From an uncultured Phocaeicola sp. (GTDB lineage: Bacteria; Bacteroidota; Bacteroidia; Bacteroidales; Bacteroidaceae), in assembly GCA_944321015.1 (NCBI GenBank), contig CALUJS010000006.1, forward strand, positions 6,849-70,848: a stretch of DNA of 64,000 nucleotides, written 5' to 3'. Shown here piece after piece: positions 1 through 64,000 of this stretch. Under the pieces are notes generated by a model that saw nothing but the letters and a program-made list of their open reading frames with translations, did no database searches and was not told where the DNA came from. A program made the position numbers and the translations under genes. Within the stretch, counting starts at the first letter, position 1, and each line of letters begins with the position of its first letter.

Positions 1-2960
1 TCGCAGACGAGCATACATGAAGGTTTCGTCCATTGATTGAACGGGTCGCTACCGATATACTGTCCTTGGGCAACGAAGCGTTGGTATTCGCGGCCGGAAA
101 GCAGTATGATAAGATCTTCGTGCAGCCAACCTCCACCGTTGTGGCGGGAGTCGACTACGATGGCCTCTTTATGGCGATAGCGTCCGAGTATGTCACTATA
201 TGCCTTGCGGAAGCTTTCGCTGTTCATGCCTTGTATGTGAACATACCCCAAGCGCCCGCCGGAGAGACGTTCCACCTCGGCACGGTTGCGTTCTACCCAG
301 CGGTTGTAAAGCACACCGTTCCAAGCTTCGGCATTCAGGCCACGTATGGTCTCCTCAAAGCGCTTTTTCGTATCGGGATTGTATACCGTAAGACGAATCT
401 TACGTCCGGCCTTCCCTTCGAGCAGCGGATAGTAATCGGCTCCGGTCTTGATCTCCTGTCCGTCGATGGCTTCAATTATACATCCGGGGGTTACTTTTGT
501 TTTGATGACGGCCAGCGGGCTCTTGGCTGGTATTTCCTTTATCTTCAGTCCGTCGCCATCATATTCATCATCAAAAAACACTCCCAACGATGCGGTGGGC
601 ATGGCTCCTCCGCGACCGGAATAACGCATGCCCGTGTGTGAAGCGTTCAACTCACCCAGCAGCTCGCTCATCATTTCGGCAAAATCGTAATTGTTGCTGA
701 TGTGGGGAAGGAAGCGCTCGTATATCTTGCGGTATTTGCTCCAATCCACGCCGTGAAGGTCTTTCTTGTAGAATTTATCTTTCACCTGCTGCCAGGCATG
801 TTCGAAGATGTATGCGCGCTCGTCATAGGGCTTGTAGTTGAAGAAGGCTTCAAAGGCAATGGGCGTAGTGCGGCCGGAGTTGATGTCGACTTTGCGCATG
901 CCGCCTCGCCCGCACATGAACACCGCTCCGTTCTTGGTCTGCTCCAAAGAACCGCCTCCGATTCCTTTGGCCAGTATGCGCGTACTTCCGTCTTTCAAAT
1001 CGTGAACCCACAAGTCTTGCGGACCTTCAAAAGAGGCCAGATAATAGAGTTTGCCACCGTCGTTTGACAAGATGGCATCGCCCAAGAAAGAAGAGTTGCC
1101 GGTGAGACGCACCACGCGGTCCTGGCAATTCTCCAAATCAAACGTCAACAGTTTTTCGTTGCTGTCTTGTTTCTTGCCAGCTTTCTTTGCGCGCTTTTTC
1201 CCTTTCTTTTTATCGGCTTCATCCTTGGTCCTGGCTTCCTCGGCTTTTTCCTCGCGCTCGGCTTCTTCAAAAAGAGCCAGGTCTTCTTTGTTCATACGGA
1301 ACTTTTCATACGCTTCGAGGTCGAAAAACATGATATACACGTCGCGTTCGGCACCCCAACTGCCATGACTGCGGTATCCGGCACGATCGCTCTGCCAAAT
1401 CATGGCCTTTCCGTCAAGTACCCATTTTGCATGACCGTCGTTATAGCCGCTTTGTGTCAGATTGTGCATTTCGCCTTTTCCGTCCGCCTTCAGAAGTACG
1501 ACATCTTTATTGTTCCACCCGCCGACACCGATAAAGTCTGACAGAATCCATTTGCTGTCCGGCGACCACTCAAACCACTGATCGCCGTCGGAGTAAGAAT
1601 ACTGATATTTTTTGTCCATGACGGTACGCGTATTGCGTGTTTTCAGATTGATGACACGTATGGCGGTGCGATCTTCCAAAAATGCCACTTCTTTGCCGTC
1701 GGGGCTGTATTGGGGTTGGAAAGAGGTCTTTGTGGAACGAGTCAGGCGCTCTTCTTTTATATTCGTGGCATAGGTAAACATCTTCTCTTCCTTGTCGGCC
1801 AGCGTTGCCTGGTAGATTTGCCAAAGGCCGTCGCGTTCGGAAGCATATACCAGACTACGGCCGTCGGGAGAGAAATCCACGTCGCGTTCCTGCTCAGGAG
1901 TATCGGTGATTTGCTTGGTGGTTTTGTAGTCAACCGAGGTAACATACACATCACCATGAACAATGAAGGCCACCTCCTTGCCATTGGGCGATACCGCCAT
2001 TTCACGCACGCCGTTTTGCAGCACCTGACGAACTACATCGCGGTCGGAACGATCGGCATAAATGCTGATTTTTACTTTTTGAGGGCTTGCGCCGGGCTTC
2101 AGTGTGTAGATTTCTCCGTCAAGTCCATAGCATAGCGTTCCGTTTTTTGCGATGCTGAGGAAACGTACCGGATTGGTGTTGTGGTGTGTGAGTTGTTCGG
2201 ACGAAGCGCTTCCAAGACGGCGGTGATACACGTTGAACGTCCCGTTTTCTTCACTGAGATAATAGAATGACTCACCATCGGGAGCCCAGACCGGATTACG
2301 GTCTTCTCCTTTGAACGAAGTAAGTTTTGCGTATGTCGGATTCTTACCCGGGGTCATCATCCAAATATCTCGCGCAATGGACGATTGATGATGTTTGCGC
2401 CAAGGATCCTCATATCCTTTTTTGTCTTGATAAAGCCATTGTTTCCCGTCGTTGCGGATTGAGATGTTTTCCATGGGCATCGAGGAAATCATTTTCGGAC
2501 GTCCCCCGTTTGTACTCACCTCATACACCTGTGCAAATGTAGACGAGGGAAAACGAACGTCTTCTGCCGACGGCTGGATGGTTGCACTGAAAAGCAGGTG
2601 GTCGGCATCGCGGAACACGATAGGAGTCTCACTGCCGGAGTGTGTGGTCAACCTGCGTGGCTCACCACCTTCTCGCGACACGATAAACACATCAAAACTC
2701 CCCAACCGGTCAGATGCAAAGGCAATGTGTTTGCCATCAGGACTCCACACCGGCGTCGTGTCATAAGCCGGATTCGTGGTAAGCTGCGTAGCGCGTCCTC
2801 CATCAACCGGAACGGTATAAACATCTCCTTTATATGTAAAGGCTATAAGTGTACCATCAGGCGAGATGGCACAATCGCGCATCCATAAAGGAGCATTTTC
2901 TTGCGCCAAAGCCCATCCTCCGATGAGCAGAGCGGCGGCACTAAGAACGATTCGTTTCAT
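1..2960 (-). CDS. Tricorn-protease-like S41 family peptidase (signal peptide, TolB-like beta-propeller repeats, S41 catalytic region); 3' end runs off the left window edge
   Basis: Absent from the ORF track because the frame stays open to position 1. My reverse-strand translation from ATG at 2960 reads MKRIVLSAAALLIGGWALAQENAPLWMRDCAISPDGTLIAFTYKGDVYTVPVDGG...SPDGKHIAFASDR.... 'SPDG' propeller motifs recur. Near the window start it reads VDSRHNGGGW, an S41 D-x-R-x-N-G-G-G type motif. The + strand ORFs from 33 to 2888 are antisense artefacts. Confidence 0.75.
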   Translation of the reverse strand, partial: MKRIVLSAAALLIGGWALAQENAPLWMRDCAISPDGTLIAFTYKGDVYTVPVDGGRATQLTTNPAYDTTPVWSPDGKHIAFASDRLGSFDVFIVSREGGEPRRLTTHSGSETPIVFRDADHLLFSATIQPSAEDVRFPSSTFAQVYEVSTNGGRPKMISSMPMENISIRNDGKQWLYQDKKGYEDPWRKHHQSSIARDIWMMTPGKNPTYAKLTSFKGEDRNPVWAPDGESFYYLSEENGTFNVYHRRLGSASSEQLTHHNTNPVRFLSIAKNGTLCYGLDGEIYTLKPGASPQKVKISIYADRSDRDVVRQVLQNGVREMAVSPNGKEVAFIVHGDVYVTSVDYKTTKQITDTPEQERDVDFSPDGRSLVYASERDGLWQIYQATLADKEEKMFTYATNIKEERLTRSTKTSFQPQYSPDGKEVAFLEDRTAIRVINLKTRNTRTVMDKKYQYSYSDGDQWFEWSPDSKWILSDFIGVGGWNNKDVVLLKADGKGEMHNLTQSGYNDGHAKWVLDGKAMIWQSDRAGYRSHGSWGAERDVYIMFFDLEAYEKFRMNKEDLALFEEAEREEKAEEARTKDEADKKKGKKRAKKAGKKQDSNEKLLTFDLENCQDRVVRLTGNSSFLGDAILSNDGGKLYYLASFEGPQDLWVHDLKDGSTRILAKGIGGGSLEQTKNGAVFMCGRGGMRKVDINSGRTTPIAFEAFFNYKPYDERAYIFEHAWQQVKDKFYKKDLHGVDWSKYRKIYERFLPHISNNYDFAEMMSELLGELNASHTGMRYSGRGGAMPTASLGVFFDDEYDGDGLKIKEIPAKSPLAVIKTKVTPGCIIEAIDGQEIKTGADYYPLLEGKAGRKIRLTVYNPDTKKRFEETIRGLNAEAWNGVLYNRWVERNRAEVERLSGGRLGYVHIQGMNSESFRKAYSDILGRYRHKEAIVVDSRHNGGGWLHEDLIILLSGREYQRFVAQGQYIGSDPFNQWTKPSCMLVC

Positions 2961-3136
2961 TCGATATTGTTTTTAGAAATTAATGATATTACATGTAATT
3001 TTGCCACAAATGTAGCTAAGTTTCCCAATAACAAAGCGCGAATTGCACTATTATTCGCAGGATTCAAGTGTTTTTCCTGTCTTTTTGTGCAATACGCGCT
3101 TTGTCAGCAGCACTATTGGCTGATAACTATATGTTG

Positions 3137-3562
3137 TCAGTCTGCTGTCGATTCGGAATCGTCTGTGGCATCTTCAAACTCAGTCTCTCCGGCTTCCACA
3201 AGGATATTATACCATTGAATGAGTTTACGGATATCTCCTGCGTGCACACGGTCGCGGTCGAAGTTCGGCAATACCTGTGCAAAAAACTCTTGCAGTTCGG
3301 GGAGAGAGGCTTTTTTGTAATCGAGGGTCACAGGCGTGCCTTGTTGTTTCTCCTTGAGCGATGTGAGCACTTTGGCAAGGGGTATATCGTCCTCGTCAGT
3401 ATACATTGAAATATCACCCAATGAAGTTACTTTGTCGGCGGCATATACGGGAAGACGCTTTTTCGTGCTGTCCAAAGTCTCCACGATTAACATGTTTCTG
3501 CCCTGCGACAACAGGCGATAAAGGCCGGGCTTCCCGGCAATGGCTAGAATGGTTCTCAACAT
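3137..3562 (-). CDS. DUF5606-like conserved Bacteroidota protein
   Basis: 141-aa ORF starting MLRTILAIAGKPGLYRLLSQGRNMLIVETL with an acidic C-terminal tail. It resembles the DUF5606 family from memory and has no enzymatic motif. A consensus promoter lies directly upstream. Confidence 0.55.
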   Translation of the reverse strand: MLRTILAIAGKPGLYRLLSQGRNMLIVETLDSTKKRLPVYAADKVTSLGDISMYTDEDDIPLAKVLTSLKEKQQGTPVTLDYKKASLPELQEFFAQVLPNFDRDRVHAGDIRKLIQWYNILVEAGETEFEDATDDSESTAD

Positions 3563-3614
3563 AATCTTGTATTATTTTGTAATTTGTTCACTGTTTCTTT
3601 ATTCAAAAGCGAGG

Positions 3615-3645
3615 CAAAGATACAACGCCGCAGATTGTCGGCAAA
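3615..3645 (-). promoter_or_regulatory. Bacteroides-type sigma-A promoter (-33 TTTG, N19, -7 TATCTTTG) for the DUF5606 gene
   Basis: The minus strand reads TTTG (3645-3642), a 19-nt spacer, then TATCTTTG (3622-3615). This is an exact match to TTTG-N19-21-TAnnTTTG. The -7 box ends 52 nt upstream of the ATG at 3562. Confidence 0.55.
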
Positions 3646-3674
3646 GTTCATTCCTCCAAAATTTGCAAATCAGG

Positions 3675-6515
3675 CTAACTTCGACTCACCTTCAAACCTT
3701 GGTCTGAAAGACGCATTTCGACGAAACGAGCGCATGCGTTCGGTGGTGCCGCCGAAAGTGTAGCTTTGATACGGGCTGCTGCTTCGTCATCTTTGGCCAC
3801 CATGTAGAGAAAGCCTCCCCCACCCGCTCCGGGCAGTTTATAGCCCAGACAATAGTCGCTGATACGTGCAATAATATTCTCTACGGCAGGAGGATTGGTG
3901 CCGGCATCAAGTCGTTTGTTCAGGTTCCATGACTTGCTTACCAGCTGCCCCATCGTTTGGAAGTTGCCACACTGAATGGCTTCAAACATATCCAAGGCAT
4001 GGGCTTTCATTTCCTGGAGTATCTCTAGATGCTCTGTGGAATTGAGGAACATTCCACGTACAATCTCTGCCAATATGTTTTTGGCCGTACGCGTAATTCC
4101 TGTATAATATAGCAAATGACATTGAGCATATTCCGGAGCCGAGAAAAGGAAGTCCGGGAGCCATCTTACTAAAGGCCGTTGTTCAAAGCCGCTGTTGGTC
4201 TGCAGAAGTTTGATACCCTGTAACACACCGCCATATTGGTCCTGCCATCCGCCACCGGTGGTAAGTAATTGTTCCAACACAAGTGTGCGACGTCCGATTT
4301 CATTCTTGTCCCATGCCAAGCCGCAGAAGTCGGCTACCGCACCCAATACCGTAGAGGCAAGAATGGAACTTGTTCCCAGACCCGAGCCCGCCGGTACGGC
4401 CGACAAAAGCGTAACCTCAATGCCACATCCGAACTCACGCAACTGCGCTTCGAGTGAAGGATACTCGTCACGTGAGAAACCGGGCTGAAAGCCTGCCAGC
4501 ACGAGTGCTGCTTTCGGTATGGAGAAAGGTGAGCCTACACAGGTAAAATCTCTAAGTTCAGCGTAAGTATGTACTTCCTCCATTGCTCCCAAATCGATAG
4601 AGCGAAGTACTATTTTCGGTTCCTTACAAGGCTTCACATAAGCCTGAAGCGGAGGCTGACCATTGAGTTCAATGGCCATATTCACCACATTGCCCCCATC
4701 ATTAAGGCAGAATGGAGGAGTATCACTCCATCCTCCTGCAAGGTCTATGCGCACCGGACTTCGTGCCCATACAATTTGGTCTGCATACACAGCCATGTGC
4801 GGCGATTGTTTATCTGCCAACACGGCAGATGTCAAACCATCCCGCAACAAGCTGAAGGCTTGTTTTTCATTAGCACTTCCGTCTTGTCCACACAAACTTA
4901 GATATTGTGAGCGAAACATGTGGTCATGTATACGTGTCATTACCGGAGCCGTATCGGGCAACAGAGCAGGCAATGGTAAGCCATTGGCCACAAACTCTTC
5001 AGCCGCATCTTTTAAATTCAATTGGTAAAAAACACTTTTCTCGTAGTTCTTTGCCAACAGAGGCCAATCATTGGCACGAAACTCCTTGCGCTGTTCCGTT
5101 AACCGGCGTAAATTTGCGTAAGCCGAAATCTCATCGGCCGACAGTTTATGTTTGCTTTGCCAAATGGCTTTCCCTTCAGCATATTCCGGATCACAAATCA
5201 TCCAACGGAATACTTTCCCAAGCTCTTCAACACTATTGCATACGGGAAACAACCGCGCAGATTGCAAATCGTCCCCGCCTTCTATTGATTCGGGAGTTAA
5301 TCCGCGTGCCGACAACCAATGGAGCATGGGGTTACCCATGAAAATGGTTTGCTCGTTATTCAAAGCACCGCGAAAAGCATCATTGAATCCATAACAACGA
5401 GCCACATAATCAGTATCGCCCATTGGCACCACATCAACACATGTACCGGCTGGCAATTCCAATTCCCAGTCATTACGGGGCACGCCCGTAATGATATGCC
5501 GGTGTGCCAATCTCCATGATGGACCAACACAACTATTCTCAATCCACACTTCGGAATTTTCTGCTCCCAGTTTTATTCCTACCAATGCGTTTTGTACAAA
5601 TATGGCAGGGTGAGGCTTCACTTTCAGATGCATGATTTCTCGTTGGTCATGCACCAGATTCTGTACTGCTACCGTGGATGAAAGGAGTTCCCGGCTTGTG
5701 CCATAGTGATAAAATTCGCCACCCGGCAACGGCAAGACAGCCACACTCAGGCTGCGTAATTCGTCATCTTCAATCTTCGGATGGGCGCCTAATGCACAGC
5801 CAAAGTCTGCATACAAATCATAGTATTTCCACTTATCGCCTGTCTTAGAACGTTTGCGAAGCATTTCTACGGCACGATCACTAAGCAACCAAATGCCTAT
5901 ATCCATCAGGAAGAAATGTGTCTGCATCAAATTTCCAAGTTCTTCTACAGACGGCTTCTGCAACATGAAATCCAGGCAATCGGGATTTTGGCGAGACGAC
6001 ACGAAGACTCCATGGTTCTTTGCCAAACTCGGCTCTACCCACAATCCATAACACACGACATCGGCTTCGGGAATCTCCTGTAGAGGTTTCCCACTGCGGA
6101 TATAAACATCGCCACTGGCAATCAACGTATGCAAGGAAGCCGGAGCTTTCTCCATAATCTGGCGATAAAGAGGTAATTGCAAAGACAATAAGTTTTGTTT
6201 CAACCGTTGTCCTTTCGCCCAACGGAAGACGGGAATCGGGGTCAGAATCTTACCTGATGGCGCATAGCCGGGCAAGCGTCGGCTCTGGCCTCCGGCGTGC
6301 AACAATATGCGTTTGTTTTCACTTAGCCATTGTGTGAAAGGCACATCGGGAGCCCACTGTCGATGACACGCCTCCAACAACCATGTAGTACCTCCCCCGG
6401 AGCCTAATTTCTCTCCAACCGGATCTGATGTACAAAACCATTCATTAGGGTCTACTCCTTCTATTTCATGGAAACATTCGACCAGATTCGGTGGCAATGA
6501 TAGTAACTTTTTCAT
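3675..6515 (-). CDS. fkp: Bifunctional L-fucokinase / fucose-1-phosphate guanylyltransferase
   Basis: 946 aa, the size and two-domain layout of Bacteroides Fkp. It has an N-terminal nucleotidyltransferase-like half and a C-terminal GHMP-kinase half with the motif 'VPAGSGLGTSSILAS'. Confidence 0.85.
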   Translation of the reverse strand: MKKLLSLPPNLVECFHEIEGVDPNEWFCTSDPVGEKLGSGGGTTWLLEACHRQWAPDVPFTQWLSENKRILLHAGGQSRRLPGYAPSGKILTPIPVFRWAKGQRLKQNLLSLQLPLYRQIMEKAPASLHTLIASGDVYIRSGKPLQEIPEADVVCYGLWVEPSLAKNHGVFVSSRQNPDCLDFMLQKPSVEELGNLMQTHFFLMDIGIWLLSDRAVEMLRKRSKTGDKWKYYDLYADFGCALGAHPKIEDDELRSLSVAVLPLPGGEFYHYGTSRELLSSTVAVQNLVHDQREIMHLKVKPHPAIFVQNALVGIKLGAENSEVWIENSCVGPSWRLAHRHIITGVPRNDWELELPAGTCVDVVPMGDTDYVARCYGFNDAFRGALNNEQTIFMGNPMLHWLSARGLTPESIEGGDDLQSARLFPVCNSVEELGKVFRWMICDPEYAEGKAIWQSKHKLSADEISAYANLRRLTEQRKEFRANDWPLLAKNYEKSVFYQLNLKDAAEEFVANGLPLPALLPDTAPVMTRIHDHMFRSQYLSLCGQDGSANEKQAFSLLRDGLTSAVLADKQSPHMAVYADQIVWARSPVRIDLAGGWSDTPPFCLNDGGNVVNMAIELNGQPPLQAYVKPCKEPKIVLRSIDLGAMEEVHTYAELRDFTCVGSPFSIPKAALVLAGFQPGFSRDEYPSLEAQLREFGCGIEVTLLSAVPAGSGLGTSSILASTVLGAVADFCGLAWDKNEIGRRTLVLEQLLTTGGGWQDQYGGVLQGIKLLQTNSGFEQRPLVRWLPDFLFSAPEYAQCHLLYYTGITRTAKNILAEIVRGMFLNSTEHLEILQEMKAHALDMFEAIQCGNFQTMGQLVSKSWNLNKRLDAGTNPPAVENIIARISDYCLGYKLPGAGGGGFLYMVAKDDEAAARIKATLSAAPPNACARFVEMRLSDQGLKVSRS

Positions 6516-6553
6516 TATGCGATATTACTATGTGCTTATCCTACAATAAATAT

Positions 6554-7624
6554 TCAATTGCCGGCATCAGTAAACAACTTTATCTTTTGCTCTTCGTTTG
6601 TTTTGCAAATAAGCAATGCGTCGTCTTTCTCTGCCACGATATATCCGTCCAATCCCATGATGACGACTCTTTTTTCCTGAGTCGCGTGTATGATGCAGTT
6701 TCTTGTGTCATACAGTTGTATGTTTTTGCCGATGCAGACATTTTTATTCAAATCCGGCGTCATTTGCTCGTATAAAGCTCCCCAGGTTCCTAAATCGCTC
6801 CAGCCGAAATCGGCGGGGAACACAAATATCTCTTCGGCTTTTTCCAAAATGGCATAGTCTACCGAGATGTTCTCGCAATTCGGGAATTCGCGATTGATGA
6901 CTTCCTGTTCATTCTCTGTATAAAATACGGGACGGATACTTTCAAATATTTTAGCGATGGCCGGGCAATAAATCCGGAAAGCATTCACGATTGTACCAAC
7001 ATTCCATACAAATATGCCTGCATTCCAGAAATAGTTTTTCTGTTCGATATAGCGCTGTGCCGTGTCGGCATCCGGTTTTTCCTTAAATGAATCGACACGA
7101 AAGATTTCCTTATTCGTAGACGATGCTATGCTCAAATCCGTCTCGATATAGCCATAACCGGTTTCCGGCCGTGTCGGCTTCATGCCCAAGGTCAGGATGG
7201 CATCGGTACTTTGAGTGAAATTCATTGCAGAACGAATCACCCGTTGAAACTCCGCCACGTTCATGACAATATGGTCACTGGGAGTAACAACCACGTTGGC
7301 CTTCGGATTGCGCGCCTTGATTTTCCAGCTTACATAGGCTATACAAGGCGCCGTATTCCGACGACACGGTTCTTTCAGGATATTGCTTTCCGGGATGTCC
7401 GGCAATTGCTCTTTGACCAGCCCGGCATATTTATCGGAAGTCACGACCCATACATTTTCAGCCGGACATATATCTTTAAATCTGTCAACCGTCAGCTGAA
7501 GCAAGGTGCGACCGCAGCCAAGCACATCTATAAATTGTTTAGGTTTCTCGGGCGTGCTCATGGGCCAAAAACGGCTTCCCACTCCTCCGGCCATTATCAC
7601 CAAATGATTGTCATTCGTTGTCAT
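6554..7624 (-). CDS. Mannose-1-phosphate guanylyltransferase (GDP-mannose pyrophosphorylase)
   Basis: 356 aa. The N-terminal 'VIMAGGVGSRFWPMS' is a sugar-nucleotidyltransferase signature. It lies 38 bp upstream of fkp on the same strand. Confidence 0.8.
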   Translation of the reverse strand: MTTNDNHLVIMAGGVGSRFWPMSTPEKPKQFIDVLGCGRTLLQLTVDRFKDICPAENVWVVTSDKYAGLVKEQLPDIPESNILKEPCRRNTAPCIAYVSWKIKARNPKANVVVTPSDHIVMNVAEFQRVIRSAMNFTQSTDAILTLGMKPTRPETGYGYIETDLSIASSTNKEIFRVDSFKEKPDADTAQRYIEQKNYFWNAGIFVWNVGTIVNAFRIYCPAIAKIFESIRPVFYTENEQEVINREFPNCENISVDYAILEKAEEIFVFPADFGWSDLGTWGALYEQMTPDLNKNVCIGKNIQLYDTRNCIIHATQEKRVVIMGLDGYIVAEKDDALLICKTNEEQKIKLFTDAGN

Positions 7625-7781
7625 ACTTCCTATCTTAAAATTATAATGCTGGCAAATTTAAGCAATATTTTATGTGACAAAACAGGTTCTCGGCAAAAAA
7701 ATGGAGCGTCATAGTCTGAATAAAGCGCAAAGTCTTGTTTTTTATCTTTGCACAACCGACTGTACGGGAAATACGGATATG

Positions 7782-7828
7782 AAAAAAGAGAGAACGTATC
7801 ATCTCTGACACATTCTCTCTTTTTTTTG
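7782..7828 (-). terminator. Rho-independent terminator downstream of groEL
   Basis: AAAAAAGAGAGAA (7782-7794) pairs with TTCTCTCTTTTTT (7813-7825). On the minus strand the hairpin is followed by a T-run. It starts 23 nt after the groEL stop. Confidence 0.7.
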
Positions 7829-7850
7829 GGTTTTTATTATCGTGAAGATA

Positions 7851-9482
<1,632 letters not shown>

Positions 9483-9517
9483 CTAAAGTTTTTAAGTTTG
9501 TAGATTGTAATTTCATG

Positions 9518-9790
9518 TTATCCGAGAATGGCGAGGATGTCGCTCTGACGCATAATCAGATACTTGGTGCCTTCCAGTTCAAGCTCCGTTCCCGAATATT
9601 TGCCATACAGCACTTCGTCGCCCACTTTTACTACCATTTCCTCATCTTTGGTGCCATTGCCTGTTGCCACTACCTTACCTTGCAAGGGTTTTTCCTTTGC
9701 CGTGTCAGGAATGATGATGCCACCAATGGTCTTTTCTTCTGCAGGTGCCGGAAGAATCAGCACTCTGTCTGCTAATGGTTTTACGTTCAT
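9518..9790 (-). CDS. groS: Co-chaperonin GroES
   Basis: The track ORF is 103 aa. The conserved GroES sequence starts at the internal [12 protein letters not shown] (ATG at 9790), giving 90 aa. It lies 41 bp upstream of groEL. Confidence 0.93.
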
Positions 9791-10084
9791 AGTTTTCGTA
9801 TTTTTAAGTTTCTTGTTTGTTTTATTCACTTGCTCCAGCTATCTGTTTCAAGTTGGCACTAGGCTTTAAACGAAAAGCGTGCCAAACCGACAGCGACAGG
9901 CATAATGTCAGCACCAACTGCCATCAGTGACATCTTGACATAACCGTATGGCCGAGAACCGTCCGCCGCCCGACACCACACCGGCTTTTTGAATCATGAT
10001 TGTCAGCCACGGCTCATCACGCTCCCGAATGATTGCGGCAGGGAGTCGGGGCTTTACCTTAATATATAGATATAGAGGGATGAA

Positions 10085-10179
10085 CCGCTGCATATCTCCG
10101 CTCGTGACCGGCCATATCCCCGGAGCCGAGCGTCCATATCCCGCGACGCGAGCCTTCATATTGACGCTCAACCGGGTGA
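10085..10179. repeat. 22-bp-phased ATAT/CGCTC-GAGCG array, locus R1 (4 units)
   Basis: ATAT cores at 10092, 10114, 10136 and 10158, exactly 22 bp apart. Units include atatctccgctcgtgaccggcc and atatccccggagccgagcgtcc. The 15-mer cgagcgtccatatcc is the reverse complement of 21308-21322 in locus R2. The array is intergenic, between divergent groES and hisH. Confidence 0.8.
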
Positions 10180-10252
10180 ATTTTAGCCCCAAGACAGAAT
10201 AATCACAGAAAAGTTTTCGGGTAATAATAGCGCATCTATTCACTTTTCTTTT

Positions 10253-10260
10253 TATTTTTG
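10253..10260 (+). promoter_or_regulatory. Candidate -7 promoter box TATTTTTG upstream of hisH
   Basis: Exact TAnnTTTG match 62 nt upstream of the hisH ATG at 10322. I found no clean -33 TTTG at the expected spacing. Confidence 0.35.
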
Positions 10261-10321
10261 CGACATATATATCGCAATGCGATAACAAAGAAAGCAAAAT
10301 GAAACTCTTATCCCTATGCCT

Positions 10322-10912
10322 ATGAAGGTAGCCATTGTGAAATACAATGCCGGAAACATCTATTCCGTCGACCACGCCCTGAAACGTTTGGGCGTGGAAG
10401 CCAGTGTCACGGCCGATGCGCGGCAATTGCAACAAGCCGACAAGGTAATCTTTCCCGGCGTGGGCGAGGCTGCCACGACAATGGACTATCTGCATCAAAC
10501 CGGTCTGGATGTCGTGATACGTTCGCTCCGCCAACCGGTGCTGGGCATCTGTCTCGGCATGCAGTTGCTTTGTCGCCACACCGAAGAGGGCGACGTGGAC
10601 GGTTTGGGCATATTCGATGTCGACATCAAGAAGTTCCGTCCCGAAACCCCGTCCGACAAGGTCCCCCACATGGGATGGAACACGCTGGAACACACCCGTG
10701 GTCCGCTGTTTGCCGGATTCACCGACAAGGAATTTGTATATTTCGTGCACAGCTATTACGCACCCGTTTGTGCTTATACTGCGGCAGAAACCGACTATAT
10801 CCATCCGTTCAGCGCCGCCCTGCAGAAGGCCAATTTTTATGCCACGCAATTCCATCCTGAAAAGAGCGGCATTGTGGGCGAACGTATTTTGCGGAACTTT
10901 CTAAACCTATAA
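10322..10912 (+). CDS. hisH: Imidazole glycerol phosphate synthase, glutamine amidotransferase subunit
   Basis: Starts MKVAIVKYNAGN. It has the nucleophile-Cys motif 'GICLGMQLL' and 'FVHSYY'. The track ORF starts two codons earlier, at 10316. Confidence 0.93.
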   Translation: MKVAIVKYNAGNIYSVDHALKRLGVEASVTADARQLQQADKVIFPGVGEAATTMDYLHQTGLDVVIRSLRQPVLGICLGMQLLCRHTEEGDVDGLGIFDVDIKKFRPETPSDKVPHMGWNTLEHTRGPLFAGFTDKEFVYFVHSYYAPVCAYTAAETDYIHPFSAALQKANFYATQFHPEKSGIVGERILRNFLNL

Positions 10913-10916
10913 GCCA

Positions 10917-11660
10917 ATGATTGACATTATCCCGGCCATCGACCTTATGGATGGCAAATGTGTTCGTCTCTCACAGGGCGACTATGAAAGCCGGAAGACC
11001 TACTCCGACAACCCGTTGGAAATGGCGAAGGCGTTTGAAGACAACGGCGTGCGCCGTTTACATCTGGTAGATTTGGATGGCGCCAAGTCCAATCACATTG
11101 TCAACCATAAAACATTGGAGAACATTGCCGCCCATACGTCTTTGACCATTGATTTCGGAGGAGGCATCAAGACAACTGCCGACTTGGAGGCCGCATTCGG
11201 CTGCGGTGCCGCCATGGTGACCGTGGGCAGCGTTGCCGCTACCCGTCCGGAAATGTTTATCTCGTGGCTGCAACGCTTCGGCGCGGAACGCATCATCCTG
11301 GGAGCCGATGTCAAAAACGGGCGCATAGCCATCAATGGCTGGCTGGAAGACAGTCAATTGGAGCTATTCCCCTATCTGGAAAACTATCATCGGAAAGGAG
11401 TCTGCCAAGTGTTATGCACCGACATCAGTCGCGACGGCATGTTGCAAGGCCCTTCCGTGGCGCTCTATCGCGACATGATGACACGTATGCCCGGCCTTTA
11501 CCTCATCGCCAGCGGCGGTGTAGGCTCCATCGACGACCTGCACCAGCTCGGGCAGGCGGGCATCCCGGCCGTAGTTGTGGGAAAAGCAATCTACGAAGGA
11601 CGTATTACTCTGGATGACATCAATCGTTTCATCGCCCGCGAAGGCAAAAATCAAGTCTGA
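10917..11660 (+). CDS. hisA: ProFAR isomerase
   Basis: 247 aa starting [23 protein letters not shown], with 'LHLVDLDGA' and 'ASGGVGS'. It lies between hisH and hisF. Confidence 0.93.
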
Positions 11661-11665
11661 TTAAC

Positions 11666-12424
11666 ATGTTAGCAAAACGAATCATTCCCTGCCTGGACAT
11701 TAAGGACGGGCAGACTGTTAAAGGTACCAATTTCGTAGACCTGCGTCAGGCCGGCGACTCGGTAGAATTGGGCAAGCATTATTCGGATGAAGGTGCCGAC
11801 GAGTTGGTGTTTCTCGACATCACGGCCAGTCATGAGAAACGAAAAACATTCGTAAACCTCGTGCAGCGAGTGGCAGCCAACATCAATATCCCTTTTACCG
11901 TGGGCGGCGGCATCAACGAACTGGCGGATGTGGAACGTCTGTTGCAGGCCGGGGCCGACAAAGTGTCGGTCAATTCGGCAGCCATACGGTGTCCGCAACT
12001 TATTGACGACATAGCTTCGCATTTTGGCTCGCAAGTATGCGTCGTGGCCATTGATGCACAAGAAACGCCCGACGGCTGGATGTGCTATCTCAACGGAGGC
12101 CGCATCAGAACCGACAAAAGCTTGTTCGACTGGGCAAAGGAAGCGTGCGACCGTGGCGCGGGCGAAATCTTGTTTACCAGCATGAACCACGATGGCGTAA
12201 AAACCGGATATGCCAACGATGCACTTGCCCGCTTGGCCGACATGTTGCCCGTGCCGGTCATCGCATCGGGCGGAGCCGGCACCCCGGAACATTTCAAGGA
12301 CGCATTTATAAAAGGAAAAGCCGACGCCGCGCTTGCGGCCAGTGTTTTTCACTTTGGAGAAATAACAATTTCAGAATTAAAGCAGTATCTTTGCCGCCAT
12401 AACATCAATGTGCGGCTAAGATAA
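11666..12424 (+). CDS. hisF: Imidazole glycerol phosphate synthase, cyclase subunit
   Basis: 252 aa starting [20 protein letters not shown], with '[11 protein letters not shown]' and 'IASGGAG'. Confidence 0.95.
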
Positions 12425-12443
12425 ATAACATTGAATATACGAC

Positions 12444-13037
12444 ATGGAACTGAATTTTGAGAAACTGAACGGCCTTATCCCTGCCATCATCCAAGATGCC
12501 TGCACGGGAAAAGTGCTGATGCTTGGCTTTATGAACGAGGAAGCCTATGACAAGACTGTCGAAACCGGCAAGGTGACATTCTACAGCCGCACCCGCCGGA
12601 CGTTGTGGACCAAAGGTGAAACCAGTGGTCATTATCTCCATGTGGTCTCCATGAAGGCCGACTGCGACAACGACACGCTGCTCGTCAAAGTACATCCCGA
12701 CGGCCCGGTATGCCATACCGGAGCAGACACCTGTTGGGGAGAAACGAACGAAGCCGATATCAACTTCCTTACCTATCTGCAAGACTTCATTGAGAAGCGA
12801 CACAGGGAAATGCCCGAAAAGTCATATACCACCTCGTTGTTTCAAGCCGGCATCAATCGCATGGCACAGAAAGTAGGCGAAGAGGCCGTGGAAACCGTCA
12901 TCGAAGCAACCAACGGGACCGACGAACGTTTGATATACGAAGCGTCTGACATGCTTTATCACTTGATTGTGCTCCTGACGTCGAAAGGCATGCGCATAGA
13001 AGATTTGGCCCGCGAACTACAGAAACGACACAAATAA
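12444..13037 (+). CDS. hisIE: Bifunctional phosphoribosyl-AMP cyclohydrolase / phosphoribosyl-ATP pyrophosphatase
   Basis: 197 aa. The N-terminal half ('IPAIIQD...VLMLGFMNEEA...YSRTRRTLWTKGETSG') is HisI-like. The C-terminal half ('KVGEEAVE...ASDMLYHLIVLL') is HisE-like. Confidence 0.92.
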   Translation: MELNFEKLNGLIPAIIQDACTGKVLMLGFMNEEAYDKTVETGKVTFYSRTRRTLWTKGETSGHYLHVVSMKADCDNDTLLVKVHPDGPVCHTGADTCWGETNEADINFLTYLQDFIEKRHREMPEKSYTTSLFQAGINRMAQKVGEEAVETVIEATNGTDERLIYEASDMLYHLIVLLTSKGMRIEDLARELQKRHK

Positions 13038-13047
13038 CCTTGCAACC

Positions 13048-13743
13048 ATGCTCATCGACTACCAACATGTGGATATCAATCAACAGGAGCACACCGTGCT
13101 GACCGATGTCAACTTTCATCTGGACGAGGGAGAGTTTGTCTACCTCATCGGCAAGGTAGGCACGGGAAAAACCAGTCTGCTCAAGACTTTCTATGGCGAA
13201 CTTCCCGTAGCCACGGGTAAGGCCCGGGTCTTGGACAATGACATGACTGCCATCCGCCAAAAGCACATCCCGGCATTGCGACGCCGGCTCGGAGTTGTCT
13301 TCCAGGACTTCCAGTTGCTTACCGATCGAACGGTTCATGACAATCTGGTCTTCGTGCTCAAGGCCACAGGTTGGAAGAACAAGCCCGAGATGCAGGCACG
13401 CATTGAAGAAGTATTGGCTTTGGTGGGCATGAAAAACAAAGGTTATAAGTTCCCTCACGAACTGTCCGGCGGAGAACAACAGCGCATTGTGCTGGCACGT
13501 GCCATACTGAACCAGCCCAAAATCGTATTGGCCGATGAGCCGACCGGCAACCTGGATGAAGAGACCAGTTGCCAAATCATGCAATTGTTGCGTGAAATAA
13601 GCGCCAAAGGTTCGGCTGTGGTCATGACGACGCATAACCTGAAGCTGGTACACGACTTTCCGGGCATCGTATATCAATGCCACGGACACCACATTGAGGA
13701 AATCACACAAACTTTTTACCAACAGCAATCAATTAACAACTAA
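13048..13743 (+). CDS. ftsE: Cell-division ABC ATPase FtsE-like protein
   Basis: 231 aa with Walker A 'GKVGTGKTS', ABC signature 'LSGGEQQR' and Walker B 'VLADEPT'. No ftsX-type permease is adjacent. Confidence 0.75.
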   Translation: MLIDYQHVDINQQEHTVLTDVNFHLDEGEFVYLIGKVGTGKTSLLKTFYGELPVATGKARVLDNDMTAIRQKHIPALRRRLGVVFQDFQLLTDRTVHDNLVFVLKATGWKNKPEMQARIEEVLALVGMKNKGYKFPHELSGGEQQRIVLARAILNQPKIVLADEPTGNLDEETSCQIMQLLREISAKGSAVVMTTHNLKLVHDFPGIVYQCHGHHIEEITQTFYQQQSINN

Positions 13744-13759
13744 CATAAGACAACTGACA

Positions 13760-15076
13760 ATGAAAGTATTGAAATTCGGAGGAACATCCGTAGGCTCGGC
13801 ACAACGCATGAAAGACGTGGCACGCCTCATTATGGATGGCGAGAAGAAGATTGTTGTACTGTCGGCCATGTCGGGCACGACCAACACTCTGGTGGAAATC
13901 TCTGACTACCTTTACAAGAAAAACCCCGAGGGTGCCAATGAAATCATTAACAACCTCGAAGCCGCTTACCGCCGACACATTGACCAACTGTACAGCACCG
14001 ACGAGTATAAACAGAAGACGCTTGACTTTCTGAAGGAAGAATTTAATTTCATCCGTTCCTATACCAAAGACCTCTTTACCTTGTTTGAAGAGAAAATCAT
14101 ATTGGCGCAGGGTGAAATCATTTCCACAAACATGATGACAAACTATCTGCTTGAGCAGGGAGTAAACGCTGTGCTCATACCGGCGCTGGACTATATGCGC
14201 ACCGACAAAAATGCCGAACCGGATCTTAACTACATCAAAGACAAATTGGCACAACTGTTGGAACGAATGCCTCAGGCCGACATCTACATTACCCAAGGCT
14301 ATATCTGCCGCAACGCATACGGCGAAATCGATAACCTGCAGCGCGGAGGAAGCGACTATACCGCATCGCTTGTGGGAGCGGCTGTCAATGCGGAAGAGAT
14401 ACAAATCTGGACCGATATCGACGGTATGCACGACAACGATCCGCGCGTAGTCGACAACACGTCGCCCGTACGCCAACTGCAATTCGAGGAAGCTGCCGAG
14501 CTGGCATACTTCGGAGCCAAAATATTACACCCGACTTGCATACAGCCTGCAAAATACGCCAACATCCCCGTGAGACTGCTCAATACCATGGAACCGGACG
14601 CTCCCGGTACACTCATTGCCACCGAGTCTGAATCGGGAAAGATTAAGGCTGTTGCCGCCAAAGACAACATCACGGCCATTAAAATCAAATCGAGCCGTAT
14701 GCTTCTGGCACATGGCTTCCTGCGCAAAGTATTTGAAATATTCGAAAGCTATCAGACATCAATCGATATGATATGCACATCGGAGGTGGGTGTCTCTATG
14801 TCCATTGACAACACGAAACATCTGCATGAGATTGTGGATGATCTCAAGAAATACGGCACCGTTTCCGTCGACCACGGCATGTGTATTGTCTGTGTCGTAG
14901 GCGATTTGCGTTGGGACAATGTAGGATTTGAAGCCAAAGCAGTAAGCGCACTGGCCGACATCCCCGTACGTATGATATCCTACGGAGGCAGCAACTATAA
15001 CATCTCATTCCTCATCAAGGAAGAAGACAAAAAGCGCGCTTTGCAGGCACTGAGCAAAACACTGTTCAATCACTAA
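13760..15076 (+). CDS. lysC: Aspartate kinase
   Basis: The conserved start MKVLKFGGTSVGS is at the internal ATG 13760, whereas the track ORF begins at 13694 and overlaps ftsE. The protein is 438 aa with C-terminal ACT-like repeats. Confidence 0.9.
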   Translation: MKVLKFGGTSVGSAQRMKDVARLIMDGEKKIVVLSAMSGTTNTLVEISDYLYKKNPEGANEIINNLEAAYRRHIDQLYSTDEYKQKTLDFLKEEFNFIRSYTKDLFTLFEEKIILAQGEIISTNMMTNYLLEQGVNAVLIPALDYMRTDKNAEPDLNYIKDKLAQLLERMPQADIYITQGYICRNAYGEIDNLQRGGSDYTASLVGAAVNAEEIQIWTDIDGMHDNDPRVVDNTSPVRQLQFEEAAELAYFGAKILHPTCIQPAKYANIPVRLLNTMEPDAPGTLIATESESGKIKAVAAKDNITAIKIKSSRMLLAHGFLRKVFEIFESYQTSIDMICTSEVGVSMSIDNTKHLHEIVDDLKKYGTVSVDHGMCIVCVVGDLRWDNVGFEAKAVSALADIPVRMISYGGSNYNISFLIKEEDKKRALQALSKTLFNH

Positions 15077-15093
15077 TATTACAATACAATAAG

Positions 15094-16254
15094 ATGAAAG
15101 GACAATTTCCCGTCGACAGGTTCCGTAACCTGCCGACGCCCTTTTACTATTACGATACAAATCTACTGCGCGAGACACTGAATGCCATCAGAAGCGAAGC
15201 GGGCCGATATGATAATTTCCGGGTGCACTACGCCGTGAAGGCCAACGCCAACCCCAAACTTCTGACCATCATACGCGAAGCCGGACTGGGAGCCGATTGC
15301 GTAAGCGGCGGAGAGATACGCGCCGCGTTGGCAGCCGGATTTTCCCCGGCAGACATTGTTTTTGCCGGGGTGGGTAAAGCCGACTGGGAAATCAATCTCG
15401 GTCTCGACAACGACATCTTTTGTTTCAACGTCGAGTCGCTGCCCGAACTTGAAGTCATAAGCGCCCTGGCCGTTGCCCACGGAACAACGGCTCGTGTGGC
15501 CCTGCGCATCAATCCGGATGTCGGCGCGCACACCCATGCCAACATAACCACCGGAAAAGCCGAAAACAAGTTTGGCATCAGCATGGAGCAACTGGACGAA
15601 GTGACCGATGCGGCCCTGCGGCTCCCCGCCATTGAACTCATCGGGTTACACTTCCACATTGGCTCACAAATACTCGACATGGGCGATTTCGTTGCATTGT
15701 GCAATCGCATCAACGAGCTTCAGGCCCGGCTTGCCGCGCGTCGGCTCATCCTTCCGCACATCAACGTGGGCGGCGGACTGGGCATTGATTACCATCATCC
15801 CAACCGCCAGTCTGTGCCCGATTTTGCGTCCTATTTCGCCTGCTATCATAAACACCTGCGCCTGCAACCGGGACAGACGGTACATTTCGAGCTGGGACGT
15901 GCCGTGGTGGGACAATGCGGTTCGCTCATTACCCGCGTGTTATACGTCAAACAAGGCACTCACAAGCAGTTTGCCATTGTCGACGCAGGAATGACCGACC
16001 TTATCCGTCCGGCCCTCTATCAGGCTTACCATAAGATAGAAAATATTTCCTCCGAACGTCCGGTGGAACCTTACGACGTGGTAGGCCCCATCTGCGAATC
16101 GTCCGATGTGTTCGGCAAGGCTGTCGACCTGAATGCCGCCTCGCGCCACGATTTGCTGGCCCTGCGCTCGGCCGGAGCCTACGGAGAAATCATGGCCTCG
16201 GGCTACAATTGCCGCGCCCTGCCCGGCAGCTATACTTCGGAAGAGCTGGCCTGA
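15094..16254 (+). CDS. lysA: Diaminopimelate decarboxylase
   Basis: 386 aa with the PLP-lysine region 'HYAVKANANP', 'NVGGGLGIDY' and 'GPICESSD'. Confidence 0.92.
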   Translation: MKGQFPVDRFRNLPTPFYYYDTNLLRETLNAIRSEAGRYDNFRVHYAVKANANPKLLTIIREAGLGADCVSGGEIRAALAAGFSPADIVFAGVGKADWEINLGLDNDIFCFNVESLPELEVISALAVAHGTTARVALRINPDVGAHTHANITTGKAENKFGISMEQLDEVTDAALRLPAIELIGLHFHIGSQILDMGDFVALCNRINELQARLAARRLILPHINVGGGLGIDYHHPNRQSVPDFASYFACYHKHLRLQPGQTVHFELGRAVVGQCGSLITRVLYVKQGTHKQFAIVDAGMTDLIRPALYQAYHKIENISSERPVEPYDVVGPICESSDVFGKAVDLNAASRHDLLALRSAGAYGEIMASGYNCRALPGSYTSEELA

Positions 16255-16280
16255 ACCGCCCGCTCCTCTTCCACCCTTTC

Positions 16281-16320
16281 AACCCAAATCGGTCCTCATG
16301 CCGGTTTGGGTTGATTTTAT
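16281..16320 (+). terminator. Rho-independent terminator after lysA
   Basis: AACCCAAA (16281-16288) pairs with TTTGGGTT (16305-16312), followed by GATTTTATT. It begins 27 nt after the lysA stop. The 5' arm 14-mer AACCCAAATCGGTC recurs at 33950-33963. Confidence 0.7.
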
Positions 16321-16358
16321 TCTAATCTGAAGCATCCCTTCCCTCCGGCACGATATGG

Positions 16359-16424
16359 TGAACTACTGTACTTCGCATAGTGAATTACTGTACTTCATAT
16401 AGTGAACTACTGTACTTCGCCAAG
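16359..16424. repeat. Three tandem 22-bp units, each containing the near-palindrome GAAsTAC-T-GTAsTTC
   Basis: The units are tgaactactgtacttcgcatag (16359-16380), tgaattactgtacttcatatag (16381-16402) and tgaactactgtacttcgccaag (16403-16424). They are intergenic, between lysA and hisS. Confidence 0.85.
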
Positions 16425-16573
16425 TCGACTTACGCCGATTGTCTCCTCTTTGTAATACCTTCGGCGGCTCACGAGGCGGATTGTGCCCCAATCATGGAGG
16501 CCGATGTCAGAAAAAACACCGACCAACGCGCAAATACTTAGTGCGAAAGCGTCCGTAAGGCGCAAAAAGTTCT

Positions 16574-16581
16574 TACCTTTG
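16574..16581 (+). promoter_or_regulatory. Candidate -7 promoter box TACCTTTG upstream of hisS
   Basis: Exact TAnnTTTG match ending 43 nt upstream of the hisS ATG at 16625. No clean -33 element was found. Confidence 0.35.
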
Positions 16582-16624
16582 CGAGACATTCATTTATATT
16601 TAACTTAAAACTAGAGCAAAAACA

Positions 16625-17989
16625 ATGGCAGCAAAACCATCCATTCCCAAAGGAACCCGAGATTTTTCGCCGGTTGAAATGGCGAAGCGCAATTATATAT
16701 TCGACACCATCCGCAGCGTGTTCCATCAGTTCGGTTATCAGCAGATTGAGACTCCGGCCATGGAGAACCTCTCCACGCTGATGGGCAAATACGGCGACGA
16801 AGGCGACAAACTGTTGTTCAAGATACAAAACTCGGGCGATTACTTTTCGGCCCTGACCGACGAAGAACTTCTCTCACGCGATGCCGCACGACTGGCATCC
16901 AAATTCTGTGAGAAAGGCCTCCGCTACGACCTCACCGTGCCTTTCGCACGCTATGTGGTGATGCACCGCGACGAAATCACCTTCCCCTTCAAGCGTTTCC
17001 AGATACAACCCGTGTGGCGGGCCGACCGTCCGCAAAAAGGACGCTATCGCGAGTTCTACCAGTGCGACGCCGATGTGGTTGGCAGCGACTCACTGCTCAA
17101 CGAAGTGGAACTTGTGCAGATGATAGATGCCGTGTTCACGCGCTTTGGCGTGCGGGTATCCATCAAGATTAACAACCGGAAAATACTGTCGGGCATCGCC
17201 GAAATCATCGGTGAGGCAGACAAGATTGTGGACATCACCGTGGCCATCGACAAGCTGGACAAGATTGGCCTGGAGAATGTAAACGCCGAACTGGCCTCGA
17301 AGGGTATCCCGCAGGAAGCCATCGACCGCCTGCAGCCCATCATCATGCTCAGCGGAACGAACGCCGAAAAGCTGGCCACGCTGAAAGAGGTGCTGGCCTC
17401 CAGCGAAACGGGCATGAAGGGTGTGGAAGAAAGCGAATTCATACTGAACACCTTGGCCGGACTGGACATCCGGAGCGAGGTTGAGCTCGACCTTACGCTG
17501 GCACGCGGCCTGAACTACTACACCGGCGCCATCTTCGAGGTGAAGGCGCTCGACGTGCAGATTGGCAGCATCAGCGGCGGCGGACGCTACGACAACCTGA
17601 CGGGCGTGTTCGGCATGCCGGGCGTGTCGGGCGTGGGCATCTCGTTCGGTGCCGACCGCATTTTCGACGTGCTCAACCAGCTCGACCTCTATCCGAAGGA
17701 GGCCGTCAACGGCACGCAACTCCTCTTCGTCAACTTCGGACAAGCCGAAGCGGCCTACTGCCTGCCCGTGCTGGCCAAAGCACGCGCAGCCGGCATCCGT
17801 GCCGAAATCTATCCCGACAGCGCGAAGATGAAGAAACAGATGAGCTATGCCAACGCCAAGGCCATCCCTTATGTGGCCATAGCGGGCGAGAATGAAATGC
17901 AGGAAGGAAAGTTCACCCTAAAGAACATGGTGAGCGGAGAGCAGAGTCTGGTGACGGCGGAAGAGCTGATTAATGCCGTGCAAGGATAA
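16625..17989 (+). CDS. hisS: Histidine--tRNA ligase
   Basis: 454 aa starting [16 protein letters not shown]. It has class II motifs including '[10 protein letters not shown]' and 'SGGGRYDNL', plus a C-terminal anticodon-binding domain. Confidence 0.95.
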
Positions 17990-18004
17990 AAATCCAATAG
18001 CCCT

Positions 18005-18469
18005 ATGAACGAAGCATTTATGCGGAAAGCCATCGAGCTTTCCATTGAAAACGTGAAGAATGGCGGAGGACCGTTTGGCGCGGTCATCGTGCGCGGAGAT
18101 GAAATCATTGCCACGGGCGTAAACCGCGTGACGGCCAACAATGACCCGACGGCTCATGCCGAGGTGAGCGCCATACGCGCCGCCTGCGAAAGGCTGGGCA
18201 CCTTCAATCTGGAAGGGTGCGAGATATACACCTCGTGCGAGCCATGCCCCATGTGCCTGGGAGCTATCTATTGGGCACACCTGGACAAGATGTACTATGG
18301 CAACACAAAGCACGATGCGGCGGAAATCGGTTTCGACGACTCGTTCATCTACGAAGAGATTGCCCTGACGCCCGAACACCGCCGCCTCGCCTCATGCCGG
18401 TTGCTGGGCGAAGAGGCGCTGAAGGCCTTCCGCCTCTGGACGGACAAGGCCGACAAGATAGAATACTGA
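18005..18469 (+). CDS. CMP/dCMP-type zinc deaminase (guanine/nucleoside deaminase-like)
   Basis: 154 aa with zinc-ligand motifs 'HAEVSAI' and 'CEPCPMCLGAIYWA'. Its size and C-terminal tail resemble GuaD-type guanine deaminases rather than TadA. Confidence 0.7.
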   Translation: MNEAFMRKAIELSIENVKNGGGPFGAVIVRGDEIIATGVNRVTANNDPTAHAEVSAIRAACERLGTFNLEGCEIYTSCEPCPMCLGAIYWAHLDKMYYGNTKHDAAEIGFDDSFIYEEIALTPEHRRLASCRLLGEEALKAFRLWTDKADKIEY

Positions 18470-18494
18470 TATTCCCCTCCCACTAGAAACTATC

Positions 18495-18540
18495 AAGGCG
18501 CAGAGCCGTTCCTTTTCCCGGGAACCATGCTCTGCGCCTT
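18495..18540. terminator. Hairpin between the convergent deaminase and GH2 genes
   Basis: Perfect 12-bp stem: AAGGCGCAGAGC (18495-18506) with GCTCTGCGCCTT (18529-18540). An inner GTTCC/GGAAC pairing extends it. The flanking U-tracts are weak. Confidence 0.55.
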
Positions 18541-18562
18541 GGTTGTGTATTGTCAGTAATGC

Positions 18563-21184
18563 TTATTTCTCGATGCCAAATTCAGCCTGCTGTTGGTTCA
18601 CCTCTTCCAACATCTTGCGCTTCTCTTCCTCGGTGAACTGTTGCTTTTTGGCATTGCCTGCCGCTTGAACGGGTTTCGCCTTGGCCGGAGCCTCCTCCTC
18701 GCTGTAGCAGAAAGGCATCGTGGCGGGCACGCTTTCAAACTCCAGCTCGGCGGGCGTAGGCGCCTGAGTGCCTTCAAACTGCACGCGGGCATGTATCTTT
18801 ATCTTGCCGGCCTTGCGTGTGGAACGCACCAGAATGGGTGCCGACCCCCACTCCACGGCGCGCGGATTGGCATTGATGGAAGCATCGCCAACGATTTGTC
18901 CTTCGCCTTCGATGGTGAAAACAATGTTTTCCTTGGCCAGGCGGCGGACATGACCCAAATCGTCGGTCACCTCGGCAATCACCACAACAAAATCCGAACC
19001 GTCGGCCACAAGGTCGTGCTGCTTCTCGGCCAGACGCAAGCGGAGCTTCGTGGAACGGCGCGACGGCATCTTCTTGGTGCTGCACACCACTCGTCCGTCG
19101 ATGATGCCCTCGGCATACATGTTCACCATCATCCAGTTGCGCTCGGTGTAGCTGTGTGTGCGTGCTTCCCAGAAATCCCACACGTTTTTGAAAACCACGG
19201 GCGCGCTGGGCATGTGTCCTTTCTCGTGCTTCACGGGGAGAATCCATTCCTTCGTGCCGTCGTACATGGACAGGCGTACGGAGTCGCAGTTGCTGAACAC
19301 CACTACGTCCGGGTCGGAGAAAGGCCCCATCTCGTGCATGATGTAGACCATCGGACCGCTCTCGGCCGTGGGGTGCTTCAAGTCGGCCGGAGACTGGCTG
19401 CGGAACATATAGTAAGCATATTTCGGCTGGCGGAAACAGTCGAACATGCCGCCCCAATAGGGGTCGGGATGGTAGCCGCGCTGATGGTCGAAAGGATGCC
19501 AGTGTGCGCCGCCGATGAACTTGCCGGTGGTGCGATAAAGGCCGTCATAGGTCTGTGCCAGCGAAAGAGCCTGCACCTTCTGCGGACGTTCGCCCCAGCT
19601 GCGCGACGCGCGGTTGTTGTTGTTGTGCGCATACCAGTCGTCCACATTCTCGCCAAACTCGCGGGTGAAGATGCACTGTTCGGGCGCATCGGCCTTCTCG
19701 TCATCGCCCGGCCAGCCATACACCACGTCGTAGTTTTCGGCAACACCGGCCGAATGGACATCGGCAGCCGCCACGGGACGTCCGGGATAAGGATATTCGT
19801 CCTTCGTGATTTGCAATGCCTGCAAGGCGAAGTCGAGCGGATAGCGCGTCTCGTTCAGGATGGGTTCCCACATCAACACGGACGGGTGATTGCGGTCGCG
19901 GCGGATGATGTTGCGGGTGTTCTCATGCACACGTTCGGCAAACTCCGGCTTCTTGTTCCAATACTGCCATCCCGGAGTGGCCACGATGACAAACAGGCCC
20001 AATTCGTCACACGCATCCATGAACGACGGATCCTGCGGATAATGGGCCACGCGGATGATGGTGCACCCTGCATCGCGCAGCAGACGGGCGTCGCGCCACT
20101 GTTGGGAGTTGGGCACGGCATTGCCCACGTAGGCAAAGTCCTGATGGCGGTTGGCACCCACCAGTTGCCCGTATGGCTTGCCATTGAGAAAGAACCCTTT
20201 CTCGCCGTCGAACTCAAACCAACGGATGCCCACGCGCGTCACGCCGCCGTCAATGCAACGGCTGCCGTCCTTGATGCGGGACTCCACCCGATACAAATAA
20301 GGCGAGTCGGGCGACCACAACTTGGGCTGCTTCACCACGATTTTCTGCATCGTCGTCCGGTCTGCGCCCGGCTGCAAGGAAAGTTTGCTGCTTACCTTTT
20401 TCACCACTTTTCCTCTGGCGTCGGTCAACGTGGTCTCCACCGTCACGCGGCGTGCCGCCTGCCCGCTGTTCTTCACGTTGGTATTGACATAGACCTCGGC
20501 GCTCTCCTCCGACAGGTTGTCGAAGTGGACGAACACGCCGCCATCGGCCACCTTGCCTGCCTCTACGACATCCGTAATGGCCACCGGCGACTTGCCTATC
20601 ATCCACACGTCGCGGTAGATGCCGCCATGATAAGCAAAGTCAAGCGTATATTGTGTCTTGCCGGGAGGATAGCTCTTGTCATCGCTGTTGTCGGCCATGA
20701 CGGCAACGACACACTTGTCACCCGCCTTCACTCCGGCTTCCGTCAGCGAAATGGTGACAGGCAGATAGCCGCCCAGATGTTCCTTCACCAAACGACCGTT
20801 GACATAGAATTTCTGCTTGCCCATGACGGCCTCGAAGTGAAGCGTCACGTCCATCCCCGCCAACTCGGAGGGGACCGTGAAGTGCTTGCGATACCACGCC
20901 ACCCCCTGATAGTTACGGCAACCGCTGGCCTCGGCCGGCATCAGCTGCACGCTGTGAGGGGTGGACACAACTTCCCAATCGCGATCGTCGAAGTCGGCAG
21001 CCTCTGCCCCTTTCACATCGCCGCGGAAGAAACGCCATCCGGGATTAAAATTATACACTTGGCGCCCGCTTCCCTGCAAGGGAAAAAATCCGGCAACCGA
21101 AATCTCCTGGGGAGAATCCACTCCCTGCGCGAATCCTAGCAACGGGAGCAACGTCAAGATTAAAGTTAATGCAATGTTTTTCAT
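18563..21184 (-). CDS. Glycoside hydrolase family 2 (beta-galactosidase-like), secreted
   Basis: The likely start is the internal MKNIALTLILTLLPLLGFAQG signal peptide (ATG at 21184); the track ORF begins at 21283. It has the GH2 acid/base region 'VLMWEPILNE' and 'ANRHQDFAY', and is 873 aa. Confidence 0.85.
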   Translation of the reverse strand: MKNIALTLILTLLPLLGFAQGVDSPQEISVAGFFPLQGSGRQVYNFNPGWRFFRGDVKGAEAADFDDRDWEVVSTPHSVQLMPAEASGCRNYQGVAWYRKHFTVPSELAGMDVTLHFEAVMGKQKFYVNGRLVKEHLGGYLPVTISLTEAGVKAGDKCVVAVMADNSDDKSYPPGKTQYTLDFAYHGGIYRDVWMIGKSPVAITDVVEAGKVADGGVFVHFDNLSEESAEVYVNTNVKNSGQAARRVTVETTLTDARGKVVKKVSSKLSLQPGADRTTMQKIVVKQPKLWSPDSPYLYRVESRIKDGSRCIDGGVTRVGIRWFEFDGEKGFFLNGKPYGQLVGANRHQDFAYVGNAVPNSQQWRDARLLRDAGCTIIRVAHYPQDPSFMDACDELGLFVIVATPGWQYWNKKPEFAERVHENTRNIIRRDRNHPSVLMWEPILNETRYPLDFALQALQITKDEYPYPGRPVAAADVHSAGVAENYDVVYGWPGDDEKADAPEQCIFTREFGENVDDWYAHNNNNRASRSWGERPQKVQALSLAQTYDGLYRTTGKFIGGAHWHPFDHQRGYHPDPYWGGMFDCFRQPKYAYYMFRSQSPADLKHPTAESGPMVYIMHEMGPFSDPDVVVFSNCDSVRLSMYDGTKEWILPVKHEKGHMPSAPVVFKNVWDFWEARTHSYTERNWMMVNMYAEGIIDGRVVCSTKKMPSRRSTKLRLRLAEKQHDLVADGSDFVVVIAEVTDDLGHVRRLAKENIVFTIEGEGQIVGDASINANPRAVEWGSAPILVRSTRKAGKIKIHARVQFEGTQAPTPAELEFESVPATMPFCYSEEEAPAKAKPVQAAGNAKKQQFTEEEKRKMLEEVNQQQAEFGIEK

Positions 21185-21299
21185 AATAAATACACACATT
21201 TGTTGCCGCAAAAATAGGCATTTTAACAAGGGCAGACAAACATTCCTTTGCAATTCTGCCGCAAGAAGGGAATAAGTTCGCATAAATCAGCCTTCGCCT

Positions 21300-21395
21300 G
21301 ACGGAGGATATGGACGCTCGCAAGCGGACATATGGATGCTCATGAGCGGGAATATGCCCGCTCACGGCTGAGGATATGGACGCACAACGCCATTA
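21300..21395. repeat. 22-bp-phased ATAT/CGCTC-GAGCG array, locus R2 (4 units)
   Basis: ATAT cores at 21308, 21330, 21352 and 21374, exactly 22 bp apart. Units include atatggacgctcgcaagcggac, atatggatgctcatgagcggga and atatgcccgctcacggctgagg. It lies between the susD terminator and the GH2 start. Confidence 0.85.
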
Positions 21396-21423
21396 TCAGT
21401 TGGGCGATTGTCGGGGGTATTCT

Positions 21424-21474
21424 AAAAAAGAATCCCTCCGGCACTACCTCGAAAAGGCTTCTGCCGAAGGGATC
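21424..21474 (-). terminator. Rho-independent terminator after the SusD-like gene
   Basis: ATCCCTCCGGCA (21432-21443) pairs with TGCCGAAGGGAT (21462-21473) with one mismatch. On the minus strand the hairpin is followed by TTCTTTTTTAG. It starts 36 nt after the stop. Confidence 0.7.
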
Positions 21475-21509
21475 CCCTATAAATGTTTAATTGTTATGAA
21501 CGCGAAGGA

Positions 21510-23540
21510 TTAATAGCCGTTTGTTCCATATTCGGCGGCGTTATCAATCTGGCTCAGGAAGTTGTAAGAAACAGGACGCAGATAGTGCTTGCCGGGATCG
21601 AAATTCTCGGCGGCACGCGGATTACCTTTAGCCAAACGACTTTCAAACGTATCTTTATGACGTTTCATCAACGGCCAACGTTGATATTCGCCACACAATT
21701 CGCGGGCATACTCATCGAATACGTCATCCATTGTGGCGTTGGAAAGCTTCATATGGGTTTCATAATCATTGGCATTGCGGCAAGCACGCTTACGAAGTAC
21801 GTTCAAATACTCGGCAGCCTTTCCGCCGTTACCCAACTGCACGTTGGCCTCTGCGGCCAACAGATAGACTTCAGCCATACGCATGATGTAAATATCACCG
21901 GCAAATCTCTGCAGGTTATTTGAACGTGAACCCTCAAATGTCCAGATATATTTATTCAGACCCGGATACATTTTGAAGTCATTGGGCACCTTGATGTTGC
22001 TGGTTCTATATTCATAGCCGCTTCCCCGCTGCTGGAACAAATCGTCAATGTTGATGCAGTAATAAATGCGCTTTGCTTTATCGGCATCTGTCAATTTATC
22101 TTTAGACAAGTAGATGCAGAAGCGATCATCGTCTTCAGCCAACGGATAAGGAACCACCAGCGGATTCTTCACATCTACCAACTTGGTCGGGTCTCCGCTA
22201 TGCTCGCCCTTGGGCCATACCTTCACCGAAGTGGGTTGTGTGCTCCAACCTGCATCTTCTGCCCAATAACCATCATAATCGAAATAAGGATAAATCTTCT
22301 TTCCGATGAAAGAAGGATCCAAACCGTATTCCTGCTGAATAGCTTCCGTTATCTCTACATAACTAAAACCACCTTTCTGATTAAAGAACTTAGAATATTC
22401 AGCATTACTTACCTCATAGGCTCCACCGTTTTGCACTGCGGACATTTGGGCAAAAGCGGTCGTAAAAGTCACCTCCCAACGTTTGTCATAACGTGCATCA
22501 AAGCAGTCAATCAGATACTTGGAAGGAGCAAGTGTATTATTATTCACACGACCGTATTGATATGTGGCTCCATCTTTTGTCGGGAAGATATTGGACAAGC
22601 CACTAGGTTTGGGAAAAACATAAGTATGCAAGTTAGACGTGTTGCTCAAATTATAAGTCTGCGCATCCAGCATATTCGGACCACAGGCAACGAAAAGAGC
22701 TTCTTTGTTGTTCTGATTGTTGGCTTGTGCCCACATGTCTTCCACATCATCATAGATAGCCGCACCATAAGCACCCATATTGGCAATCAGGTCCTCGGCT
22801 GTGCGACGAGCGCATTCCCAATAGCTCACGCCTTCGTCCTGCAAATTCAGTTCGGGATATTCACCGGCACCTTGCGCATAGACGCGAGCCAACAGACCCA
22901 AGGCTGTCTTTTTGGTCACACGGGCCCGATTGTTCTCATACGGAGTGGTGCCCAGATTGTCGCGGGCAAACTTCAAATCATCCACGATTTGAGCATACAG
23001 CTCGGGAATCGTACTACGCACGGGACTCGTGACGGGCGATTGGGATGACTCCTCCAAATTCAACGTCACATTGCCATAATAGGTGACAAGTATCGAATAA
23101 TAATACGCACGCAGGCAACGAGCTTCAGCGACCAATGTCGTAATGTCCTGTGGATTGCCGTCAGTCACATCGGCCGCCCGGTTTACCACCGCATTACAGT
23201 TGCCAATCATGGAGTAAGCCTGCCCCCACAACTTATTGGTGGCATTGGTATTGGTGGTCAAACCATCATAGTAGATTACTTCTTTTGCATAATCAGGAGC
23301 CCCACCCGGCGTCAACCAACAGTCGGTACCGCCTTCGGCTACCGAAAGAAAATCGTAGGCACTGAAAAGCTGCCCGTACAAAGATTGATAACAATACGAC
23401 TGCAAGCCTTTGAAGCCTTCGAAAGTAGACCATACATCGTCCGCCGTTTTCTGGCTGGGATTGTATTCGTCCAAAGAGCATGCGTTCAATGAGGCTACGG
23501 CAAATACAGCAGTGGCCAATTTATAAATATATTTCTTCAT
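21510..23540 (-). CDS. SusD/RagB-family nutrient-binding outer-membrane lipoprotein
   Basis: 676 aa with a lipoprotein signal 'MKKYIYKLATAVFAVASLNAC'. It sits 23 bp downstream of a SusC-type gene, and its composition is typical of SusD proteins. Confidence 0.88.
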   Translation of the reverse strand: MKKYIYKLATAVFAVASLNACSLDEYNPSQKTADDVWSTFEGFKGLQSYCYQSLYGQLFSAYDFLSVAEGGTDCWLTPGGAPDYAKEVIYYDGLTTNTNATNKLWGQAYSMIGNCNAVVNRAADVTDGNPQDITTLVAEARCLRAYYYSILVTYYGNVTLNLEESSQSPVTSPVRSTIPELYAQIVDDLKFARDNLGTTPYENNRARVTKKTALGLLARVYAQGAGEYPELNLQDEGVSYWECARRTAEDLIANMGAYGAAIYDDVEDMWAQANNQNNKEALFVACGPNMLDAQTYNLSNTSNLHTYVFPKPSGLSNIFPTKDGATYQYGRVNNNTLAPSKYLIDCFDARYDKRWEVTFTTAFAQMSAVQNGGAYEVSNAEYSKFFNQKGGFSYVEITEAIQQEYGLDPSFIGKKIYPYFDYDGYWAEDAGWSTQPTSVKVWPKGEHSGDPTKLVDVKNPLVVPYPLAEDDDRFCIYLSKDKLTDADKAKRIYYCINIDDLFQQRGSGYEYRTSNIKVPNDFKMYPGLNKYIWTFEGSRSNNLQRFAGDIYIMRMAEVYLLAAEANVQLGNGGKAAEYLNVLRKRACRNANDYETHMKLSNATMDDVFDEYARELCGEYQRWPLMKRHKDTFESRLAKGNPRAAENFDPGKHYLRPVSYNFLSQIDNAAEYGTNGY

Positions 23541-23563
23541 GTCTTAATTATTTTTAATGAGGA

Positions 23564-26500
23564 TTAGAACGATACATTAACACCAAATACCAACTGTTTG
23601 GTCAACGGATATTTCAATGAGCCATTCATTTCCGGGTCATAATCCTTAATCAGGTTGCTCTTGGCCCATACGAACGGATTTGTAATGGTAGCATATACAC
23701 GACACTTCTGCATGCCGGCCTTGTTGGCATAGCGGGTCGGAAGCGTATATCCCAACGTGATGTTCTTAATCTTAAAGAATGAACCGTCAACATAAGGACG
23801 TGCATAGTAACCCGTATATTGTTCTATGGATCTTCCTGCATTGGCTGCCGGGAAATCGTTGGACGGATTATCCGGTGTCCAATAGCTGAAATAGGTCGGG
23901 AAGTTGTCCACACCCTGCGGGTCGTATGAACCTAAGAGCTTGTAATTAATCATTTGTCCCCAACGGGCATAAGCGTAAATCGTCAGGTCAAAGTCTTTAT
24001 ACGTCAATGTGTTCTGGAAACCAAGGCTCCAATCGGGCGAATTGTGGCCCAACACCTGATAATCGTCACCGCCTATGGTATATGGATTATCTTTGTCATA
24101 ATACACTGTTTCGCCTTCCTCGTTCACTTTATAGAAACGTCCGTCGGCTTCCTTGTGCATACCGGGAATGTTGATTTTATAATCACCGGGAGCTGCTCCA
24201 AAGACTGCCGCATCGGCTTCTTCACCCAATTGCCAGATGCCATCAATTTTGTAATGATAGAATGAGTTGACGGCCTCGCCCATGGCCAATACGTAACCGG
24301 TAGTACCGTTGGATACCGGTTTTCCGGACAAATCATCAGTAGCCAGTTTGGTAATCTTTTCCTTATTATAGGTATAAGTCAGTGTCGATGTCCAAGTAAA
24401 ATCTTTGGTAACGATGTTGCGCGTGTTCAGCGTCAATTCAAAACCGGTATTCTTGGTCTCGCAGATATTCAAATTCGTCTGATAGTTCGAGCCGGTACCA
24501 CCGTCCACTCCAAAGGAACCGTTTGTTACGGCAATAGAACGATTCCAGATAACACCTTTCGTCTTTGTGTTATAATAATCCATGGTCACATCGATGCGAT
24601 TTTTCAGGAATGCGGCATCGATACCCACGTTTGTACTGTAAGACTTCTCCCATCCTAAAGTGTAGTTAGGCACATTCTGGGAATAGATATACACCGGAGT
24701 ATATACACCGCCCAATGAAATGGCCGTGGGGCTGGTAGCCAAAGAAGATGCAGAAGAGTACGGATCAATGCCGGCTGTACCGGTCACACCATAACCCAAA
24801 CGGATTTTCAGATTATCCAACCATCCTCTGGTTTGCTCCATAAACTTTTCATCGGAAATACGCCATCCTAAAGAAAATGCGGGGAATGTATCCCAACGAT
24901 TTCCATCGGCCAAGCGAGACGAACCATCATAACGCACAGAAGCGGCAAAAAGATATTTTCCCTTGTAGGAATAGTTGATACGCCCCACATAACCCATACC
25001 TTTCGACATGGAGTAGTTGGTATAACCACGTGTGTTGGTATTGTTTTCCTGAATGTTATGCCATAAGAATTTATTATCAGTGATACCGGTCTGATAGAGG
25101 CAGCTTTCGTCCGACTGGTTATGATTCCATGTGGTAACAGCCGTAATGGTGAAATCGTGGTCGTTGGCTACTGTAAAATTATAAGTCAGGATGTTTTCCC
25201 ACTTGTAACTGTAATCGCGATTATTGTCCACTTGTGCTTTAATGGCTCCATCTTTTTCTTCACCTTTATACCACTGCACCGAACCTCTTCCTTCAAACAG
25301 ATTATTGCGCTTGTATGCCAAAGCCGCGCCAATCTGAGAACGGAACGTCAAGCCCTTCAAAGGAGAAATCTCAATATAAGGGTTGAAATAAAGTCTGAAA
25401 TTCTCCGTTTGATTCTTATAAAGAGAAGCATCATCGTTCAACAGATAGTTGTACACCGTAGGACGTCCCACAACCGGACGCGGATTGATACTGCCATCCT
25501 CATTATAAAGTGTTCCCAAAGGAATCGTTACCATCAAATTTTCCAAATCTGAATCGGCCTTGTTCTGATGGGTGTACGACAATTGTGCATCTACTCCCAT
25601 CTTGAACCAATCATTCAGATTGTGGTCAATGCGCAGCTTCGATGAATACACCTTATAATTGTCCTGTTTGAACTGACCGGCTTCGTCCGAGAAGTTCATT
25701 GAAAAATAGGCTCTCGTTTTTTCATTGCCTCCGGATACGGATAGTGAATAGTTTTGCGTCACTGCAGTACGGAGCAATGCATCCACCCAATCGATATACT
25801 GATTGTTGACATGGGCCTTGTAAGCATTCGAATCGCCAAATACGGCATTCATCAATTTCTCATCATCAGCCGGCGATGACCAGTTACCGTCCTGAGCAAA
25901 CGCAGACGCATCGCGTATGGTCTGTATGTAGCTTTCGCCACTGCGCATGGTAGGAGTTTCCGACCAACCATTAAAACCTACATAAGCATTGAAATTCACA
26001 GCTACTTTACCAACCTGGCCGCTCTTGGTCGTAATAAGCACAACACCATTGGCACCGCTCGAACCATAGATAGCTGTTGAAGAAGCATCTTTCAACACCT
26101 CAATAGACTCAATATCATTCGGATTTAATGTGGCATAATCACCCGGCATACCATCGATGATAAACAACGGATTACCGCTTGCCGCAAACGAACGAGTACC
26201 ACGAAGTTGCATTTTTATGCCGGAACCGGCCTGTCCTGATTCTTTCGTAATGTCCAAACCGGCTACTTTACCCTGCAATGCCTGCATGGGGTTAGTGCCC
26301 GGATTCAATACGATGTCCTCACTCTTGACCGAGGCTATCGATCCCGTCAAGTCACGTTTTTTCATCGTACCGTAACCGATTACCACCACTTCGTCAAGCA
26401 GTTGGTTGTCCGGTTCCATGCGTACAACCATTTGTCCGGAAGTAATCTTCACGGTCTGGGCTTTGTAGCCCATGTAAGTCAGTTGGAGTTCGCTCGCTCC

Positions 26501-26800
26501 GGTCGGAGCATTGAGTTTGAAATTACCGTCAAAATCGGTTATCGCACCGACTTGCGTACCTTTTACCAAAACCGAAACACCAATCATCGGCTCGCCATTC
26601 TCGTCGAGCACTTGACCGGTAACGTTTCTTGTTTGTTGAACTTCTTGAGGATTAGACGATTTTACCCCCCCCCACGCGTTTTCCGCAGCTACGGGAAGAG
26701 AAAACAAAGCGGCTGACAATCCCCACACAAAAAATGAACGGCCATACATACGGGCCTTCATTGCATCTTTGGAATGCACAGAATCTGTCCTACGTTCCAT
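23564..26800 (-). CDS. SusC/RagA-family TonB-dependent outer-membrane transporter
   Basis: 1078 aa. It has a signal peptide and a carboxypeptidase-regulatory-like segment 'VTGQVLDENGEPMIGVSVLVKGTQVGAITDFDGNFKL'. The plug region contains 'VVVIGYGTMKKRDLTGSI', and the barrel ends in '...FGVNVSF'. I see no STN (anti-sigma signalling) extension. An alternative start, MKARMYG, is at 26761. Confidence 0.9.
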   Translation of the reverse strand: MERRTDSVHSKDAMKARMYGRSFFVWGLSAALFSLPVAAENAWGGVKSSNPQEVQQTRNVTGQVLDENGEPMIGVSVLVKGTQVGAITDFDGNFKLNAPTGASELQLTYMGYKAQTVKITSGQMVVRMEPDNQLLDEVVVIGYGTMKKRDLTGSIASVKSEDIVLNPGTNPMQALQGKVAGLDITKESGQAGSGIKMQLRGTRSFAASGNPLFIIDGMPGDYATLNPNDIESIEVLKDASSTAIYGSSGANGVVLITTKSGQVGKVAVNFNAYVGFNGWSETPTMRSGESYIQTIRDASAFAQDGNWSSPADDEKLMNAVFGDSNAYKAHVNNQYIDWVDALLRTAVTQNYSLSVSGGNEKTRAYFSMNFSDEAGQFKQDNYKVYSSKLRIDHNLNDWFKMGVDAQLSYTHQNKADSDLENLMVTIPLGTLYNEDGSINPRPVVGRPTVYNYLLNDDASLYKNQTENFRLYFNPYIEISPLKGLTFRSQIGAALAYKRNNLFEGRGSVQWYKGEEKDGAIKAQVDNNRDYSYKWENILTYNFTVANDHDFTITAVTTWNHNQSDESCLYQTGITDNKFLWHNIQENNTNTRGYTNYSMSKGMGYVGRINYSYKGKYLFAASVRYDGSSRLADGNRWDTFPAFSLGWRISDEKFMEQTRGWLDNLKIRLGYGVTGTAGIDPYSSASSLATSPTAISLGGVYTPVYIYSQNVPNYTLGWEKSYSTNVGIDAAFLKNRIDVTMDYYNTKTKGVIWNRSIAVTNGSFGVDGGTGSNYQTNLNICETKNTGFELTLNTRNIVTKDFTWTSTLTYTYNKEKITKLATDDLSGKPVSNGTTGYVLAMGEAVNSFYHYKIDGIWQLGEEADAAVFGAAPGDYKINIPGMHKEADGRFYKVNEEGETVYYDKDNPYTIGGDDYQVLGHNSPDWSLGFQNTLTYKDFDLTIYAYARWGQMINYKLLGSYDPQGVDNFPTYFSYWTPDNPSNDFPAANAGRSIEQYTGYYARPYVDGSFFKIKNITLGYTLPTRYANKAGMQKCRVYATITNPFVWAKSNLIKDYDPEMNGSLKYPLTKQLVFGVNVSF

Positions 26801-26845
26801 CGTTTTCTAGGTTAACAAATGAATAATTAATTAGTTCTCTGTCGG

Positions 26846-26853
26846 CAAAGATA
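26846..26853 (-). promoter_or_regulatory. Candidate -7 promoter box TATCTTTG upstream of susC
   Basis: The minus strand reads TATCTTTG, an exact TAnnTTTG match. It lies 45 nt upstream of ATG 26800 and 84 nt upstream of the alternative ATG at 26761. The nearest TTTG is at the wrong spacing (26 nt). Confidence 0.35.
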
Positions 26854-27048
26854 AGGATAATTTAAGTTTGTATGCATTTCAAATACAAAAAAACAAAGAA
26901 TATCCCCGTTTTTAACATTTGTACGCTACCAAAATCCCCAATTATCCCCGTTTATCCGTGCATATTTCGGCATCCATGCCCGAAAACATGACGGAAGGGT
27001 CTATCCAAGTCCCGCGATTGACCTGGAACAACAGACTATATTCGGAAC

Positions 27049-27090
27049 AAAAAAACTCCCCTCTCGCCATGACAATGGAAAGAAGGGAGG
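27049..27090 (-). terminator. Rho-independent terminator after pepD
   Basis: CTCCCCTCT (27056-27064) pairs with AGAAGGGAG (27081-27089) with one mismatch. On the minus strand a T7 run follows (27049-27055 on the plus strand is A7). Confidence 0.65.
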
Positions 27091-27131
27091 ATGATAAGAG
27101 AGTGCCTTATACCTTAATATATAAGGATGGC

Positions 27132-28592
27132 TCAAACTTTTTTGGGCGTATTGGCCAAAGTGGCTGTCAGGAAGTCGTAGAACTTCTGAACGGACGATAT
27201 CAGTACGCGCTCATCGGGCGACTGGTGCGAGCGGAGCGTAGGACCGAAGGATATCATGTCCAGTCCCGGAACAATGGAACCGATGATGCCGCATTCCAAA
27301 CCGGCATGTACGACCTTCACGGCCGGCTCGGCGCCAAACTGCTCTTCGTAGGATTTCACCATGGCTTTCAGGATGGGCGACTCGACGTCGGGGTTCCAAC
27401 CGGAGTAACTGCCACTCATTTCGACCTTCATCCCGGCCATGGAGAAGCAGCTTTCCAGCGAGAGCGCGCGATATTTCTTCATTGATTCCGACGAACTGCG
27501 AACAAGCAGGCTGAATTGGGCTTTGCCTTCGGTAATGGTCACGATGGAAAGATTGGATGAGGTCTCTACCGTGTCGGGAATGGTAGGAATCATACGGCAG
27601 ATGCCGTCCTGACAAGCATAGATGGCGTCTACGAGATTGTCCTGAATCTCTTCAGGGGTTTCCATGGCCGGACGTTCCACGCATTCGGCTTTGAAGGAAA
27701 TCGGGGTTTCGAGTGCGTGATACTCTTCATTGAACAAGTCTTCGCAACGTTTTACCAATGTCTGGAGCTTCTCCTCATCCTGTGCGGGCAGGGTCAGCAC
27801 AACGTCTGCCTCACGCGGAATGGCATTGCGCATATTGCCTCCGCACCAAGTGGCCAGACGTGCGTTGCAGGTGGTGATGGCTTCGCGCACGAAGCGTGCC
27901 ATCAGCTTGTTGGCGTTCGCGCGGCCTTGGTTGATTTCCAATCCGGAGTGGCCTCCGCGCAATCCTTTCAGGCTTACTTTCATGGCAATGTGCGACGGAT
28001 TGGTCTCCACTTCCTTGTATTGCAGGGTAGCCGTTACGTCCACACCTCCGGCACAACCGATATACAGTTCGCCTTCTTCTTCCGAATCGAGGTTCAGCAG
28101 GATTTCTCCATGCAGCGTGCCGGGCTTCAATCCGAATGCGCCATACATGCCGGTCTCTTCGTCTACCGTAATCAGCGCTTCGAGCGCGCCATGTTTCAGG
28201 GTCTTGTCTTCCATTACCGCCATGATTGCGGCTACGCCCATGCCGTTGTCGGCGCCCAGCGTGGTGCCTTTGGCTTTCACCCATTCGCCATCCACGTAGG
28301 TTTCAAGCGGGTCTTTCTCGAAATCGTGCACCGTGTCGTTGTTCTTCTGCGGCACCATGTCCATGTGGGCCTGCAGAATCACGCCCTTGCAATCTTCCAT
28401 GCCCGGTGTGGCCGGCTTGCGCATGATGATGTTGCCCACTTCGTCCTTGAATGCCTCGATGCCGGCCTCCTTGGCAAACTGCAGTAAGAACTCCTGTACC
28501 GGTCCCATGAAGCCCGAGGGGCGAGGAACTTGGGTCAATCCGTAAAAATGCTTCCACACGTTCTGTGGAGCTAATGACAAAATTGTACTCAT
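27132..28592 (-). CDS. pepD: Aminoacyl-histidine dipeptidase (M20C, PepD)
   Basis: 486 aa starting MSTILSLAPQNVWKHFYGLTQVPRPSG, with 'LQAHMDMVPQKN' and 'GTTLGADNGMG'. This is a typical PepD length and motif set. Confidence 0.88.
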   Translation of the reverse strand: MSTILSLAPQNVWKHFYGLTQVPRPSGFMGPVQEFLLQFAKEAGIEAFKDEVGNIIMRKPATPGMEDCKGVILQAHMDMVPQKNNDTVHDFEKDPLETYVDGEWVKAKGTTLGADNGMGVAAIMAVMEDKTLKHGALEALITVDEETGMYGAFGLKPGTLHGEILLNLDSEEEGELYIGCAGGVDVTATLQYKEVETNPSHIAMKVSLKGLRGGHSGLEINQGRANANKLMARFVREAITTCNARLATWCGGNMRNAIPREADVVLTLPAQDEEKLQTLVKRCEDLFNEEYHALETPISFKAECVERPAMETPEEIQDNLVDAIYACQDGICRMIPTIPDTVETSSNLSIVTITEGKAQFSLLVRSSSESMKKYRALSLESCFSMAGMKVEMSGSYSGWNPDVESPILKAMVKSYEEQFGAEPAVKVVHAGLECGIIGSIVPGLDMISFGPTLRSHQSPDERVLISSVQKFYDFLTATLANTPKKV

Positions 28593-28705
28593 AATAGTTT
28601 AAGGTTTTATGTTTCTTTCGGGCTCTTTGACATCAGGACTAGAGTTGTCTTCTGCGCTTGCAGCCGTGTCGTCATCCTACAACTGATTTTGACAAACTGA
28701 AAGGT

Positions 28706-29707
28706 TCAGACACCTCTTGACCCTGAAATCGGCCGTTTGTTTGTAAACGGCAGAGCCGCTAATCCGTAAATGCCTAACAAAATTATTAATAATGTTTGAA
28801 TACCATGCACAATTAAGGCAAAAATTCCGGCGTCTTCCCAACTTACCCCGTAAAGGCTCATCATGGAGATGATTGCAAAGTGCCAAGGACCTGCTCCGTT
28901 GGGGGTGGGAACAAGCACGGCTATGCTACCGGCAACAAACATCACGAGACCTGCCACCCACCCCAGACGGGCTGAAAAGTCAAAGCAATAAAACGTGAGA
29001 TAGAAATGCAGAAAGTAGCAAGCCCATATGGCTATCGTATAGAAAATAAAGAGGGGCAGATTCTTCACCTTGCGCAGTGAAAGAATGCCCTCCCACACAT
29101 TAAGCATGAGGCCCTTTATGCGACTGAAGAAAGCCAGCTTGCGCACCAGAAAATACAGCAATACGAAAAAAGCAATGCCCGATGCGCTTACTATATATAA
29201 TATAGGTGAAGCAAACCAATCGGATACGGAATGGAAATTGGTTCCGGTCTTGGCAAAGAAGGCGTCGAAGATGTGGATGTTGAGCAAAAGCGTTCCTCCG
29301 ATAAAAAGCAGCACACACAAACTGTCAATCAGACGTTCCGTAACCACCGTACCCAACGCTTTGGAAAACGACACTCCATCATATTTAGCCAACACGCCAC
29401 AACGAGAGACCTCCCCCAAACGCGGAATAATCATGTTGCTGGCGTATGAAATAAATATAGCATTCACACAGTTGCTCCTTTTCGCATGTTCGCCCATGGG
29501 CTCAAGGGTCTGCCTCCAGCGCCATCCGCGCAACGCATGGCTCAGCACGCCAAAGACCAACGACACCGACATCCAGAACCAATCTAACTGATGCCATACA
29601 TTTCCCACCTGAGACAAATCGAAATCACGATAAGTGCGATACATGATGGCACCTCCCAACACAAAAGGGAGTACTATCTTCAGACAAGTATTTAGTATCT
29701 TTTTCAA
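28706..29707 (-). CDS. UPF0104 / lysylphosphatidylglycerol-synthase-TM-region-like (flippase-like) integral membrane protein
   Basis: 333 aa with about 8 hydrophobic segments. It resembles the TIGR00374-type family from memory, and no catalytic domain is attached. Confidence 0.55.
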   Translation of the reverse strand: MKKILNTCLKIVLPFVLGGAIMYRTYRDFDLSQVGNVWHQLDWFWMSVSLVFGVLSHALRGWRWRQTLEPMGEHAKRSNCVNAIFISYASNMIIPRLGEVSRCGVLAKYDGVSFSKALGTVVTERLIDSLCVLLFIGGTLLLNIHIFDAFFAKTGTNFHSVSDWFASPILYIVSASGIAFFVLLYFLVRKLAFFSRIKGLMLNVWEGILSLRKVKNLPLFIFYTIAIWACYFLHFYLTFYCFDFSARLGWVAGLVMFVAGSIAVLVPTPNGAGPWHFAIISMMSLYGVSWEDAGIFALIVHGIQTLLIILLGIYGLAALPFTNKRPISGSRGV

Positions 29708-29748
29708 GAGATGTTATCTTAATATTATATGAATCTATGTACCTTTGC

Positions 29749-29756
29749 GCATCGCA
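29749..29756 (+). promoter_or_regulatory. Candidate -7 promoter box TACCTTTG upstream of rsmA
   Basis: Exact TAnnTTTG match ending 64 nt upstream of the rsmA ATG at 29821. Confidence 0.35.
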
Positions 29757-29820
29757 AATTGCTGCAAAGATAAAAAGGATAAGAACAAACCACATACAAA
29801 TCAACCATAAAATAAGGGCT

Positions 29821-30609
29821 ATGAGATTGGTAAAACCGAAAAAATTCCTAGGGCAACACTTCCTGAAAGATTTAAGCATCGCACAAGACATTGCCAACAC
29901 GGTAGATGTCTGTCCCGAACTTCCCATCCTGGAAGTCGGACCGGGTATGGGGGTCTTAACCCAATTTCTGCTGACCAAGCAACGCCCGGTGAAGGTTGTG
30001 GAACTTGATTTTGAATCTGTCGCTTATCTGAAAGAGAACTTTCCGTCCTTGCAAAGCAATAATATCATCGAATGCGATTTCCTGAAGATGAATCTGGAAG
30101 AGGTATTTGACGGACAGCCATTTGTCCTTACCGGGAATTATCCTTATAATATCTCAAGCCAAATCTTCTTCAAGATGCTTGATTATAAAAACCTCATTCC
30201 ATGTTGCACCGGAATGATACAAAAGGAAGTGGCCGAGCGCATAGCTGCCGCTCCGGGAAGCAAAACCTACGGCATTCTCAGTGTACTTATCCAAGCATGG
30301 TACAAGGTAGAATATCTGTTTACTGTACACGAACATGTATTCAACCCGCCTCCCAAGGTGAAAAGCGCCGTCATCCGGATGACCCGCAATGATGTTCAGA
30401 CATTGGGTTGCGACGAAAGACTGTTCAAGCAAATAGTAAAAACGACATTCAACCAACGCCGCAAAACGTTACGCAACTCCATCAAGCCCATTTTAGGCAA
30501 GGACAGCCCGTTATATGCCGACCCCTTGTTCAACAAACGGCCGGAACAACTTTCCGTGCAAGAATTCATCGACTTAACCAACCGTGTGACATCGGCTATT
30601 GCCAAATAA
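29821..30609 (+). CDS. rsmA: 16S rRNA (adenine1518/1519-N6)-dimethyltransferase
   Basis: The conserved start MRLVKPKKFLGQHFL is at the internal ATG 29821. It has the SAM motif 'VLEVGPGMGVLT' and is 262 aa. Confidence 0.9.
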   Translation: MRLVKPKKFLGQHFLKDLSIAQDIANTVDVCPELPILEVGPGMGVLTQFLLTKQRPVKVVELDFESVAYLKENFPSLQSNNIIECDFLKMNLEEVFDGQPFVLTGNYPYNISSQIFFKMLDYKNLIPCCTGMIQKEVAERIAAAPGSKTYGILSVLIQAWYKVEYLFTVHEHVFNPPPKVKSAVIRMTRNDVQTLGCDERLFKQIVKTTFNQRRKTLRNSIKPILGKDSPLYADPLFNKRPEQLSVQEFIDLTNRVTSAIAK

Positions 30610-30625
30610 ACGCAAGGTAACAAAC

Positions 30626-31972
30626 ATGGAAATAGAAAAAGACTTTATTCATCGAATCAGCGAACTCATCGAGCTAAAGGATTCGGCACAGTTGAAAGAA
30701 CTGCTCGCCGACTTGCATCCTGTTGACCTGGCTGAACTGTGCAACGAACTGGATACAGAAGAGGCACGTTTCATATTCCATCAGCTGGACAATGAAAAAG
30801 CTGCCGATGTGCTCGTCGAAATGGATGAGGACGCCCGCAAAAAATATCTGGACATACTTCCTTCGGAAACCATTGCCAAGCGCTTTGTCGATTACATGGA
30901 CTCCGATGATGCCGTAGACATCATTCGTGACATGGATGAAGACAAGCAAGAGGAAGTGCTTTCACATATTGAAGACATCGAGCAGGCCGGAGACATCGTA
31001 GACCTTCTGAAATATGACGAAGATACCGCCGGCGGTTTGATGGGTACCGAAATGGTAACCGTCAACGAAAATTGGAGTATGCCCGAGTGTCTTCGCGAAA
31101 TGCGCCAGCAGGCAGAAGAAATGGACGAAATCTATTACGTATATGTCATCGATGACGACGAACGCCTGCAAGGAGTATTCCCGTTGAAAAAAATGATTAC
31201 CAGTCCGTCCGTCTCAAAGGTTAAGCATGTGATGAAGAAAGATCCTGTTTCCGTGCATGTGGATACCCCGATAGAAGAAGTCGTGCAAATCATTGAGAAG
31301 TATGACCTGGTTGCCGTACCCGTGGTAGACAGCATCGGACGTCTGGTGGGACGTATCACCGTCGACGACGTCATGGACGAAGTGCGCGAACAGGCCGAAC
31401 GCGATTACCAATTGGCCTCCGGTCTTTCGCAAGACGTTGAAACGGACGACAACGTAATTCGCCAGACCAGCGCCCGTTTGCCGTGGTTGCTCATCGGCAT
31501 GATTGGCGGAATCTGCAATTCGGTCATCATGGGCAATTTTAACAATGTATTCAGCACCCATCCGGAAATGGCCCTCTACATCCCACTGATTGGAGGTACG
31601 GGAGGAAACGTGGGCACACAGTCGTCAGCATTGATTGTGCAAGGACTGGCCAATGGCTCTCTCGATGCCGGCAAAACCTTCAAGCAAATAGCGAAAGAAG
31701 CGGTAGTTTCTCTAATCAACGCGACAATTATCTCTATGCTGGTCTACATCTACAATTTCGTTCGTTTCGGCGCCACAAGCACAGTGACCTATTCTGTGTC
31801 CATCAGTTTGTTCTGTGTCGTTATGTTTGCTTCGATATTTGGCACATTGGTCCCTATGACGTTAGAGAAATTGAAAATTGATCCGGCCATCGCCACCGGA
31901 CCTTTTATAGCTATCACCAATGACATCATTGGTATGATGATATACATGGGAGTTACCGAATTATTGGCATAA
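30626..31972 (+). CDS. mgtE: Magnesium transporter MgtE
   Basis: 448 aa from MEIEKDF. It has an acidic N-domain, two CBS-like segments ('MVTVNENWSMPECL', 'VAVPVVDSIGRLVGRITVDDVMD') and a C-terminal 5-TM domain containing 'PLIGGTGGNVGTQS'. Confidence 0.9.
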   Translation: MEIEKDFIHRISELIELKDSAQLKELLADLHPVDLAELCNELDTEEARFIFHQLDNEKAADVLVEMDEDARKKYLDILPSETIAKRFVDYMDSDDAVDIIRDMDEDKQEEVLSHIEDIEQAGDIVDLLKYDEDTAGGLMGTEMVTVNENWSMPECLREMRQQAEEMDEIYYVYVIDDDERLQGVFPLKKMITSPSVSKVKHVMKKDPVSVHVDTPIEEVVQIIEKYDLVAVPVVDSIGRLVGRITVDDVMDEVREQAERDYQLASGLSQDVETDDNVIRQTSARLPWLLIGMIGGICNSVIMGNFNNVFSTHPEMALYIPLIGGTGGNVGTQSSALIVQGLANGSLDAGKTFKQIAKEAVVSLINATIISMLVYIYNFVRFGATSTVTYSVSISLFCVVMFASIFGTLVPMTLEKLKIDPAIATGPFIAITNDIIGMMIYMGVTELLA

Positions 31973-32081
31973 TCGATAAAAAACGCCGCATTTATTGTGA
32001 TATAAGAATTTTATTGCTTTAATTTGTAGTCTATAACATAACGGGAGATAATCTCCTTAATTAAAAAACGTTTTTTCAACA

Positions 32082-33929
32082 ATGACGGACTCTCTTAATA
32101 CCAATGCAACTCTGAATCCAGAGCAATTGGAAGAACACACAGAACAGACAATTTCAGAAGAAACTCCTCAAACAGAGACTTCAGAAACTGTCACGGGTAG
32201 CGAACAAACCATAACCAACGAGCCCAAACGTTCGAAAGCTGAAATTATCACCCGCTTAAACGAATTGGCACAAGACATTGAAAATATAAGTAAGGCAGAA
32301 CTCGATACGCTGAAACAGAATTTCTACAAACTGCACAATGCGGAGACAGAAGCTGCAAAAAAAGATTTCATTGATAACGGCGGCAATGAGAAAGACTTCG
32401 TCCCTACCCCCGATCCGGATGAAGAAGCCTACAAAGAAATCATGAAGGTTATCAAAGAAAAGCGCAGCGAACTGACAGCAGAACAAGAGCAGCTGAAGGA
32501 AGACAATCTGCAAAAGAAACTGGCTATAATTGAGCAATTGAAGGAACTGGTAGAAAGTCCTGATAATGCCAATAAGAATTATAGCACCTTTAAACAATTG
32601 CAACAGGAATGGAATGAAATCAAACCGGTACCGGCCAATAAGCTCAACGAATTAGGAAAAAGTTATCAGGTACAGGTCGAGAAATTTTACGACATCCTGA
32701 AACTCAACAATGAGTTCCGCGAATACGACTTTAAGAAGAATCTTGAAATAAAGACTCATTTATGTGAAGCCGCCGAACGCCTTGCCGACGAACCGGATGC
32801 AATCTCGGCGTTTCATCAGCTCCAAAAGCTCCATCAGGAGTTTCGTGATACGGGCCCCGTATCTAAAGAATTGCGTGAAAGCATTTGGGCGCGTTTCAAG
32901 GCGGCATCATCTGTGGTCAACCGCCGGCATCAGCAACATTACGAAAAAATCAAGGAAGAAGAACAACGCAATCTCGACCAGAAAACTGTAATCTGCGAAA
33001 TTGTGGAGGCTACAGAATACGACAAATTGAAAACATTCCTTGATTGGGAAAACAAAACAAAAGAAATCATTGCGCTGCAAGCCAAGTGGAAAACCATCGG
33101 GTTTGCTCCACAAAAAATGAACGTGAAAATATTCGAACGATTCCGTAGCGCATGTGATGACTTTTTCAAGCGAAAGGCTGAACATTTCAAGATGTTGAAA
33201 GAAGAACTCAACAACAATCTGGAACGGAAAAAAGCATTATGCGAACAGGCCGAAGCTTTAAAGGACAGCACCGATTGGAAGGTTACAGCTGAAAAATTGA
33301 CCAAACTGCAGAAGGAATGGAAAACCATTGGCCCCGTACAGAAGAAGCATTCTGACGTCATTTGGAAGCGTTTCATTTCTGCTTGCGACTATTTCTTTGA
33401 ACAAAAGAAAAAAGCGACCTCCTCACAGCATGTCGCCGAAACGGAAAACCTGAGCAAGAAGAGAAGTCTCATCAATAGGCTGAAAACGTTGAGCGAACAA
33501 CCGATTGATGAAAACACCGAAAAGGAAGTAAGAAACGCCATCAAAGAATGGAATGAGACCGGACATGTACCCTTCAAAGAGAAGGACAAAGTATACAAAG
33601 AATTTCACAAGCTGGTAGATTTGTTATTTGACAGTTTGAATCTGAGCGCAACTCAGCGCAAACTTTCCAATTTCAAATCGAATATCAAGGACTTGTCGGG
33701 TAAAGAGACCGGCAATCTTCTAAGAGAGCGGGAACGCTTAATACGCCAGTATGAAGCAAAAAAGAACGAAATCCAGACTTACGAAAACAATCTGGGATTC
33801 CTTACCACCTCATCGAAAAAGGGCAACAACCTGGTGAATGAAATCAACCGTAAAGTTGACCGCCTCAAAGCGGAATTAAAACTCTTGGAAGAACAAATCA
33901 ATCTGCTTGACAGTTCAATGGATGAATAA
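32082..33929 (+). CDS. DUF349 repeat protein
   Basis: 615 aa and highly charged. It carries repeated W/F-x-x-F-x-x-A-C-D-x-F-F modules: 'IWARFKAASSVVNRR', 'IFERFRSACDDFFKRK' and 'VIWKRFISACDYFFEQKK'. Confidence 0.75.
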   Translation: MTDSLNTNATLNPEQLEEHTEQTISEETPQTETSETVTGSEQTITNEPKRSKAEIITRLNELAQDIENISKAELDTLKQNFYKLHNAETEAAKKDFIDNGGNEKDFVPTPDPDEEAYKEIMKVIKEKRSELTAEQEQLKEDNLQKKLAIIEQLKELVESPDNANKNYSTFKQLQQEWNEIKPVPANKLNELGKSYQVQVEKFYDILKLNNEFREYDFKKNLEIKTHLCEAAERLADEPDAISAFHQLQKLHQEFRDTGPVSKELRESIWARFKAASSVVNRRHQQHYEKIKEEEQRNLDQKTVICEIVEATEYDKLKTFLDWENKTKEIIALQAKWKTIGFAPQKMNVKIFERFRSACDDFFKRKAEHFKMLKEELNNNLERKKALCEQAEALKDSTDWKVTAEKLTKLQKEWKTIGPVQKKHSDVIWKRFISACDYFFEQKKKATSSQHVAETENLSKKRSLINRLKTLSEQPIDENTEKEVRNAIKEWNETGHVPFKEKDKVYKEFHKLVDLLFDSLNLSATQRKLSNFKSNIKDLSGKETGNLLRERERLIRQYEAKKNEIQTYENNLGFLTTSSKKGNNLVNEINRKVDRLKAELKLLEEQINLLDSSMDE

Positions 33930-33946
33930 AGCCTGACATACACACC

Positions 33947-34151
33947 TTTAACCCAAATCGGTCATTAGACTTTAGGTAGATTGCTTGCTTATGTCTTGCA
34001 GATTGCCTTCCGCGTCGCCGAAGGCGTAGCGGGCTACGTCGAAGCGGCACGAAAGGCAAAATGCTGACAGAAGTGAGCAAGATGCCTAAAGAGCTTCATC
34101 CCCGGAGTAGTAATGTTCCTTATGCGGTCTAATGGCCGATTGGGGTTTAAA
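33947..34151. repeat. ~205-bp imperfect palindrome (MITE-like or structured-RNA element)
   Basis: The outer arms are tttaacccaaatcggtcattagac (33947-33970) and gtctaatggccgattggggtttaaa (34127-34151), with 2 mismatches in the core. The inner arms, 33970-34012 and 34050-34091, are about 70% complementary by my hand alignment. The right arm carries an extra ~35 nt. Confidence 0.7.
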
Positions 34152-34153
34152 CT

Positions 34154-34203
34154 CAATCCCTCTCATTTGTACACATGGACAAAAGAGAGGGATTGAAGTT
34201 TTT
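34154..34203 (+). terminator. Perfect 11-bp stem hairpin with T5 tail
   Basis: CAATCCCTCTC (34154-34164) pairs with GAGAGGGATTG (34185-34195), followed by AAGTTTTTA. It lies between the convergent DUF349 gene (+) and the 170-aa ORF (-), so it could serve either strand. Confidence 0.6.
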
Positions 34204-34228
34204 AAGCAACCACCTGTGTGCGGGAGCT

Positions 34229-34741
34229 TCATTTATTGGATGATGTCGGTGCGTCATCCCTTATATAGCTAGCAAAACCATACGAGTGATTTCCGCCAGA
34301 ACCGTTTGCTTTTGAGGAAGTCTTGCCTTGCTCGCGAAGCTTTCGTTGTCTTTCGTTGTCGCGTGCATATTCACGCAACGTTTTCCGCTCGCCCGGCTTG
34401 TAAAGCGAGCTTTCCAGCACCTCATAATCGAGCATGTTCCCTACCGGAGTAAGATGAGGCAATAGCTTTTGTTCCAAAAGCCCGCGAAACGCTCCTTCGT
34501 ACTCACAGCACACTTTCCCGTCGCTCTGAAAAATACGATAAGTAAAGTTCGACCACGCTGTGTGGATAATGATTTCTTTCGCCATAACCTCGGCTGTGGC
34601 CTCCAAATCATAAGCGAGGTCTTTAATCTTGATGATCTTCTTACCCGGCAGACACTGAATAGAGGTCGCCCAAAAATCCGAATTGGAGAGTTGCTCTACT
34701 ATATCGCTCAAACTCTCCCTAATTGTAAATTGTATTTTCAT
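34229..34741 (-). CDS. Hypothetical protein (170 aa), no recognisable domain
   Basis: It is the only long ORF in this interval and has a plausible composition, starting MKIQFTIRESLSDIVEQLSNSDFW. The C-terminal third is a basic, disordered-looking tail ('RQRKLREQGKTSSKANGSGGNHS'). Confidence 0.5.
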   Translation of the reverse strand: MKIQFTIRESLSDIVEQLSNSDFWATSIQCLPGKKIIKIKDLAYDLEATAEVMAKEIIIHTAWSNFTYRIFQSDGKVCCEYEGAFRGLLEQKLLPHLTPVGNMLDYEVLESSLYKPGERKTLREYARDNERQRKLREQGKTSSKANGSGGNHSYGFASYIRDDAPTSSNK

Positions 34742-34950
34742 GGCAGCTGCCTTTTTGCAAGGACTTTATTACAACATTATACATATCTCTACTGCGAAGT
34801 TAGAAAAAGAAACAATATGTTCACAAGCATATTATTCTTTTTTAACAGGATAATTTTCCATGCATATCCTCCAGAGAATAAAATGCCGGAAGTGTATTGC
34901 CGATGAAACATCACAGCAACACAGATTGCGGGAATAATACAATTAGAACG

Positions 34951-36198
34951 TTATTCGAAACGAATCGACTTCGCGGGATGAATACGCGATATGAGGTATG
35001 ACGGACCTACTAGCATCAGCACCGAAACAATCAACGTCCCCACATTCAGCAACAGCCACAGTCCGACATTGACGTGGATAGGCACCGAGTCGAGATAATA
35101 GTTTACCGGATCGAGCTTTATCAAGTGAAAATGCTTTTGCAACAGGCAGAATAGCAATGCCAGCACATTGCCCCATAACATTCCTTTTCCGATGATGAAC
35201 ACAGAGAAATAAAGAAACACCTCGCGTATAGTCCGATTGCCGGCCCCCAACGCTTTGAGTATGCCAATCATATTGGTGCGTTCCAGAATAATGATCAGCA
35301 ATCCCGATATCATGGTGAAACCCGCGACGCCCAGCATCAACACCAAAATGACCCATACGTTGACATCCAGCACGTCAAGCCATGCAAACAATTGGGGATT
35401 CAAGTCTTCTATTGTCTGCGCAAAATAGGTGTTACCGTATGAATCGACCAGGGTATCAACCACGCGGGATACGGCGTAACGCATATCATCCAGACGAGCG
35501 TAATCGTCTACCGACACTTCGATGCCGCTCACCTGGTCGTCTTTCCATCCGTTCAAACGGTTCACGGTATAGATGTCGCCTATGAGAAACAGGCGATCGT
35601 ACTCTGAAAAGTTGGTAGCATATATGCCTGCCACCTCCAATCGGCGGGCACGGACATTGTCCTGAACATAATATGTATACAAGTTATCTCCCAAACGGAG
35701 ATGAAGTTTGTCGGCCAGCAGGCGCGACACAAGCACCTTGCCCGAAGCAACACTGTCGGAGAAAGCCGGAATCTCGCCTTCGACCAGATAGTGACGGTAA
35801 AAATCCAAAGCGTAGTCCTGCCCTACTCCTTTCAACACCATGCCCTGAAAGGCACTGTCCGTTTTGATAATGCCGGGTTTGGTAGAAAAACGTTGTACAC
35901 GGGTAACCCCCGGCACCCGGCGGAGCTCGTCCAACAGGCTGTCGCCTGCCGCAATGGGAAACGTTTCGTATGACTGCGTGCCACGAAAGTTGCTAATCTG
36001 AATATGACTGCCAAAACCGATGACCTTTGCGCGTACTTCGTCCTTAAAACCAATAACCACGCACACCGAAACGAGCATGATGGCCAACCCCAATGCCATG
36101 CCGGCCATGGCGATACGGATAGCCGGACGAGCCACCTGTCGACGCCCTTCGCTGCCGGAATACATGCGGCGTGCCAAAAAGAACTTATAATCCATCAT
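34951..36198 (-). CDS. LolC/LolE-type (FtsX-fold) ABC transporter permease
   Basis: 415 aa with an N-terminal TM segment, a large periplasmic MacB-like domain and a C-terminal FtsX 3-TM bundle ('ILKALGAGNRTIREVFLY'). Confidence 0.8.
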   Translation of the reverse strand: MMDYKFFLARRMYSGSEGRRQVARPAIRIAMAGMALGLAIMLVSVCVVIGFKDEVRAKVIGFGSHIQISNFRGTQSYETFPIAAGDSLLDELRRVPGVTRVQRFSTKPGIIKTDSAFQGMVLKGVGQDYALDFYRHYLVEGEIPAFSDSVASGKVLVSRLLADKLHLRLGDNLYTYYVQDNVRARRLEVAGIYATNFSEYDRLFLIGDIYTVNRLNGWKDDQVSGIEVSVDDYARLDDMRYAVSRVVDTLVDSYGNTYFAQTIEDLNPQLFAWLDVLDVNVWVILVLMLGVAGFTMISGLLIIILERTNMIGILKALGAGNRTIREVFLYFSVFIIGKGMLWGNVLALLFCLLQKHFHLIKLDPVNYYLDSVPIHVNVGLWLLLNVGTLIVSVLMLVGPSYLISRIHPAKSIRFE

Positions 36199-36213
36199 GC
36201 CCGCTTTGCAATT

Positions 36214-37419
36214 TTAAGGAACAAGGGTACGCCCGGGATAAGCCTCCAAGGCCTTGCGCAACACAAATAGCGCCCGCACCAAATCTTCTTTCTTCAACAC
36301 ATAGGCTATGCGCACCTCATCGTGTCCGGCTCCGGGGGTGGTATAGAAGCCCGATGCGGGTGCCAGCATCACCGTCTCACGCTCATACTCGAAATCACTC
36401 AAGCACCATGCGCAAAAACGCTCGCTGTCGTCCACCGGCAGGCGCGCCACGGTGTAAAATGCTCCCATCGGTATGGGCGAATATACGCCGGGAATACGGT
36501 TCAGCCCGTCAATCAGGCACTTCCTCCGTTCCACATATTCATCATAAGTGTCACGCAAATAATCGCCGGGAGTATCCAGCGATGCTTCGGCCGCAATCTG
36601 TCCTATCAGCGGGGGGCTGAGCCGTGCCTGACAGAACTTCATCACGGCCTGTCTCACCTCCGGATTTTTTGTGATTAAAGCCCCGATACGAATGCCACAC
36701 TCCGAATAACGTTTGGACACGGAATCGATGAGCACGACATTCTGCTCAATCCCCTCCAGATGACAGGCCGAAATATAGGGAGAACCGGTATAGATGAATT
36801 CACGATAGACCTCGTCGGAAAAAAGATAAAGGTCATACTTCTTCACCAAATCACGTATCTGATTCATCTCCCGGCGTGTATACAAGTATCCCGTGGGATT
36901 ATTGGGATTGCATATCAGAATGGCTTTCGTGCGTTCATTAATCAGTTCCTCAAATTTTTCCACCTTGGGGAGCGCAAATCCTTCATCAATGGTGGTCGTA
37001 ACGGTGCGAATAACAGCTCCGGCCGATATGGCAAAAGCCATATAATTGGCATACGCAGGTTCGGGCACGATGATTTCATCGCCCGGATTCAGACAGGACA
37101 GAAAAGCAAAAAGCACGGCCTCGGAACCACCCGTCGTTATAATGATGTCATCAGCATCCAAATGAATGTCATAACGGCGATAATAGCCGGTGAGCTTTTC
37201 ACGATAGGAGCGATAACCCTGACTCGGACTATACTCCAAAATCCTGCGGTCAATGTTCCGTATGGCGTCCAAGGCCACTTGGGGAGTGGGCAAATCCGGC
37301 TGACCGATGTTCAAATGATACACGTGCGTACCGCGCTGCTTCGCAGCCTCTGCCAGCGGAGCCAGTTTGCGTATGGGTGATGAAGGCATCTCAGTGCCTC
37401 GTACTGATATTTGTGGCAT
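36214..37419 (-). CDS. Class I pyridoxal-phosphate-dependent aminotransferase (aspartate aminotransferase-like)
   Basis: The conserved start MPQISVRGTEMPSSPIRKLA is at the internal ATG 37419; the track ORF begins at 37569. It has the PLP-lysine motif 'SVSKRYSECGIRIG' and is 401 aa. It lies 15 bp upstream of the permease gene. Confidence 0.85.
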   Translation of the reverse strand: MPQISVRGTEMPSSPIRKLAPLAEAAKQRGTHVYHLNIGQPDLPTPQVALDAIRNIDRRILEYSPSQGYRSYREKLTGYYRRYDIHLDADDIIITTGGSEAVLFAFLSCLNPGDEIIVPEPAYANYMAFAISAGAVIRTVTTTIDEGFALPKVEKFEELINERTKAILICNPNNPTGYLYTRREMNQIRDLVKKYDLYLFSDEVYREFIYTGSPYISACHLEGIEQNVVLIDSVSKRYSECGIRIGALITKNPEVRQAVMKFCQARLSPPLIGQIAAEASLDTPGDYLRDTYDEYVERRKCLIDGLNRIPGVYSPIPMGAFYTVARLPVDDSERFCAWCLSDFEYERETVMLAPASGFYTTPGAGHDEVRIAYVLKKEDLVRALFVLRKALEAYPGRTLVP

Positions 37420-37511
37420 AAATTTAATATATGAATAAAGGTATAAATGTCCCTTGAAAACAAACATTCCCCCATTTGACCGGAAGACGCGTACAAAGAA
37501 CATAACGCTTG

Positions 37512-37543
37512 CAAAGATAGGAGCAAAACTACTATCGGGCAAA
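37512..37543 (-). promoter_or_regulatory. Bacteroides-type sigma-A promoter (-33 TTTG, N20, -7 TATCTTTG) for the aminotransferase-permease pair
   Basis: The minus strand reads TTTG (37543-37540), a 20-nt spacer, then TATCTTTG (37519-37512), an exact consensus match. The -7 box ends 92 nt upstream of ATG 37419. This supports the shorter start. Confidence 0.55.
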
Positions 37544-37619
37544 CAATGGCCCGGATTTATTCGTTTCAACTAACGTTTTGACGCTCCGTTACGGAGCAGC
37601 AGACTCATTCAATCACAAA

Positions 37620-37714
37620 ACCCAGAATATGGTTGGCCACATCTGTGCATATTGACAGCCGAGCGCGGGAATATGCACGCTAACGCCCGGACATATCACT
37701 CGTCGGCATGCGCC
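37620..37714. repeat. 22-bp-phased ATAT array, locus R3 (4 units), overlapping the 3' end of the GH25 gene
   Basis: ATAT cores at 37627, 37649, 37671 and 37693, exactly 22 bp apart. Units include atattgacagccgagcgcggga and atatgcacgctaacgcccggac. The last unit contains the GH25 stop codon (37696-37698). Confidence 0.8.
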
Positions 37715-38634
37715 TCGCCATTGTCATCCGGACGTATGGTGAAACGACGCAAAGAGTCCAAATCGCCATTGAACACATTCATATCCACCCGGCCACGTAT
37801 GCCCGGCAACCGGCCACGATCGGTATGCTGCCAGAAGGTCCAAGGCCCTTGATAAGTAAGCGAGTCCACATAATAATGGGCAATCCAGAAGGGATAAGCG
37901 TTCAAGGTATCATCGTTCAGATAGCGCTCCTTGAAACGGCGCGATGTGTAAAGTATCGGCTTAACGCCATAATGGCGCTCCACATGGCGAAGCCAGGTTT
38001 TAACCTCCAGTTGCAGGGAATCCAGCCCGTAGTTGCCTCGTGTCTCCACATCGAGCACCGGAGGTAAATCGTTGGCGTCCAGCTGCACCCGGCTGCAAAA
38101 GAATTTGGCCTGCTCCTCGGCCGGAGAAGTATTGCTAAAGAAATGGTAGGCACCACGAATAAAGCCATTCGCCCGCGCTTGGGCAAAATTGTACTGAAAG
38201 GCGGAATCGGCCCAATCGGAACCTTCCGTAGCCTTCATAAACACAAAATGTATGCCTGACCCCGTATGTTCGGCCCGGGCCAGACGCTTCCAGTCGATAT
38301 CGCCCTGGTGATGGGAAACATCAATGCCGTGCACAACCGGACTGCCAGCATAAGTATCGCCAAAATCCCAACGATAAAAATAGGGTTTCAGATAATATAC
38401 ATACATGAAACAGATGTAAGCAATGCCCAAAATGGCAGTCACTGTCCAGATAAGCCAGCGCGGAGTCTCCTTCCAACCAAACCGTGACGGTTTCTCTGCG
38501 GGAGCAGATGCAACACGTCTTTTCCCTTGCTTTTGCGCTGACCTTACCGACTCTTTGGATTTCGAGGAAGTTCTTGGTTTACGGGGTTTCCTCGTCGGCT
38601 TATCTGTCGTGTCTGTCGATTTCTTTCTTACCAT
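37696..38634 (-). CDS. GH25 family lysozyme (muramidase) with basic N-terminal tail and one TM segment
   Basis: 312 aa with the GH25 motif 'HGIDVSHHQGDIDWKRL'. The N-terminus is a K/R/S-rich ~60 aa stretch followed by the TM segment 'WLIWTVTAILGIAYICFMYVYY'. Confidence 0.85.
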   Translation of the reverse strand: MVRKKSTDTTDKPTRKPRKPRTSSKSKESVRSAQKQGKRRVASAPAEKPSRFGWKETPRWLIWTVTAILGIAYICFMYVYYLKPYFYRWDFGDTYAGSPVVHGIDVSHHQGDIDWKRLARAEHTGSGIHFVFMKATEGSDWADSAFQYNFAQARANGFIRGAYHFFSNTSPAEEQAKFFCSRVQLDANDLPPVLDVETRGNYGLDSLQLEVKTWLRHVERHYGVKPILYTSRRFKERYLNDDTLNAYPFWIAHYYVDSLTYQGPWTFWQHTDRGRLPGIRGRVDMNVFNGDLDSLRRFTIRPDDNGEAHADE

Positions 38635-38722
38635 TAACGGGGCATTTGTTTCTAAACAACGCAGGCTTTCACATGCATGTATGCAAAAGCCTGCGTCGTA
38701 CTCTCATTCGTTTATATCACTA

Positions 38723-40375
38723 TCATTCAGCCTTTTCCAGCTGTAAGGTCATGGTCGGTCTGTCGCACAACTCCGATGGGCCGAAATACTGTATCGGTCC
38801 CGGATAGACAAAAGCGGTGTTGCGCTCCCAACTTTCACGCAATGCAGCAAACTGTTTGAATGGCTTTCCTTCCAAATCCACCAATGCCTTTTTGATTACC
38901 GGATGATTCTTTCCACGGCGGCGTTCCACGTTCAGCATCATACTCAACGGCGCTCCACCGGCAATCCATTCGTCAGCCGGCGCCACCGTATTACGTACCG
39001 AAGCCATGTATCCGGATTTCCCGGCCATAATCAATTGCGCCGCAGCGCAACCAAGCGAATAACAATAGTCCGCATCATAGTTGGAGGGGAATCCGCATCG
39101 TCCTTCATATCCCAAGAAGTGATGTTGCGTGGCAAAATTGCCTTTATACTTTCCTTCCATTTTCCATTGAATCAGTTTCATGCCCACCATGGACGACAAC
39201 AAGACTTCCGTTTCAATGCGCGAAACACAAACATTCCCATGCGGGTCGCGATCAAGCGTCAACTGTTCGGCCACATTTTCGGGCAGACTGGCAAAAAGCG
39301 ATGCGTTTTCAGGAGAAAGCCTTGATATAACCCAGTCGCGTTGGTCGGACTCTCCGGGCACCAGTTCTTCGGAATTGTTGTCGGCCAATATGTCATTCAG
39401 TTCGGCAATCAGATTCTTCATGGCCGGAATGAATTCAATCAAACCTTCAGGAACAAGCACGGTTCCAAAGTCCAGCCCACGTTCTGCCCGGTCTGCCACA
39501 ACCTGGGCAATATGGGTCACAATGTTGTCCAAAGTCAGATTCTTGGCCGCCACTTCTTCGGATATGATGCAAACATTCGGATGAGTCTGCAATGCACATT
39601 CCAAAGCGATATGCGATGCCGAGCGTCCCATAAGCTTAATGAAGTGCCAATACTTACATGCCGAACTGCAGTCACGTTGGATGTTGCCGATAATCTCCGA
39701 ATAAATCTTACAAGCCGTATCAAATCCAAACGAAGTTTCTATCACTTCGTTCTTCAAATCGCCATCAATGGTTTTCGGACAACCGATTACTTGGATTCCG
39801 GCTCCCTTGGCCATGTAATATTCAGCCAATATGGCCGCATTGGTATTTGAGTCGTCTCCTCCAACAATTACCAGTGCTTTGATGTCCAACTTCTTCATGA
39901 TTTCCAAGCCTTTCTCAAACTGCTCTGTTCTCTCCAGCTTGGTTCTTCCGGTTCCGATGATGTCAAAGCCACCCGTGTTGCGATATTCGTCAATTAGCTC
40001 GGCCGTCAATTCTTTGTATTCGTGATTGACCAATCCGCCGGGCCCCAATATGAATCCATACAACCGACTGTTTGCGTTGCACCGCTTCAACCCGTCAAAC
40101 AAGCCGGAAATAACATTGTGTCCGCCCGGCGCAGGACCGCCTGACAATAAAATACCCACATTGATGGCCGGATAGGTTTTCTGCTCATGACTTTCTACAA
40201 AACGAAGAATGGGTAAGCCGTATGTATTAGGAAACAAGCTTTTCAGTTCTTCTTTGTTTGCCACCGGTTCTGTATTCCCGGTCTCCAATACTTCAACTGC
40301 GCCTCGCAGTGTCTTAGGCAACTTAGGTTGATAAGCTTTTCTCGCCAGTTGAAGTGCACTCTGTGTTTTAATCAT
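38723..40375 (-). CDS. pfp: Diphosphate--fructose-6-phosphate 1-phosphotransferase (PPi-dependent PFK)
   Basis: 550 aa. The motifs 'VIVGGDDSNT' and 'GCPKTIDGDLKN' carry the Asp and Lys substitutions that distinguish PPi-dependent from ATP-dependent PFKs. 'LMGRSASH' is also present. Confidence 0.9.
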   Translation of the reverse strand: MIKTQSALQLARKAYQPKLPKTLRGAVEVLETGNTEPVANKEELKSLFPNTYGLPILRFVESHEQKTYPAINVGILLSGGPAPGGHNVISGLFDGLKRCNANSRLYGFILGPGGLVNHEYKELTAELIDEYRNTGGFDIIGTGRTKLERTEQFEKGLEIMKKLDIKALVIVGGDDSNTNAAILAEYYMAKGAGIQVIGCPKTIDGDLKNEVIETSFGFDTACKIYSEIIGNIQRDCSSACKYWHFIKLMGRSASHIALECALQTHPNVCIISEEVAAKNLTLDNIVTHIAQVVADRAERGLDFGTVLVPEGLIEFIPAMKNLIAELNDILADNNSEELVPGESDQRDWVISRLSPENASLFASLPENVAEQLTLDRDPHGNVCVSRIETEVLLSSMVGMKLIQWKMEGKYKGNFATQHHFLGYEGRCGFPSNYDADYCYSLGCAAAQLIMAGKSGYMASVRNTVAPADEWIAGGAPLSMMLNVERRRGKNHPVIKKALVDLEGKPFKQFAALRESWERNTAFVYPGPIQYFGPSELCDRPTMTLQLEKAE

Positions 40376-40510
40376 GTTGTACTTTTTTGAAGGTCTATTA
40401 TTAACTTTCCTTATAATGCGGGCAAATTTCGGTGATTTCTCCGAGAAATAAAAATAAAATCCATATCTTTACCGAAAAAGATTACACATACTAACTTAAA
40501 ACGTACAATT

Positions 40511-40780
40511 ATGGCAAACAAAAGAACATTAAAGAAAACCGTAAACTACATAGCCGGAGAGCTGTTTACCGAGTGTGTTGTGCTGAAAGAGTTTATGCCC
40601 AATATAGACAATGGGAAAGTTGATGAACTGATGGCCAAGGTCTTGTATCTGCAAAATGAGTTTCTCAGCCGCATCAACCATCCGGAACCCGGCAACATCA
40701 AAGGTTCATACAAAAAACTTCGTACCGATCTTGCATCGCAAGTCAATGCACTCGTAACGGAAATCAGCGAGCTACATTAA
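40511..40780 (+). CDS. Small hypothetical protein (89 aa)
   Basis: A clean ORF starting MANKRTLKKTVNYIAGELFTECVVLKEF. It is predicted helical and has no recognisable motif. Coding status is inferred only from ORF length and composition. Confidence 0.45.
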   Translation: MANKRTLKKTVNYIAGELFTECVVLKEFMPNIDNGKVDELMAKVLYLQNEFLSRINHPEPGNIKGSYKKLRTDLASQVNALVTEISELH

Positions 40781-40808
40781 TTCATGTTAAAAGGAAAAGA
40801 ATAAGTTT

Positions 40809-41369
40809 ATGCTTATGCGCGAAGCTATCTGCAGTTTTATTTACCATAAGTTATTAGGATGGAAACATCGGGTTTCCATACCCGACTATGACAAATATGT
40901 TATCTGCGCAGCTCCGCATACATCTAACTGGGACCTGATTATCGGGAAACTTTTCTATGGAGCCATTGGAAGAAAGACCCTTTTCATGATGAAAAAAGAA
41001 TGGTTTTTCGAGCCATTGGGAACCTTTTTTAGGGCAATGGGCGGTATCCCGGTAGATAGAGATAAGAAGAGTTCGCTTGTGGACCAAATGGTAGAATTGG
41101 CCCATGAGCGAACCATCTTTCATCTAGCCATCACTCCGGAAGGTACCCGTTCGGCCAATGGCGAATGGAAACGTGGATTTTATTATATCGCACTGAAAGC
41201 ACAAATACCTATTCTGTTGGCAGGCATAGACTATGGCACAAAGAGCATCATCATAGAAAAGGAAATATACCCTTCGGGAGATATTGAGGAAGATATGCGC
41301 ACCATTAAACTTTACTTTAAAAACTTCAAAGGCAAACATCCGGATAGATTCACTATCGGAACTATCTAA
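40809..41369 (+). CDS. 1-acyl-sn-glycerol-3-phosphate acyltransferase family protein (PlsC-like)
   Basis: 186 aa with the acyltransferase HX4D motif 'APHTSNWD' and 'ITPEGTRS' (block III). Confidence 0.75.
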   Translation: MLMREAICSFIYHKLLGWKHRVSIPDYDKYVICAAPHTSNWDLIIGKLFYGAIGRKTLFMMKKEWFFEPLGTFFRAMGGIPVDRDKKSSLVDQMVELAHERTIFHLAITPEGTRSANGEWKRGFYYIALKAQIPILLAGIDYGTKSIIIEKEIYPSGDIEEDMRTIKLYFKNFKGKHPDRFTIGTI

Positions 41370-41377
41370 CACTACAT

Positions 41378-44254
41378 ATGAAGCAGCGTTGCACTTTGCT
41401 CCTTGCCTTAATGTGGATTACCCTGACCGCCGGAGCACAAGGACTAGAAAAGACCGTGGGCGAACGGTTGGCCCAATTCTTCAGAGACTACACAACATCA
41501 CTGGCCGACATAGGACAAACTTCACTAGACTCATTCCGTATTGATAACCACAAACGCGCCTTATCTATCTATCCGGATAAACGTTTCGGATACCAACCGT
41601 TCACTCCGGAAAATGTCAAAGCGATATACCGCACCGTCAAACAATCACTCCCCGGCCCAGTGAATTACTATGACATAAGCATCTATGCCGACGGGAAACT
41701 TATCGAAGAACTGGTACCCAATGAACTCCGGTCACGAAAAGACCGGGATAACTCCCGACGCTGGAAGAACATCGGATACAACGGCTCCCCGTGGGTAAAC
41801 AACGAATCGCGTCCATACGACATTACGCGCGGGCTGAATGGACGACACATCGCCCTGTGGCAAAGTCATGGCCGCTATTACAAAAGCGACATCGGCCAAT
41901 GGACATGGCAACGCCCACGCTTGTTCTGCACCACCGAAGATCTCTTCACTCAATCGGTCGTGGTACCATATCTGATTCCCATGCTGGAAAATGCCGGCGC
42001 CGTAGTTTTTACGCCACGCGAACGTGACTGGCAACCACATGAAGCCATAGTCGACAACGACACGCCACAGGCGAACGGCTCCATCTATTACGAAGACAAC
42101 AACCGGCGTTCACCTTGGCAAACAACATCCAATACAGGATTCGCATACCGACGCGCCACATATCTCGACGGACAGAATCCTTTCACCGAAGGGACTGCGC
42201 GCATGGCGCCAACTTCCCGGAAAAAACGTGCACGCACCTTTGCCGAATGGATACCCAACATTCCCGAGAGCGGACGCTATGCGGTATACGTATCTTATCA
42301 GACTCTCCCCCAAAGCATCACCGATGCACAATATCTTGTATTCCACAAAGGAGGAGTTACACGCTTCTCTGTCAACCAACGGATAGGGGGAGGCACATGG
42401 GTCTACCTCGGAACATTCGAGTTTGACCGTGGTAGCAATGACTACGGCATGGTGGTGCTGACCAACGAAAGCAACCAACGCGGCGTGGTGTGTGCCGACG
42501 GAGTCCGATTTGGCGGAGGAATGGGCAATGTCGCACGCGGACGCACTCCTGAGACTGCACGCACCAGTGGCCTGCCCCGCTATCTGGAAGGAGCACGTTA
42601 TCAGGCGCAATGGAGCGGCATGCCTTACGAGGTCTATGCCGGAAAGACCGACTACCCCGATGACATCAACACCCGTTCGCGCATGGTGAACTATCTGTCC
42701 GGAGGTTCGCCCTACAATCCACGACAAAGAGGACTGGGAGTACCCTTTGACCTCTGTCTGGCTTTGCACAGCGATGCCGGATATTCTCCGCGTGACAGTC
42801 TCATCGGCTCGTTGGGCATCTACACCACCCACTTCAACGAGGAGAAACTGGCTGCAGGCGGCTCACGTTATGCCTCACGCGATTTGACCCAGACGATACT
42901 TACCGGATTGAAACGTGATTTGGAGGCAACTTTTCAGTTGTATTGGCCGATACGTGCCATGTGGAACCGAAATTACAGCGAGACACGCCTGCCCGCCGTG
43001 CCGTCCATGATACTCGAAATGCTCTCCCATCAGAACTTTGCCGACATGCGCTTGGGACATGACCCGAAATTCCGTTTTGCCCTGGCCCGCTCTGTTTACA
43101 AATCAGTATTGCGTTTTGAGTCCTCCATGCATGGTACCGATTACGAGGTGCAGCCTCTTCCTGTCACCCATTTCGCCATTGCTTTCACCGGACGTAAGAA
43201 TACGGTGCGTCTCAGCTGGCAACCGGCTTCCGATCCTTTGGAGCCTACTGCCACTCCGCGCCAATATGTGGTCTACACACGCATCGGTCGCGGCGGGTTC
43301 GATAACGGACGTGTGGTAAATGGCACTTCATGTACACAGAAGTTGGAACCCGGAATAGTCTACAGTTTCAAAGTCACGGCATTGAACCGAGGCGGAGAAA
43401 GCTTCCCTTCCGAAATACTTTCAGCCTGTCGTGCCCGCCACAGCCGGGCCGACCTGCTTGTAGTGAATGCGTTCGACCGTGTCGGAGGGCCTGCTACCCT
43501 TGAGACACACCGATTGCAAGGTTTCGACTTGACCGTCGACCCCGGCATGCCCCATCTGAACACTCCGGCCCTATGCGGCCGCCAACTGACTTTCGACCGC
43601 GAAGGTATCGGACGCGAAACATCCGACGGTCTGGGTTACAGCGGCAGCGAGTTGGAGGGCATGCTCATTGCCGGCAATACCTATGACTATCCGTTCATCC
43701 ACGGCAAAGCCATACAGGCTGCCGGTCATTACTCATTCACGTCGTGTAGTGATGAAGCCGTAGAAGATGGCCTTGTCAAGCTCAGTTCATATCCTGCCGT
43801 CGATATCATTCTCGGAGCAGAAAACACATCGCTCTCTCCCACCCTGACACAAGCCCTTACGACCTATTGCCAACAAGGAGGGCGGCTCGTGATGAGCGGC
43901 ATGGCACTCGACCGCATCGCATCCGCTACATTTGCCTCTGTCTTGGGCTTCCGCGCCACGGGAAATCTGCTTCACGACCCTGCCGATGCTGAAGTCTTTG
44001 GCACGAACCTACGGTTCGCCATCCCGCGCACGCCAAACGAAAACGTCTACTCCCTGCCCTCCCCGGCTTGTATCGAGCCATTGGGCGCATCCATTCAAAG
44101 CTTTGTTTACACAGGAACCAGTCATGGTGCCGGAACCGCCTGCCACACCCCTTCATGCCGCACCTTCATCCTTGGTTTCCCTCTGGAGTGCGTCACCGAC
44201 GAGTCGGCCCGTGCCCACATCATGGCCGCTGCGTTGCAATATCTGTTCCAATAA
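41378..44254 (+). CDS. Secreted multidomain protein: split Amidase_3-like fold with an inserted golvesin-C-like domain, an FN3 domain and an uncharacterised C-terminal domain (relatives are often auto-annotated 'xanthan lyase')
   Basis: 958 aa with the signal peptide MKQRCTLLLALMWITLTAGAQG. The amidase-like blocks are 'IALWQSHGRYY' and 'LALHSDAG...PSMILEMLSHQN'. The insert reads 'RYAVYVSYQTLPQ...GGTWVYLGTFEF'. The FN3-like block is 'RLSWQPASDP...YSFKVTALNRGGES'. All domain calls are from recall. Confidence 0.55.
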   Translation: MKQRCTLLLALMWITLTAGAQGLEKTVGERLAQFFRDYTTSLADIGQTSLDSFRIDNHKRALSIYPDKRFGYQPFTPENVKAIYRTVKQSLPGPVNYYDISIYADGKLIEELVPNELRSRKDRDNSRRWKNIGYNGSPWVNNESRPYDITRGLNGRHIALWQSHGRYYKSDIGQWTWQRPRLFCTTEDLFTQSVVVPYLIPMLENAGAVVFTPRERDWQPHEAIVDNDTPQANGSIYYEDNNRRSPWQTTSNTGFAYRRATYLDGQNPFTEGTARMAPTSRKKRARTFAEWIPNIPESGRYAVYVSYQTLPQSITDAQYLVFHKGGVTRFSVNQRIGGGTWVYLGTFEFDRGSNDYGMVVLTNESNQRGVVCADGVRFGGGMGNVARGRTPETARTSGLPRYLEGARYQAQWSGMPYEVYAGKTDYPDDINTRSRMVNYLSGGSPYNPRQRGLGVPFDLCLALHSDAGYSPRDSLIGSLGIYTTHFNEEKLAAGGSRYASRDLTQTILTGLKRDLEATFQLYWPIRAMWNRNYSETRLPAVPSMILEMLSHQNFADMRLGHDPKFRFALARSVYKSVLRFESSMHGTDYEVQPLPVTHFAIAFTGRKNTVRLSWQPASDPLEPTATPRQYVVYTRIGRGGFDNGRVVNGTSCTQKLEPGIVYSFKVTALNRGGESFPSEILSACRARHSRADLLVVNAFDRVGGPATLETHRLQGFDLTVDPGMPHLNTPALCGRQLTFDREGIGRETSDGLGYSGSELEGMLIAGNTYDYPFIHGKAIQAAGHYSFTSCSDEAVEDGLVKLSSYPAVDIILGAENTSLSPTLTQALTTYCQQGGRLVMSGMALDRIASATFASVLGFRATGNLLHDPADAEVFGTNLRFAIPRTPNENVYSLPSPACIEPLGASIQSFVYTGTSHGAGTACHTPSCRTFILGFPLECVTDESARAHIMAAALQYLFQ

Positions 44255-44258
44255 ACAT

Positions 44259-44310
44259 ATCTGTCCATATTTCTGCTTGCAAGCGGCTATATGGACAGAT
44301 AAATAAACAA
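44259..44310. repeat. 22-bp-phased ATAT array, locus R6 (2 units; forms a perfect 12-bp inverted repeat)
   Basis: ATCTGTCCATAT (44259-44270) pairs with ATATGGACAGAT (44289-44300). ATAT cores at 44267 and 44289 are 22 bp apart, and the unit atatttctgcttgcaagcggct fits the family. It starts 5 nt after the stop of the 958-aa gene, at the left edge of the AT-rich islet. Confidence 0.65.
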
Positions 44311-44388
44311 TGGTTTTCGGAGTATAGACTATCTCTTTTCTTTAGGGACATTTATTAAAAAGCTCTGATTACTCACATATTTACTTTT

Positions 44389-45171
44389 TTATTCTTTGCC
44401 AATAGATTTTTGCTCCTCCGTATCTCTATATTTCAATATTGATTTCCAATTTTCAACTTTCTTTTCTAATGTTTTTGCATTTGTATTACTCGTTGACTCT
44501 GCAGCTACAGAATCGATTTCTAATTTCATATTCTCAATATAAGAAAATGCCTCTTTGCCATTGCAAACAATTAAATGAATGTTAGGATATTGTTTCAGTA
44601 AATTCTCAATATCATTCAAATCTTCATTTGTAATATTAGCATCGGAACTTCCTTCACGTTCACAACTAGATAATACATCCCACAAAGCAATATGATGTTC
44701 TTTTAAACATTCTTCTTTTTCTTTATAATCATTAAATCCTTTATTGCCATGAAACAAGCAAGCTATAATCTTCCAAAAGCTATTTCTTGAGGAGGCATAA
44801 TATTCACCTTTCTGCAATGATTCCTCCCCCGGCATTGTACCCAATATTAAGATCTCCGAGTTTTCATCAATCAACGGCGGCAATGACTCTTTTAGTCGAG
44901 ATGCAACTTGTGTCTGCATCAACGTTGTGTCATCATTTTTCTCTTTTACAATTTCACCTTTCAGTATTCTTATTTTCTTAGACTCAATTAATTTGTCAAA
45001 CTTCTCAATCGTCATATCGGTGATATGAAAATCGTCTCTACCATAAAAACCGATCGCACGCATTTCGTCACGAATTTGTTTTTGCTCGCTTCTGAACGCG
45101 TTACATCTTTTAATAATAAGTTTTCTCAACAGAGCTATTTCAGCCTCTGTAAATACATTTTTTCCTTTCAT
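44389..45171 (-). CDS. UDG-superfamily family-6-like DNA-deoxyinosine (hypoxanthine) glycosylase with a ~95-aa N-terminal extension
   Basis: 260 aa. The C-terminal ~165 aa carry 'ILILGTMPGEESLQKGEYYASSRNSFWKII', matching my memory of HDG-type glycosylases (G-x-x-P-G/S ... YY...N.FW). The N-terminal segment 'MKGKNVFTEAEIALLRKLIIKRCNAFRSEQKQIRDEMRAIGFYG...' matches no family I recognise. Confidence 0.6.
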   Translation of the reverse strand: MKGKNVFTEAEIALLRKLIIKRCNAFRSEQKQIRDEMRAIGFYGRDDFHITDMTIEKFDKLIESKKIRILKGEIVKEKNDDTTLMQTQVASRLKESLPPLIDENSEILILGTMPGEESLQKGEYYASSRNSFWKIIACLFHGNKGFNDYKEKEECLKEHHIALWDVLSSCEREGSSDANITNEDLNDIENLLKQYPNIHLIVCNGKEAFSYIENMKLEIDSVAAESTSNTNAKTLEKKVENWKSILKYRDTEEQKSIGKE

Positions 45172-45186
45172 GATAATGTCTTTTTA

Positions 45187-46911
45187 TTAATAGTCTTGTA
45201 CAATTGTCTTATCTATTAAAAATAAATCATTCCCCACACATCTAATGTCATAACTATAACCATCAGCCATATAAAGATTAGGATAGCCCTCGCGTTTTTT
45301 GAATCCTAATTCTTTTTCAAAATATTCCTGTATAGCTATACCTATTCTTGGATCATCCTTTTTCAATGGCAACAAATCAGTATTAAGTTTTATGTGTATA
45401 GTACAAACAGAATACCACTCAGGTAACAAAATAACCTCATAATCAGCATATACTCCATTTATACCTTTTTCTACACCTAGCGAAATCCATCCTCTCAAAT
45501 CTTTAATATTTTTCATACGAATTATTTCCTCTGCTTTTTGTCCTATACGCGCTTTTCCAAATCCATCTTTCGTTATCTTGTTTAAGATAGAACCTACTAT
45601 TTTATGTTCATCAACATAAGAGGCTAGCACTCCACCCGACTTATAACATTCCTTAAGAGATTGTAGACTACTAGTTAAGAACTCATAAACCAATGGGTAC
45701 CCCGGTACTGATGTATAAGAGGGAATTACGATTTGGGCATATGTATCATTATTAATTGGTACTCCATTCTTATCAGCAAAATAGCATTTGTTGTCCTCAC
45801 AAATTACTATATTATTATACAAAGGGAAAAATCCTAATAAATTTTCAATACGATAAAGTTCCTCTCCTTTTTTATTTAGAGTTGAAACATTTATTCTATT
45901 ATTGCCATCATCTAGAGTTGACACAATATTCCCAACATAAGTTATATTATCCATCATTCCTAAAGCACATTGATATTGGGCGTTTCCAATGAGTTTTCCA
46001 TTCAAATCTATCTGCCTCCAAACATATTTATCATTTTGAAACATCGCTACAGAATCTACAAAAGGTGAAATGCTAAGAACTTCGGGCAATCTTTGTATTC
46101 TTTCTCCTTTTTCATTGCAAATAAAATTATCAAGAACACAATAATTATTGGCAATAATAGGTTTTAACATCATACTTGAACTCGGAGCATCTCCACTAAC
46201 TTCAAAAAGCTCTTTCCCATTTGTATCTATGGCAACATAGACTTTTCTATCTTCTCTATAAACTATAGCTTTTCCGTCATGAAAGGGATTTACTCTGTCA
46301 TAAATAGGTTCTATAACTACATGACCATTTGTATCTATAAATCCATATTTAGTATTTTCCAACATAAACCAAGCTCGTTTATCTGAAAAGAAAGGGCTTA
46401 CTAAAATAATTTCTTTTCCGTTATAAGGATTTAACCAAAAAGCAGTATCTCCCGTAGCAGTCAAATAATGCACACGCCCCTCCAATGATGCTACCGGAAG
46501 AAGTCCTTCACTAAATAGACCTCCAGCGACATAACCTTCAGGATCACCTAATTGTTTTGGTTCTTCTGACGCTATAAAATATTTGTAAACATCTATTCCT
46601 TCTTGAGAATTATATTCTCGAATTCGAAAAACTCCATTCACTGCATATGATGGTCTTTCTGTAAATTTATCCTCAAATAGTACTTTCCCATCTACTCCTA
46701 TTAATCCCCATTTCCCATCTTTTTCTGTTTGAAACGCTAAATGGGTAATTTTAGGGAAGGTATCATCTTTATTATCACCATTACAACTCGTCATAAACAT
46801 AGCGACGATGCCAATAATGGTAACTTTAAAAATCATCCATCCATGTTGCTTGTCTCTGTTTCTTTTTAATACAAAGCTATTCCAATTCATACTGATAACA
46901 TTTTCTCGCAT
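45187..46911 (-). CDS. WG-repeat (KWG-like) lipoprotein
   Basis: 574 aa with a TM/lipobox 'IIGIVAMFMTSC'. WG-type repeats include 'DGKWGLIGVDGKVLFEDKF' and 'KYGFIDTNGHVVIEPIYDRVNPFHDGKAIVY'. The start codon is ambiguous: several Met residues precede the TM segment. Confidence 0.65.
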   Translation of the reverse strand: MRENVISMNWNSFVLKRNRDKQHGWMIFKVTIIGIVAMFMTSCNGDNKDDTFPKITHLAFQTEKDGKWGLIGVDGKVLFEDKFTERPSYAVNGVFRIREYNSQEGIDVYKYFIASEEPKQLGDPEGYVAGGLFSEGLLPVASLEGRVHYLTATGDTAFWLNPYNGKEIILVSPFFSDKRAWFMLENTKYGFIDTNGHVVIEPIYDRVNPFHDGKAIVYREDRKVYVAIDTNGKELFEVSGDAPSSSMMLKPIIANNYCVLDNFICNEKGERIQRLPEVLSISPFVDSVAMFQNDKYVWRQIDLNGKLIGNAQYQCALGMMDNITYVGNIVSTLDDGNNRINVSTLNKKGEELYRIENLLGFFPLYNNIVICEDNKCYFADKNGVPINNDTYAQIVIPSYTSVPGYPLVYEFLTSSLQSLKECYKSGGVLASYVDEHKIVGSILNKITKDGFGKARIGQKAEEIIRMKNIKDLRGWISLGVEKGINGVYADYEVILLPEWYSVCTIHIKLNTDLLPLKKDDPRIGIAIQEYFEKELGFKKREGYPNLYMADGYSYDIRCVGNDLFLIDKTIVQDY

Positions 46912-47245
46912 CCCGACTCCCCGAGAATGAGGTTTACAAAAAAGAAAGTGTGGGAGTCATATCATCTATCTTGTCAGAGGCTCTGGTAAACCCGAATGTA
47001 AATAGACAATATCCCCACACTTGTAGCGTATATGGCTTGAATAAGCATATACAGACACAAGTGATGAGCGCGATTGCCATACCTTACATTCATGTTAAGT
47101 TTACCAGACTTTCTGACAAAGGTAAAAGCTACACTTTCATCAATCAAAAAATATGTATGTCACAGCCGGACTTCACCAGCGGACTTGACAAAGATACGAA
47201 CTTTTAATTGATGAGCAAACTCATAGAGGGGATATTGCTATATTT

Positions 47246-47707
47246 TTAGTCTGCTATAAAGTCGTAAAGATCGGGGTCTTCGTGCATCAGGTCGTATTCC
47301 GTGGGATCGATGTCCCAGATGTTGACATCTGTTTCACCTTCGAGCGTCAGGTTACGGCGGTGCAGCGGGTCGAGCTCGTTGCGTTTGGGGGCCGGAATGC
47401 GCTTTGCTTTCCCCTGGCTGACAAGGGCCTGACATTGCTTCAGGGTCAGCGGTTTGGCGGATAGAATTTCATAATACTCCACCGTTTTCTTCGGATGTCC
47501 GGCCTTCGACTTTTCTACCGGATGGCGCTTGGCTTTGTCCTGCTTGACTTGGGGAACAGTTTTCACCTCGAGCACATAGCGATATTGACGCTGGGCGGCA
47601 AGCAGAACAGGGCACAGAAGCAGCAATGCGAACAGGCATCTGCGCCAACAGATTGCGTTTATTTTCATGGTTGTCATCGTTTGTATGGTTAAAATTGTTG
47701 ATTTCAT
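47246..47707 (-). CDS. Hypothetical secreted basic protein (153 aa, or 140 aa from the alternative start)
   Basis: It has a signal-like segment 'MKINAICWRRCLFALLLLCPVLLAAQ' (alternative ATG at 47668), a K-rich centre and an acidic C-terminus. No known domain was recognised. Confidence 0.45.
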   Translation of the reverse strand: MKSTILTIQTMTTMKINAICWRRCLFALLLLCPVLLAAQRQYRYVLEVKTVPQVKQDKAKRHPVEKSKAGHPKKTVEYYEILSAKPLTLKQCQALVSQGKAKRIPAPKRNELDPLHRRNLTLEGETDVNIWDIDPTEYDLMHEDPDLYDFIAD

Positions 47708-47794
47708 TGCAATGTCATCTGCTTTTGCTTTTTACGTTGATGTTGCAAATATAGAGGGACAAAGCGACAAAACATGTCGTTCGGCAAAAAATCT

Positions 47795-47888
47795 TCAGAG
47801 ATATGTTCGGGCGCAAGCGCCCATATGCTCAGTCGTGAGCGGACATATGTTCGCTCGTGCGCGTCCATATCCACAGGCAACGGGCAAA
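47795..47888. repeat. 22-bp-phased ATAT/CGCTC-GAGCG array, locus R4 (4 units)
   Basis: ATAT cores at 47801, 47823, 47845 and 47867, exactly 22 bp apart. The units are atatgttcgggcgcaagcgccc, atatgctcagtcgtgagcggac, atatgttcgctcgtgcgcgtcc and atatccacaggcaacgggcaaa. It lies just 3' of the symporter gene. Confidence 0.85.
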
Positions 47889-47983
47889 AAAACAGGCTTT
47901 GAACCGGTCACCGCTTACACACGTAAGCCGATAAACCGACTCAAAGCCCGAAATGACCCAACGGATTTAGGCCGAATGCCCTA

Positions 47984-49555
47984 TCAATGTCCGTTGAAGA
48001 ATGTGTAAAGTGCTATCATCACGAGAATCAGCAATACCCACAAAATGACTACCGATGAAGCAGGTTTTTCCAACTGCCCGTAATCCAAAGCATTTCCCTG
48101 CGGCCGTTTGTCCAGCAGGCTGATGATTGTCATACCGATGCAGATGGCAACAAACAAATCAAATGAAAGCATCATGAAATGCGGCCAGATGCCTGCATAT
48201 TGTTCAGGCGGGAACACCCACAAATACAGAATGCCGACCAGAATGCTGAATGCCGTGCCAAATGTCAAGGCAAAATTGGCAGCACGCGTGGTAGCACGCT
48301 TCCAGAATACGCCAAATAGGAATACGGCCGACATGGGAGGAGCGATGAAGCCCAACACGGACTGGAACACATTGAATAGGTTGAGTCCCTTGATGCTGTC
48401 AATGGCGATGCATATCACGATGGAAATGATGGCGCCGACCACCGTCACAAGACGTCCCACGCGGATGATTTCTTTCTCTGACGCAGCCGGATTATATTTC
48501 TTCAGATAAATGTCTATGGTAAACACGGTGCTCAACGCATTCAGTGCCGAACCTACGGTGCTGACCAAAGCTGCCGTCAGCACAGCCATGACCAGACCGA
48601 CCATACCGACGGGGAACAAATTGGTCACCAATGTCATATAGGCCTCATCGGGATTCTGCAACGTGGGGAACAAAGCAAAGCAGATGATACCGGGAATGAT
48701 GTACAAAGGCACATCCAGAATTTTCAGCCATCCCGTAAAGTTCGCGCCAAGCTGTCCCTGCTTCAGGCTTTTGGCCGCAAGCACAGGCTGCACCATGGAC
48801 TGGTCGGTACACCAGAACCACACACCCATGACCGGATAGCCCAACAAGATGGGCAACCATGGGAATTCCGGGTCGTCATTGGGACGGAACAGGTTCCAAT
48901 AATCGGCAGGCACAGCGGCAGTCAGCCCTTCAACGCCTCCGACTTTCACCAAACCGGCCACGGTCAATACAGCCGACACGACGATGAGCAGTGCCATCTG
49001 GAATACATTGGTATAGGCCACGGCCTTCAAACCGCCGGCTATCGTGAAGAAAGCCGATATAAGCAGCAGAATCAATGCCGACTGCCACATCGGGATGTCA
49101 AAGATTTGACGAATCAGAATGCCGCCGGCAAAAAGCGTCAACGCCAACCATGAAATCAGAATCGTCACAATGGTGTACCAAGCCAGAATGTTACGCGTGG
49201 ACTGGCCGAAACGGCGTCCCATGAACTCCGGTAGCGTGGTCACCTTGGCACCCAAATAACGGGGCGCAAAGACAAATGCCAGCAAGCAAATGAAAACAAA
49301 TGCATACCATGCATAATTACCGGATACCACACCCGTGGTAAATCCGGCACTGGCAGAAGCAATCAACATGGACGGCCCCACATTGGTGCCCCACATGGAA
49401 AAGCCGATGTGATGCCAGCTCAACGAATGTTCAGCCATGAACAGGCTGCTTCCCTTCTTACGTTTCAGACTGGCCCATATGCCGATGGCCAACAATATGA
49501 TGAAATAAACGGCTAATATGCCCCAGTCCAAAGGTTCCAAAAATTTTGCGCTCAT
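47984..49555 (-). CDS. Sodium:solute symporter family (SSS/SGLT-like) transporter
   Basis: 523 aa and polytopic, with about 13-14 hydrophobic segments by eye. SSS-like features include 'HSLSWHHIGFSMWGTNVGPSMLIASASAG' and 'TLPEFMGRRFG'. Confidence 0.8.
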   Translation of the reverse strand: MSAKFLEPLDWGILAVYFIILLAIGIWASLKRKKGSSLFMAEHSLSWHHIGFSMWGTNVGPSMLIASASAGFTTGVVSGNYAWYAFVFICLLAFVFAPRYLGAKVTTLPEFMGRRFGQSTRNILAWYTIVTILISWLALTLFAGGILIRQIFDIPMWQSALILLLISAFFTIAGGLKAVAYTNVFQMALLIVVSAVLTVAGLVKVGGVEGLTAAVPADYWNLFRPNDDPEFPWLPILLGYPVMGVWFWCTDQSMVQPVLAAKSLKQGQLGANFTGWLKILDVPLYIIPGIICFALFPTLQNPDEAYMTLVTNLFPVGMVGLVMAVLTAALVSTVGSALNALSTVFTIDIYLKKYNPAASEKEIIRVGRLVTVVGAIISIVICIAIDSIKGLNLFNVFQSVLGFIAPPMSAVFLFGVFWKRATTRAANFALTFGTAFSILVGILYLWVFPPEQYAGIWPHFMMLSFDLFVAICIGMTIISLLDKRPQGNALDYGQLEKPASSVVILWVLLILVMIALYTFFNGH

Positions 49556-49593
49556 ATTTATATCAGATATTAAGGTTTGCTATTACAAAATGA

Positions 49594-49629
49594 AAACATA
49601 GAAGCCGGACGCATCCGGTTTCTATGTTT
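49594..49629 (-). terminator. Strong hairpin with T-rich tail between the corrinoid-methyltransferase gene and the symporter gene (terminator or attenuator)
   Basis: AAACATAGAA (49594-49603) pairs with TTCTATGTTT (49620-49629), and an inner CCGGA/TCCGG pairing extends the stem. On the minus strand the hairpin is followed by TCATTTTG, so together with the 3' arm the transcript reads TTCTATGTTTTCATTTTG. Confidence 0.55.
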
Positions 49630-49644
49630 ACTGAATCTTCGTTA

Positions 49645-51453
49645 TCAAGCAGCTCCAATCAGATGTTTGGCTTCCTGCACTGCCGAATTGGCGTTGTCGC
49701 TGTATCCGTCAGCACCAATCTCGTCGGCAAAAGCCTGACTTACCGGAGCGCCTCCCACCATAATCTTCACCTGGTCACGAATGCCTGCGGCCTTGACTGC
49801 CTCAATGACATCTTTCATGTAAGTCATGGTAGTAGTCAGCAAAGCACTCATGCAGAGGATATCGGCCTGATTGTCCTTCACAGCCTGCACGAATTTCTCT
49901 GCCGGAACATCTATGCCGATGTTGATGACCTCAAAACCACTGCCTTCCAACATGGAAGCCACCAAGTTTTTGCCGATGTCGTGCAAGTCGCCCTTCACAG
50001 TACCGATGACAACACGTCCGATGGTGGCCGAAGCATTTCCCTGCAACAACGGTTTCAGCAGTTCCAAAGCTCCTTTCATGGCACGGCCTGCCATTAACAG
50101 CTGGGGAACAAACGCTTTTCCGTCCTGGAAACGCTGTCCGACCTCGCCCATGGCCTTAATCATGTAATTGTTGATAATCACTTGGGGAGGAACGCCTTTC
50201 TCTATGGCTTTCTTAGTCACTTCTACTGCCGGTTCGAGTTTACCGTTTACAATAGCGTCAAATAAAGGTTTCAACTCCTCATCCTCTTGTTGAGAAGCTT
50301 GAACATGGATTGTCTCGTCTTGCATTGCTTGTTTTTCTTTTACTTGTTCTGTTTTTACGTTACTTGCTGTTGATGATGAGGAAGAACCTCTGTATTCTTC
50401 CACGATGCGCATGGCCTGCTCCACTTCCTGTTCGTTGTGGAAGTCCATCTCCAAGTGTACGCCGTCCGCGCCGATATTGTCGAGCAACGGTTTCAGTTCA
50501 TCCACTGTCACCCAACAAGCCATAATGCTCTTGCCGGCTGCCAGAATTTGTTTATATAGGTCATACCACTTCGGAGAACCGCCCTGAGGCTCGCCCACGC
50601 CCGGAGTCCACTGAATGGCATCCAGTTCCTCGATTTCGAGCAGAGCCGGCAAGTGGCGCATGGCACCCACTCCGTCCAAATGATAGAGCGTGTAGTCTAT
50701 CTTCTGACATTGCTCGCGAATGAACGGCTGCACGAAGCGGCGATAATCATCCTCGCTAATCATCGTGGAAATGTCGCTTTGCACTTTCGTCATTTTGCCG
50801 GGAGCCCATGACGAGAAGTAGCAGAAAGCCATTTCATCGCCCTCACGAATGATGTCATACAACTCATCGAACACCTTGAAATAGATATCGTTGATTTGCT
50901 GCATCTGACGCTCCAGCACTTCCGGTTGCATCACCGTGTCCAGCAACACCTTGTCTGTTCCCTTGATGGCAGCCAGCACATCCATGCCTTCCATCAAGTC
51001 GGGCATGCCCACATAGTAATGTCCCTGCGCTTTCTTCTTACAAGCACGCAGCAAGTCCTTGTGAAGCTGCCAGGCTGCATTGTTTTCCGGATTAAACGTG
51101 ATATCATCCGTATAGTTTGGATCCGGGTGAATCCAAATGGTATCTTCTCCGCCTTCAAACACACCGCCCAAAATCGCGGCCAGCGAACCGGGTCCCAGTT
51201 GCGTATTGGCCACCGGAAGCATGTCGGCCATCAACGAGCTGTGTGCCACATACCAATCCAAATAGGCTGCGCGCCATTCCGGGTCAAACCATTTCTGATT
51301 CAAGTCTTTTGCAGGAGCAGGCGCGGGAACATCCGCATGAGGCTTCACGCCTTCCTGGAAATGCTCCCACATGTTTAACACAATGCCTTTATGGTTCCAC
51401 CAATCAATGTAGTGTTGCTTGGTTTCTTCCATGTTCTTTTTCCATGTTTCCAT
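49645..51453 (-). CDS. Fusion protein: URO-D/MtaA/CmuA-like TIM-barrel methyltransferase domain plus corrinoid (B12)-binding module
   Basis: 602 aa. The C-terminal ~210 aa form a textbook corrinoid protein. It has a helical cap ('LFDAIVNGKLEPAVEVTKKAIEKGVPPQVIINNYMIKAMGEVGQRFQDG') and a Rossmann domain with DxHxxG 'GDLHDIGKN', 'CMSALLTTT' and 'MVGGAP'. The N-terminal ~370 aa resemble URO-D-family methyltransferases ('GPGSLAAILGG', 'SDISTMISEDDYRRFVQPF', 'YTLYHLDGVG', 'LDAIQW'). A Ser-rich linker 'GSSSSSTAS' joins the two. There is no signal peptide. Confidence 0.65.
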   Translation of the reverse strand: METWKKNMEETKQHYIDWWNHKGIVLNMWEHFQEGVKPHADVPAPAPAKDLNQKWFDPEWRAAYLDWYVAHSSLMADMLPVANTQLGPGSLAAILGGVFEGGEDTIWIHPDPNYTDDITFNPENNAAWQLHKDLLRACKKKAQGHYYVGMPDLMEGMDVLAAIKGTDKVLLDTVMQPEVLERQMQQINDIYFKVFDELYDIIREGDEMAFCYFSSWAPGKMTKVQSDISTMISEDDYRRFVQPFIREQCQKIDYTLYHLDGVGAMRHLPALLEIEELDAIQWTPGVGEPQGGSPKWYDLYKQILAAGKSIMACWVTVDELKPLLDNIGADGVHLEMDFHNEQEVEQAMRIVEEYRGSSSSSTASNVKTEQVKEKQAMQDETIHVQASQQEDEELKPLFDAIVNGKLEPAVEVTKKAIEKGVPPQVIINNYMIKAMGEVGQRFQDGKAFVPQLLMAGRAMKGALELLKPLLQGNASATIGRVVIGTVKGDLHDIGKNLVASMLEGSGFEVINIGIDVPAEKFVQAVKDNQADILCMSALLTTTMTYMKDVIEAVKAAGIRDQVKIMVGGAPVSQAFADEIGADGYSDNANSAVQEAKHLIGAA

Positions 51454-51510
51454 AAATCTCTGCCTTTTAAATTATAATAGATTACTTTATTTACGTCATC
51501 GTCTCGTTCG

Positions 51511-53754
51511 TTATCTCCAAATGCCTTTGAAATCCGCATCAATGCACAGTGGCACGCTCTTCGTGAGATTCATTTCGTCCGTACAGTCCACATCCTCCGG
51601 ATAAACGGAGATTACATCGCCTTCACGCACATAAACCGGCATCTCGTCCAGCGGAACCTTCACGCCATACAGCCATCGGCCGCCTTCAATTCGCTCGCCG
51701 GTGAAGAAATTCACCCATTTGCCTTCGGGCAAATAGATGTCGCGGCAATCCTCACTGTTCATTACCGGAGCCACCAGGAAACTGTCGCCGAAGTAATATT
51801 CATCATCAATATGCCAGCAGACACGGTCGGTCGGATGTTCGAACACCAGCGCACGAAGCACGGCATATCCCGTCTCGGTAGCCTTCCGGCTTTGCTCCAT
51901 GATGTAGGGTATCAGCTTATAACGAAGTTTCCACCATTTCTTCACCATCGGAGCTATGTTGGGATAGAACCATGGCTCACGTTTGTTTGTGCCATGATAG
52001 CGCATGTGCGACGAGAACACGCCAAACTCCGTCCAGCGCATGTACACCTTGTCGTCCACGATGGAATTCATGAAGTTGGGCAAGGTGTGGAAGCCCGGCA
52101 CATCGTGGCTCCAGAAAGCGAAGCCGGACAAACCGAAGTGCAATCCGCCTTTCAGCGAACCGGCCATACCATCCCACGAACTGCAAGAGTCACCACCCCA
52201 ATGCAGCGGATAGCGTTGGCAACCGGCCCATGCCGCACGTGCCCACACGATGCCGTCGCCCGTCACGTCCTTGGTGATTTCGTAAGCTGCTTTCTGGTAA
52301 AGCAGTGCATAAAGATTGTTCAGCAGTTCGGGCGACATACCTTTGTACTTGGCATCCATATGAATATTCTCGCCAAAGTCGGTCTTGATGCAGACCACAC
52401 CCATATCGAGCAAATTCTTCAACAGTCCCTTATACCACTCGGTAGCCTTGGGATAGGTAAAATCAATGGTACCGGCATAATCCAGTGCCGAGAAATTAGA
52501 TCCTTCCGAGGCCTGCTTCTTGGTGAGCGGACCTATATAATCATTGGCACGTGCCTCATCTATTTGTTCGGCATCCTCTGCCACATAGGGCAACTGCCAC
52601 AGAGACACGCGATAGCCTTGCTTCTTCAGCCCACGGATGAACTTCTCCGGATTGGGGAAACGTTCTTCATTGAACTTCCATTCACACAACCAGTCTGTGC
52701 GGAACCAACCGGTGTCCAAGTGTATCACATCGCACGGATAGTGCTCGTCACGCATCCGGTCGCAGATTTCCTGCACTTCATCGGCACTAAAATAGCTCAT
52801 GCGGCTCATCCAGATGCCGAAGCTCCAAAGAGGAGGCATGGAAGGATAGCCCGTCAGGTCACGATAGCCGCGCAGAATTTCCTCCACGGTGTCACCGGCT
52901 ATGATAAACGCGTCTATCATAGCTTGGTCACTAAGGAACTCCACCGAACGGGTCGAAACATCTGCCAATGAAAGTTTGCTGTGCGCACATGTATGATAGA
53001 ACGTACCATACATACGGCTGGAAAGATAGAACGGTATATTTTTATAGGTACGACGGTTGTTCACGCCCTGTCCATCCTGATTTTTCAAGAAAAACGTATG
53101 GCCGCTCAAGTCCATCTTCGTAAAACGTTCACCCGTTCCGGCAAAACACTCATCGGCTTTGCACTCGAACGACAAAGTGGCACGCTCCTTATGTCCGTCT
53201 TTCACACAGTAAGCCAAAGGCAGTCCGTCATAACGGGGAGGCGAAAAATGGTCATAGGCAGCCAAACGAATCTCGCGCTTGCCATCAGGATACACCACCA
53301 CGTCCAGCGTCTCCTGCGGGGCAGGCTGCAAGTCGCTCCAATGGTCCAGCACAGGCTCCTTCACGTTAATCCAGGCACGGCGCACTCCATCAGCCGAACG
53401 CACGGTCCACTCGCCGTCGCCCGCCTCCACGTGCAAAGGAAGTTTCTGCACGCGTTCACTGAACTGAAGCATTTCCGACTGATCGGTCATCTCCCAATCG
53501 CCAAAGCCACAGAACAGCCGAATTATTTTATTGCTGTATTGACGGATTATCAACGTATATTCTTCGCGTGGCACAGCCGTATCGGCTGCCATGTCGTTGG
53601 AAAGAAGTTGCTTCTGGAAAGGTACCACCACATGCACATCGCCGTCCTTTTCATACACGGCAGTTGGTTTGCAAGCCTTCCACAACGACTCGTTCTTCGA
53701 CAAATCCGGGTCGAAGTCCATGAAATCAAATAAATGATAGTTGGTCGGTTTCAT
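51511..53754 (-). CDS. GH31 glycoside hydrolase, YicI-type (alpha-xylosidase-like), cytoplasmic
   Basis: 747 aa with no signal peptide. 'MGVVCIKTDFGENI' matches the nucleophile motif KTDFGE of YicI-clade GH31 enzymes rather than the WxDMNE motif of alpha-glucosidases. Confidence 0.8.
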   Translation of the reverse strand: MKPTNYHLFDFMDFDPDLSKNESLWKACKPTAVYEKDGDVHVVVPFQKQLLSNDMAADTAVPREEYTLIIRQYSNKIIRLFCGFGDWEMTDQSEMLQFSERVQKLPLHVEAGDGEWTVRSADGVRRAWINVKEPVLDHWSDLQPAPQETLDVVVYPDGKREIRLAAYDHFSPPRYDGLPLAYCVKDGHKERATLSFECKADECFAGTGERFTKMDLSGHTFFLKNQDGQGVNNRRTYKNIPFYLSSRMYGTFYHTCAHSKLSLADVSTRSVEFLSDQAMIDAFIIAGDTVEEILRGYRDLTGYPSMPPLWSFGIWMSRMSYFSADEVQEICDRMRDEHYPCDVIHLDTGWFRTDWLCEWKFNEERFPNPEKFIRGLKKQGYRVSLWQLPYVAEDAEQIDEARANDYIGPLTKKQASEGSNFSALDYAGTIDFTYPKATEWYKGLLKNLLDMGVVCIKTDFGENIHMDAKYKGMSPELLNNLYALLYQKAAYEITKDVTGDGIVWARAAWAGCQRYPLHWGGDSCSSWDGMAGSLKGGLHFGLSGFAFWSHDVPGFHTLPNFMNSIVDDKVYMRWTEFGVFSSHMRYHGTNKREPWFYPNIAPMVKKWWKLRYKLIPYIMEQSRKATETGYAVLRALVFEHPTDRVCWHIDDEYYFGDSFLVAPVMNSEDCRDIYLPEGKWVNFFTGERIEGGRWLYGVKVPLDEMPVYVREGDVISVYPEDVDCTDEMNLTKSVPLCIDADFKGIWR

Positions 53755-53784
53755 CTTTATTGTTTATATTGTAATGTTCTGCTA

Positions 53785-55629
53785 TTAGTTACCGTTTTTG
53801 TGTCGTATGCCCGCTTTCATCTTCACTGCTTCGTCCACTTTCGGGCCATTCACCTTCCACACATTGTGCGGACCGGGCTGATTGGAATCGAAACGCTCCT
53901 CCGGACACCAGTTGTCCTCCACAGTATAGCCGTCGGTCGCCTCATCAAAATAGATGTAGAATGCACGCTCGTTGGTGGCATAAGGCGCATCAACCAAATG
54001 CTCAATACGATTGCCCCGCATCACGGAACCGGGCTGATATGACAATGTATATAAGCCTCCGGCATCATACAGCCGTTGGGCGAAATGGTGTACATAATTG
54101 GCCTCCACCCGGTTGTTTTTCATTCCGCTCTCCAACAACGTCCAGCCCCAGCCCACACAGATACCGGAATAGTTGACATATGACACTTCGTTATGGGCAA
54201 TGAGCACATCCTTCACATAACCTGCGCCGATACCCACACATCCCCAATCCTCATTGGTCACGCGGGTAATCAGGTTATCCGTCACTTCAATATTCGAGCA
54301 CAATTCATCCATATTAACCGGTTTGAAAGGTACGTGCGTCTCAAAACCGCCATCGGGAAAAGTTCCCATCTGCAAAGCCGTGCCGCCAATATCGGTAAAA
54401 GTGCAACCACGCACCGACGAACGGGTCACCGCCCACTCATAGTCCAAGCCGGTGGCTCCCATGTGTCGGAATGTGCAGCCTTCAAAATGAATGTCGTGTG
54501 CGCCACGCACGGCGACAGCCGCTTCCGGACGGGCTATCCAGGCCTGATTCTCCAATGCAGCTTTTTCAGGCAATCCGGGTATGGGGAGTTTGTAGGCATC
54601 CAACAGTCGGAATCCGCCTTGAAGCGTCACATGTCCTTCATAAGACGGGCGATTCCATGCCACGTGTTCAAAACGCACGTTCTCAAACCGAATATGATGC
54701 ACCGGACGCTCCAGCGAACCATCTACCGTAACGAGCCTGTCCAAAGCTGGCACCACGACTGAAGCCTGCGCCATGTCCTCTCCGGGACGGGGATAATAAT
54801 AGATACGACCGGAAGGATACTCCTGGTACCACTCGCCCGGCTGGTCGAGCAAAGCCAAATCATTTACAAGACAAAACGAAGAATTGCCTTTTTCACCCCC
54901 GATGACCGGTTGCGGCCACGGGTGGGCAAACTCCAACCGGCTTTCCGGATTATGGAAACGCACCACAGTGGAATCGCCCATCAGCTGCATGTCGCGCACT
55001 CGGAGAATGGCTATCGCCCAACGTTGGTGCACAATCATTTCCAATTGCGGAGCCTTTTCCAACCCTTGTATGGCCGGTGTCGGAATGGTGATTGTTTTAT
55101 CTTGTGGATTAAAGTTTATCATACGTTCCATGACACCATCCTCAAATTGGGACGCCCGCTGGGCTTTCTGCCCGTTTACCCACATCTGGCGGAATTCCAG
55201 ATGACGGTTGCCCACACGAGGCGCATCGGCCACCCATATCCTACCTTGCACAGATGCCGGCAGGCGGGTACCGGGAACGTCCAACCGCTGCCAGCCCGTC
55301 ACTTCCACACCTCCGCTGACAACGGCCCCATCTTCTCCCTGAATCACAGTGGGACTGTCGGCAGTGCCGCTATCTTCCGGACGAAAAAACAAGGGCTTGG
55401 CCTGGGGATAGATGCCCGGAGCCAAATGGATGTAGATGCCCCCTTCTGCTTCGGCTCTCTTCAGCCGACGCCATTCGCGCGCCTGCTTTACAGCCTGCAC
55501 CACCGTGCGCAAGGGGGATTCCTGTGTACCAATGTTTGTATCACTGCCTTGGGGAGAGACCCATATGTCGCCTGCCCACGCCAATTGGCAGGAACAACAA
55601 AGGGCTAAGATGGATAGTATTTTCTTCAT
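53785..55629 (-). CDS. Secreted right-handed parallel beta-helix repeat protein (candidate glycoside hydrolase or lyase)
   Basis: 614 aa with the signal/lipobox 'MKKILSILALCCSCQLAWAG'. Beta-helix-type repeats include 'IHFEGCTFRHMGATGLDYEWAVTRSSVRGCTFTDIGGTALQMG' and 'VLIAHNEVSYVNYSGICVGWGW'. The CAZy family is not determinable by eye. Confidence 0.6.
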   Translation of the reverse strand: MKKILSILALCCSCQLAWAGDIWVSPQGSDTNIGTQESPLRTVVQAVKQAREWRRLKRAEAEGGIYIHLAPGIYPQAKPLFFRPEDSGTADSPTVIQGEDGAVVSGGVEVTGWQRLDVPGTRLPASVQGRIWVADAPRVGNRHLEFRQMWVNGQKAQRASQFEDGVMERMINFNPQDKTITIPTPAIQGLEKAPQLEMIVHQRWAIAILRVRDMQLMGDSTVVRFHNPESRLEFAHPWPQPVIGGEKGNSSFCLVNDLALLDQPGEWYQEYPSGRIYYYPRPGEDMAQASVVVPALDRLVTVDGSLERPVHHIRFENVRFEHVAWNRPSYEGHVTLQGGFRLLDAYKLPIPGLPEKAALENQAWIARPEAAVAVRGAHDIHFEGCTFRHMGATGLDYEWAVTRSSVRGCTFTDIGGTALQMGTFPDGGFETHVPFKPVNMDELCSNIEVTDNLITRVTNEDWGCVGIGAGYVKDVLIAHNEVSYVNYSGICVGWGWTLLESGMKNNRVEANYVHHFAQRLYDAGGLYTLSYQPGSVMRGNRIEHLVDAPYATNERAFYIYFDEATDGYTVEDNWCPEERFDSNQPGPHNVWKVNGPKVDEAVKMKAGIRHKNGN

Positions 55630-55667
55630 TTATACTGTGTTTTGTACATTATCATAGCTTAGACGGG

Positions 55668-55675
55668 ACAAACTT
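55668..55675 (-). promoter_or_regulatory. Candidate -7 promoter box TAAGTTTG upstream of the beta-helix gene
   Basis: The minus strand reads TAAGTTTG, an exact TAnnTTTG match ending 38 nt upstream of ATG 55629. No -33 TTTG occurs at the expected spacing. Confidence 0.35.
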
Positions 55676-56022
55676 ACAATAAATCCATGAAATAATACGA
55701 AGAAAAGCCCACTTTTACATCGACACGGATGCAATAATTTGCAATTGATACAACAAAAGCGCACAATGCTTGCCAAGAAACAGTATCTTATCCTTTTGCC
55801 GACAATTATTTGCGAAGTGATTGCCCCGAGCGCATTGAAACAGACCAATTAGTTTAATCGGCATCTGCATGATTCTCGGTGGAGTCGTGGTGATAAACTT
55901 ATTTTCGGAATCGGCAGGACATTGACTTGTCCATATCTAATATAACATCAAAAAGATTGAGACAAAAGACAAGAAATAAATTATCCGGACAGGCGAAAAC
56001 GTTATCAGGCACTTGGCCTGGG

Positions 56023-56138
56023 CATCAGATTATCACCGCCCTAAGCGTGCATATCACCGCTCGCGAGCGCGGATATGCACGCTCACGTCCCTTCATATTG
56101 CCGCTCACGAGCGGTGATATGAAGAGATAAACGGGATG
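56023..56138. repeat. 22-bp-phased ATAT/CGCTC-GAGCG array, locus R5 (4 units plus one degenerate)
   Basis: ATAT cores at 56051, 56073, 56095 and 56117, exactly 22 bp apart, with a degenerate ATTA at 56029. Units include atatcaccgctcgcgagcgcgg, atatgcacgctcacgtcccttc and atattgccgctcacgagcggtg. It lies just 3' of the HAD gene. Confidence 0.85.
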
Positions 56139-56172
56139 TTTATCAATAATCCGCTCAAATACGAATGTCCGA

Positions 56173-56814
56173 TTAGGACTGCATCAGTTCACTCAACGAG
56201 GACATCAGGAAGACGTGTGGATAAACAGCCAGCTCACTGCGAAGGGTCGTCCCCGTCAACACTCCGGCAAAGTCGACCCCGGCATTTTCTGCGGTACGTG
56301 CGTCGACAAGGCTGTCGCCCACATAAAGCACATAGGAAGGCTCAACATTCAAACACTGCATGGCCTTGAACAACCCTTCGGGATGGGGCTTGGCCCGGGC
56401 AACATCTTCACCTCCGATAATGAGGTCTATCAGGCCGGGAACATCCTTGTCGCGGAAAAAGTCTACAATACGCCTGCGATATTTCGTTGACAGGATGCCG
56501 ACACGAATGCCCCGGGACTTGAGCCATTGAAGCGTGGGCAACGCATCGGGATAAAGACGGGTGTTGGCATTCATGTACATATCGGCTTCGCGGGTGTATT
56601 CCTTCCTCCATGCAGCAAGTATCTCCGGACGAGCCTCGCCGGTAAGAATGGCAAACGACTCTTCCAGCGTCTTGCCTATCGTGCGGCGAATGGAATCCTC
56701 GGGCACGCCGCAGAAACCGTGACGCTCCAACACGATGCGAAAACACTTCACGATGCCGACCGACGAATCTGCCAAAGTATAGTCAAAATCAAACAAACAT
56801 GCGGTATAGTTCAT
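56173..56814 (-). CDS. HAD-IA family phosphatase (phosphoglycolate-phosphatase-like)
   Basis: The likely start MNYTACLFDFDYTLADS is at the internal ATG 56814. It has the DxDxT motif 'FDFDYT', 'ILSTK' and 'YVGDSLVDARTA', and is 213 aa. Confidence 0.8.
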   Translation of the reverse strand: MNYTACLFDFDYTLADSSVGIVKCFRIVLERHGFCGVPEDSIRRTIGKTLEESFAILTGEARPEILAAWRKEYTREADMYMNANTRLYPDALPTLQWLKSRGIRVGILSTKYRRRIVDFFRDKDVPGLIDLIIGGEDVARAKPHPEGLFKAMQCLNVEPSYVLYVGDSLVDARTAENAGVDFAGVLTGTTLRSELAVYPHVFLMSSLSELMQS

Positions 56815-56922
56815 AAGTAATCGGGGTATTTCCCGCAAAAGTAATGGCTTTTTTTCATCCGATGTTGTACCTTTGCAAAAAATCACGGGCAGTCACCCCG
56901 ATGAAATCTCTACAAAGCAACT

Positions 56923-58296
56923 ATGGCAAAAGAAAAAACCGTCTATGTGTGCACCAATTGCGGACAAGATTCGCCCAAATGGGTAGGCAAATGTCCTTCA
57001 TGCGGAGCATGGAACTCATTTGTCGAAGAAGTAATCCGGCAAGACACGACAGTCCGGCACACATCCTTTGCGTCTGCATCCAATGGCAAACAGAATCGCC
57101 CTCTTCCCCTATCAGACATAGCCGGAACCGAAGAAGCACGCCTGGACATGCACGACGAAGAACTGAACCGGGTGCTTGGAGGCGGCATGGTGCCGGGCTC
57201 ATTGGTCTTGTTGGGAGGCGAACCCGGCATAGGCAAGTCGACCCTGGTGTTGCAAACCGTATTACGCATGCCCGAACGGAAAGTATTATACGTATCGGGA
57301 GAAGAAAGCGCACGCCAACTCAAGCTGCGGGCCGACCGCCTTCTAAACCGCTCGTCGGATTGTCTCATCGTGTGCGAAACTTCATTGGAAAACATATTTA
57401 CCCATATACACAATGTAAATCCCGACCTAGTGGTCATCGATTCCATACAAACCATATCGACGGACGCCATGGAATCCTCGCCGGGCAGTGTGTCGCAGGT
57501 GAGAGAGTGCGCCGCGTCGTTGCTCAAATATGCCAAAGAGACCAATACACCCATCATTCTAATCGGACATATAAATAAGGAAGGAAGCATTGCCGGCCCA
57601 AAGGTGTTGGAACACATCGTAGACGCCGTGTTGCAATTTGAGGGCGACCAGCACTACATGTATCGCATCCTGCGCAGCATCAAGAACCGTTTCGGCAGCA
57701 CGGCGGAACTGGGCATTTACGAGATGAGACAGGACGGACTCCGCCAGGTGGACAACCCCTCGGAGCTGCTCCTCTCATCCGACCACGAGGGCATGAGCGG
57801 CATAGCCATCGCCTGCGCCATTGAAGGCATCCGTCCGTTCCTCATCGAAACGCAGGCGCTGGTGAGCACAGCAGCCTATGGCACTCCACAACGCTCCGCC
57901 ACCGGTTTCGACATCCGGCGCATGAACATGCTGCTGGCCGTATTGGAAAAGCGTGTGGGCTTCAAACTGGCTCAGAAAGACGTGTTCCTCAATATTGCCG
58001 GCGGCCTGCGGGTAAACGACCCGGCCATCGACCTGGGAGTCATCAGCGCCATCCTGTCGTCCAACATGGACAGCGACATCGAGCCGCTGGTCTGCATGGC
58101 GGGCGAAGTGGGATTGTCGGGCGAGATACGTCCGGTGAACCGCATCGAGCAACGCATATCCGAGGCCGAAAAGCTGGGATTCAAAACCATACTAGTGCCA
58201 CGCCAGAATCTGCAAGGGCTGGACACCTCGAAAACGAAGATTGAGCTGATAGGCGTAAGAAAGGTGGAAGAAGCCTTCCGTTTCCTGTTCGGCTGA
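56923..58296 (+). CDS. radA: DNA repair protein RadA
   Basis: 457 aa with the zinc finger 'CTNCGQDSPKWVGKCPSCGAW', Walker A 'GGEPGIGKST', the RadA motif 'KNRFG' and a Lon-protease-like C-terminal domain. Confidence 0.95.
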   Translation: MAKEKTVYVCTNCGQDSPKWVGKCPSCGAWNSFVEEVIRQDTTVRHTSFASASNGKQNRPLPLSDIAGTEEARLDMHDEELNRVLGGGMVPGSLVLLGGEPGIGKSTLVLQTVLRMPERKVLYVSGEESARQLKLRADRLLNRSSDCLIVCETSLENIFTHIHNVNPDLVVIDSIQTISTDAMESSPGSVSQVRECAASLLKYAKETNTPIILIGHINKEGSIAGPKVLEHIVDAVLQFEGDQHYMYRILRSIKNRFGSTAELGIYEMRQDGLRQVDNPSELLLSSDHEGMSGIAIACAIEGIRPFLIETQALVSTAAYGTPQRSATGFDIRRMNMLLAVLEKRVGFKLAQKDVFLNIAGGLRVNDPAIDLGVISAILSSNMDSDIEPLVCMAGEVGLSGEIRPVNRIEQRISEAEKLGFKTILVPRQNLQGLDTSKTKIELIGVRKVEEAFRFLFG

Positions 58297-58316
58297 CATA
58301 ATAAACCCACTGACAC

Positions 58317-59930
58317 ATGATAACCGAATACTCCATCCGGACACTGCCGCAACAAGCGGCCGATCAGGACAGCATCCGTCAATATCTGGCTCGCGAGAAA
58401 GGCATGGATGCACGCACCATCAAGGCTATACGCATACTGAAACGAAGCATCGACGCACGCCAGCGCACCATATATGTCAACCTGACCGTGCGTTGTTACG
58501 TTAACGAGTTCCCGACCGATGAGCCGTATCCCGTAACCCATTATCCGCAGGTGGACGGATGTCCGCAGGTCATCGTGGTGGGCGCGGGACCAGGAGGCCT
58601 CTTCGCCGCCCTGCGGCTCATCGAACTCGGGTTGCGCCCCATCGTGGTGGAACGAGGAAAGGATGTGCGCGAACGCAAGCGCGACCTGGCCCGCATAAGC
58701 CGTGACCACAAGGTAGACCCCGAGAGCAATTACAGCTTCGGGGAAGGCGGAGCGGGTGCATATTCCGACGGGAAACTTTACACGCGCAGCAAGAAAAGAG
58801 GCAATGTGGACAAGATACTGCATGTATTCTGTCAGCACGGAGCCGACACGGCCATTCTGAGCGATGCCCATCCCCACATCGGCACCGACCGCCTGCCGGC
58901 CGTGATAGAAGCCATGCGCCGTACCATCATCGACCGTGGAGGCGAGGTGCACTTCCAAACCCGCATGGACGAAATCATCATCGGCGACGGACAGGCAAGA
59001 GGCATCCGCACAAACGACGGGCGGGAATTTATCGGCCCCGTCATTCTGGCGACGGGACATTCCGCACGCGATGTCTACCGATGGCTGTACGCCCACAATG
59101 TCGACATCGAAGCCAAAGGCATAGCCGTCGGCGTACGTCTGGAGCACCCCTCGGACTTAATCGACCGGATACAATACCACAACCGCAACGGACGCGGACG
59201 CTACCTGCCCGCCGCCGAATATCGTTATGCCGTTCAGGTGAGGGAACGTGGCGTGTACAGTTTCTGCATGTGTCCGGGAGGATTCGTCGTGCCGGCGGCC
59301 AGCGGTCCCCGTCAGCTGGTGGTCAACGGCATGTCGCCCTCCAACCGGGCCGGCCGATGGAGCAACTCGGGCATGGTGGTGGAAGTGCGTACCGACGACC
59401 TGGACGACCCGCAACTGAAATCCCAACACGGACCGTGGCACGGGACTCCCCTGTCCATGATGGAACTACAGGAACAACTGGAAGAATCATGCTGGCTGCA
59501 AGGCAACATGCGACAGACGGCCCCCGCGCAGCGCATGGCGGACTTTGTGAACCGACGGTTGAGCTACGACCTGCCGCCGACGTCGTTCAGCCCCGGCGTC
59601 ATCTCGTCTCCGCTGCATTTCTGGATGCCGCCTTTCATTACCGATCGCCTGCGTGAGGGTTTCCAACTCTTCGGCCGGGCCGCACACGGTTTCCTCACCA
59701 ATGAAGCCATGCTGTTGGCCGTGGAAACGCGCACATCGGCTCCCGTACGCATTACGCGCCAAGCCGACACGCTGCAGCACGTAAGCGTCAAAGGGCTGTT
59801 CCCCTGTGGCGAAGGAGCAGGTTACGCCGGAGGCATCGTCTCGGCAGCCATGGACGGCGAACGATGTGCCGAGGCCGTAGCAAACTATCTGGGAATCGAA
59901 TCCCAACGGCCGGCATCTTCTCATTCCTAA
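58317..59930 (+). CDS. FAD-dependent oxidoreductase (COG2509-like)
   Basis: 537 aa with the dinucleotide-binding motif 'VIVVGAGPGGLFAA'. The remainder resembles the 'NAD(FAD)-utilizing dehydrogenase' family from memory. Its substrate is unknown. Confidence 0.7.
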   Translation: MITEYSIRTLPQQAADQDSIRQYLAREKGMDARTIKAIRILKRSIDARQRTIYVNLTVRCYVNEFPTDEPYPVTHYPQVDGCPQVIVVGAGPGGLFAALRLIELGLRPIVVERGKDVRERKRDLARISRDHKVDPESNYSFGEGGAGAYSDGKLYTRSKKRGNVDKILHVFCQHGADTAILSDAHPHIGTDRLPAVIEAMRRTIIDRGGEVHFQTRMDEIIIGDGQARGIRTNDGREFIGPVILATGHSARDVYRWLYAHNVDIEAKGIAVGVRLEHPSDLIDRIQYHNRNGRGRYLPAAEYRYAVQVRERGVYSFCMCPGGFVVPAASGPRQLVVNGMSPSNRAGRWSNSGMVVEVRTDDLDDPQLKSQHGPWHGTPLSMMELQEQLEESCWLQGNMRQTAPAQRMADFVNRRLSYDLPPTSFSPGVISSPLHFWMPPFITDRLREGFQLFGRAAHGFLTNEAMLLAVETRTSAPVRITRQADTLQHVSVKGLFPCGEGAGYAGGIVSAAMDGERCAEAVANYLGIESQRPASSHS

Positions 59931-59945
59931 TCTTTATTTGCGCTC

Positions 59946-60527
59946 ATGCACTCCACTCTCGAAATCGCCATCATCGACCCCAACACGTTGGCCGCTCTGG
60001 GGCTGCGCACCATATTGGAAGAGATGCTGCCGGAAACCGTCGTGCGCGCGTTTTCCTCTTACGCCGCCCTCATGGACGACACGCCGGACATGTATGCCCA
60101 CTATTTCGTGTCGTCACACATCTACTTTGAGCATACCGCCTTCTTCCTCGAGCGTCGTCCGAAGACCATCGTGCTCACCACGGGCGAGGTCTCACTACCC
60201 GTCCCCACCCTCGACATCAGCCTGCCGCAAGATGTCCTGGTGGCGCGCATCGTGAACTTGCGTCAACACGGGCACGAACACCACACGCACCCGGCCTCCG
60301 ACGCCTCGGCCCCAATCACCAACGCCCTCTCCCCGCGTGAAGCGGAAGTGCTGACTCTCGTGGCACGCGGCCTGATGAACAAGGAGATAGCCGACCGCCT
60401 TCACATCGGACTCACCACCGTGATATCTCACCGGCGCAACATCAGCGCCAAGCTCGGCATACGTTCCGCCTCGGGTCTGGCCATCTATGCCGTCATGCAC
60501 GGACTGGTCGAGGCCGACAGCATCTGA
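59946..60527 (+). CDS. LuxR/GerE-type transcriptional regulator with a degenerate (pseudo-)receiver domain
   Basis: 193 aa with a C-terminal HTH 'LSPREAEVLTLVARGLMNKEIADRLHIGLTTVISHRRNISAKLG'. The N-terminal receiver-like fold has 'IAIIDPN' at beta1. It has 'AHYFVSSH' where the phospho-acceptor 'LLD' would normally be. Confidence 0.75.
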   Translation: MHSTLEIAIIDPNTLAALGLRTILEEMLPETVVRAFSSYAALMDDTPDMYAHYFVSSHIYFEHTAFFLERRPKTIVLTTGEVSLPVPTLDISLPQDVLVARIVNLRQHGHEHHTHPASDASAPITNALSPREAEVLTLVARGLMNKEIADRLHIGLTTVISHRRNISAKLGIRSASGLAIYAVMHGLVEADSI

Positions 60528-60562
60528 ATCTTCCCACAGGAGAATTACAAGCAGGAGCATAT

Positions 60563-60578
60563 TCCTCATTAATGAGGA
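60563..60578. promoter_or_regulatory. Perfect 16-bp palindrome TCCTCATTAATGAGGA between the LuxR-type gene and the TonB-dependent receptor gene (candidate operator)
   Basis: It lies 35 nt after the regulator's stop and 52 nt before the receptor's ATG at 60631. No T-run follows, so it does not look like a terminator. Confidence 0.4.
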
Positions 60579-60630
60579 TTGCCTGTGTGAGGCGGATGCG
60601 CTTACTTTGCACCCGCTAAACAAACTTACC

Positions 60631-62988
60631 ATGCAACAACGTCTATACTTATTATTATATATGTCGCTCCCGATGGGGTGCGTGTGGGCTGCGGATGTCG
60701 ACCGCGATTCCACCCGCACGGTCGACGTGCGGGAAATCATCATTACCGCCTCGCCCAAGGATAATGCCCGGCTCGAAAGCCAGCCACTGGCTTCCTCGAC
60801 TCTGCATCGCGAACAACTGAACGCCGATCGGGTGACATCCATCAAACGCCTGACAGCCGTAGTGCCCAACTTCTACATGCCCGACTACGGGTCACGCCTC
60901 ACCTCGGCCGTGTATATCCGCGGCGTAGGCTCGCGCATCAACACTCCGGCCATCGGGCTTTATGTGGACAACATCCCCTATTTGGACAAGTCGGCCTTCG
61001 ATTTCGATACCTACGACATCGAGCGCATCGACATCCTGCGGGGGCCTCAATCCACCCTCTACGGACGGAACGCCATGGGCGGACTGATGCGCATCTACAC
61101 GCGCAATCCGTTCCGTTATCAAGGCACTCAGCTCTCATTGAGCGGAGCCACGGGCGATGCGTCGCTGCATGCGTCGCTCACACACTATCACCGCATCAGC
61201 CGTCGCTTTGCCTTTTCTGCCGGAGGGTTCTACGGGCAGTCGCGCGGATTCTACAAAAACGAGAATCTTGGCGGATATGCCGACGGTAGCCGGAGTGCAG
61301 GCGGACGCATGAGAGCCATCTGGCTGCCGTCCGAACACTGGAAGCTGGATGCCACGGCCAACTACGAGTACAGCGACGAAGGCGGATACGCCTATCGCCA
61401 ATGGGATGAGCCGACCGCCACAGCCCTGCCTATCCGTACGGGCACTCCCGGAAGCTACAGGCGAGGACTGGCCAACGCCGGGTTGTCGGCCACCCGGCAA
61501 GGAGAACGCCTCACCTTCAACTCCGTAACGAGCTATCAGCGGCTGGACGACCGCATGTACATGGATCAGGACTTTCTGCCCGAAGACCGATACGTGCTGG
61601 AGCAACGGCAGCGGCTCGACGCCTTCACCCAAGAACTGTCACTGAAGAACAATGATGACGCACGCTGGCAGTGGGTCACAGGAGCCTTTGCCGCCTGGCA
61701 GAACCTGCGTACGTCCAGTCCCGTAACGTTCGGGACCGACGGCATGCAGATGCTGGAGGATATTGTAAACGAGAATCTGCCCTCGACACCGCCCATGCAG
61801 ATGGGCATTGACTTTACCGAACCTGCCATGAAGGTGCCTGCCGACTTTACCACTCCCACAACGAGCCTCGCCTTGTTCCACCAGTCGACCCTGCACGACA
61901 TCCTCATACCAGGCTTATCGGCCACAATAGGGCTGCGCGTCGACCACGAACGTCTGCGCATGGATTACGCATCGGGAGCCACGGCAGCCTATGACTTTAC
62001 CATCAACATGCTTCCGCGCCCTCTGAGCAATACCGGCGAAGCACGGCTCGAAGGACGCATCAAAGATCACTACACCCGGCTCCTCCCCCGGTTCGCCCTG
62101 CAATATGACCTTCCTTCGATGGGAAACATCTACTTGTCAGCAGCCAAAGGATATCGCTCCGGAGGTTACAACATCCAACTTTTCTCCGACCTTTCCCGCT
62201 TTGAACTTCAGCGCGTAGTCATGGAACAGGTCAAGGAAGGCTGCATCCGGCAAGTAGAACAGCTTTTCCCCGACCGGGCAGAGATGATAGCCTCCATGAT
62301 AGAGCAATACATGCCCGATATTCCCCGGCAGGACGTGCGTGCCACCTATTATAAACCCGAATACACCTGGAGTTACGAGGCCGGTGCACACCTCGCACTA
62401 CCGGACGGCACCCTGAGGGGAAGCATAGCCGCCTTTCTGATGGACACGCGCGACCAACAGATTGCCCGCATGGCCGAAAGCGGCATGGGACGGCAGATGG
62501 TAAACGCCGGACGGAGCCGAAGTCTGGGCTTGGAGATGGAAGCACAATGGCAACCCCATGTTCGTTGGATGCTGAATGCGTCCTACGGCTATACGCGGGC
62601 AACATTCCGCCAATACGACAGCGGAGCGGAGGTTGACAACGACTACACGGGGCGCACCGTTCCCTTTGTGCCCCGCCATACCCTCAACACAACTGCTGCC
62701 TACACCCTGCCTCTGAAACACAGTCTGCTACAAAGCATGACGCTCCGTGTTGGCTATTCGGCTGTGGGGCACACTTATTGGGATGAAGCCAATACGCACG
62801 GACAAGGATTCTACGGCACTTTCAACTCCACACTCACCTTCCGTCTGCCTCACTGCGAAGCTGCCATCTGGGGCAGCAATCTTGCCGGGCGGACATACTA
62901 TACCTTTGGCGTGGAAAGCCTCGGCCGCTGGTTCGTACAACCCGGCAAACCCCGCCAAATGGGTATCGACCTGCGCTTCAACATCTGA
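60631..62988 (+). CDS. TonB-dependent receptor (non-SusC type; siderophore/metal-complex-like)
   Basis: The likely start MQQRLYLLLYMSLPMGCVWA is at the internal ATG 60631. The plug motifs are 'VYIRGVGSRINTPAIGLYVDNIPY' and 'RIDILRGPQSTLYGRNAMGG'. The barrel ends in '...MGIDLRFNI'. It is 785 aa and no SusD partner is present. Confidence 0.85.
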   Translation: MQQRLYLLLYMSLPMGCVWAADVDRDSTRTVDVREIIITASPKDNARLESQPLASSTLHREQLNADRVTSIKRLTAVVPNFYMPDYGSRLTSAVYIRGVGSRINTPAIGLYVDNIPYLDKSAFDFDTYDIERIDILRGPQSTLYGRNAMGGLMRIYTRNPFRYQGTQLSLSGATGDASLHASLTHYHRISRRFAFSAGGFYGQSRGFYKNENLGGYADGSRSAGGRMRAIWLPSEHWKLDATANYEYSDEGGYAYRQWDEPTATALPIRTGTPGSYRRGLANAGLSATRQGERLTFNSVTSYQRLDDRMYMDQDFLPEDRYVLEQRQRLDAFTQELSLKNNDDARWQWVTGAFAAWQNLRTSSPVTFGTDGMQMLEDIVNENLPSTPPMQMGIDFTEPAMKVPADFTTPTTSLALFHQSTLHDILIPGLSATIGLRVDHERLRMDYASGATAAYDFTINMLPRPLSNTGEARLEGRIKDHYTRLLPRFALQYDLPSMGNIYLSAAKGYRSGGYNIQLFSDLSRFELQRVVMEQVKEGCIRQVEQLFPDRAEMIASMIEQYMPDIPRQDVRATYYKPEYTWSYEAGAHLALPDGTLRGSIAAFLMDTRDQQIARMAESGMGRQMVNAGRSRSLGLEMEAQWQPHVRWMLNASYGYTRATFRQYDSGAEVDNDYTGRTVPFVPRHTLNTTAAYTLPLKHSLLQSMTLRVGYSAVGHTYWDEANTHGQGFYGTFNSTLTFRLPHCEAAIWGSNLAGRTYYTFGVESLGRWFVQPGKPRQMGIDLRFNI

Positions 62989-63012
62989 GCAAACCTTACT
63001 CTGAAACAACAA

Positions 63013-63051
63013 GGCGGCGACACAGAAAAAACATATTTCCATGTCGCCGCC
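63013..63051. terminator. Bidirectional hairpin between the convergent receptor gene and the 90-aa ORF
   Basis: Perfect 10-bp stem: GGCGGCGACA (63013-63022) with TGTCGCCGCC (63042-63051), enclosing an A/T-rich loop. Confidence 0.6.
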
Positions 63052-63080
63052 AAATCATATATTGATACGGGGGATTGTGA

Positions 63081-63353
63081 CTAACCGTCCGTATGCGTCT
63101 CGTTGGGATTAGAAGCACGCAATTCGTCTATACGGGTACGAAGGAGCAAACAGTCGTCAATCAGGGGAGAGAAAATCTTATCCTTCCGATGGCGCTCCAA
63201 TATCTCATGCATGGCGCGCAAGAACTCCTCACAGTTTTCCACAACGACCCCCGTCTTGAGTTCGATGGCATCCTTGGGACAGTCGCCCGCCTGAATGCGT
63301 TCCTGAATCCAAATTATCAAAGACGCGATGTCTTCAGATGTAGCCGTGCTCAT
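63081..63353 (-). CDS. Hypothetical 90-aa protein translationally coupled to ettA
   Basis: Its ATG (63353) lies one nucleotide after the ettA stop codon (63355-63357). The sequence starts MSTATSEDIASLIIWIQERIQAGDCPKDAIEL and matches no family I recognise. Confidence 0.5.
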   Translation of the reverse strand: MSTATSEDIASLIIWIQERIQAGDCPKDAIELKTGVVVENCEEFLRAMHEILERHRKDKIFSPLIDDCLLLRTRIDELRASNPNETHTDG

Positions 63354-63354
63354 A

Positions 63355-64000
63355 TCAATCCTCCATCAGCTTGCGATAGCGCACCCGACGGGGTTCTTCC
63401 TTGCCCAGGCGTCGCATCTTGTTTTCCTCATACTCGGAGTATGAGCCCTCGAAATAGAACACCTTGCCATCTCCCTCAAAAGCGAGAATATGGGTGCATA
63501 TACGATCGAGAAACCATCGGTCGTGACTGATGACCACGGCACAACCCGCAAATTCCTCCAAGCCTTCCTCCAAGGCACGAAGCGTATTCACATCGATGTC
63601 GTTGGTCGGTTCGTCCAGCAAAAGCACGTTGCCCTCTTCTTTCAGCGCCATGGCCAGATGCAGACGGTTGCGCTCGCCACCCGAAAGCACGCCGCAGAGT
63701 TTCTCCTGGTCGGCTCCGGAAAAGTTGAAGCGGGAGAGGTAGGCACGGGCGTTCACATCACGCCCACCCATGCGGATAAGCTCGTTGCCTCCGCTGATGA
63801 CCTGGTACACGCTCTTTTCGGGATCAATGTCTTTATGCTGCTGGTCGACGTAAGCCAGTTTGACAGTCTCGCCCACCTCAAACGAACCTGCATCCGGAGT
63901 TTCAAGCCCCATGATGAGACGGAAAAGAGTAGTCTTGCCCGCACCGTTTGGGCCAATGACACCGACGATGCCATTGGGCGGAAGCGTGAACTCAAGGTCG
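63355..64000 (-). CDS. ettA: Energy-dependent translational throttle protein EttA (ABC-F), 3' portion; 5' end beyond the right window edge
   Basis: The frame is open to position 64000. My translation of 63913-64000 gives ...PPNGIVGVIGPNGAGKTTLFRLIMGLE, the Walker A of the second ABC domain. It is followed by 'LSGGERNRLHLA', 'LLLDEPTNDID' and the C-terminal 'RVRYRKLMED'. Confidence 0.9.
   Translation of the reverse strand, partial: DLEFTLPPNGIVGVIGPNGAGKTTLFRLIMGLETPDAGSFEVGETVKLAYVDQQHKDIDPEKSVYQVISGGNELIRMGGRDVNARAYLSRFNFSGADQEKLCGVLSGGERNRLHLAMALKEEGNVLLLDEPTNDIDVNTLRALEEGLEEFAGCAVVISHDRWFLDRICTHILAFEGDGKVFYFEGSYSEYEENKMRRLGKEEPRRVRYRKLMED

Follow-up and report, generated by a model that had tools for sequence, protein, structure and literature searches.

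Spacers between operons in enterobacteria are filled by REP/BIME elements, which in Escherichia coli occur at about one locus per 10 kb, clustered at fixed spacing in operon-end spacers; E. coli REP stem-loops protect mRNA 3' ends or uncouple operon expression. REP families are patchily distributed and tandemly reiterated (PMC3733652), and their proposed roles include topology, termination, and mRNA stability (PMC3733652, PMC2817692). We analyzed a 64,000-nt stretch of DNA from an uncultured Phocaeicola species (hereafter the window) that carries short arrays of ATAT cores separated by GC-rich 18-mers. These arrays resemble REP/BIME elements in several respects: they are short, imperfectly palindromic, and intergenic, they often lie just past operon ends, they occur at about one locus per 10 kb with fixed spacing within clusters, and their spread is patchy and lineage-specific. 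The 20- to 40-nt imperfect palindrome characteristic of REP is present as the consensus ATAT-GGACGCTCG|CGAGCGTCC, but all of its pairing resides in the consensus; the extragenic location of REP is found in eight of eight arrays. Other traits set the two apart. BIMEs alternate in orientation with spacer motifs, whereas the arrays run head-to-tail at 22 bp in strict phase. The REP tag GTAG/CGTC is absent, the flanking tetranucleotide being ATAT in every unit. REP copies are near-identical and usually number more than 100 per genome, whereas the 18-mers share about 54% identity in eight arrays over ~76 kb, and half of the arrays lack significant hairpin potential. The preliminary description of these arrays offered a REP/BIME-like element as an alternative; as a description of their niche this is a serious rival, but it fails on the REP tag and on copy identity. 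The RAYT/IS200-like transposase that the same description proposed to look for did not turn up: no RAYT (Y1 transposase) gene was found among the window genes or in the flanking contigs (~76 kb).

Within Bacteroidales, the nearest described relative is BrickBuilt of Porphyromonas gingivalis, an intergenic, spacerless minisatellite with a 23-nt unit (AGAYCATARTATCCTCTCRTRTG) and an AT-rich CATARTATC core, which occupies ~19 dispersed loci at strain-variable copy number, can hold 18 or more near-identical units per array, and is bounded by a leader and a tail with IS5-like terminal inverted repeats (PMC4596501). Like BrickBuilt, our arrays are dispersed, strictly intergenic Bacteroidales repeats with spacerless tandem units, an AT-rich core, and strain-variable copy number. 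BrickBuilt has MITE ends and long homogeneous arrays; in contrast, the arrays described here consist of about four divergent units of period 22, with a unit sequence unrelated to the 23-nt unit, and have no leader, tail, or terminal inverted repeats.

A further comparison is with phased operators. ArgR boxes lie 21 bp apart, OxyR sites (ATAG-N7-CTAT) repeat at 22 bp, MetJ uses arrays of metboxes, and iterons and ParR centromeres have periods of 20 to 22 bp. These operators, and those of AraC-type regulators including hybrid two-component systems (HTCS), share with the arrays a two-turn period, dyad-symmetric or direct units, two to five units per site, and a position upstream of and in phase with promoters. 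However, in phased operators the recognition bases are well kept, the sites are conserved with their regulator across species, and they occur at a few linked loci or beside rep/par genes, whereas the arrays are degenerate, frequent, species-specific, and located beside unrelated genes.

Two further classes were rejected: (i) plasmid iterons and partition centromeres (17- to 22-bp repeats served by rep/par), because the context is chromosomal and housekeeping and the window holds no rep/par genes; and (ii) CRISPRs (24- to 48-bp repeats with unique spacers), because the units have no spacers between them and a conserved core of 4 bp, and the window holds no cas genes. No array matched Rfam at gathering thresholds or at E ≤ 1, the sole window hit at E ≤ 1 (15524–15583) being unrelated. 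With no Rfam hits, no MITE ends, and no transposase in the window, the earlier conclusions that these are not CRISPRs and fit no nameable repeat class both hold. The arrays appear to belong among the short intergenic palindromic repeats, where they match no described family.

Phasing and setting of the ATAT arrays

The window contains 335 ATAT sites. Twenty pairs are exactly 22 bp apart, compared with 0 to 6 pairs at each other spacing from 8 to 69 bp, save for the multiples 44 (n = 14) and 66 (n = 8). Fixed-spacing runs of at least three ATATs start at 10070 (five cores) and at 21308, 37627, 47801, and 56051 (four cores each), all with period 22; the other periods between 15 and 30 bp gave no such run in the window. 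The exact spacing claimed in the preliminary description is thereby borne out. A two-unit pattern, ATAT-N4-GCTC-N10 repeated twice and followed by ATAT, matched five times, versus none in 100 dinucleotide shuffles, and TRF, which is independent of the pattern search, reported period 22 at four of the window loci. Besides the five window loci with 22-bp ATAT chains, there is a single-unit hairpin (R4), and two more arrays (R0 and R7) lie just past the window ends, for a density of eight arrays in ~76 kb; across these, 23 of 23 core-to-core intervals are exactly 22 bp. Five of the six loci originally listed are thus multi-core arrays, but the sixth, R4 (listed at 44259–44310), is a single unit and not an array. 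The original count of 22 units included terminal degenerate ones and comes down to 17 complete core-to-core intervals inside the window. Core number is four in R0, R2, R3, R5, R6, and R7 and four to five in R1; apart from R4, no additional solitary GC-rich unit was found in the window. The phased 22-bp ATAT arrays are confirmed as a genuine feature of this chromosome.

The gene content of the window is of Bacteroidales type (susC/susD, glycoside hydrolases, groES/groEL, the his operon, and hisS), and the GC content of the source DNA is ~50%. Two flanking proteins have their best named homologues, 76–86% identical, in Phocaeicola, Bacteroides, Prevotella, and Mediterranea MAGs; in the collections searched, identical copies were found in ENA and Logan metagenome assemblies only, which points to an uncultured Bacteroidaceae-like species. 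Scaffolds carrying the window sequence include ERZ28614565 scaffold_120 and ERZ28614706 scaffold_208.

The focal array, R5 (47801–47888; none of the window arrays is assigned a strand), has cores at 47801, 47823, 47845, and 47867, and its units read ATATGGACGCGC..., ATATGTCCGCTC..., and ATATGGGCGCTT... on the minus strand. The sodium:solute symporter gene on one side ends at a stop codon at 47984, and its intrinsic terminator (47886–47948, minus strand; a GGCTTTGA...TCAAAGCC stem followed by T7) lies between gene and array. On the other side, a Bacteroidetes-type −7 promoter box, TATATTTG (47746–47753, minus strand), serves a 153-aa ORF (47246–47707); the box lies downstream, 51 bp from the last R5 core, and a TTTG −33 element precedes it by 18 bp. 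The order is therefore symporter stop, intrinsic terminator, array, and the TTTG/TATATTTG promoter of the next ORF. R0 (contig L171, 16941–17010; four cores), beyond the terminator of a tricorn-type protease gene, has the same layout of stop, terminator, array, and promoter. R2 (21308–21395; cores 21308, 21330, 21352, and 21374; unit form ATATGGACGCTC) lies in a polysaccharide-utilization locus between the susD stop (21510) and a GH2 gene (called start 21184), with a −7 box, TATTTTTG (21209–21216, minus strand), 95 bp from its last core, so that susD stop, array, promoter, and GH2 gene follow one another. In R3 (37627–37714; cores 37627, 37649, 37671, and 37693), the 18-mers are degenerate and the last core overlaps the stop codon of a GH25 gene; the array adjoins the stop, and a promoter follows downstream.

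R1 (10070–10179; cores 10070, 10092, 10114, 10136, and 10158, with a decayed core ATTT at 10180) lies between the divergent groES (minus strand) and hisH (plus strand), with its units reversed in orientation relative to R2. It is upstream of the hisH −7 box, TATTTTTG (10253–10260), which is 95 bp from its last core. The earlier placement of R1 between divergent promoters is supported on the hisH side, but no groES promoter was identified beside the array. R7 (contig L175, 18215–18284; four cores) is located between the divergent −7 boxes of a DUF3078 gene and pyrG. R4 (44258–44300) holds cores 44267 and 44289 within a perfect 12-bp inverted repeat, ATCTGTCCATAT / ATATGGACAGAT, and lies 4 bp past the stop of a Golvesin/fn3 gene, on the edge of an island that is low in GC and varies among strains. 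R6 (56029–56138; decayed core ATTA at 56029 and cores 56051, 56073, 56095, and 56117) lies 35 bp past the stop of a HAD hydrolase gene. R4, and probably R6, sit between convergent genes. An unrelated 22-bp x3 array at 16358–16420 in the window shows the same layout of terminator, array, and promoter.

Each of the eight arrays falls between genes in all strain contigs, and a 22-bp period is not divisible by 3; hence we rejected coding repeats, which the preliminary description had named as a possible refutation. Its placement of five arrays directly 3' of a stop codon holds in the literal sense, but R5 is past a terminator, and R2, R3, and R5 are 51–111 bp upstream of the −7 box of the next gene. 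Since R5 and R0 are behind terminators and R7 and R1 are between divergent genes, at least four arrays are unlikely to be transcribed; R0, R1, R5, and R7 (4/8 arrays) are thus probably in untranscribed DNA.

The distances from the last core to flanking TAnnTTTG boxes are 95 (R1), 95 (R2), 51 (R5), and 117 and 62 (the two sides of R7), such that five of seven core–box pairs equal 7 mod 11, i.e., share one helical phase. R0 (136/145) and R3 (99/111) break this rule. A stricter phase of 7 mod 22 fits R1, R2, R5, and R7, fails in R0 and R3, and was rejected. In simulations, the chance of at least five of seven pairs agreeing is 0.0012, or 0.006 when alternative candidate boxes are allowed, both values being post hoc. 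We noticed the rule after inspection and relaxed it from mod 22 to mod 11 with the data in view; because it is post hoc and was relaxed once, we regard it as a lead and not as a result.

Unit anatomy, folding, and strain variation

The consensus of the 18-mers is a palindrome, and the full 22-bp unit can be written ATATGGACGCTCGCGAGCGTCC. The 18-mers are 56–83% GC and 62% identical to the consensus (~38% divergence) and 54% identical to each other, against 36% expected for random sequence of the same composition. ATAT cores remain intact even in R1 and R3, where the 18-mers have mostly lost the consensus; decayed cores (ATTT and ATTA) are seen at array edges. Because the 18-mer consensus is dyad-symmetric, dyad axes recur every 11 bp along one helix face of the lattice, at the midpoint of each ATAT and of each 18-mer. 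The ATAT-GGA-CGCTC side is kept somewhat better than its mirror, so R2, R7, and R1 are also readable as a 12-bp direct repeat plus a variable 10-mer. The CGCTC/GAGCG mini-palindrome reported earlier is present in the consensus, of which it is a property, but exact CGCTC-NN-GAGCG occurs in just two units.

Of seven window copies of the block ATATGGAC, six fall in arrays. We confirmed the 15-mer CGAGCGTCCATATCC, reported as common to R1 and the reverse complement of R2, and found that core-spanning 15- to 19-mers are common to the distant arrays R1/R2, R2/R7, and R0/R4. Similarity between loci ends at the array edge, the flanks are not conserved, and there is no preferred alignment register between arrays; similarity that stops at the edges and the lack of a preferred register indicate that no single composite element was copied to give the arrays. 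When the ATATGGAC block was used to orient R5 and R7, there was no support for units facing the downstream gene in a consistent direction.

Folding was scored as z against dinucleotide shuffles, as RNA and as DNA. R4 (RNA z −8.5, DNA z −6.9) and R6 (RNA z −8.2, DNA z −6.1) fold far better than shuffles and R2 clearly better (z −3.7 to −4.1). R5 is marginal (z −1.9 to −3.2), R7 scores −0.7 on one strand and −2.5 on the other, and R0, R1, and R3 are near 0, with no gain over shuffles. The GC-rich hairpin-capable palindrome of the preliminary description is thus clear for R2, R4, and R6 (R5 being marginal), but R1 and R3 do no better than shuffles. R6 forms two long hairpins, and in both R4 and R6 successive ATATs pair together. 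When units were treated as an alignment, in-register pairing of CCGCTC/GAGCGG was 61.1%, compared with 59.5% in column shuffles and 30–40% with partners slid; pairing at about the level of column shuffles makes the palindrome a property of the consensus, and no covariation beyond it was detected. Single 18-mers fold just marginally better than shuffles, and no T-run follows the array hairpins. Given these marginal single-unit folds, the lack of covariation, the z values near 0 for R0, R1, and R3, and the weak folding of R7, we rejected the hairpin as the defining feature: the common denominator of the arrays is the ATAT phase, not hairpin formation. Among strains, one stem pair of R6 changes from T-A to C-G, with a C-A intermediate in another strain, and most R6 SNPs fall in loops. 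The strong hairpins of R4 and R6, together with this one compensatory change, suggest that structure is possibly important at least there.

Strain contigs used for comparison were 95–100% identical to the window. The proposed check for presence/absence polymorphism gave a split outcome. R4 is missing where strains carry an alternative island at 44.3–47.2 kb, in which an Mrr-type endonuclease replaces a WG-repeat protein and UDG, and four strain contigs have one extra 22-bp unit in R3, in an indel bounded by a 13-bp direct repeat; R1, R2, R3, R5, and R6, on the other hand, are retained in the strain contigs. R5 is present in 10/10 contigs, with a single SNP outside the cores. The sole length polymorphism seen among strains is one whole 22-bp unit. 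Strain-variable columns number 0/96 in cores versus 13/324 in the 18-mer units (Fisher P = 0.046), and relative to other A/T sites, of which 3.0% vary, the probability of no variable core position is 0.05. SNP depletion in cores as a sign of selection is borderline and suggestive only. SNP density is 4.0% in units and 3.7% in flanks.

Relatives and other 21- to 22-bp arrays

We compared contigs from relatives whose flanking protein is 81–95% identical. No ATAT chains were found in these contigs (L036, L038, L040, L178, L180, and L181; together ~120 kb), in which ~10 arrays would be expected at the density found here. In the nearest sampled relatives (L036, L038, and L178), the ATAT family is absent at orthologous sites, and the site orthologous to R5 keeps the symporter terminator in relatives without an ATAT array. 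Three relatives (L178, L040, and L181) bear unrelated 21- to 22-bp arrays with three to six dyad-symmetric cores in similar spacers. In L178, GATRYRYATC recurs as six cores at exact 22-bp intervals past the yidC terminator. The arrays of the other two occupy the R5-orthologous site, directly past the symporter gene: that of L040 is a 21-bp x4.2 repeat built on CACGTG cores, and L181 has two adjacent 22-bp arrays with CACCCCGGTGG cores.

Among repeats with a TRF score of at least 50, a period of 21–22 bp is found for 10/13 in the Bacteroidaceae sample, which is unselected and small, versus 4/53 in 758 kb of unrelated metagenome contigs, a crude control (P = 1e-6; P = 6e-5 with the ATAT family counted once). 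The matches listed by a genome-contig scan with the two-unit pattern were for the most part different 22-bp minisatellites, for example from Segatella copri. In metagenome contigs, the single-unit pattern matched 120 loci, none of which is a true array, so all are chance matches. A viral scan yielded one unrelated perfect 22-bp x15 repeat.

The ATAT family may be one species' version of a wider, as yet undescribed Bacteroidaceae/Bacteroidales feature, i.e., mini-arrays of three to six units with a 21- to 22-bp period and lineage-specific dyad-symmetric cores, occupying the same type of spacer and even orthologous sites; the array at 16358 would then be a second such family within the window. 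We consider this generalization rather unlikely as it stands.

Candidate explanations and significance

The reading that we favor, tentatively, is that the arrays are phased sites for cooperative protein binding on double-stranded DNA, in a REP/BIME-like niche. They would be lineage-specific cis elements working on double-stranded DNA, each a short lattice with usually four ATAT cores two helical turns apart and all on one face. A dimeric or oligomeric protein would bind cooperatively along this face, with ATAT providing narrow-groove or flexible contacts and CGCTC/GAGCG acting as half-sites. The outcome would be architectural, in that binding may set the geometry of, or insulate, the spacer between the terminator of one operon and the promoter of the next. 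The constant features, namely a period of two turns, AT cores kept intact, no indels, a size of about four cores, and a location in largely untranscribed spacers, are all properties of double-stranded DNA, which is why we favor this reading. Zero indels over 23 intervals, despite ~38% divergence of the 18-mers, argue for phased binding, as do the neighboring promoters that share helical phase with the cores (5/7), the arrays of the same design with different cores in relatives, and the near-confinement of ATATGGAC to arrays. That structure is not common to all arrays favors a DNA-level over a hairpin explanation. Other observations argue against protein binding: 18-mer degeneracy is very high for a sequence-specific operator; the family is missing at orthologous sites of L036, L038, and L178, which is rarely so for a conserved regulator–site pair; the arrays between convergent genes (R4 and probably R6) have no promoter to serve; the promoter phase fails at R0 and R3; and SNP depletion in cores is borderline. 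The strong hairpins of R4 and R6 and the compensatory change in R6 also weigh against a purely DNA-level function. The one-face protein-binding array first proposed is thus the best-supported reading with respect to spacing, cores, size, location, and promoter phase, but protein binding, and any effect on transcription or topology, is what we infer from these features.

The main rival, possible though doubtful, is that the arrays are a neutral or selfish palindromic minisatellite of REP/BIME-like origin, which was seeded in spacers, amplified by slippage with occasional gene conversion, and is now decaying with no host function; strict phase would then be a mere result of divergence by substitution only. 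In support of this scenario, the family is found in one lineage only, is absent at orthologous sites of relatives, and occupies just insertion-tolerant spacers at the density of E. coli BIMEs. Copy number in R3 varies by a whole unit flanked by the 13-bp direct repeat, edge cores are decayed, distant arrays share core-spanning 15- to 19-mers, R4 moves with a variable island, and SNP density in units equals that in flanks. Patchiness and tandem reiteration are also traits of REP families (PMC3733652). However, neutral decay does not account for the lack of indels in 23 intervals at this divergence, nor for intact ATATs beside near-random 18-mers, and the uniform size of four cores differs from the wide copy-number spread of ordinary minisatellites. 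A single mobile element copied to each locus does not fit the lack of register-specific homology and conserved flanks, and the window holds no RAYT or other transposase. A neutral origin also leaves the 21- to 22-bp period of unrelated repeats, both in relatives and at window position 16358, unexplained.

A role in RNA is distinctly unlikely for the family as a whole. Here, AUAU-separated stem-loops would protect upstream mRNA 3' ends or uncouple operon expression, and would resemble bidirectional terminators at convergent ends. The RNA folding of R4 (z −8.5), R6 (−8.2), R2 (−3.7 to −4.1), and R5 (−2.4 to −3.2) is consistent with such a role, as are the locations of R2 between susD and a GH gene, of R3 abutting a stop, and of R6 and R4 at convergent 3' ends; the one compensatory stem change and the concentration of R6 SNPs in loops point the same way. 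Yet R0, R1, and R3 show no folding gain over shuffles and R7 a weak one on one strand, covariation does not go beyond the consensus, the hairpins lack a following T-run, Rfam gives no match, and a hairpin array has no need of an exact 22-nt period. Position is a further difficulty, as R5 and R0 are past intrinsic terminators, R7 is between divergent promoters, and R1 is upstream of the hisH promoter; the 3'-UTR stabilizer suggested in the preliminary description is weakened by these arrays behind terminators or between divergent promoters. A role in RNA may apply to the hairpin-rich subset R2, R4, and R6 but not to the whole family.

We consider it quite improbable that the arrays are operators of one dedicated transcription factor, such as an AraC-type HTCS. 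Predicted HTCS sites in Bacteroides are direct repeats of 12- to 16-bp boxes ~21 bp apart (PMC3878776), a layout that the best-kept block of R2, R7, and R1, a direct repeat ATATGGACGCTC plus ~10 variable bases, resembles, and R2 lies inside a polysaccharide-utilization locus, upstream of a promoter. The 22-bp period and the direct-repeat block thus fit, but the remainder does not: there are four sites per array instead of two, eight arrays in ~76 kb beside unrelated housekeeping genes (groES/hisH, pyrG, an aminotransferase, and a protease), some of them at convergent gene ends, and the orthologous promoters of relatives lack such sites.

Finally, a BrickBuilt-type MITE-borne minisatellite or other non-autonomous transposon, with ATAT as a possible duplicated target site, is most improbable and was rejected: BrickBuilt is also a spacerless intergenic minisatellite of Bacteroidales with a 23-nt unit and a CATARTATC core (PMC4596501), and each unit is writable as an 18-bp insert plus a duplicated ATAT, but the arrays have no transposon ends, conserved flanks, or preferred register, their unit is unrelated to that of BrickBuilt, the sole indel is accounted for by a 13-bp direct repeat and not by insertion, and ~76 kb contain no transposase.

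What the arrays mean for their host depends on which reading holds. Neutral arrays would still constitute a new type of REP-like repeat, one that marks strain-level polymorphism and that can break short-read assemblies or pass for regulatory sites. If they are protein-bound, they would mark a system that organizes the chromosome or insulates promoters in gut Bacteroidaceae, a group in which nucleoid proteins and the architecture of intergenic regions are, to our knowledge, little known; the ATAT cores and the 22-bp phase would then be built-in handles for pull-down and reporter work. The excess of 21- to 22-bp periods in related genomes, if upheld, would call for an explanation. Should the arrays indeed be one version of a wider feature, this would point to a conserved DNA-binding or architectural system, or to a repeat generator with a two-turn ruler, whose sites turn over fast.

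21-22-bp repeats of other sequence in the window and elsewhere

We found a second 22-bp tandem repeat in the window, GTGAACTACTGTACTTCGCATA in 2.9 copies at 16358-16420, which has the top TRF score of the window. It has the same period and layout as the ATAT arrays (intergenic arrays R0-R7, with ATAT cores 22 bp apart), but its sequence is different and unrelated. An Orn/DAP decarboxylase-family gene has a strong intrinsic terminator at 16279-16314; the repeat follows about 40 bp later, and the hisS promoter, TACCTTTG, lies about 150 bp beyond the repeat.

Arrays of similar period were identified in relatives. A human gut metagenome contig from a relative with a 95% identical pyrG (L178) carries six palindromic GATRYRYATC cores spaced exactly 22 bp apart at 13618-13737, the inner four being GATGTACATC and the outer two GATACGTATC. 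This array lies between convergent genes, about 50 bp past the yidC terminator; no ATAT arrays were found on that contig. Two other species carry arrays directly past the symporter gene, at the site orthologous to that of the focal array R5. One has a 21-bp array of 4.2 copies with CACGTG cores within A/T spacers (L040 11679-11768), and the other has two adjoining 22-bp arrays, of CACCCCGGTGG units and of ATAACAG...CTGTTAT units (L181 11644-11753). The arrays in these two species are unrelated in sequence to the ATAT family.

In many Segatella copri lineages, 3-6 copies of the 22-bp sequence ATATCCTAGCTCTTCCAACAAC occur at one orthologous locus (genomes L014, L016, L017, L020, L022-L025, and L027), with copy number varying among genomes. 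The order at this locus is a 22-bp repeat, TGCACATCAGCTGTTGTGCAAG, followed by the ATATCCTAGCTCTTCCAACAAC copies and then a terminator hairpin, and the locus looks like a transcribed unit. We also note a perfect 22-bp repeat in 15 tandem copies, GATATATCTGCTCGTCGATAGG, on a 76-kb viral contig from IMG/VR (L174 8689-9003). This repeat resembles an iteron array and has no relation to the ATAT family.

Promoter boxes near the arrays

We compared the positions of -7 boxes (the Bacteroidetes-type promoter element TAnnTTTG) with the ATAT lattice. For boxes by R1 (10253-10260), R2 (21209-21216), R5 (47746-47753), and both sides of R7 (L175, at about 18398 and 18156), the distance from the lattice to the start of the box always equals 7 mod 11, a pattern that was noticed post hoc; boxes adjoining R0 and R3 do not fit it. 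On the groES side of R1, a GC-rich untranslated spacer of about 240 bp (9830-10070) separates the array from the start of groES, which is placed at about 9790 (90-aa product). This spacer has no TAnnTTTG box, and groES may have a promoter and leader of another type.

A possible stray unit and variable islands

Outside the arrays, the sole window copy of ATATGGAC is at 55929-55950 on the minus strand. This copy, which reads GATATGGACAAGTCAATGTCC and contains a GGACA/TGTCC palindrome, may be a solo unit that has decayed. It is separated from R6 by about 95 bp and adjoins a truncated SMR-family ORF, which gene calling reports in some strains.

The single-unit R4 is at the edge of a strain-variable, low-GC (0.36) island, 44258-47240, which encodes a WG-repeat protein and a UDG-family protein in the window strain. 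Other strains have alternative alleles here, with either a restriction endonuclease of the Mrr type or a GIY-YIG/transposase set, and R4 is missing from these. Directly past R0, left of the window, is a block that varies among strains and carries genes of defence or mobile type (L171 17269-22841), with an AAA_14/DUF4143 ATPase, DUF6155, and a RhuM-family gene. R4 and R0 are alike in bordering a variable island or block. The 16-mer TATCTGTCCATATTTC is common to R4 and unit 1 of R0.

Follow-up and report, generated by a model that had tools for sequence, protein, structure and literature searches.

A candidate corrinoid-dependent O-demethylase encoded among glycosidase and symporter genes in Phocaeicola and related bacteria

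Results

Organization of the gene block

Four co-directional genes are found on the minus strand of the window (the whole 64 kb stretch of Phocaeicola DNA analysed), separated by gaps of 30, 57 and 89 bp. They encode a GH141 family glycoside hydrolase (53785..55629, 614 aa), a YicI-type GH31 alpha-glycosidase (51511..53754, 747 aa), a corrinoid fusion protein (49645..51453, 602 aa) and an SSF sodium:solute symporter (47984..49555, 523 aa). ORFs, coordinates, strand and gaps, checked against the ORFs, are exactly those reported in the initial annotation. The intergenic region upstream (55630..56172, minus strand) presumably hosts the block promoter. The consensus of the Bacteroides promoter -7 element is TAnnTTTG, and the sequence TAAGTTTG, read at 55669-55676, 40 nt ahead of the GH141 ATG, is presumed to be a -7 motif of this type. 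No riboswitch was found upstream of the block, and scanning for sigma-70 promoters and terminators gave nothing informative. The block has no SusC/D pair, and is therefore not a PUL.

The glycosidases and the symporter

The beta-helix protein noticed initially is of the GH141 type. It matches the Pfam families GH141_M (PF21231, 2.7e-68) and Beta_helix, and its closest solved relative is BT_1002 (PDB 5mqp; E 1.8e-179 over residues 16-609, 45% identity). The two Asp residues reported to be catalytic in BT1002 (PMC10154630) both line up with Asp in the window protein, which is 67% identical to the BT_0338-type copy of another locus (L013). By sequence comparison, the window GH141 is orthologous to BT_0338 and paralogous to BT_1002, an RG-II alpha-L-fucosidase. 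Its N-terminus, MKKILSILALCCSCQLAWAGD, begins with MKKILSILALCCSCQLAWA followed by GD and, judged by eye and with no predictor, looks like a signal peptide.

The GH31 protein matches all three GH31 Pfam domains, and carries the nucleophile motif KTDFGE as CIKTDFGEN. Matches to YicI structures range from 1e-104 to 1e-107, and PDB 5f7c aligns to residues 1-746 with 1495 bits. By the same measure the protein is the orthologue of BT_0339, the protein of 5f7c. No signal peptide was seen, reading the N-termini by eye, in either the GH31 or the corrinoid fusion, so that the initial description of a cytoplasmic YicI-type enzyme is upheld. The specificity of the enzyme is variously named. BT_0339 is annotated as alpha-xylosidase by PGAP, and is called so in the literature (PMC10434189), whereas 5f7c was deposited under the name alpha-glucosidase; the window GH31 matches the NCBIfam alpha-xylosidase model PRK10658 at 2.4e-142, with 476 bits against a cut-off of 606.

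The symporter matches SSF (PF00474, 2.7e-56) and TIGR00813 (2e-81), and is proposed to be the inner-membrane importer of a glycoside.

The corrinoid fusion protein

The fusion features an N-terminal barrel domain (aa 1 to about 360; 50374..51453, minus strand), and a Ser-rich linker followed by a corrinoid-binding module (49645..50373, minus strand). The latter is the canonical DxHxxG module recognized at first sight. It includes a B12-binding_2 cap (aa 395-467, 50053-50271; PF02607, 9.6e-22) and a Rossmann B12-binding domain (aa 479-592, 49678-50019; PF02310, 6e-31), in which the motifs GDLHDIGKN, SALL and VGGAP can be read. Its best NCBIfam matches are MtgC, MtbC and pyl_corrinoid, every one below its own cut-off.

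The N-terminal 360-375 aa, approximately, match no Pfam family, URO-D included, at E<=10, and no sequence in the PDB. Clustered at 50% identity, related domains give 2,006 representatives. Most of these are stand-alone proteins with lengths of 355-370 aa, and W19, W107, D227, H258, D260 and G261 are invariant in the family. Sequence comparisons thus place the domain in a separate, previously unnamed family outside Pfam URO-D; 26 of 66 relatives give a weak URO-D match. The AF2 model of the domain (pLDDT 94.4) has as top Foldseek match the methyltransferase MtaA (4ay7, 5.9e-8), with structures of URO-D and MetE ranking next, and alignment of the family with URO-D partners by hhalign gives a probability of 90.7%. 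The domain is accordingly modelled as a novel URO-D/MtaA-like (beta/alpha)8 barrel, and is proposed to be a substrate:corrinoid methyltransferase (MT1). The initial annotation had called it URO-D/MtaA-like, and had counted the lack of a URO-D match against its own reading. Such a match is lacking in the window protein itself; the likeness is one of fold and profile only, and not of Pfam URO-D membership.

Conservation of the block in Bacteroidales

Linkage of the fusion gene to CAZyme and symporter genes had been set beforehand as a test, and proved strong, also across phyla. In Bacteroidales, 46 species loci with full flanks were compared. GH31 and SSF genes are found beside the fusion in 39 of them, GH141 genes in 37, and genes encoding a MetH activation domain (PF02965) in 35. 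A further partner is a URO-D protein that comes closest to MtaA among solved structures (3.4e-17) and retains the H-x-C...C zinc ligands. All five partners are present in 30/46 loci, in at least three gene orders. The same block is kept in dozens of species, so that the four-gene arrangement is far beyond chance.

Domain fusions were counted over 80 species. In 66 of these the protein includes a homocysteine S-methyltransferase domain (PF02574, 4e-83 in P0124), and in one protein (P0180) the barrel is fused to pterin-binding and B12 domains. Fusion to two kinds of acceptor-side module suggests, as Rosetta-stone evidence, that the barrel is a donor-side enzyme. Fusions from Bacteroides, Phocaeicola and Mediterranea are a two-part version lacking the homocysteine domain. 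Prevotella loci feature the fusion, the activation domain, URO-D, an aldolase, a second SSF and FucI, and lack both GH141 and GH31. FucI genes lie within 10 kb in 8/80 loci.

The MtaA-like URO-D protein (MT2), the MetH activation domain and the homocysteine domain are all absent from the entire window. This copy may thus rely on unlinked genes, or be non-functional.

Relatives in other loci

In 27 Verrucomicrobia-type loci, GH31 genes are found in 21, GH141 genes in 6, and a fucose-pathway-like gene set in 9. An MFS_2/GPH glycoside symporter replaces SSF in these, as in L130, where GH141, the novel methyltransferase, the GPH symporter and GH31 follow in this order, with an AraC regulator. A corrinoid protein is encoded within 10 kb in only 2 of the 27, which counts against a corrinoid-dependent role of the barrel. 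Loci L090, L091 and L093 are sugar-ABC operons with LacI or AraC regulators and GH31; L090 and L093 have GH31 and the barrel, and lack a B12 protein. L096 combines a GH29 fucosidase with a fucose-pathway-like operon.

The barrel is also found inside classical multi-gene corrinoid systems. The order in Opitutus is novel methyltransferase, DUF1638, corrinoid protein, URO-D, with a GH78 rhamnosidase alongside; in L169 it is corrinoid protein, three URO-D genes, novel methyltransferase, stand-alone homocysteine S-methyltransferase, DUF1638 and RACo. The barrel family is widely distributed among metagenome contigs from the environment, where a single locus may encode several paralogous barrels.

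Discussion

Proposed function

Sequence, predicted fold and gene context argue, with moderate confidence, for a glycoside-salvage module centred on a corrinoid (B12)-dependent O-demethylase. Both substrate and acceptor, as well as the direction in which the methyl group moves, are deduced from context. The periplasmic GH141 would free from a pectic fragment a small fucose-containing glycoside bearing a methyl ether. The best candidate is plausibly 2-O-methyl-D-xylose-alpha1,3-L-fucose (2-O-Me-Xyl-Fuc) from chain A of RG-II; this is exactly what is freed by BT1002, the nearest characterised GH141 (PMC10154630). The SSF symporter would carry the glycoside into the cytoplasm, where the N-terminal barrel, as MT1, would hand the O-methyl group over to the Co(I) corrinoid on the C-terminal module of the same protein. 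Before or after demethylation, the GH31 would cut the alpha-xylosidic bond. A 2-O-methyl group is expected to hinder both the retaining GH31 and the xylose and fucose aldose-ketose isomerases, which would explain the need for a demethylase. Methyl-Co(III) would finally donate the methyl group to homocysteine, yielding methionine. In most relatives the homocysteine S-methyltransferase domain, being part of the fusion, would carry out this step. It would have to take place in trans in the two-part version, the likely supplier being the MtaA-like URO-D protein, encoded in relatives next door with the MetH-type reactivation domain. The occurrence of the URO-D partner where the homocysteine domain is already fused counts against this scheme. 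Of the B12 O-demethylation pathway first envisaged, gene content, fold and linkage have been borne out, while homocysteine as acceptor had not been foreseen.

Expression data from the literature favour a link to RG-II. BT_0338 goes up together with the RG-II genes BT_1002 and BT_0984 (PMC8264420). In P. vulgatus grown on RG-II, redundant copies of GH141 show differential expression (preprint); its RG-II-induced loci, BVU_2642-2648 and others, are at most possible counterparts of the corrinoid cluster. On the opposing side, BT_0340, BT_0342 and BT_0343 are the only known B12 proteins that were missed by a B12 probe.

Alternative explanations

The same corrinoid chemistry might serve an imported glycoside different from the RG-II disaccharide, such as 2-O-methyl-L-fucose, either free or in glycosidic linkage, an alpha-glucoside with a methyl group, or the methylated sugars found in polysaccharides of algae or bacteria. 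We consider this rather unlikely, though far from negligible. B. thetaiotaomicron itself holds the full cluster (BT_0338-BT_0343), and yet the bond in 2-O-Me-Xyl-alpha1,3-Fuc is the one RG-II linkage that it is not known to cleave (PMC12282258). This weighs against the RG-II disaccharide, and is in tension with the initial suggestion that such clusters exploit what B. thetaiotaomicron leaves over. The disaccharide is also disfavoured by the limited identity of the GH141 to BT_1002 in a family that includes xylanases and endo-fucanases, and by the alpha-glucosidase name of 5f7c together with the missed alpha-xylosidase equivalog cut-off. The Prevotella loci with FucI and neither glycosidase, the GH78 rhamnosidase in Opitutus, and the broad distribution of the family with its paralogous barrels similarly fit other substrates. 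On the other hand, the triad of GH141, GH31 and novel methyltransferase is kept in two phyla, and suits a fucosyl-linked alpha-xyloside better than other known natural methyl sugars. Moreover, a canonical RG-II PUL in one Flavobacterium ends with 'unk unk unk GH31_3', then GH141.

It is quite improbable that the system amounts to an alternative methionine synthase, dependent on B12 and fed by a non-sugar donor, for example a small methyl compound set free as pectin is broken down (such as methanol from methyl esters) or methylamines, with the glycosidases as merely co-regulated neighbours. Methanol is released by pectin degradation, a possible source of the donor, and methylamines are implied by the current label 'Mta methylamine/trimethylamine methyltransferase'. 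The best NCBIfam matches of the corrinoid module, MtgC and MtbC, also speak for a non-sugar donor; these matches are however all below cut-offs, and no MT1 of the MttB, MtbB, MtmB or MtaB type was found in any locus examined. The homocysteine and MetH activation domains indicate methionine as output whatever the donor. A small diffusible donor would leave unexplained the tight coupling, across phyla, of a cytoplasmic GH31 with glycoside-type importers (SSF, GPH, sugar ABC), as well as the LacI or AraC sugar regulators over such loci.

Genes for corrinoid proteins frequently lie away from those for the methyltransferases they serve, as known for mtaA and mtaCB, and it is very improbable that the barrel is not a methyltransferase at all, but a URO-D-like decarboxylase or other sugar-modifying enzyme, with the B12 module serving e.g. 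in regulation or cofactor sensing: the rarity of corrinoid genes in Verrucomicrobia-type loci, their lack in L090 and L093, the change of the MtaA zinc motif H-x-C to H-x-D with loss of the second Cys, and a fold suited to decarboxylation as well are outweighed by in-frame homocysteine methyltransferase and B12 domains in most species, by the pterin-binding and B12 fusion of P0180, by barrels inside corrinoid protein/RACo/homocysteine methyltransferase operons, and by the frequently adjoining MetH activation domain.

Comparison with known systems

The proposed chemistry, in which an ether methyl group would move to a Co(I) corrinoid and on to an acceptor, is shared with the anaerobic O-demethylase systems of acetogens and Desulfitobacterium, for example the vanillate/veratrol O-demethylases and MtvABC. 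Such systems consist of the methyltransferases MT I and MT II, a corrinoid protein and an activating enzyme. These likewise have an MT I with a URO-D-superfamily barrel and a separate corrinoid module with a B12-binding_2 cap, and need reductive reactivation, for which RACo is present in L169. They are known to act on aryl methyl ethers, while sugar (alkyl) methyl ethers are proposed here, and to pass the methyl group to tetrahydrofolate through a pterin-binding MT II, the place of which is here mostly taken either by a homocysteine S-methyltransferase domain or by an MtaA-like Zn-thiol enzyme. Other differences are the MT1 family, undetected by Pfam URO-D, the activase, a MetH-type SAM-dependent domain, and the setting among GH141, GH31 and sugar symporter genes.

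Three-part relatives share with MetH the homocysteine S-methyltransferase barrel, the cap and the B12 Rossmann domain, have a MetH-type activation domain alongside, and would make the same product, methionine. The methyl-THF (pterin-binding) barrel of MetH is swapped for the N-terminal URO-D-like barrel, and a gene of its own encodes the activation domain; the window copy lacks both this domain and the homocysteine domain. An MtaA-like barrel N-terminally fused to a corrinoid-binding domain is also known in the chloromethane methyltransferase CmuA. MtaA comes first in the structure comparison for the novel domain, and in the sequence comparison for the URO-D partner. It is about 12% identical to the novel domain, which has H-x-D-G for the zinc-ligand H-x-C-G and lacks the distal Cys. 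In CmuA and MtaA/MtaCB the donors are chloromethane or methanol, the acceptors THF or CoM, and the carbohydrate context is missing.

With the B. thetaiotaomicron RG-II degradome (BT_1002 GH141, BT_0984 GH139 and others) the block shares the GH141 family, catalytic Asp residues included, and the BT1002 product is the substrate proposed here. The block sits outside the three RG-II PULs, and its cytoplasmic GH31 and B12 enzyme are absent from the published degradome. In marine Bacteroidota an O2-dependent cytochrome P450, encoded beside glycoside hydrolases, demethylates 6-O-methyl-D-galactose for central catabolism. That reaction is oxidative, needs redox partners and gives formaldehyde, whereas the transfer proposed here would be anaerobic, and the methyl group would be kept on B12.

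The full-text literature searched contains no description of a methyl-ether sugar being demethylated by a corrinoid system. If the proposal is true, methyl groups of rare plant-pectin sugars would be passed, by a reaction new to that literature, to homocysteine and so end up in methionine.

Gene organization of the cluster

Listing the ORFs of the window revealed four co-directional minus-strand genes separated by gaps of 30, 57 and 89 bp. The coordinates, strand and gaps reported for this block in the initial annotation were all reproduced, and its domain content, the N-terminus of the fusion protein apart, was confirmed by Pfam and NCBIfam. The first gene (53785-55629) encodes a GH141 protein, in which the PF21231 insertion domain (2.7e-68) accompanies a beta-helix. 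It is followed by a GH31 gene (51511-53754), whose product features all three GH31 domains and finds its best NCBIfam match in the alpha-xylosidase PRK10658 (2.4e-142), by a gene (49645-51453) encoding a corrinoid fusion protein with B12-binding_2 (aa 395-467) and B12-binding (aa 479-592) domains, and by a gene (47984-49555) assigned by Pfam and NCBIfam to the SSF symporters. Read by eye, the GH141 N-terminus is signal-peptide-like (MKKILSILALCCSCQLAWA/GD), and the N-termini of GH31 and of the fusion lack a leader of the signal-peptide type.

Gene spacing would set the boundaries of the putative operon. Promoter and terminator scans gave counts inside the shuffled expectation; Bacteroides promoters differ from the sigma-70 type. 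No riboswitch or other RNA was detected by Rfam at gathering thresholds in the window and in seven related loci. The block is flanked by ordinary genes, encoding a HAD phosphatase, RadA, a FAD protein, a UDG-family glycosylase and a WG-repeat protein. The names of clusters matched by the symporter point to a Mediterranea-like member of the Bacteroidaceae as the source of the window. No SusC/D pair adjoins it according to Pfam and NCBIfam analysis of the flanks, and its identity as a PUL was rejected on this ground. A TonB-dependent receptor gene (60487-62988) is found 5 kb off, on the opposite strand and without a SusD partner.

The segment directly downstream of the symporter gene (44300-47900) is low in GC, at 0.36-0.41 against about 0.50 in its surroundings. 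It hosts genes for a UDG-superfamily DNA-deoxyinosine glycosylase (44389-45171; TIGR04274, 2e-44) and the WG-repeat protein (45187-46911), and an orphan ORF of 153 aa (47246-47707) matching no family. Because Bacteroides and Phocaeicola relatives carry genes for a MetH activation domain and a URO-D protein at this site, the segment may result from an insertion or replacement that deleted them. Next to this segment, within a stretch of locally high GC (0.55), a plus-strand gene (41378-44254) encodes a protein of 958 aa that combines fn3 with a Golvesin C-terminal domain and appears unrelated to the cluster.

The corrinoid module and the N-terminal barrel

The C-terminal module of the fusion matches PF02607 (helical cap, 9.6e-22) and PF02310 (Rossmann domain, 6e-31), and the DxHxxG, SxL and GG motifs are readable in it. 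The N-terminal domain gave only noise against Pfam. Phmmer found no match to it among PDB sequences, and a profile search retrieved only MetE, at an E value of 0.64. A fold prediction was needed. AlphaFold2, run on an alignment of 66 sequences, predicts a (beta/alpha)8 barrel (pLDDT 94.4, pTM 0.91), which Foldseek places in the PDB closest to the Methanosarcina methylcobalamin:CoM methyltransferase MtaA (4ay7; E 5.9e-8, TM about 0.6), then to URO-D structures and then to MetE. Comparison of the barrel with the URO-D partners by hhalign gave a probability of 90.7%. The URO-D/MtaA-like N-terminus proposed in the initial annotation therefore stands at the level of fold, at which MtaA ranks first, but not at the HMM level, as URO-D (PF01208) is unmatched even at E<=10. 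Judged from the model, the barrel is a remote member of the URO-D/MtaA/MetE superfamily, located outside the Pfam family.

An exhaustive search of 1.84 billion representatives (E<=1e-3) assigned 2,006 clusters at 50% identity to the novel-barrel family. Its members are mostly stand-alone proteins of 355-370 aa, 28-42% identical. Source names are few and read 'hypothetical protein', with a single entry designated 'uroporphyrinogen decarboxylase/cobalamin-independent methionine synthase family protein'. Searched individually, 26 of 66 stand-alone relatives match Pfam URO-D at E<=1, the best at 5e-6. W19, W107, D227, H258, D260 and G261 are invariant in the 66-sequence alignment, the last three within a Y-H-L-D-G motif. 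Of the MtaA-type zinc ligands H-x-C...C, the novel domain features an invariant H258-L-D260-G and lacks a conserved distal Cys. The Bacteroidales URO-D partner retains the zinc-ligand motifs LHNCG and SSGC. A correspondence between H-x-D and H-x-C is suggestive only, as hhalign sets YHLDG two residues out of register with LHNCG.

Conservation of the cluster in Bacteroidales

Scanning one genome per GTDB species with an alignment tighter than the 66-sequence one, relatives of the novel domain were identified in at least 569 species. The best 80 loci, to which the analysis refers, all belong to Bacteroidales; they include Bacteroides, Phocaeicola (P. vulgatus ATCC 8482 too), many Prevotella, Xylanibacter, Duncaniella and one contig labelled Barnesiella. 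The fusion is made of three parts (novel barrel, homocysteine (Hcy) methyltransferase and B12 module) in 66 of them, and of two parts, as in the window, in the other 14. In one related protein, P0124 (995 aa), a complete Hcy S-methyltransferase domain (PF02574, 4e-83) is located between barrel and corrinoid module.

Partners were counted by tblastn with a panel of partner proteins in the 46 of 80 loci having full flanks. GH31 and SSF genes were found in 39, GH141 in 37, the activation domain in 35 and URO-D in 34; all five occur together in 30 loci, in at least three gene orders. That the genes stay together although their order has been rearranged argues strongly for functional coupling. The linkage of orthologues to CAZyme and symporter genes, which the initial annotation had proposed as a test, holds in most of these Bacteroidales loci.

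A Bacteroides orthologue of the fusion, 81% identical and named at NCBI only 'corrinoid protein', lies in the same GH141-GH31-fusion-SSF block. Two genes converge on it, one for a protein with a MetH activation domain (PF02965), the other for a URO-D protein of 336 aa (PF01208, 4e-53), whose best solved relative is MtaA (3.4e-17); rpiB, transketolase, GH51 and GH127 genes are found beyond. When the URO-D, activation-domain, RpiB, Tkt, GH51 and DUF456 proteins of Bacteroides were used as tblastn queries, none was detected across the 64 kb of the window, and synteny of the window with Phocaeicola and Bacteroides is limited to about 47,98x-55,6xx. Neither a methyl-corrinoid:acceptor methyltransferase (MT2) nor a reductive activase was found in the 64 kb. 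Among relatives, the former role is covered by the Hcy S-methyltransferase fused in 66 of the 80 species and by the MtaA-like URO-D gene of 34 of the 46 full-flank loci, the latter by the MetH activation-domain gene (35 of 46) and, in one environmental locus (L169), by RACo. The demethylation module postulated in the initial annotation finds partial support, in protein architecture and in linkage across phyla, but its copy in the window is incomplete.

Some loci diverge in composition. A HemN-like radical SAM gene (Radical_SAM and HemN_C) is located directly upstream of the three-part fusion, on the same strand, at L009:8740-9942 and at 15 more rumen Prevotella loci, 16 in total. An L-fucose isomerase gene is found within 10 kb in 8 of the 80 loci, in two types of arrangement. 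In four Prevotella loci (L020, L048, L052 and L074, at about 12-21 kb in each), GH141 and GH31 are absent. There, the genes for three-part fusion, activation domain and URO-D precede those for a DHDPS-family aldolase, a further SSF symporter and L-fucose isomerase. This variant may be directed at a methyl sugar in free form, for example 2-O-methyl-fucose.

Relatives outside Bacteroidales

Novel barrel and GH31 are associated also in several loci of other bacteria, where partner and transporter genes vary. P0180 (L085:886-3813) is a single chain of 975 aa in which the novel barrel is joined to a pterin-binding domain and to the cap and Rossmann domains for B12; it would be an entire donor-to-THF demethylase in itself; its gene is near those for DUF2284, an AraC regulator and GH31. 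Two loci (L090, L091) carry LacI, sugar ABC transporter, URO-D and a GH31 46% identical to that of the window, followed by two novel-barrel paralogues. In another (L093), AraC and a sugar ABC transporter precede barrel and GH31. In Opitutus sp. ER46, a sugar MFS transporter and GH78 are followed by barrel, DUF1638, a stand-alone corrinoid protein and URO-D. In L096, a GH29 fucosidase and genes resembling those of the non-phosphorylative fucose pathway precede the barrel. The environmental locus L169 (5200-16900) encodes one corrinoid protein, three to four URO-D proteins, a novel barrel, a stand-alone Hcy S-methyltransferase (2e-64), DUF1638 and RACo, which suggests that several methyl donors feed one corrinoid and one methionine-forming step.

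From metagenomes, a scan built around the Verrucomicrobia-type clade provided 27 loci flanked on either side by 4 kb or more. GH31 is found in 21, a fucose-pathway-like gene set in nine, and GH141, 48-50% identical to that of the window, in six; a corrinoid protein is nearby in only two of the 27. In L130, a divergent GH141 gene is followed by novel barrel, MFS_2/GPH glycoside symporter and GH31, and an AraC-type sugar regulator is also present; this locus is the counterpart of the window block, with the transporter family exchanged. In the Verrucomicrobia-type locus L109 (11100-14876), the interval from barrel to GH31 encodes a GFO/IDH/MocA oxidoreductase, a PhyH-type Fe/2-oxoglutarate dioxygenase and two proteins without family match. 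Genes for GH127 and for a GH20b-like protein are located upstream.

GH141, GH31 and rhamnogalacturonan-II

Membership of the window protein in GH141 is indicated, besides PF21231, by its similarity to 5mqp (E 1.8e-179) and by the alignment of both catalytic Asp residues of BT1002, as named in PMC10154630, to Asp. It was rejected as a BT_1002 orthologue, since it shares 67% identity with the BT_0338 type and 45% with BT_1002. BT1002, the only characterised close GH141 relative, releases 2-O-Me-D-Xyl-alpha1,3-L-Fuc from RG-II chain A (PMC10154630). This disaccharide holds the one RG-II linkage that B. thetaiotaomicron reportedly leaves uncleaved (PMC12282258). BT_0338 is co-upregulated with BT_1002 and BT_0984 (PMC8264420). 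An RG-II PUL of Flavobacterium terminates in 'unk unk unk GH31_3', then GH141. In P. vulgatus grown on RG-II, redundant GH141 copies differ in expression; the RG-II-induced genes BVU_2642-2648 and BVU_1983-1985, named in no other paper found, are at most possible counterparts of this cluster.

The window GH31 has the three-domain YicI-type architecture and the KTDFGE nucleophile motif, and scores 476 bits against PRK10658, under the cut-off of 606. It is 83% identical to 5f7c, named alpha-glucosidase by the depositors; this PDB entry, to which the GH31 of a further locus (L013) is 99.2% identical, is presumably BT_0339, for which the PGAP name is alpha-xylosidase.

The whole cluster is carried by B. 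thetaiotaomicron as BT_0338-0343, BT_0338 being GH141 and BT_0339 the GH31 'alpha-xylosidase', and is found also in P. vulgatus. The initial annotation had speculated that the cluster is a means to use the disaccharide left over by B. thetaiotaomicron. The link through the GH141 family holds, but B. thetaiotaomicron itself hosts all the genes. Since it reportedly leaves the linkage uncleaved, either these genes are not expressed in the conditions that were employed, or they serve another substrate. Three of its proteins, BT_0340, BT_0342 and BT_0343, carry the label 'Mta methylamine/trimethylamine', and are the only known B12 proteins missed by a B12 affinity probe (PMC8941943). This label was rejected, as domain searches detected no MttB-, MtbB- or MtmB-type methyltransferase in the window or in any locus examined; matches of the corrinoid module to MtbC, MtgC and pyl_corrinoid are under their cut-offs.

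Proposed pathway and implications

A conserved module for glycoside import and hydrolysis, coupled to a corrinoid methyltransferase, is very probably what these loci encode. The barrel, with its predicted MtaA/URO-D-like fold, is a candidate substrate:corrinoid methyltransferase (MT1), fused to a corrinoid module and in relatives also to MT2-type domains. In the simplest reading it would act on the donor side of a corrinoid methyl-transfer system, because it is fused to or found beside two unrelated acceptor modules (Hcy methyltransferase and pterin-binding domain), together with corrinoid proteins and two kinds of activase (MetH activation domain and RACo). Removal of a methyl group by a B12-dependent enzyme was part of the initial annotation, and is amended here as to the acceptor, which the prevalence of the Hcy S-methyltransferase fusion suggests to be homocysteine in most lineages. 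The donor would be an imported glycoside that yields fucose, because the barrel is constantly accompanied by a GH31 of the cytoplasm and by an importer of the glycoside type, and often also by genes of fucose catabolism or a secreted GH141. From general enzymology, neither a retaining alpha-xylosidase nor aldose-ketose isomerisation, the initial isomerase step in the catabolism of xylose and fucose, should tolerate a 2-O-methyl group, and a dedicated demethylase would therefore have a rationale.

From sequence, predicted fold and gene context, O-demethylation of a methyl-ether sugar with homocysteine as acceptor is the rather probable function. That the substrate is the RG-II 2-O-Me-Xyl-Fuc disaccharide is a tentative assignment, somewhat more doubtful than not. 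Still more tentative is the complete scenario, an O2-independent B12 pathway of gut and environmental bacteria. In it, RG-II 2-O-methyl sugars would be demethylated by a new family of sugar methyl-ether:corrinoid methyltransferases and the methyl group passed to homocysteine; pectin would become a methyl source for methionine, the 'uncleavable' 2-O-Me-Xyl-alpha1,3-Fuc would be metabolised, and BT_0340, BT_0342 and BT_0343 would have a function. Several observations speak against the proposal: B. thetaiotaomicron hosts the cluster itself, the window GH141 is the more distant relative of BT_1002 (45% identity), the specificity of the GH31 is putative, MT2 and activase are missing from the window, and a corrinoid protein is rarely encoded near the barrel in Verrucomicrobia-type loci.

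By analogy, the system is proposed to work like the anaerobic O-demethylases and MetH. In contrast to MetH, in which Hcy, pterin, B12 and activation domains form a single chain, only the cap and B12 domains of this set are present in the window protein; relatives add the Hcy barrel but never that for pterin, and a gene of its own encodes the activation domain. The system falls outside Pfam URO-D, MtaA-type zinc enzymes, MetH, methylamine methyltransferases and PULs. The chemistry would be known; the MT1 family, substrate class, MetH-like architecture and genomic setting would be new.

The known substrates of corrinoid methyltransferase systems are methanol, methylamines, betaines, chloromethane and aryl methyl ethers. 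Sugar methyl ethers would be a new substrate class, served by an MT1 family that comprises about 2,000 clusters at 50% identity, mostly 'hypothetical protein' in databases. A full-text literature search found no description of corrinoid-dependent sugar methyl ether demethylation or of a function for this cluster, and a 2025 paper on 2-O-methyl-fucosidases does not mention demethylation. The proposal is testable now, as the cluster is found in the genetically tractable B. thetaiotaomicron (BT_0338-0343) and in P. vulgatus, and a crystal structure of the GH31 exists (5f7c). Defined RG-II oligosaccharides are becoming obtainable (preprint 10.64898/2026.03.13.711244).

If the proposal is correct, it would address the fate of the one RG-II linkage not known to be cleaved by B. 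thetaiotaomicron and of the RG-II 2-O-methyl sugars. It would provide a function for a B12-dependent gene set of gut Bacteroides, few of which are still without one. It would also give a further reason for competition for B12, and would link fibre intake to bacterial methionine and one-carbon metabolism.
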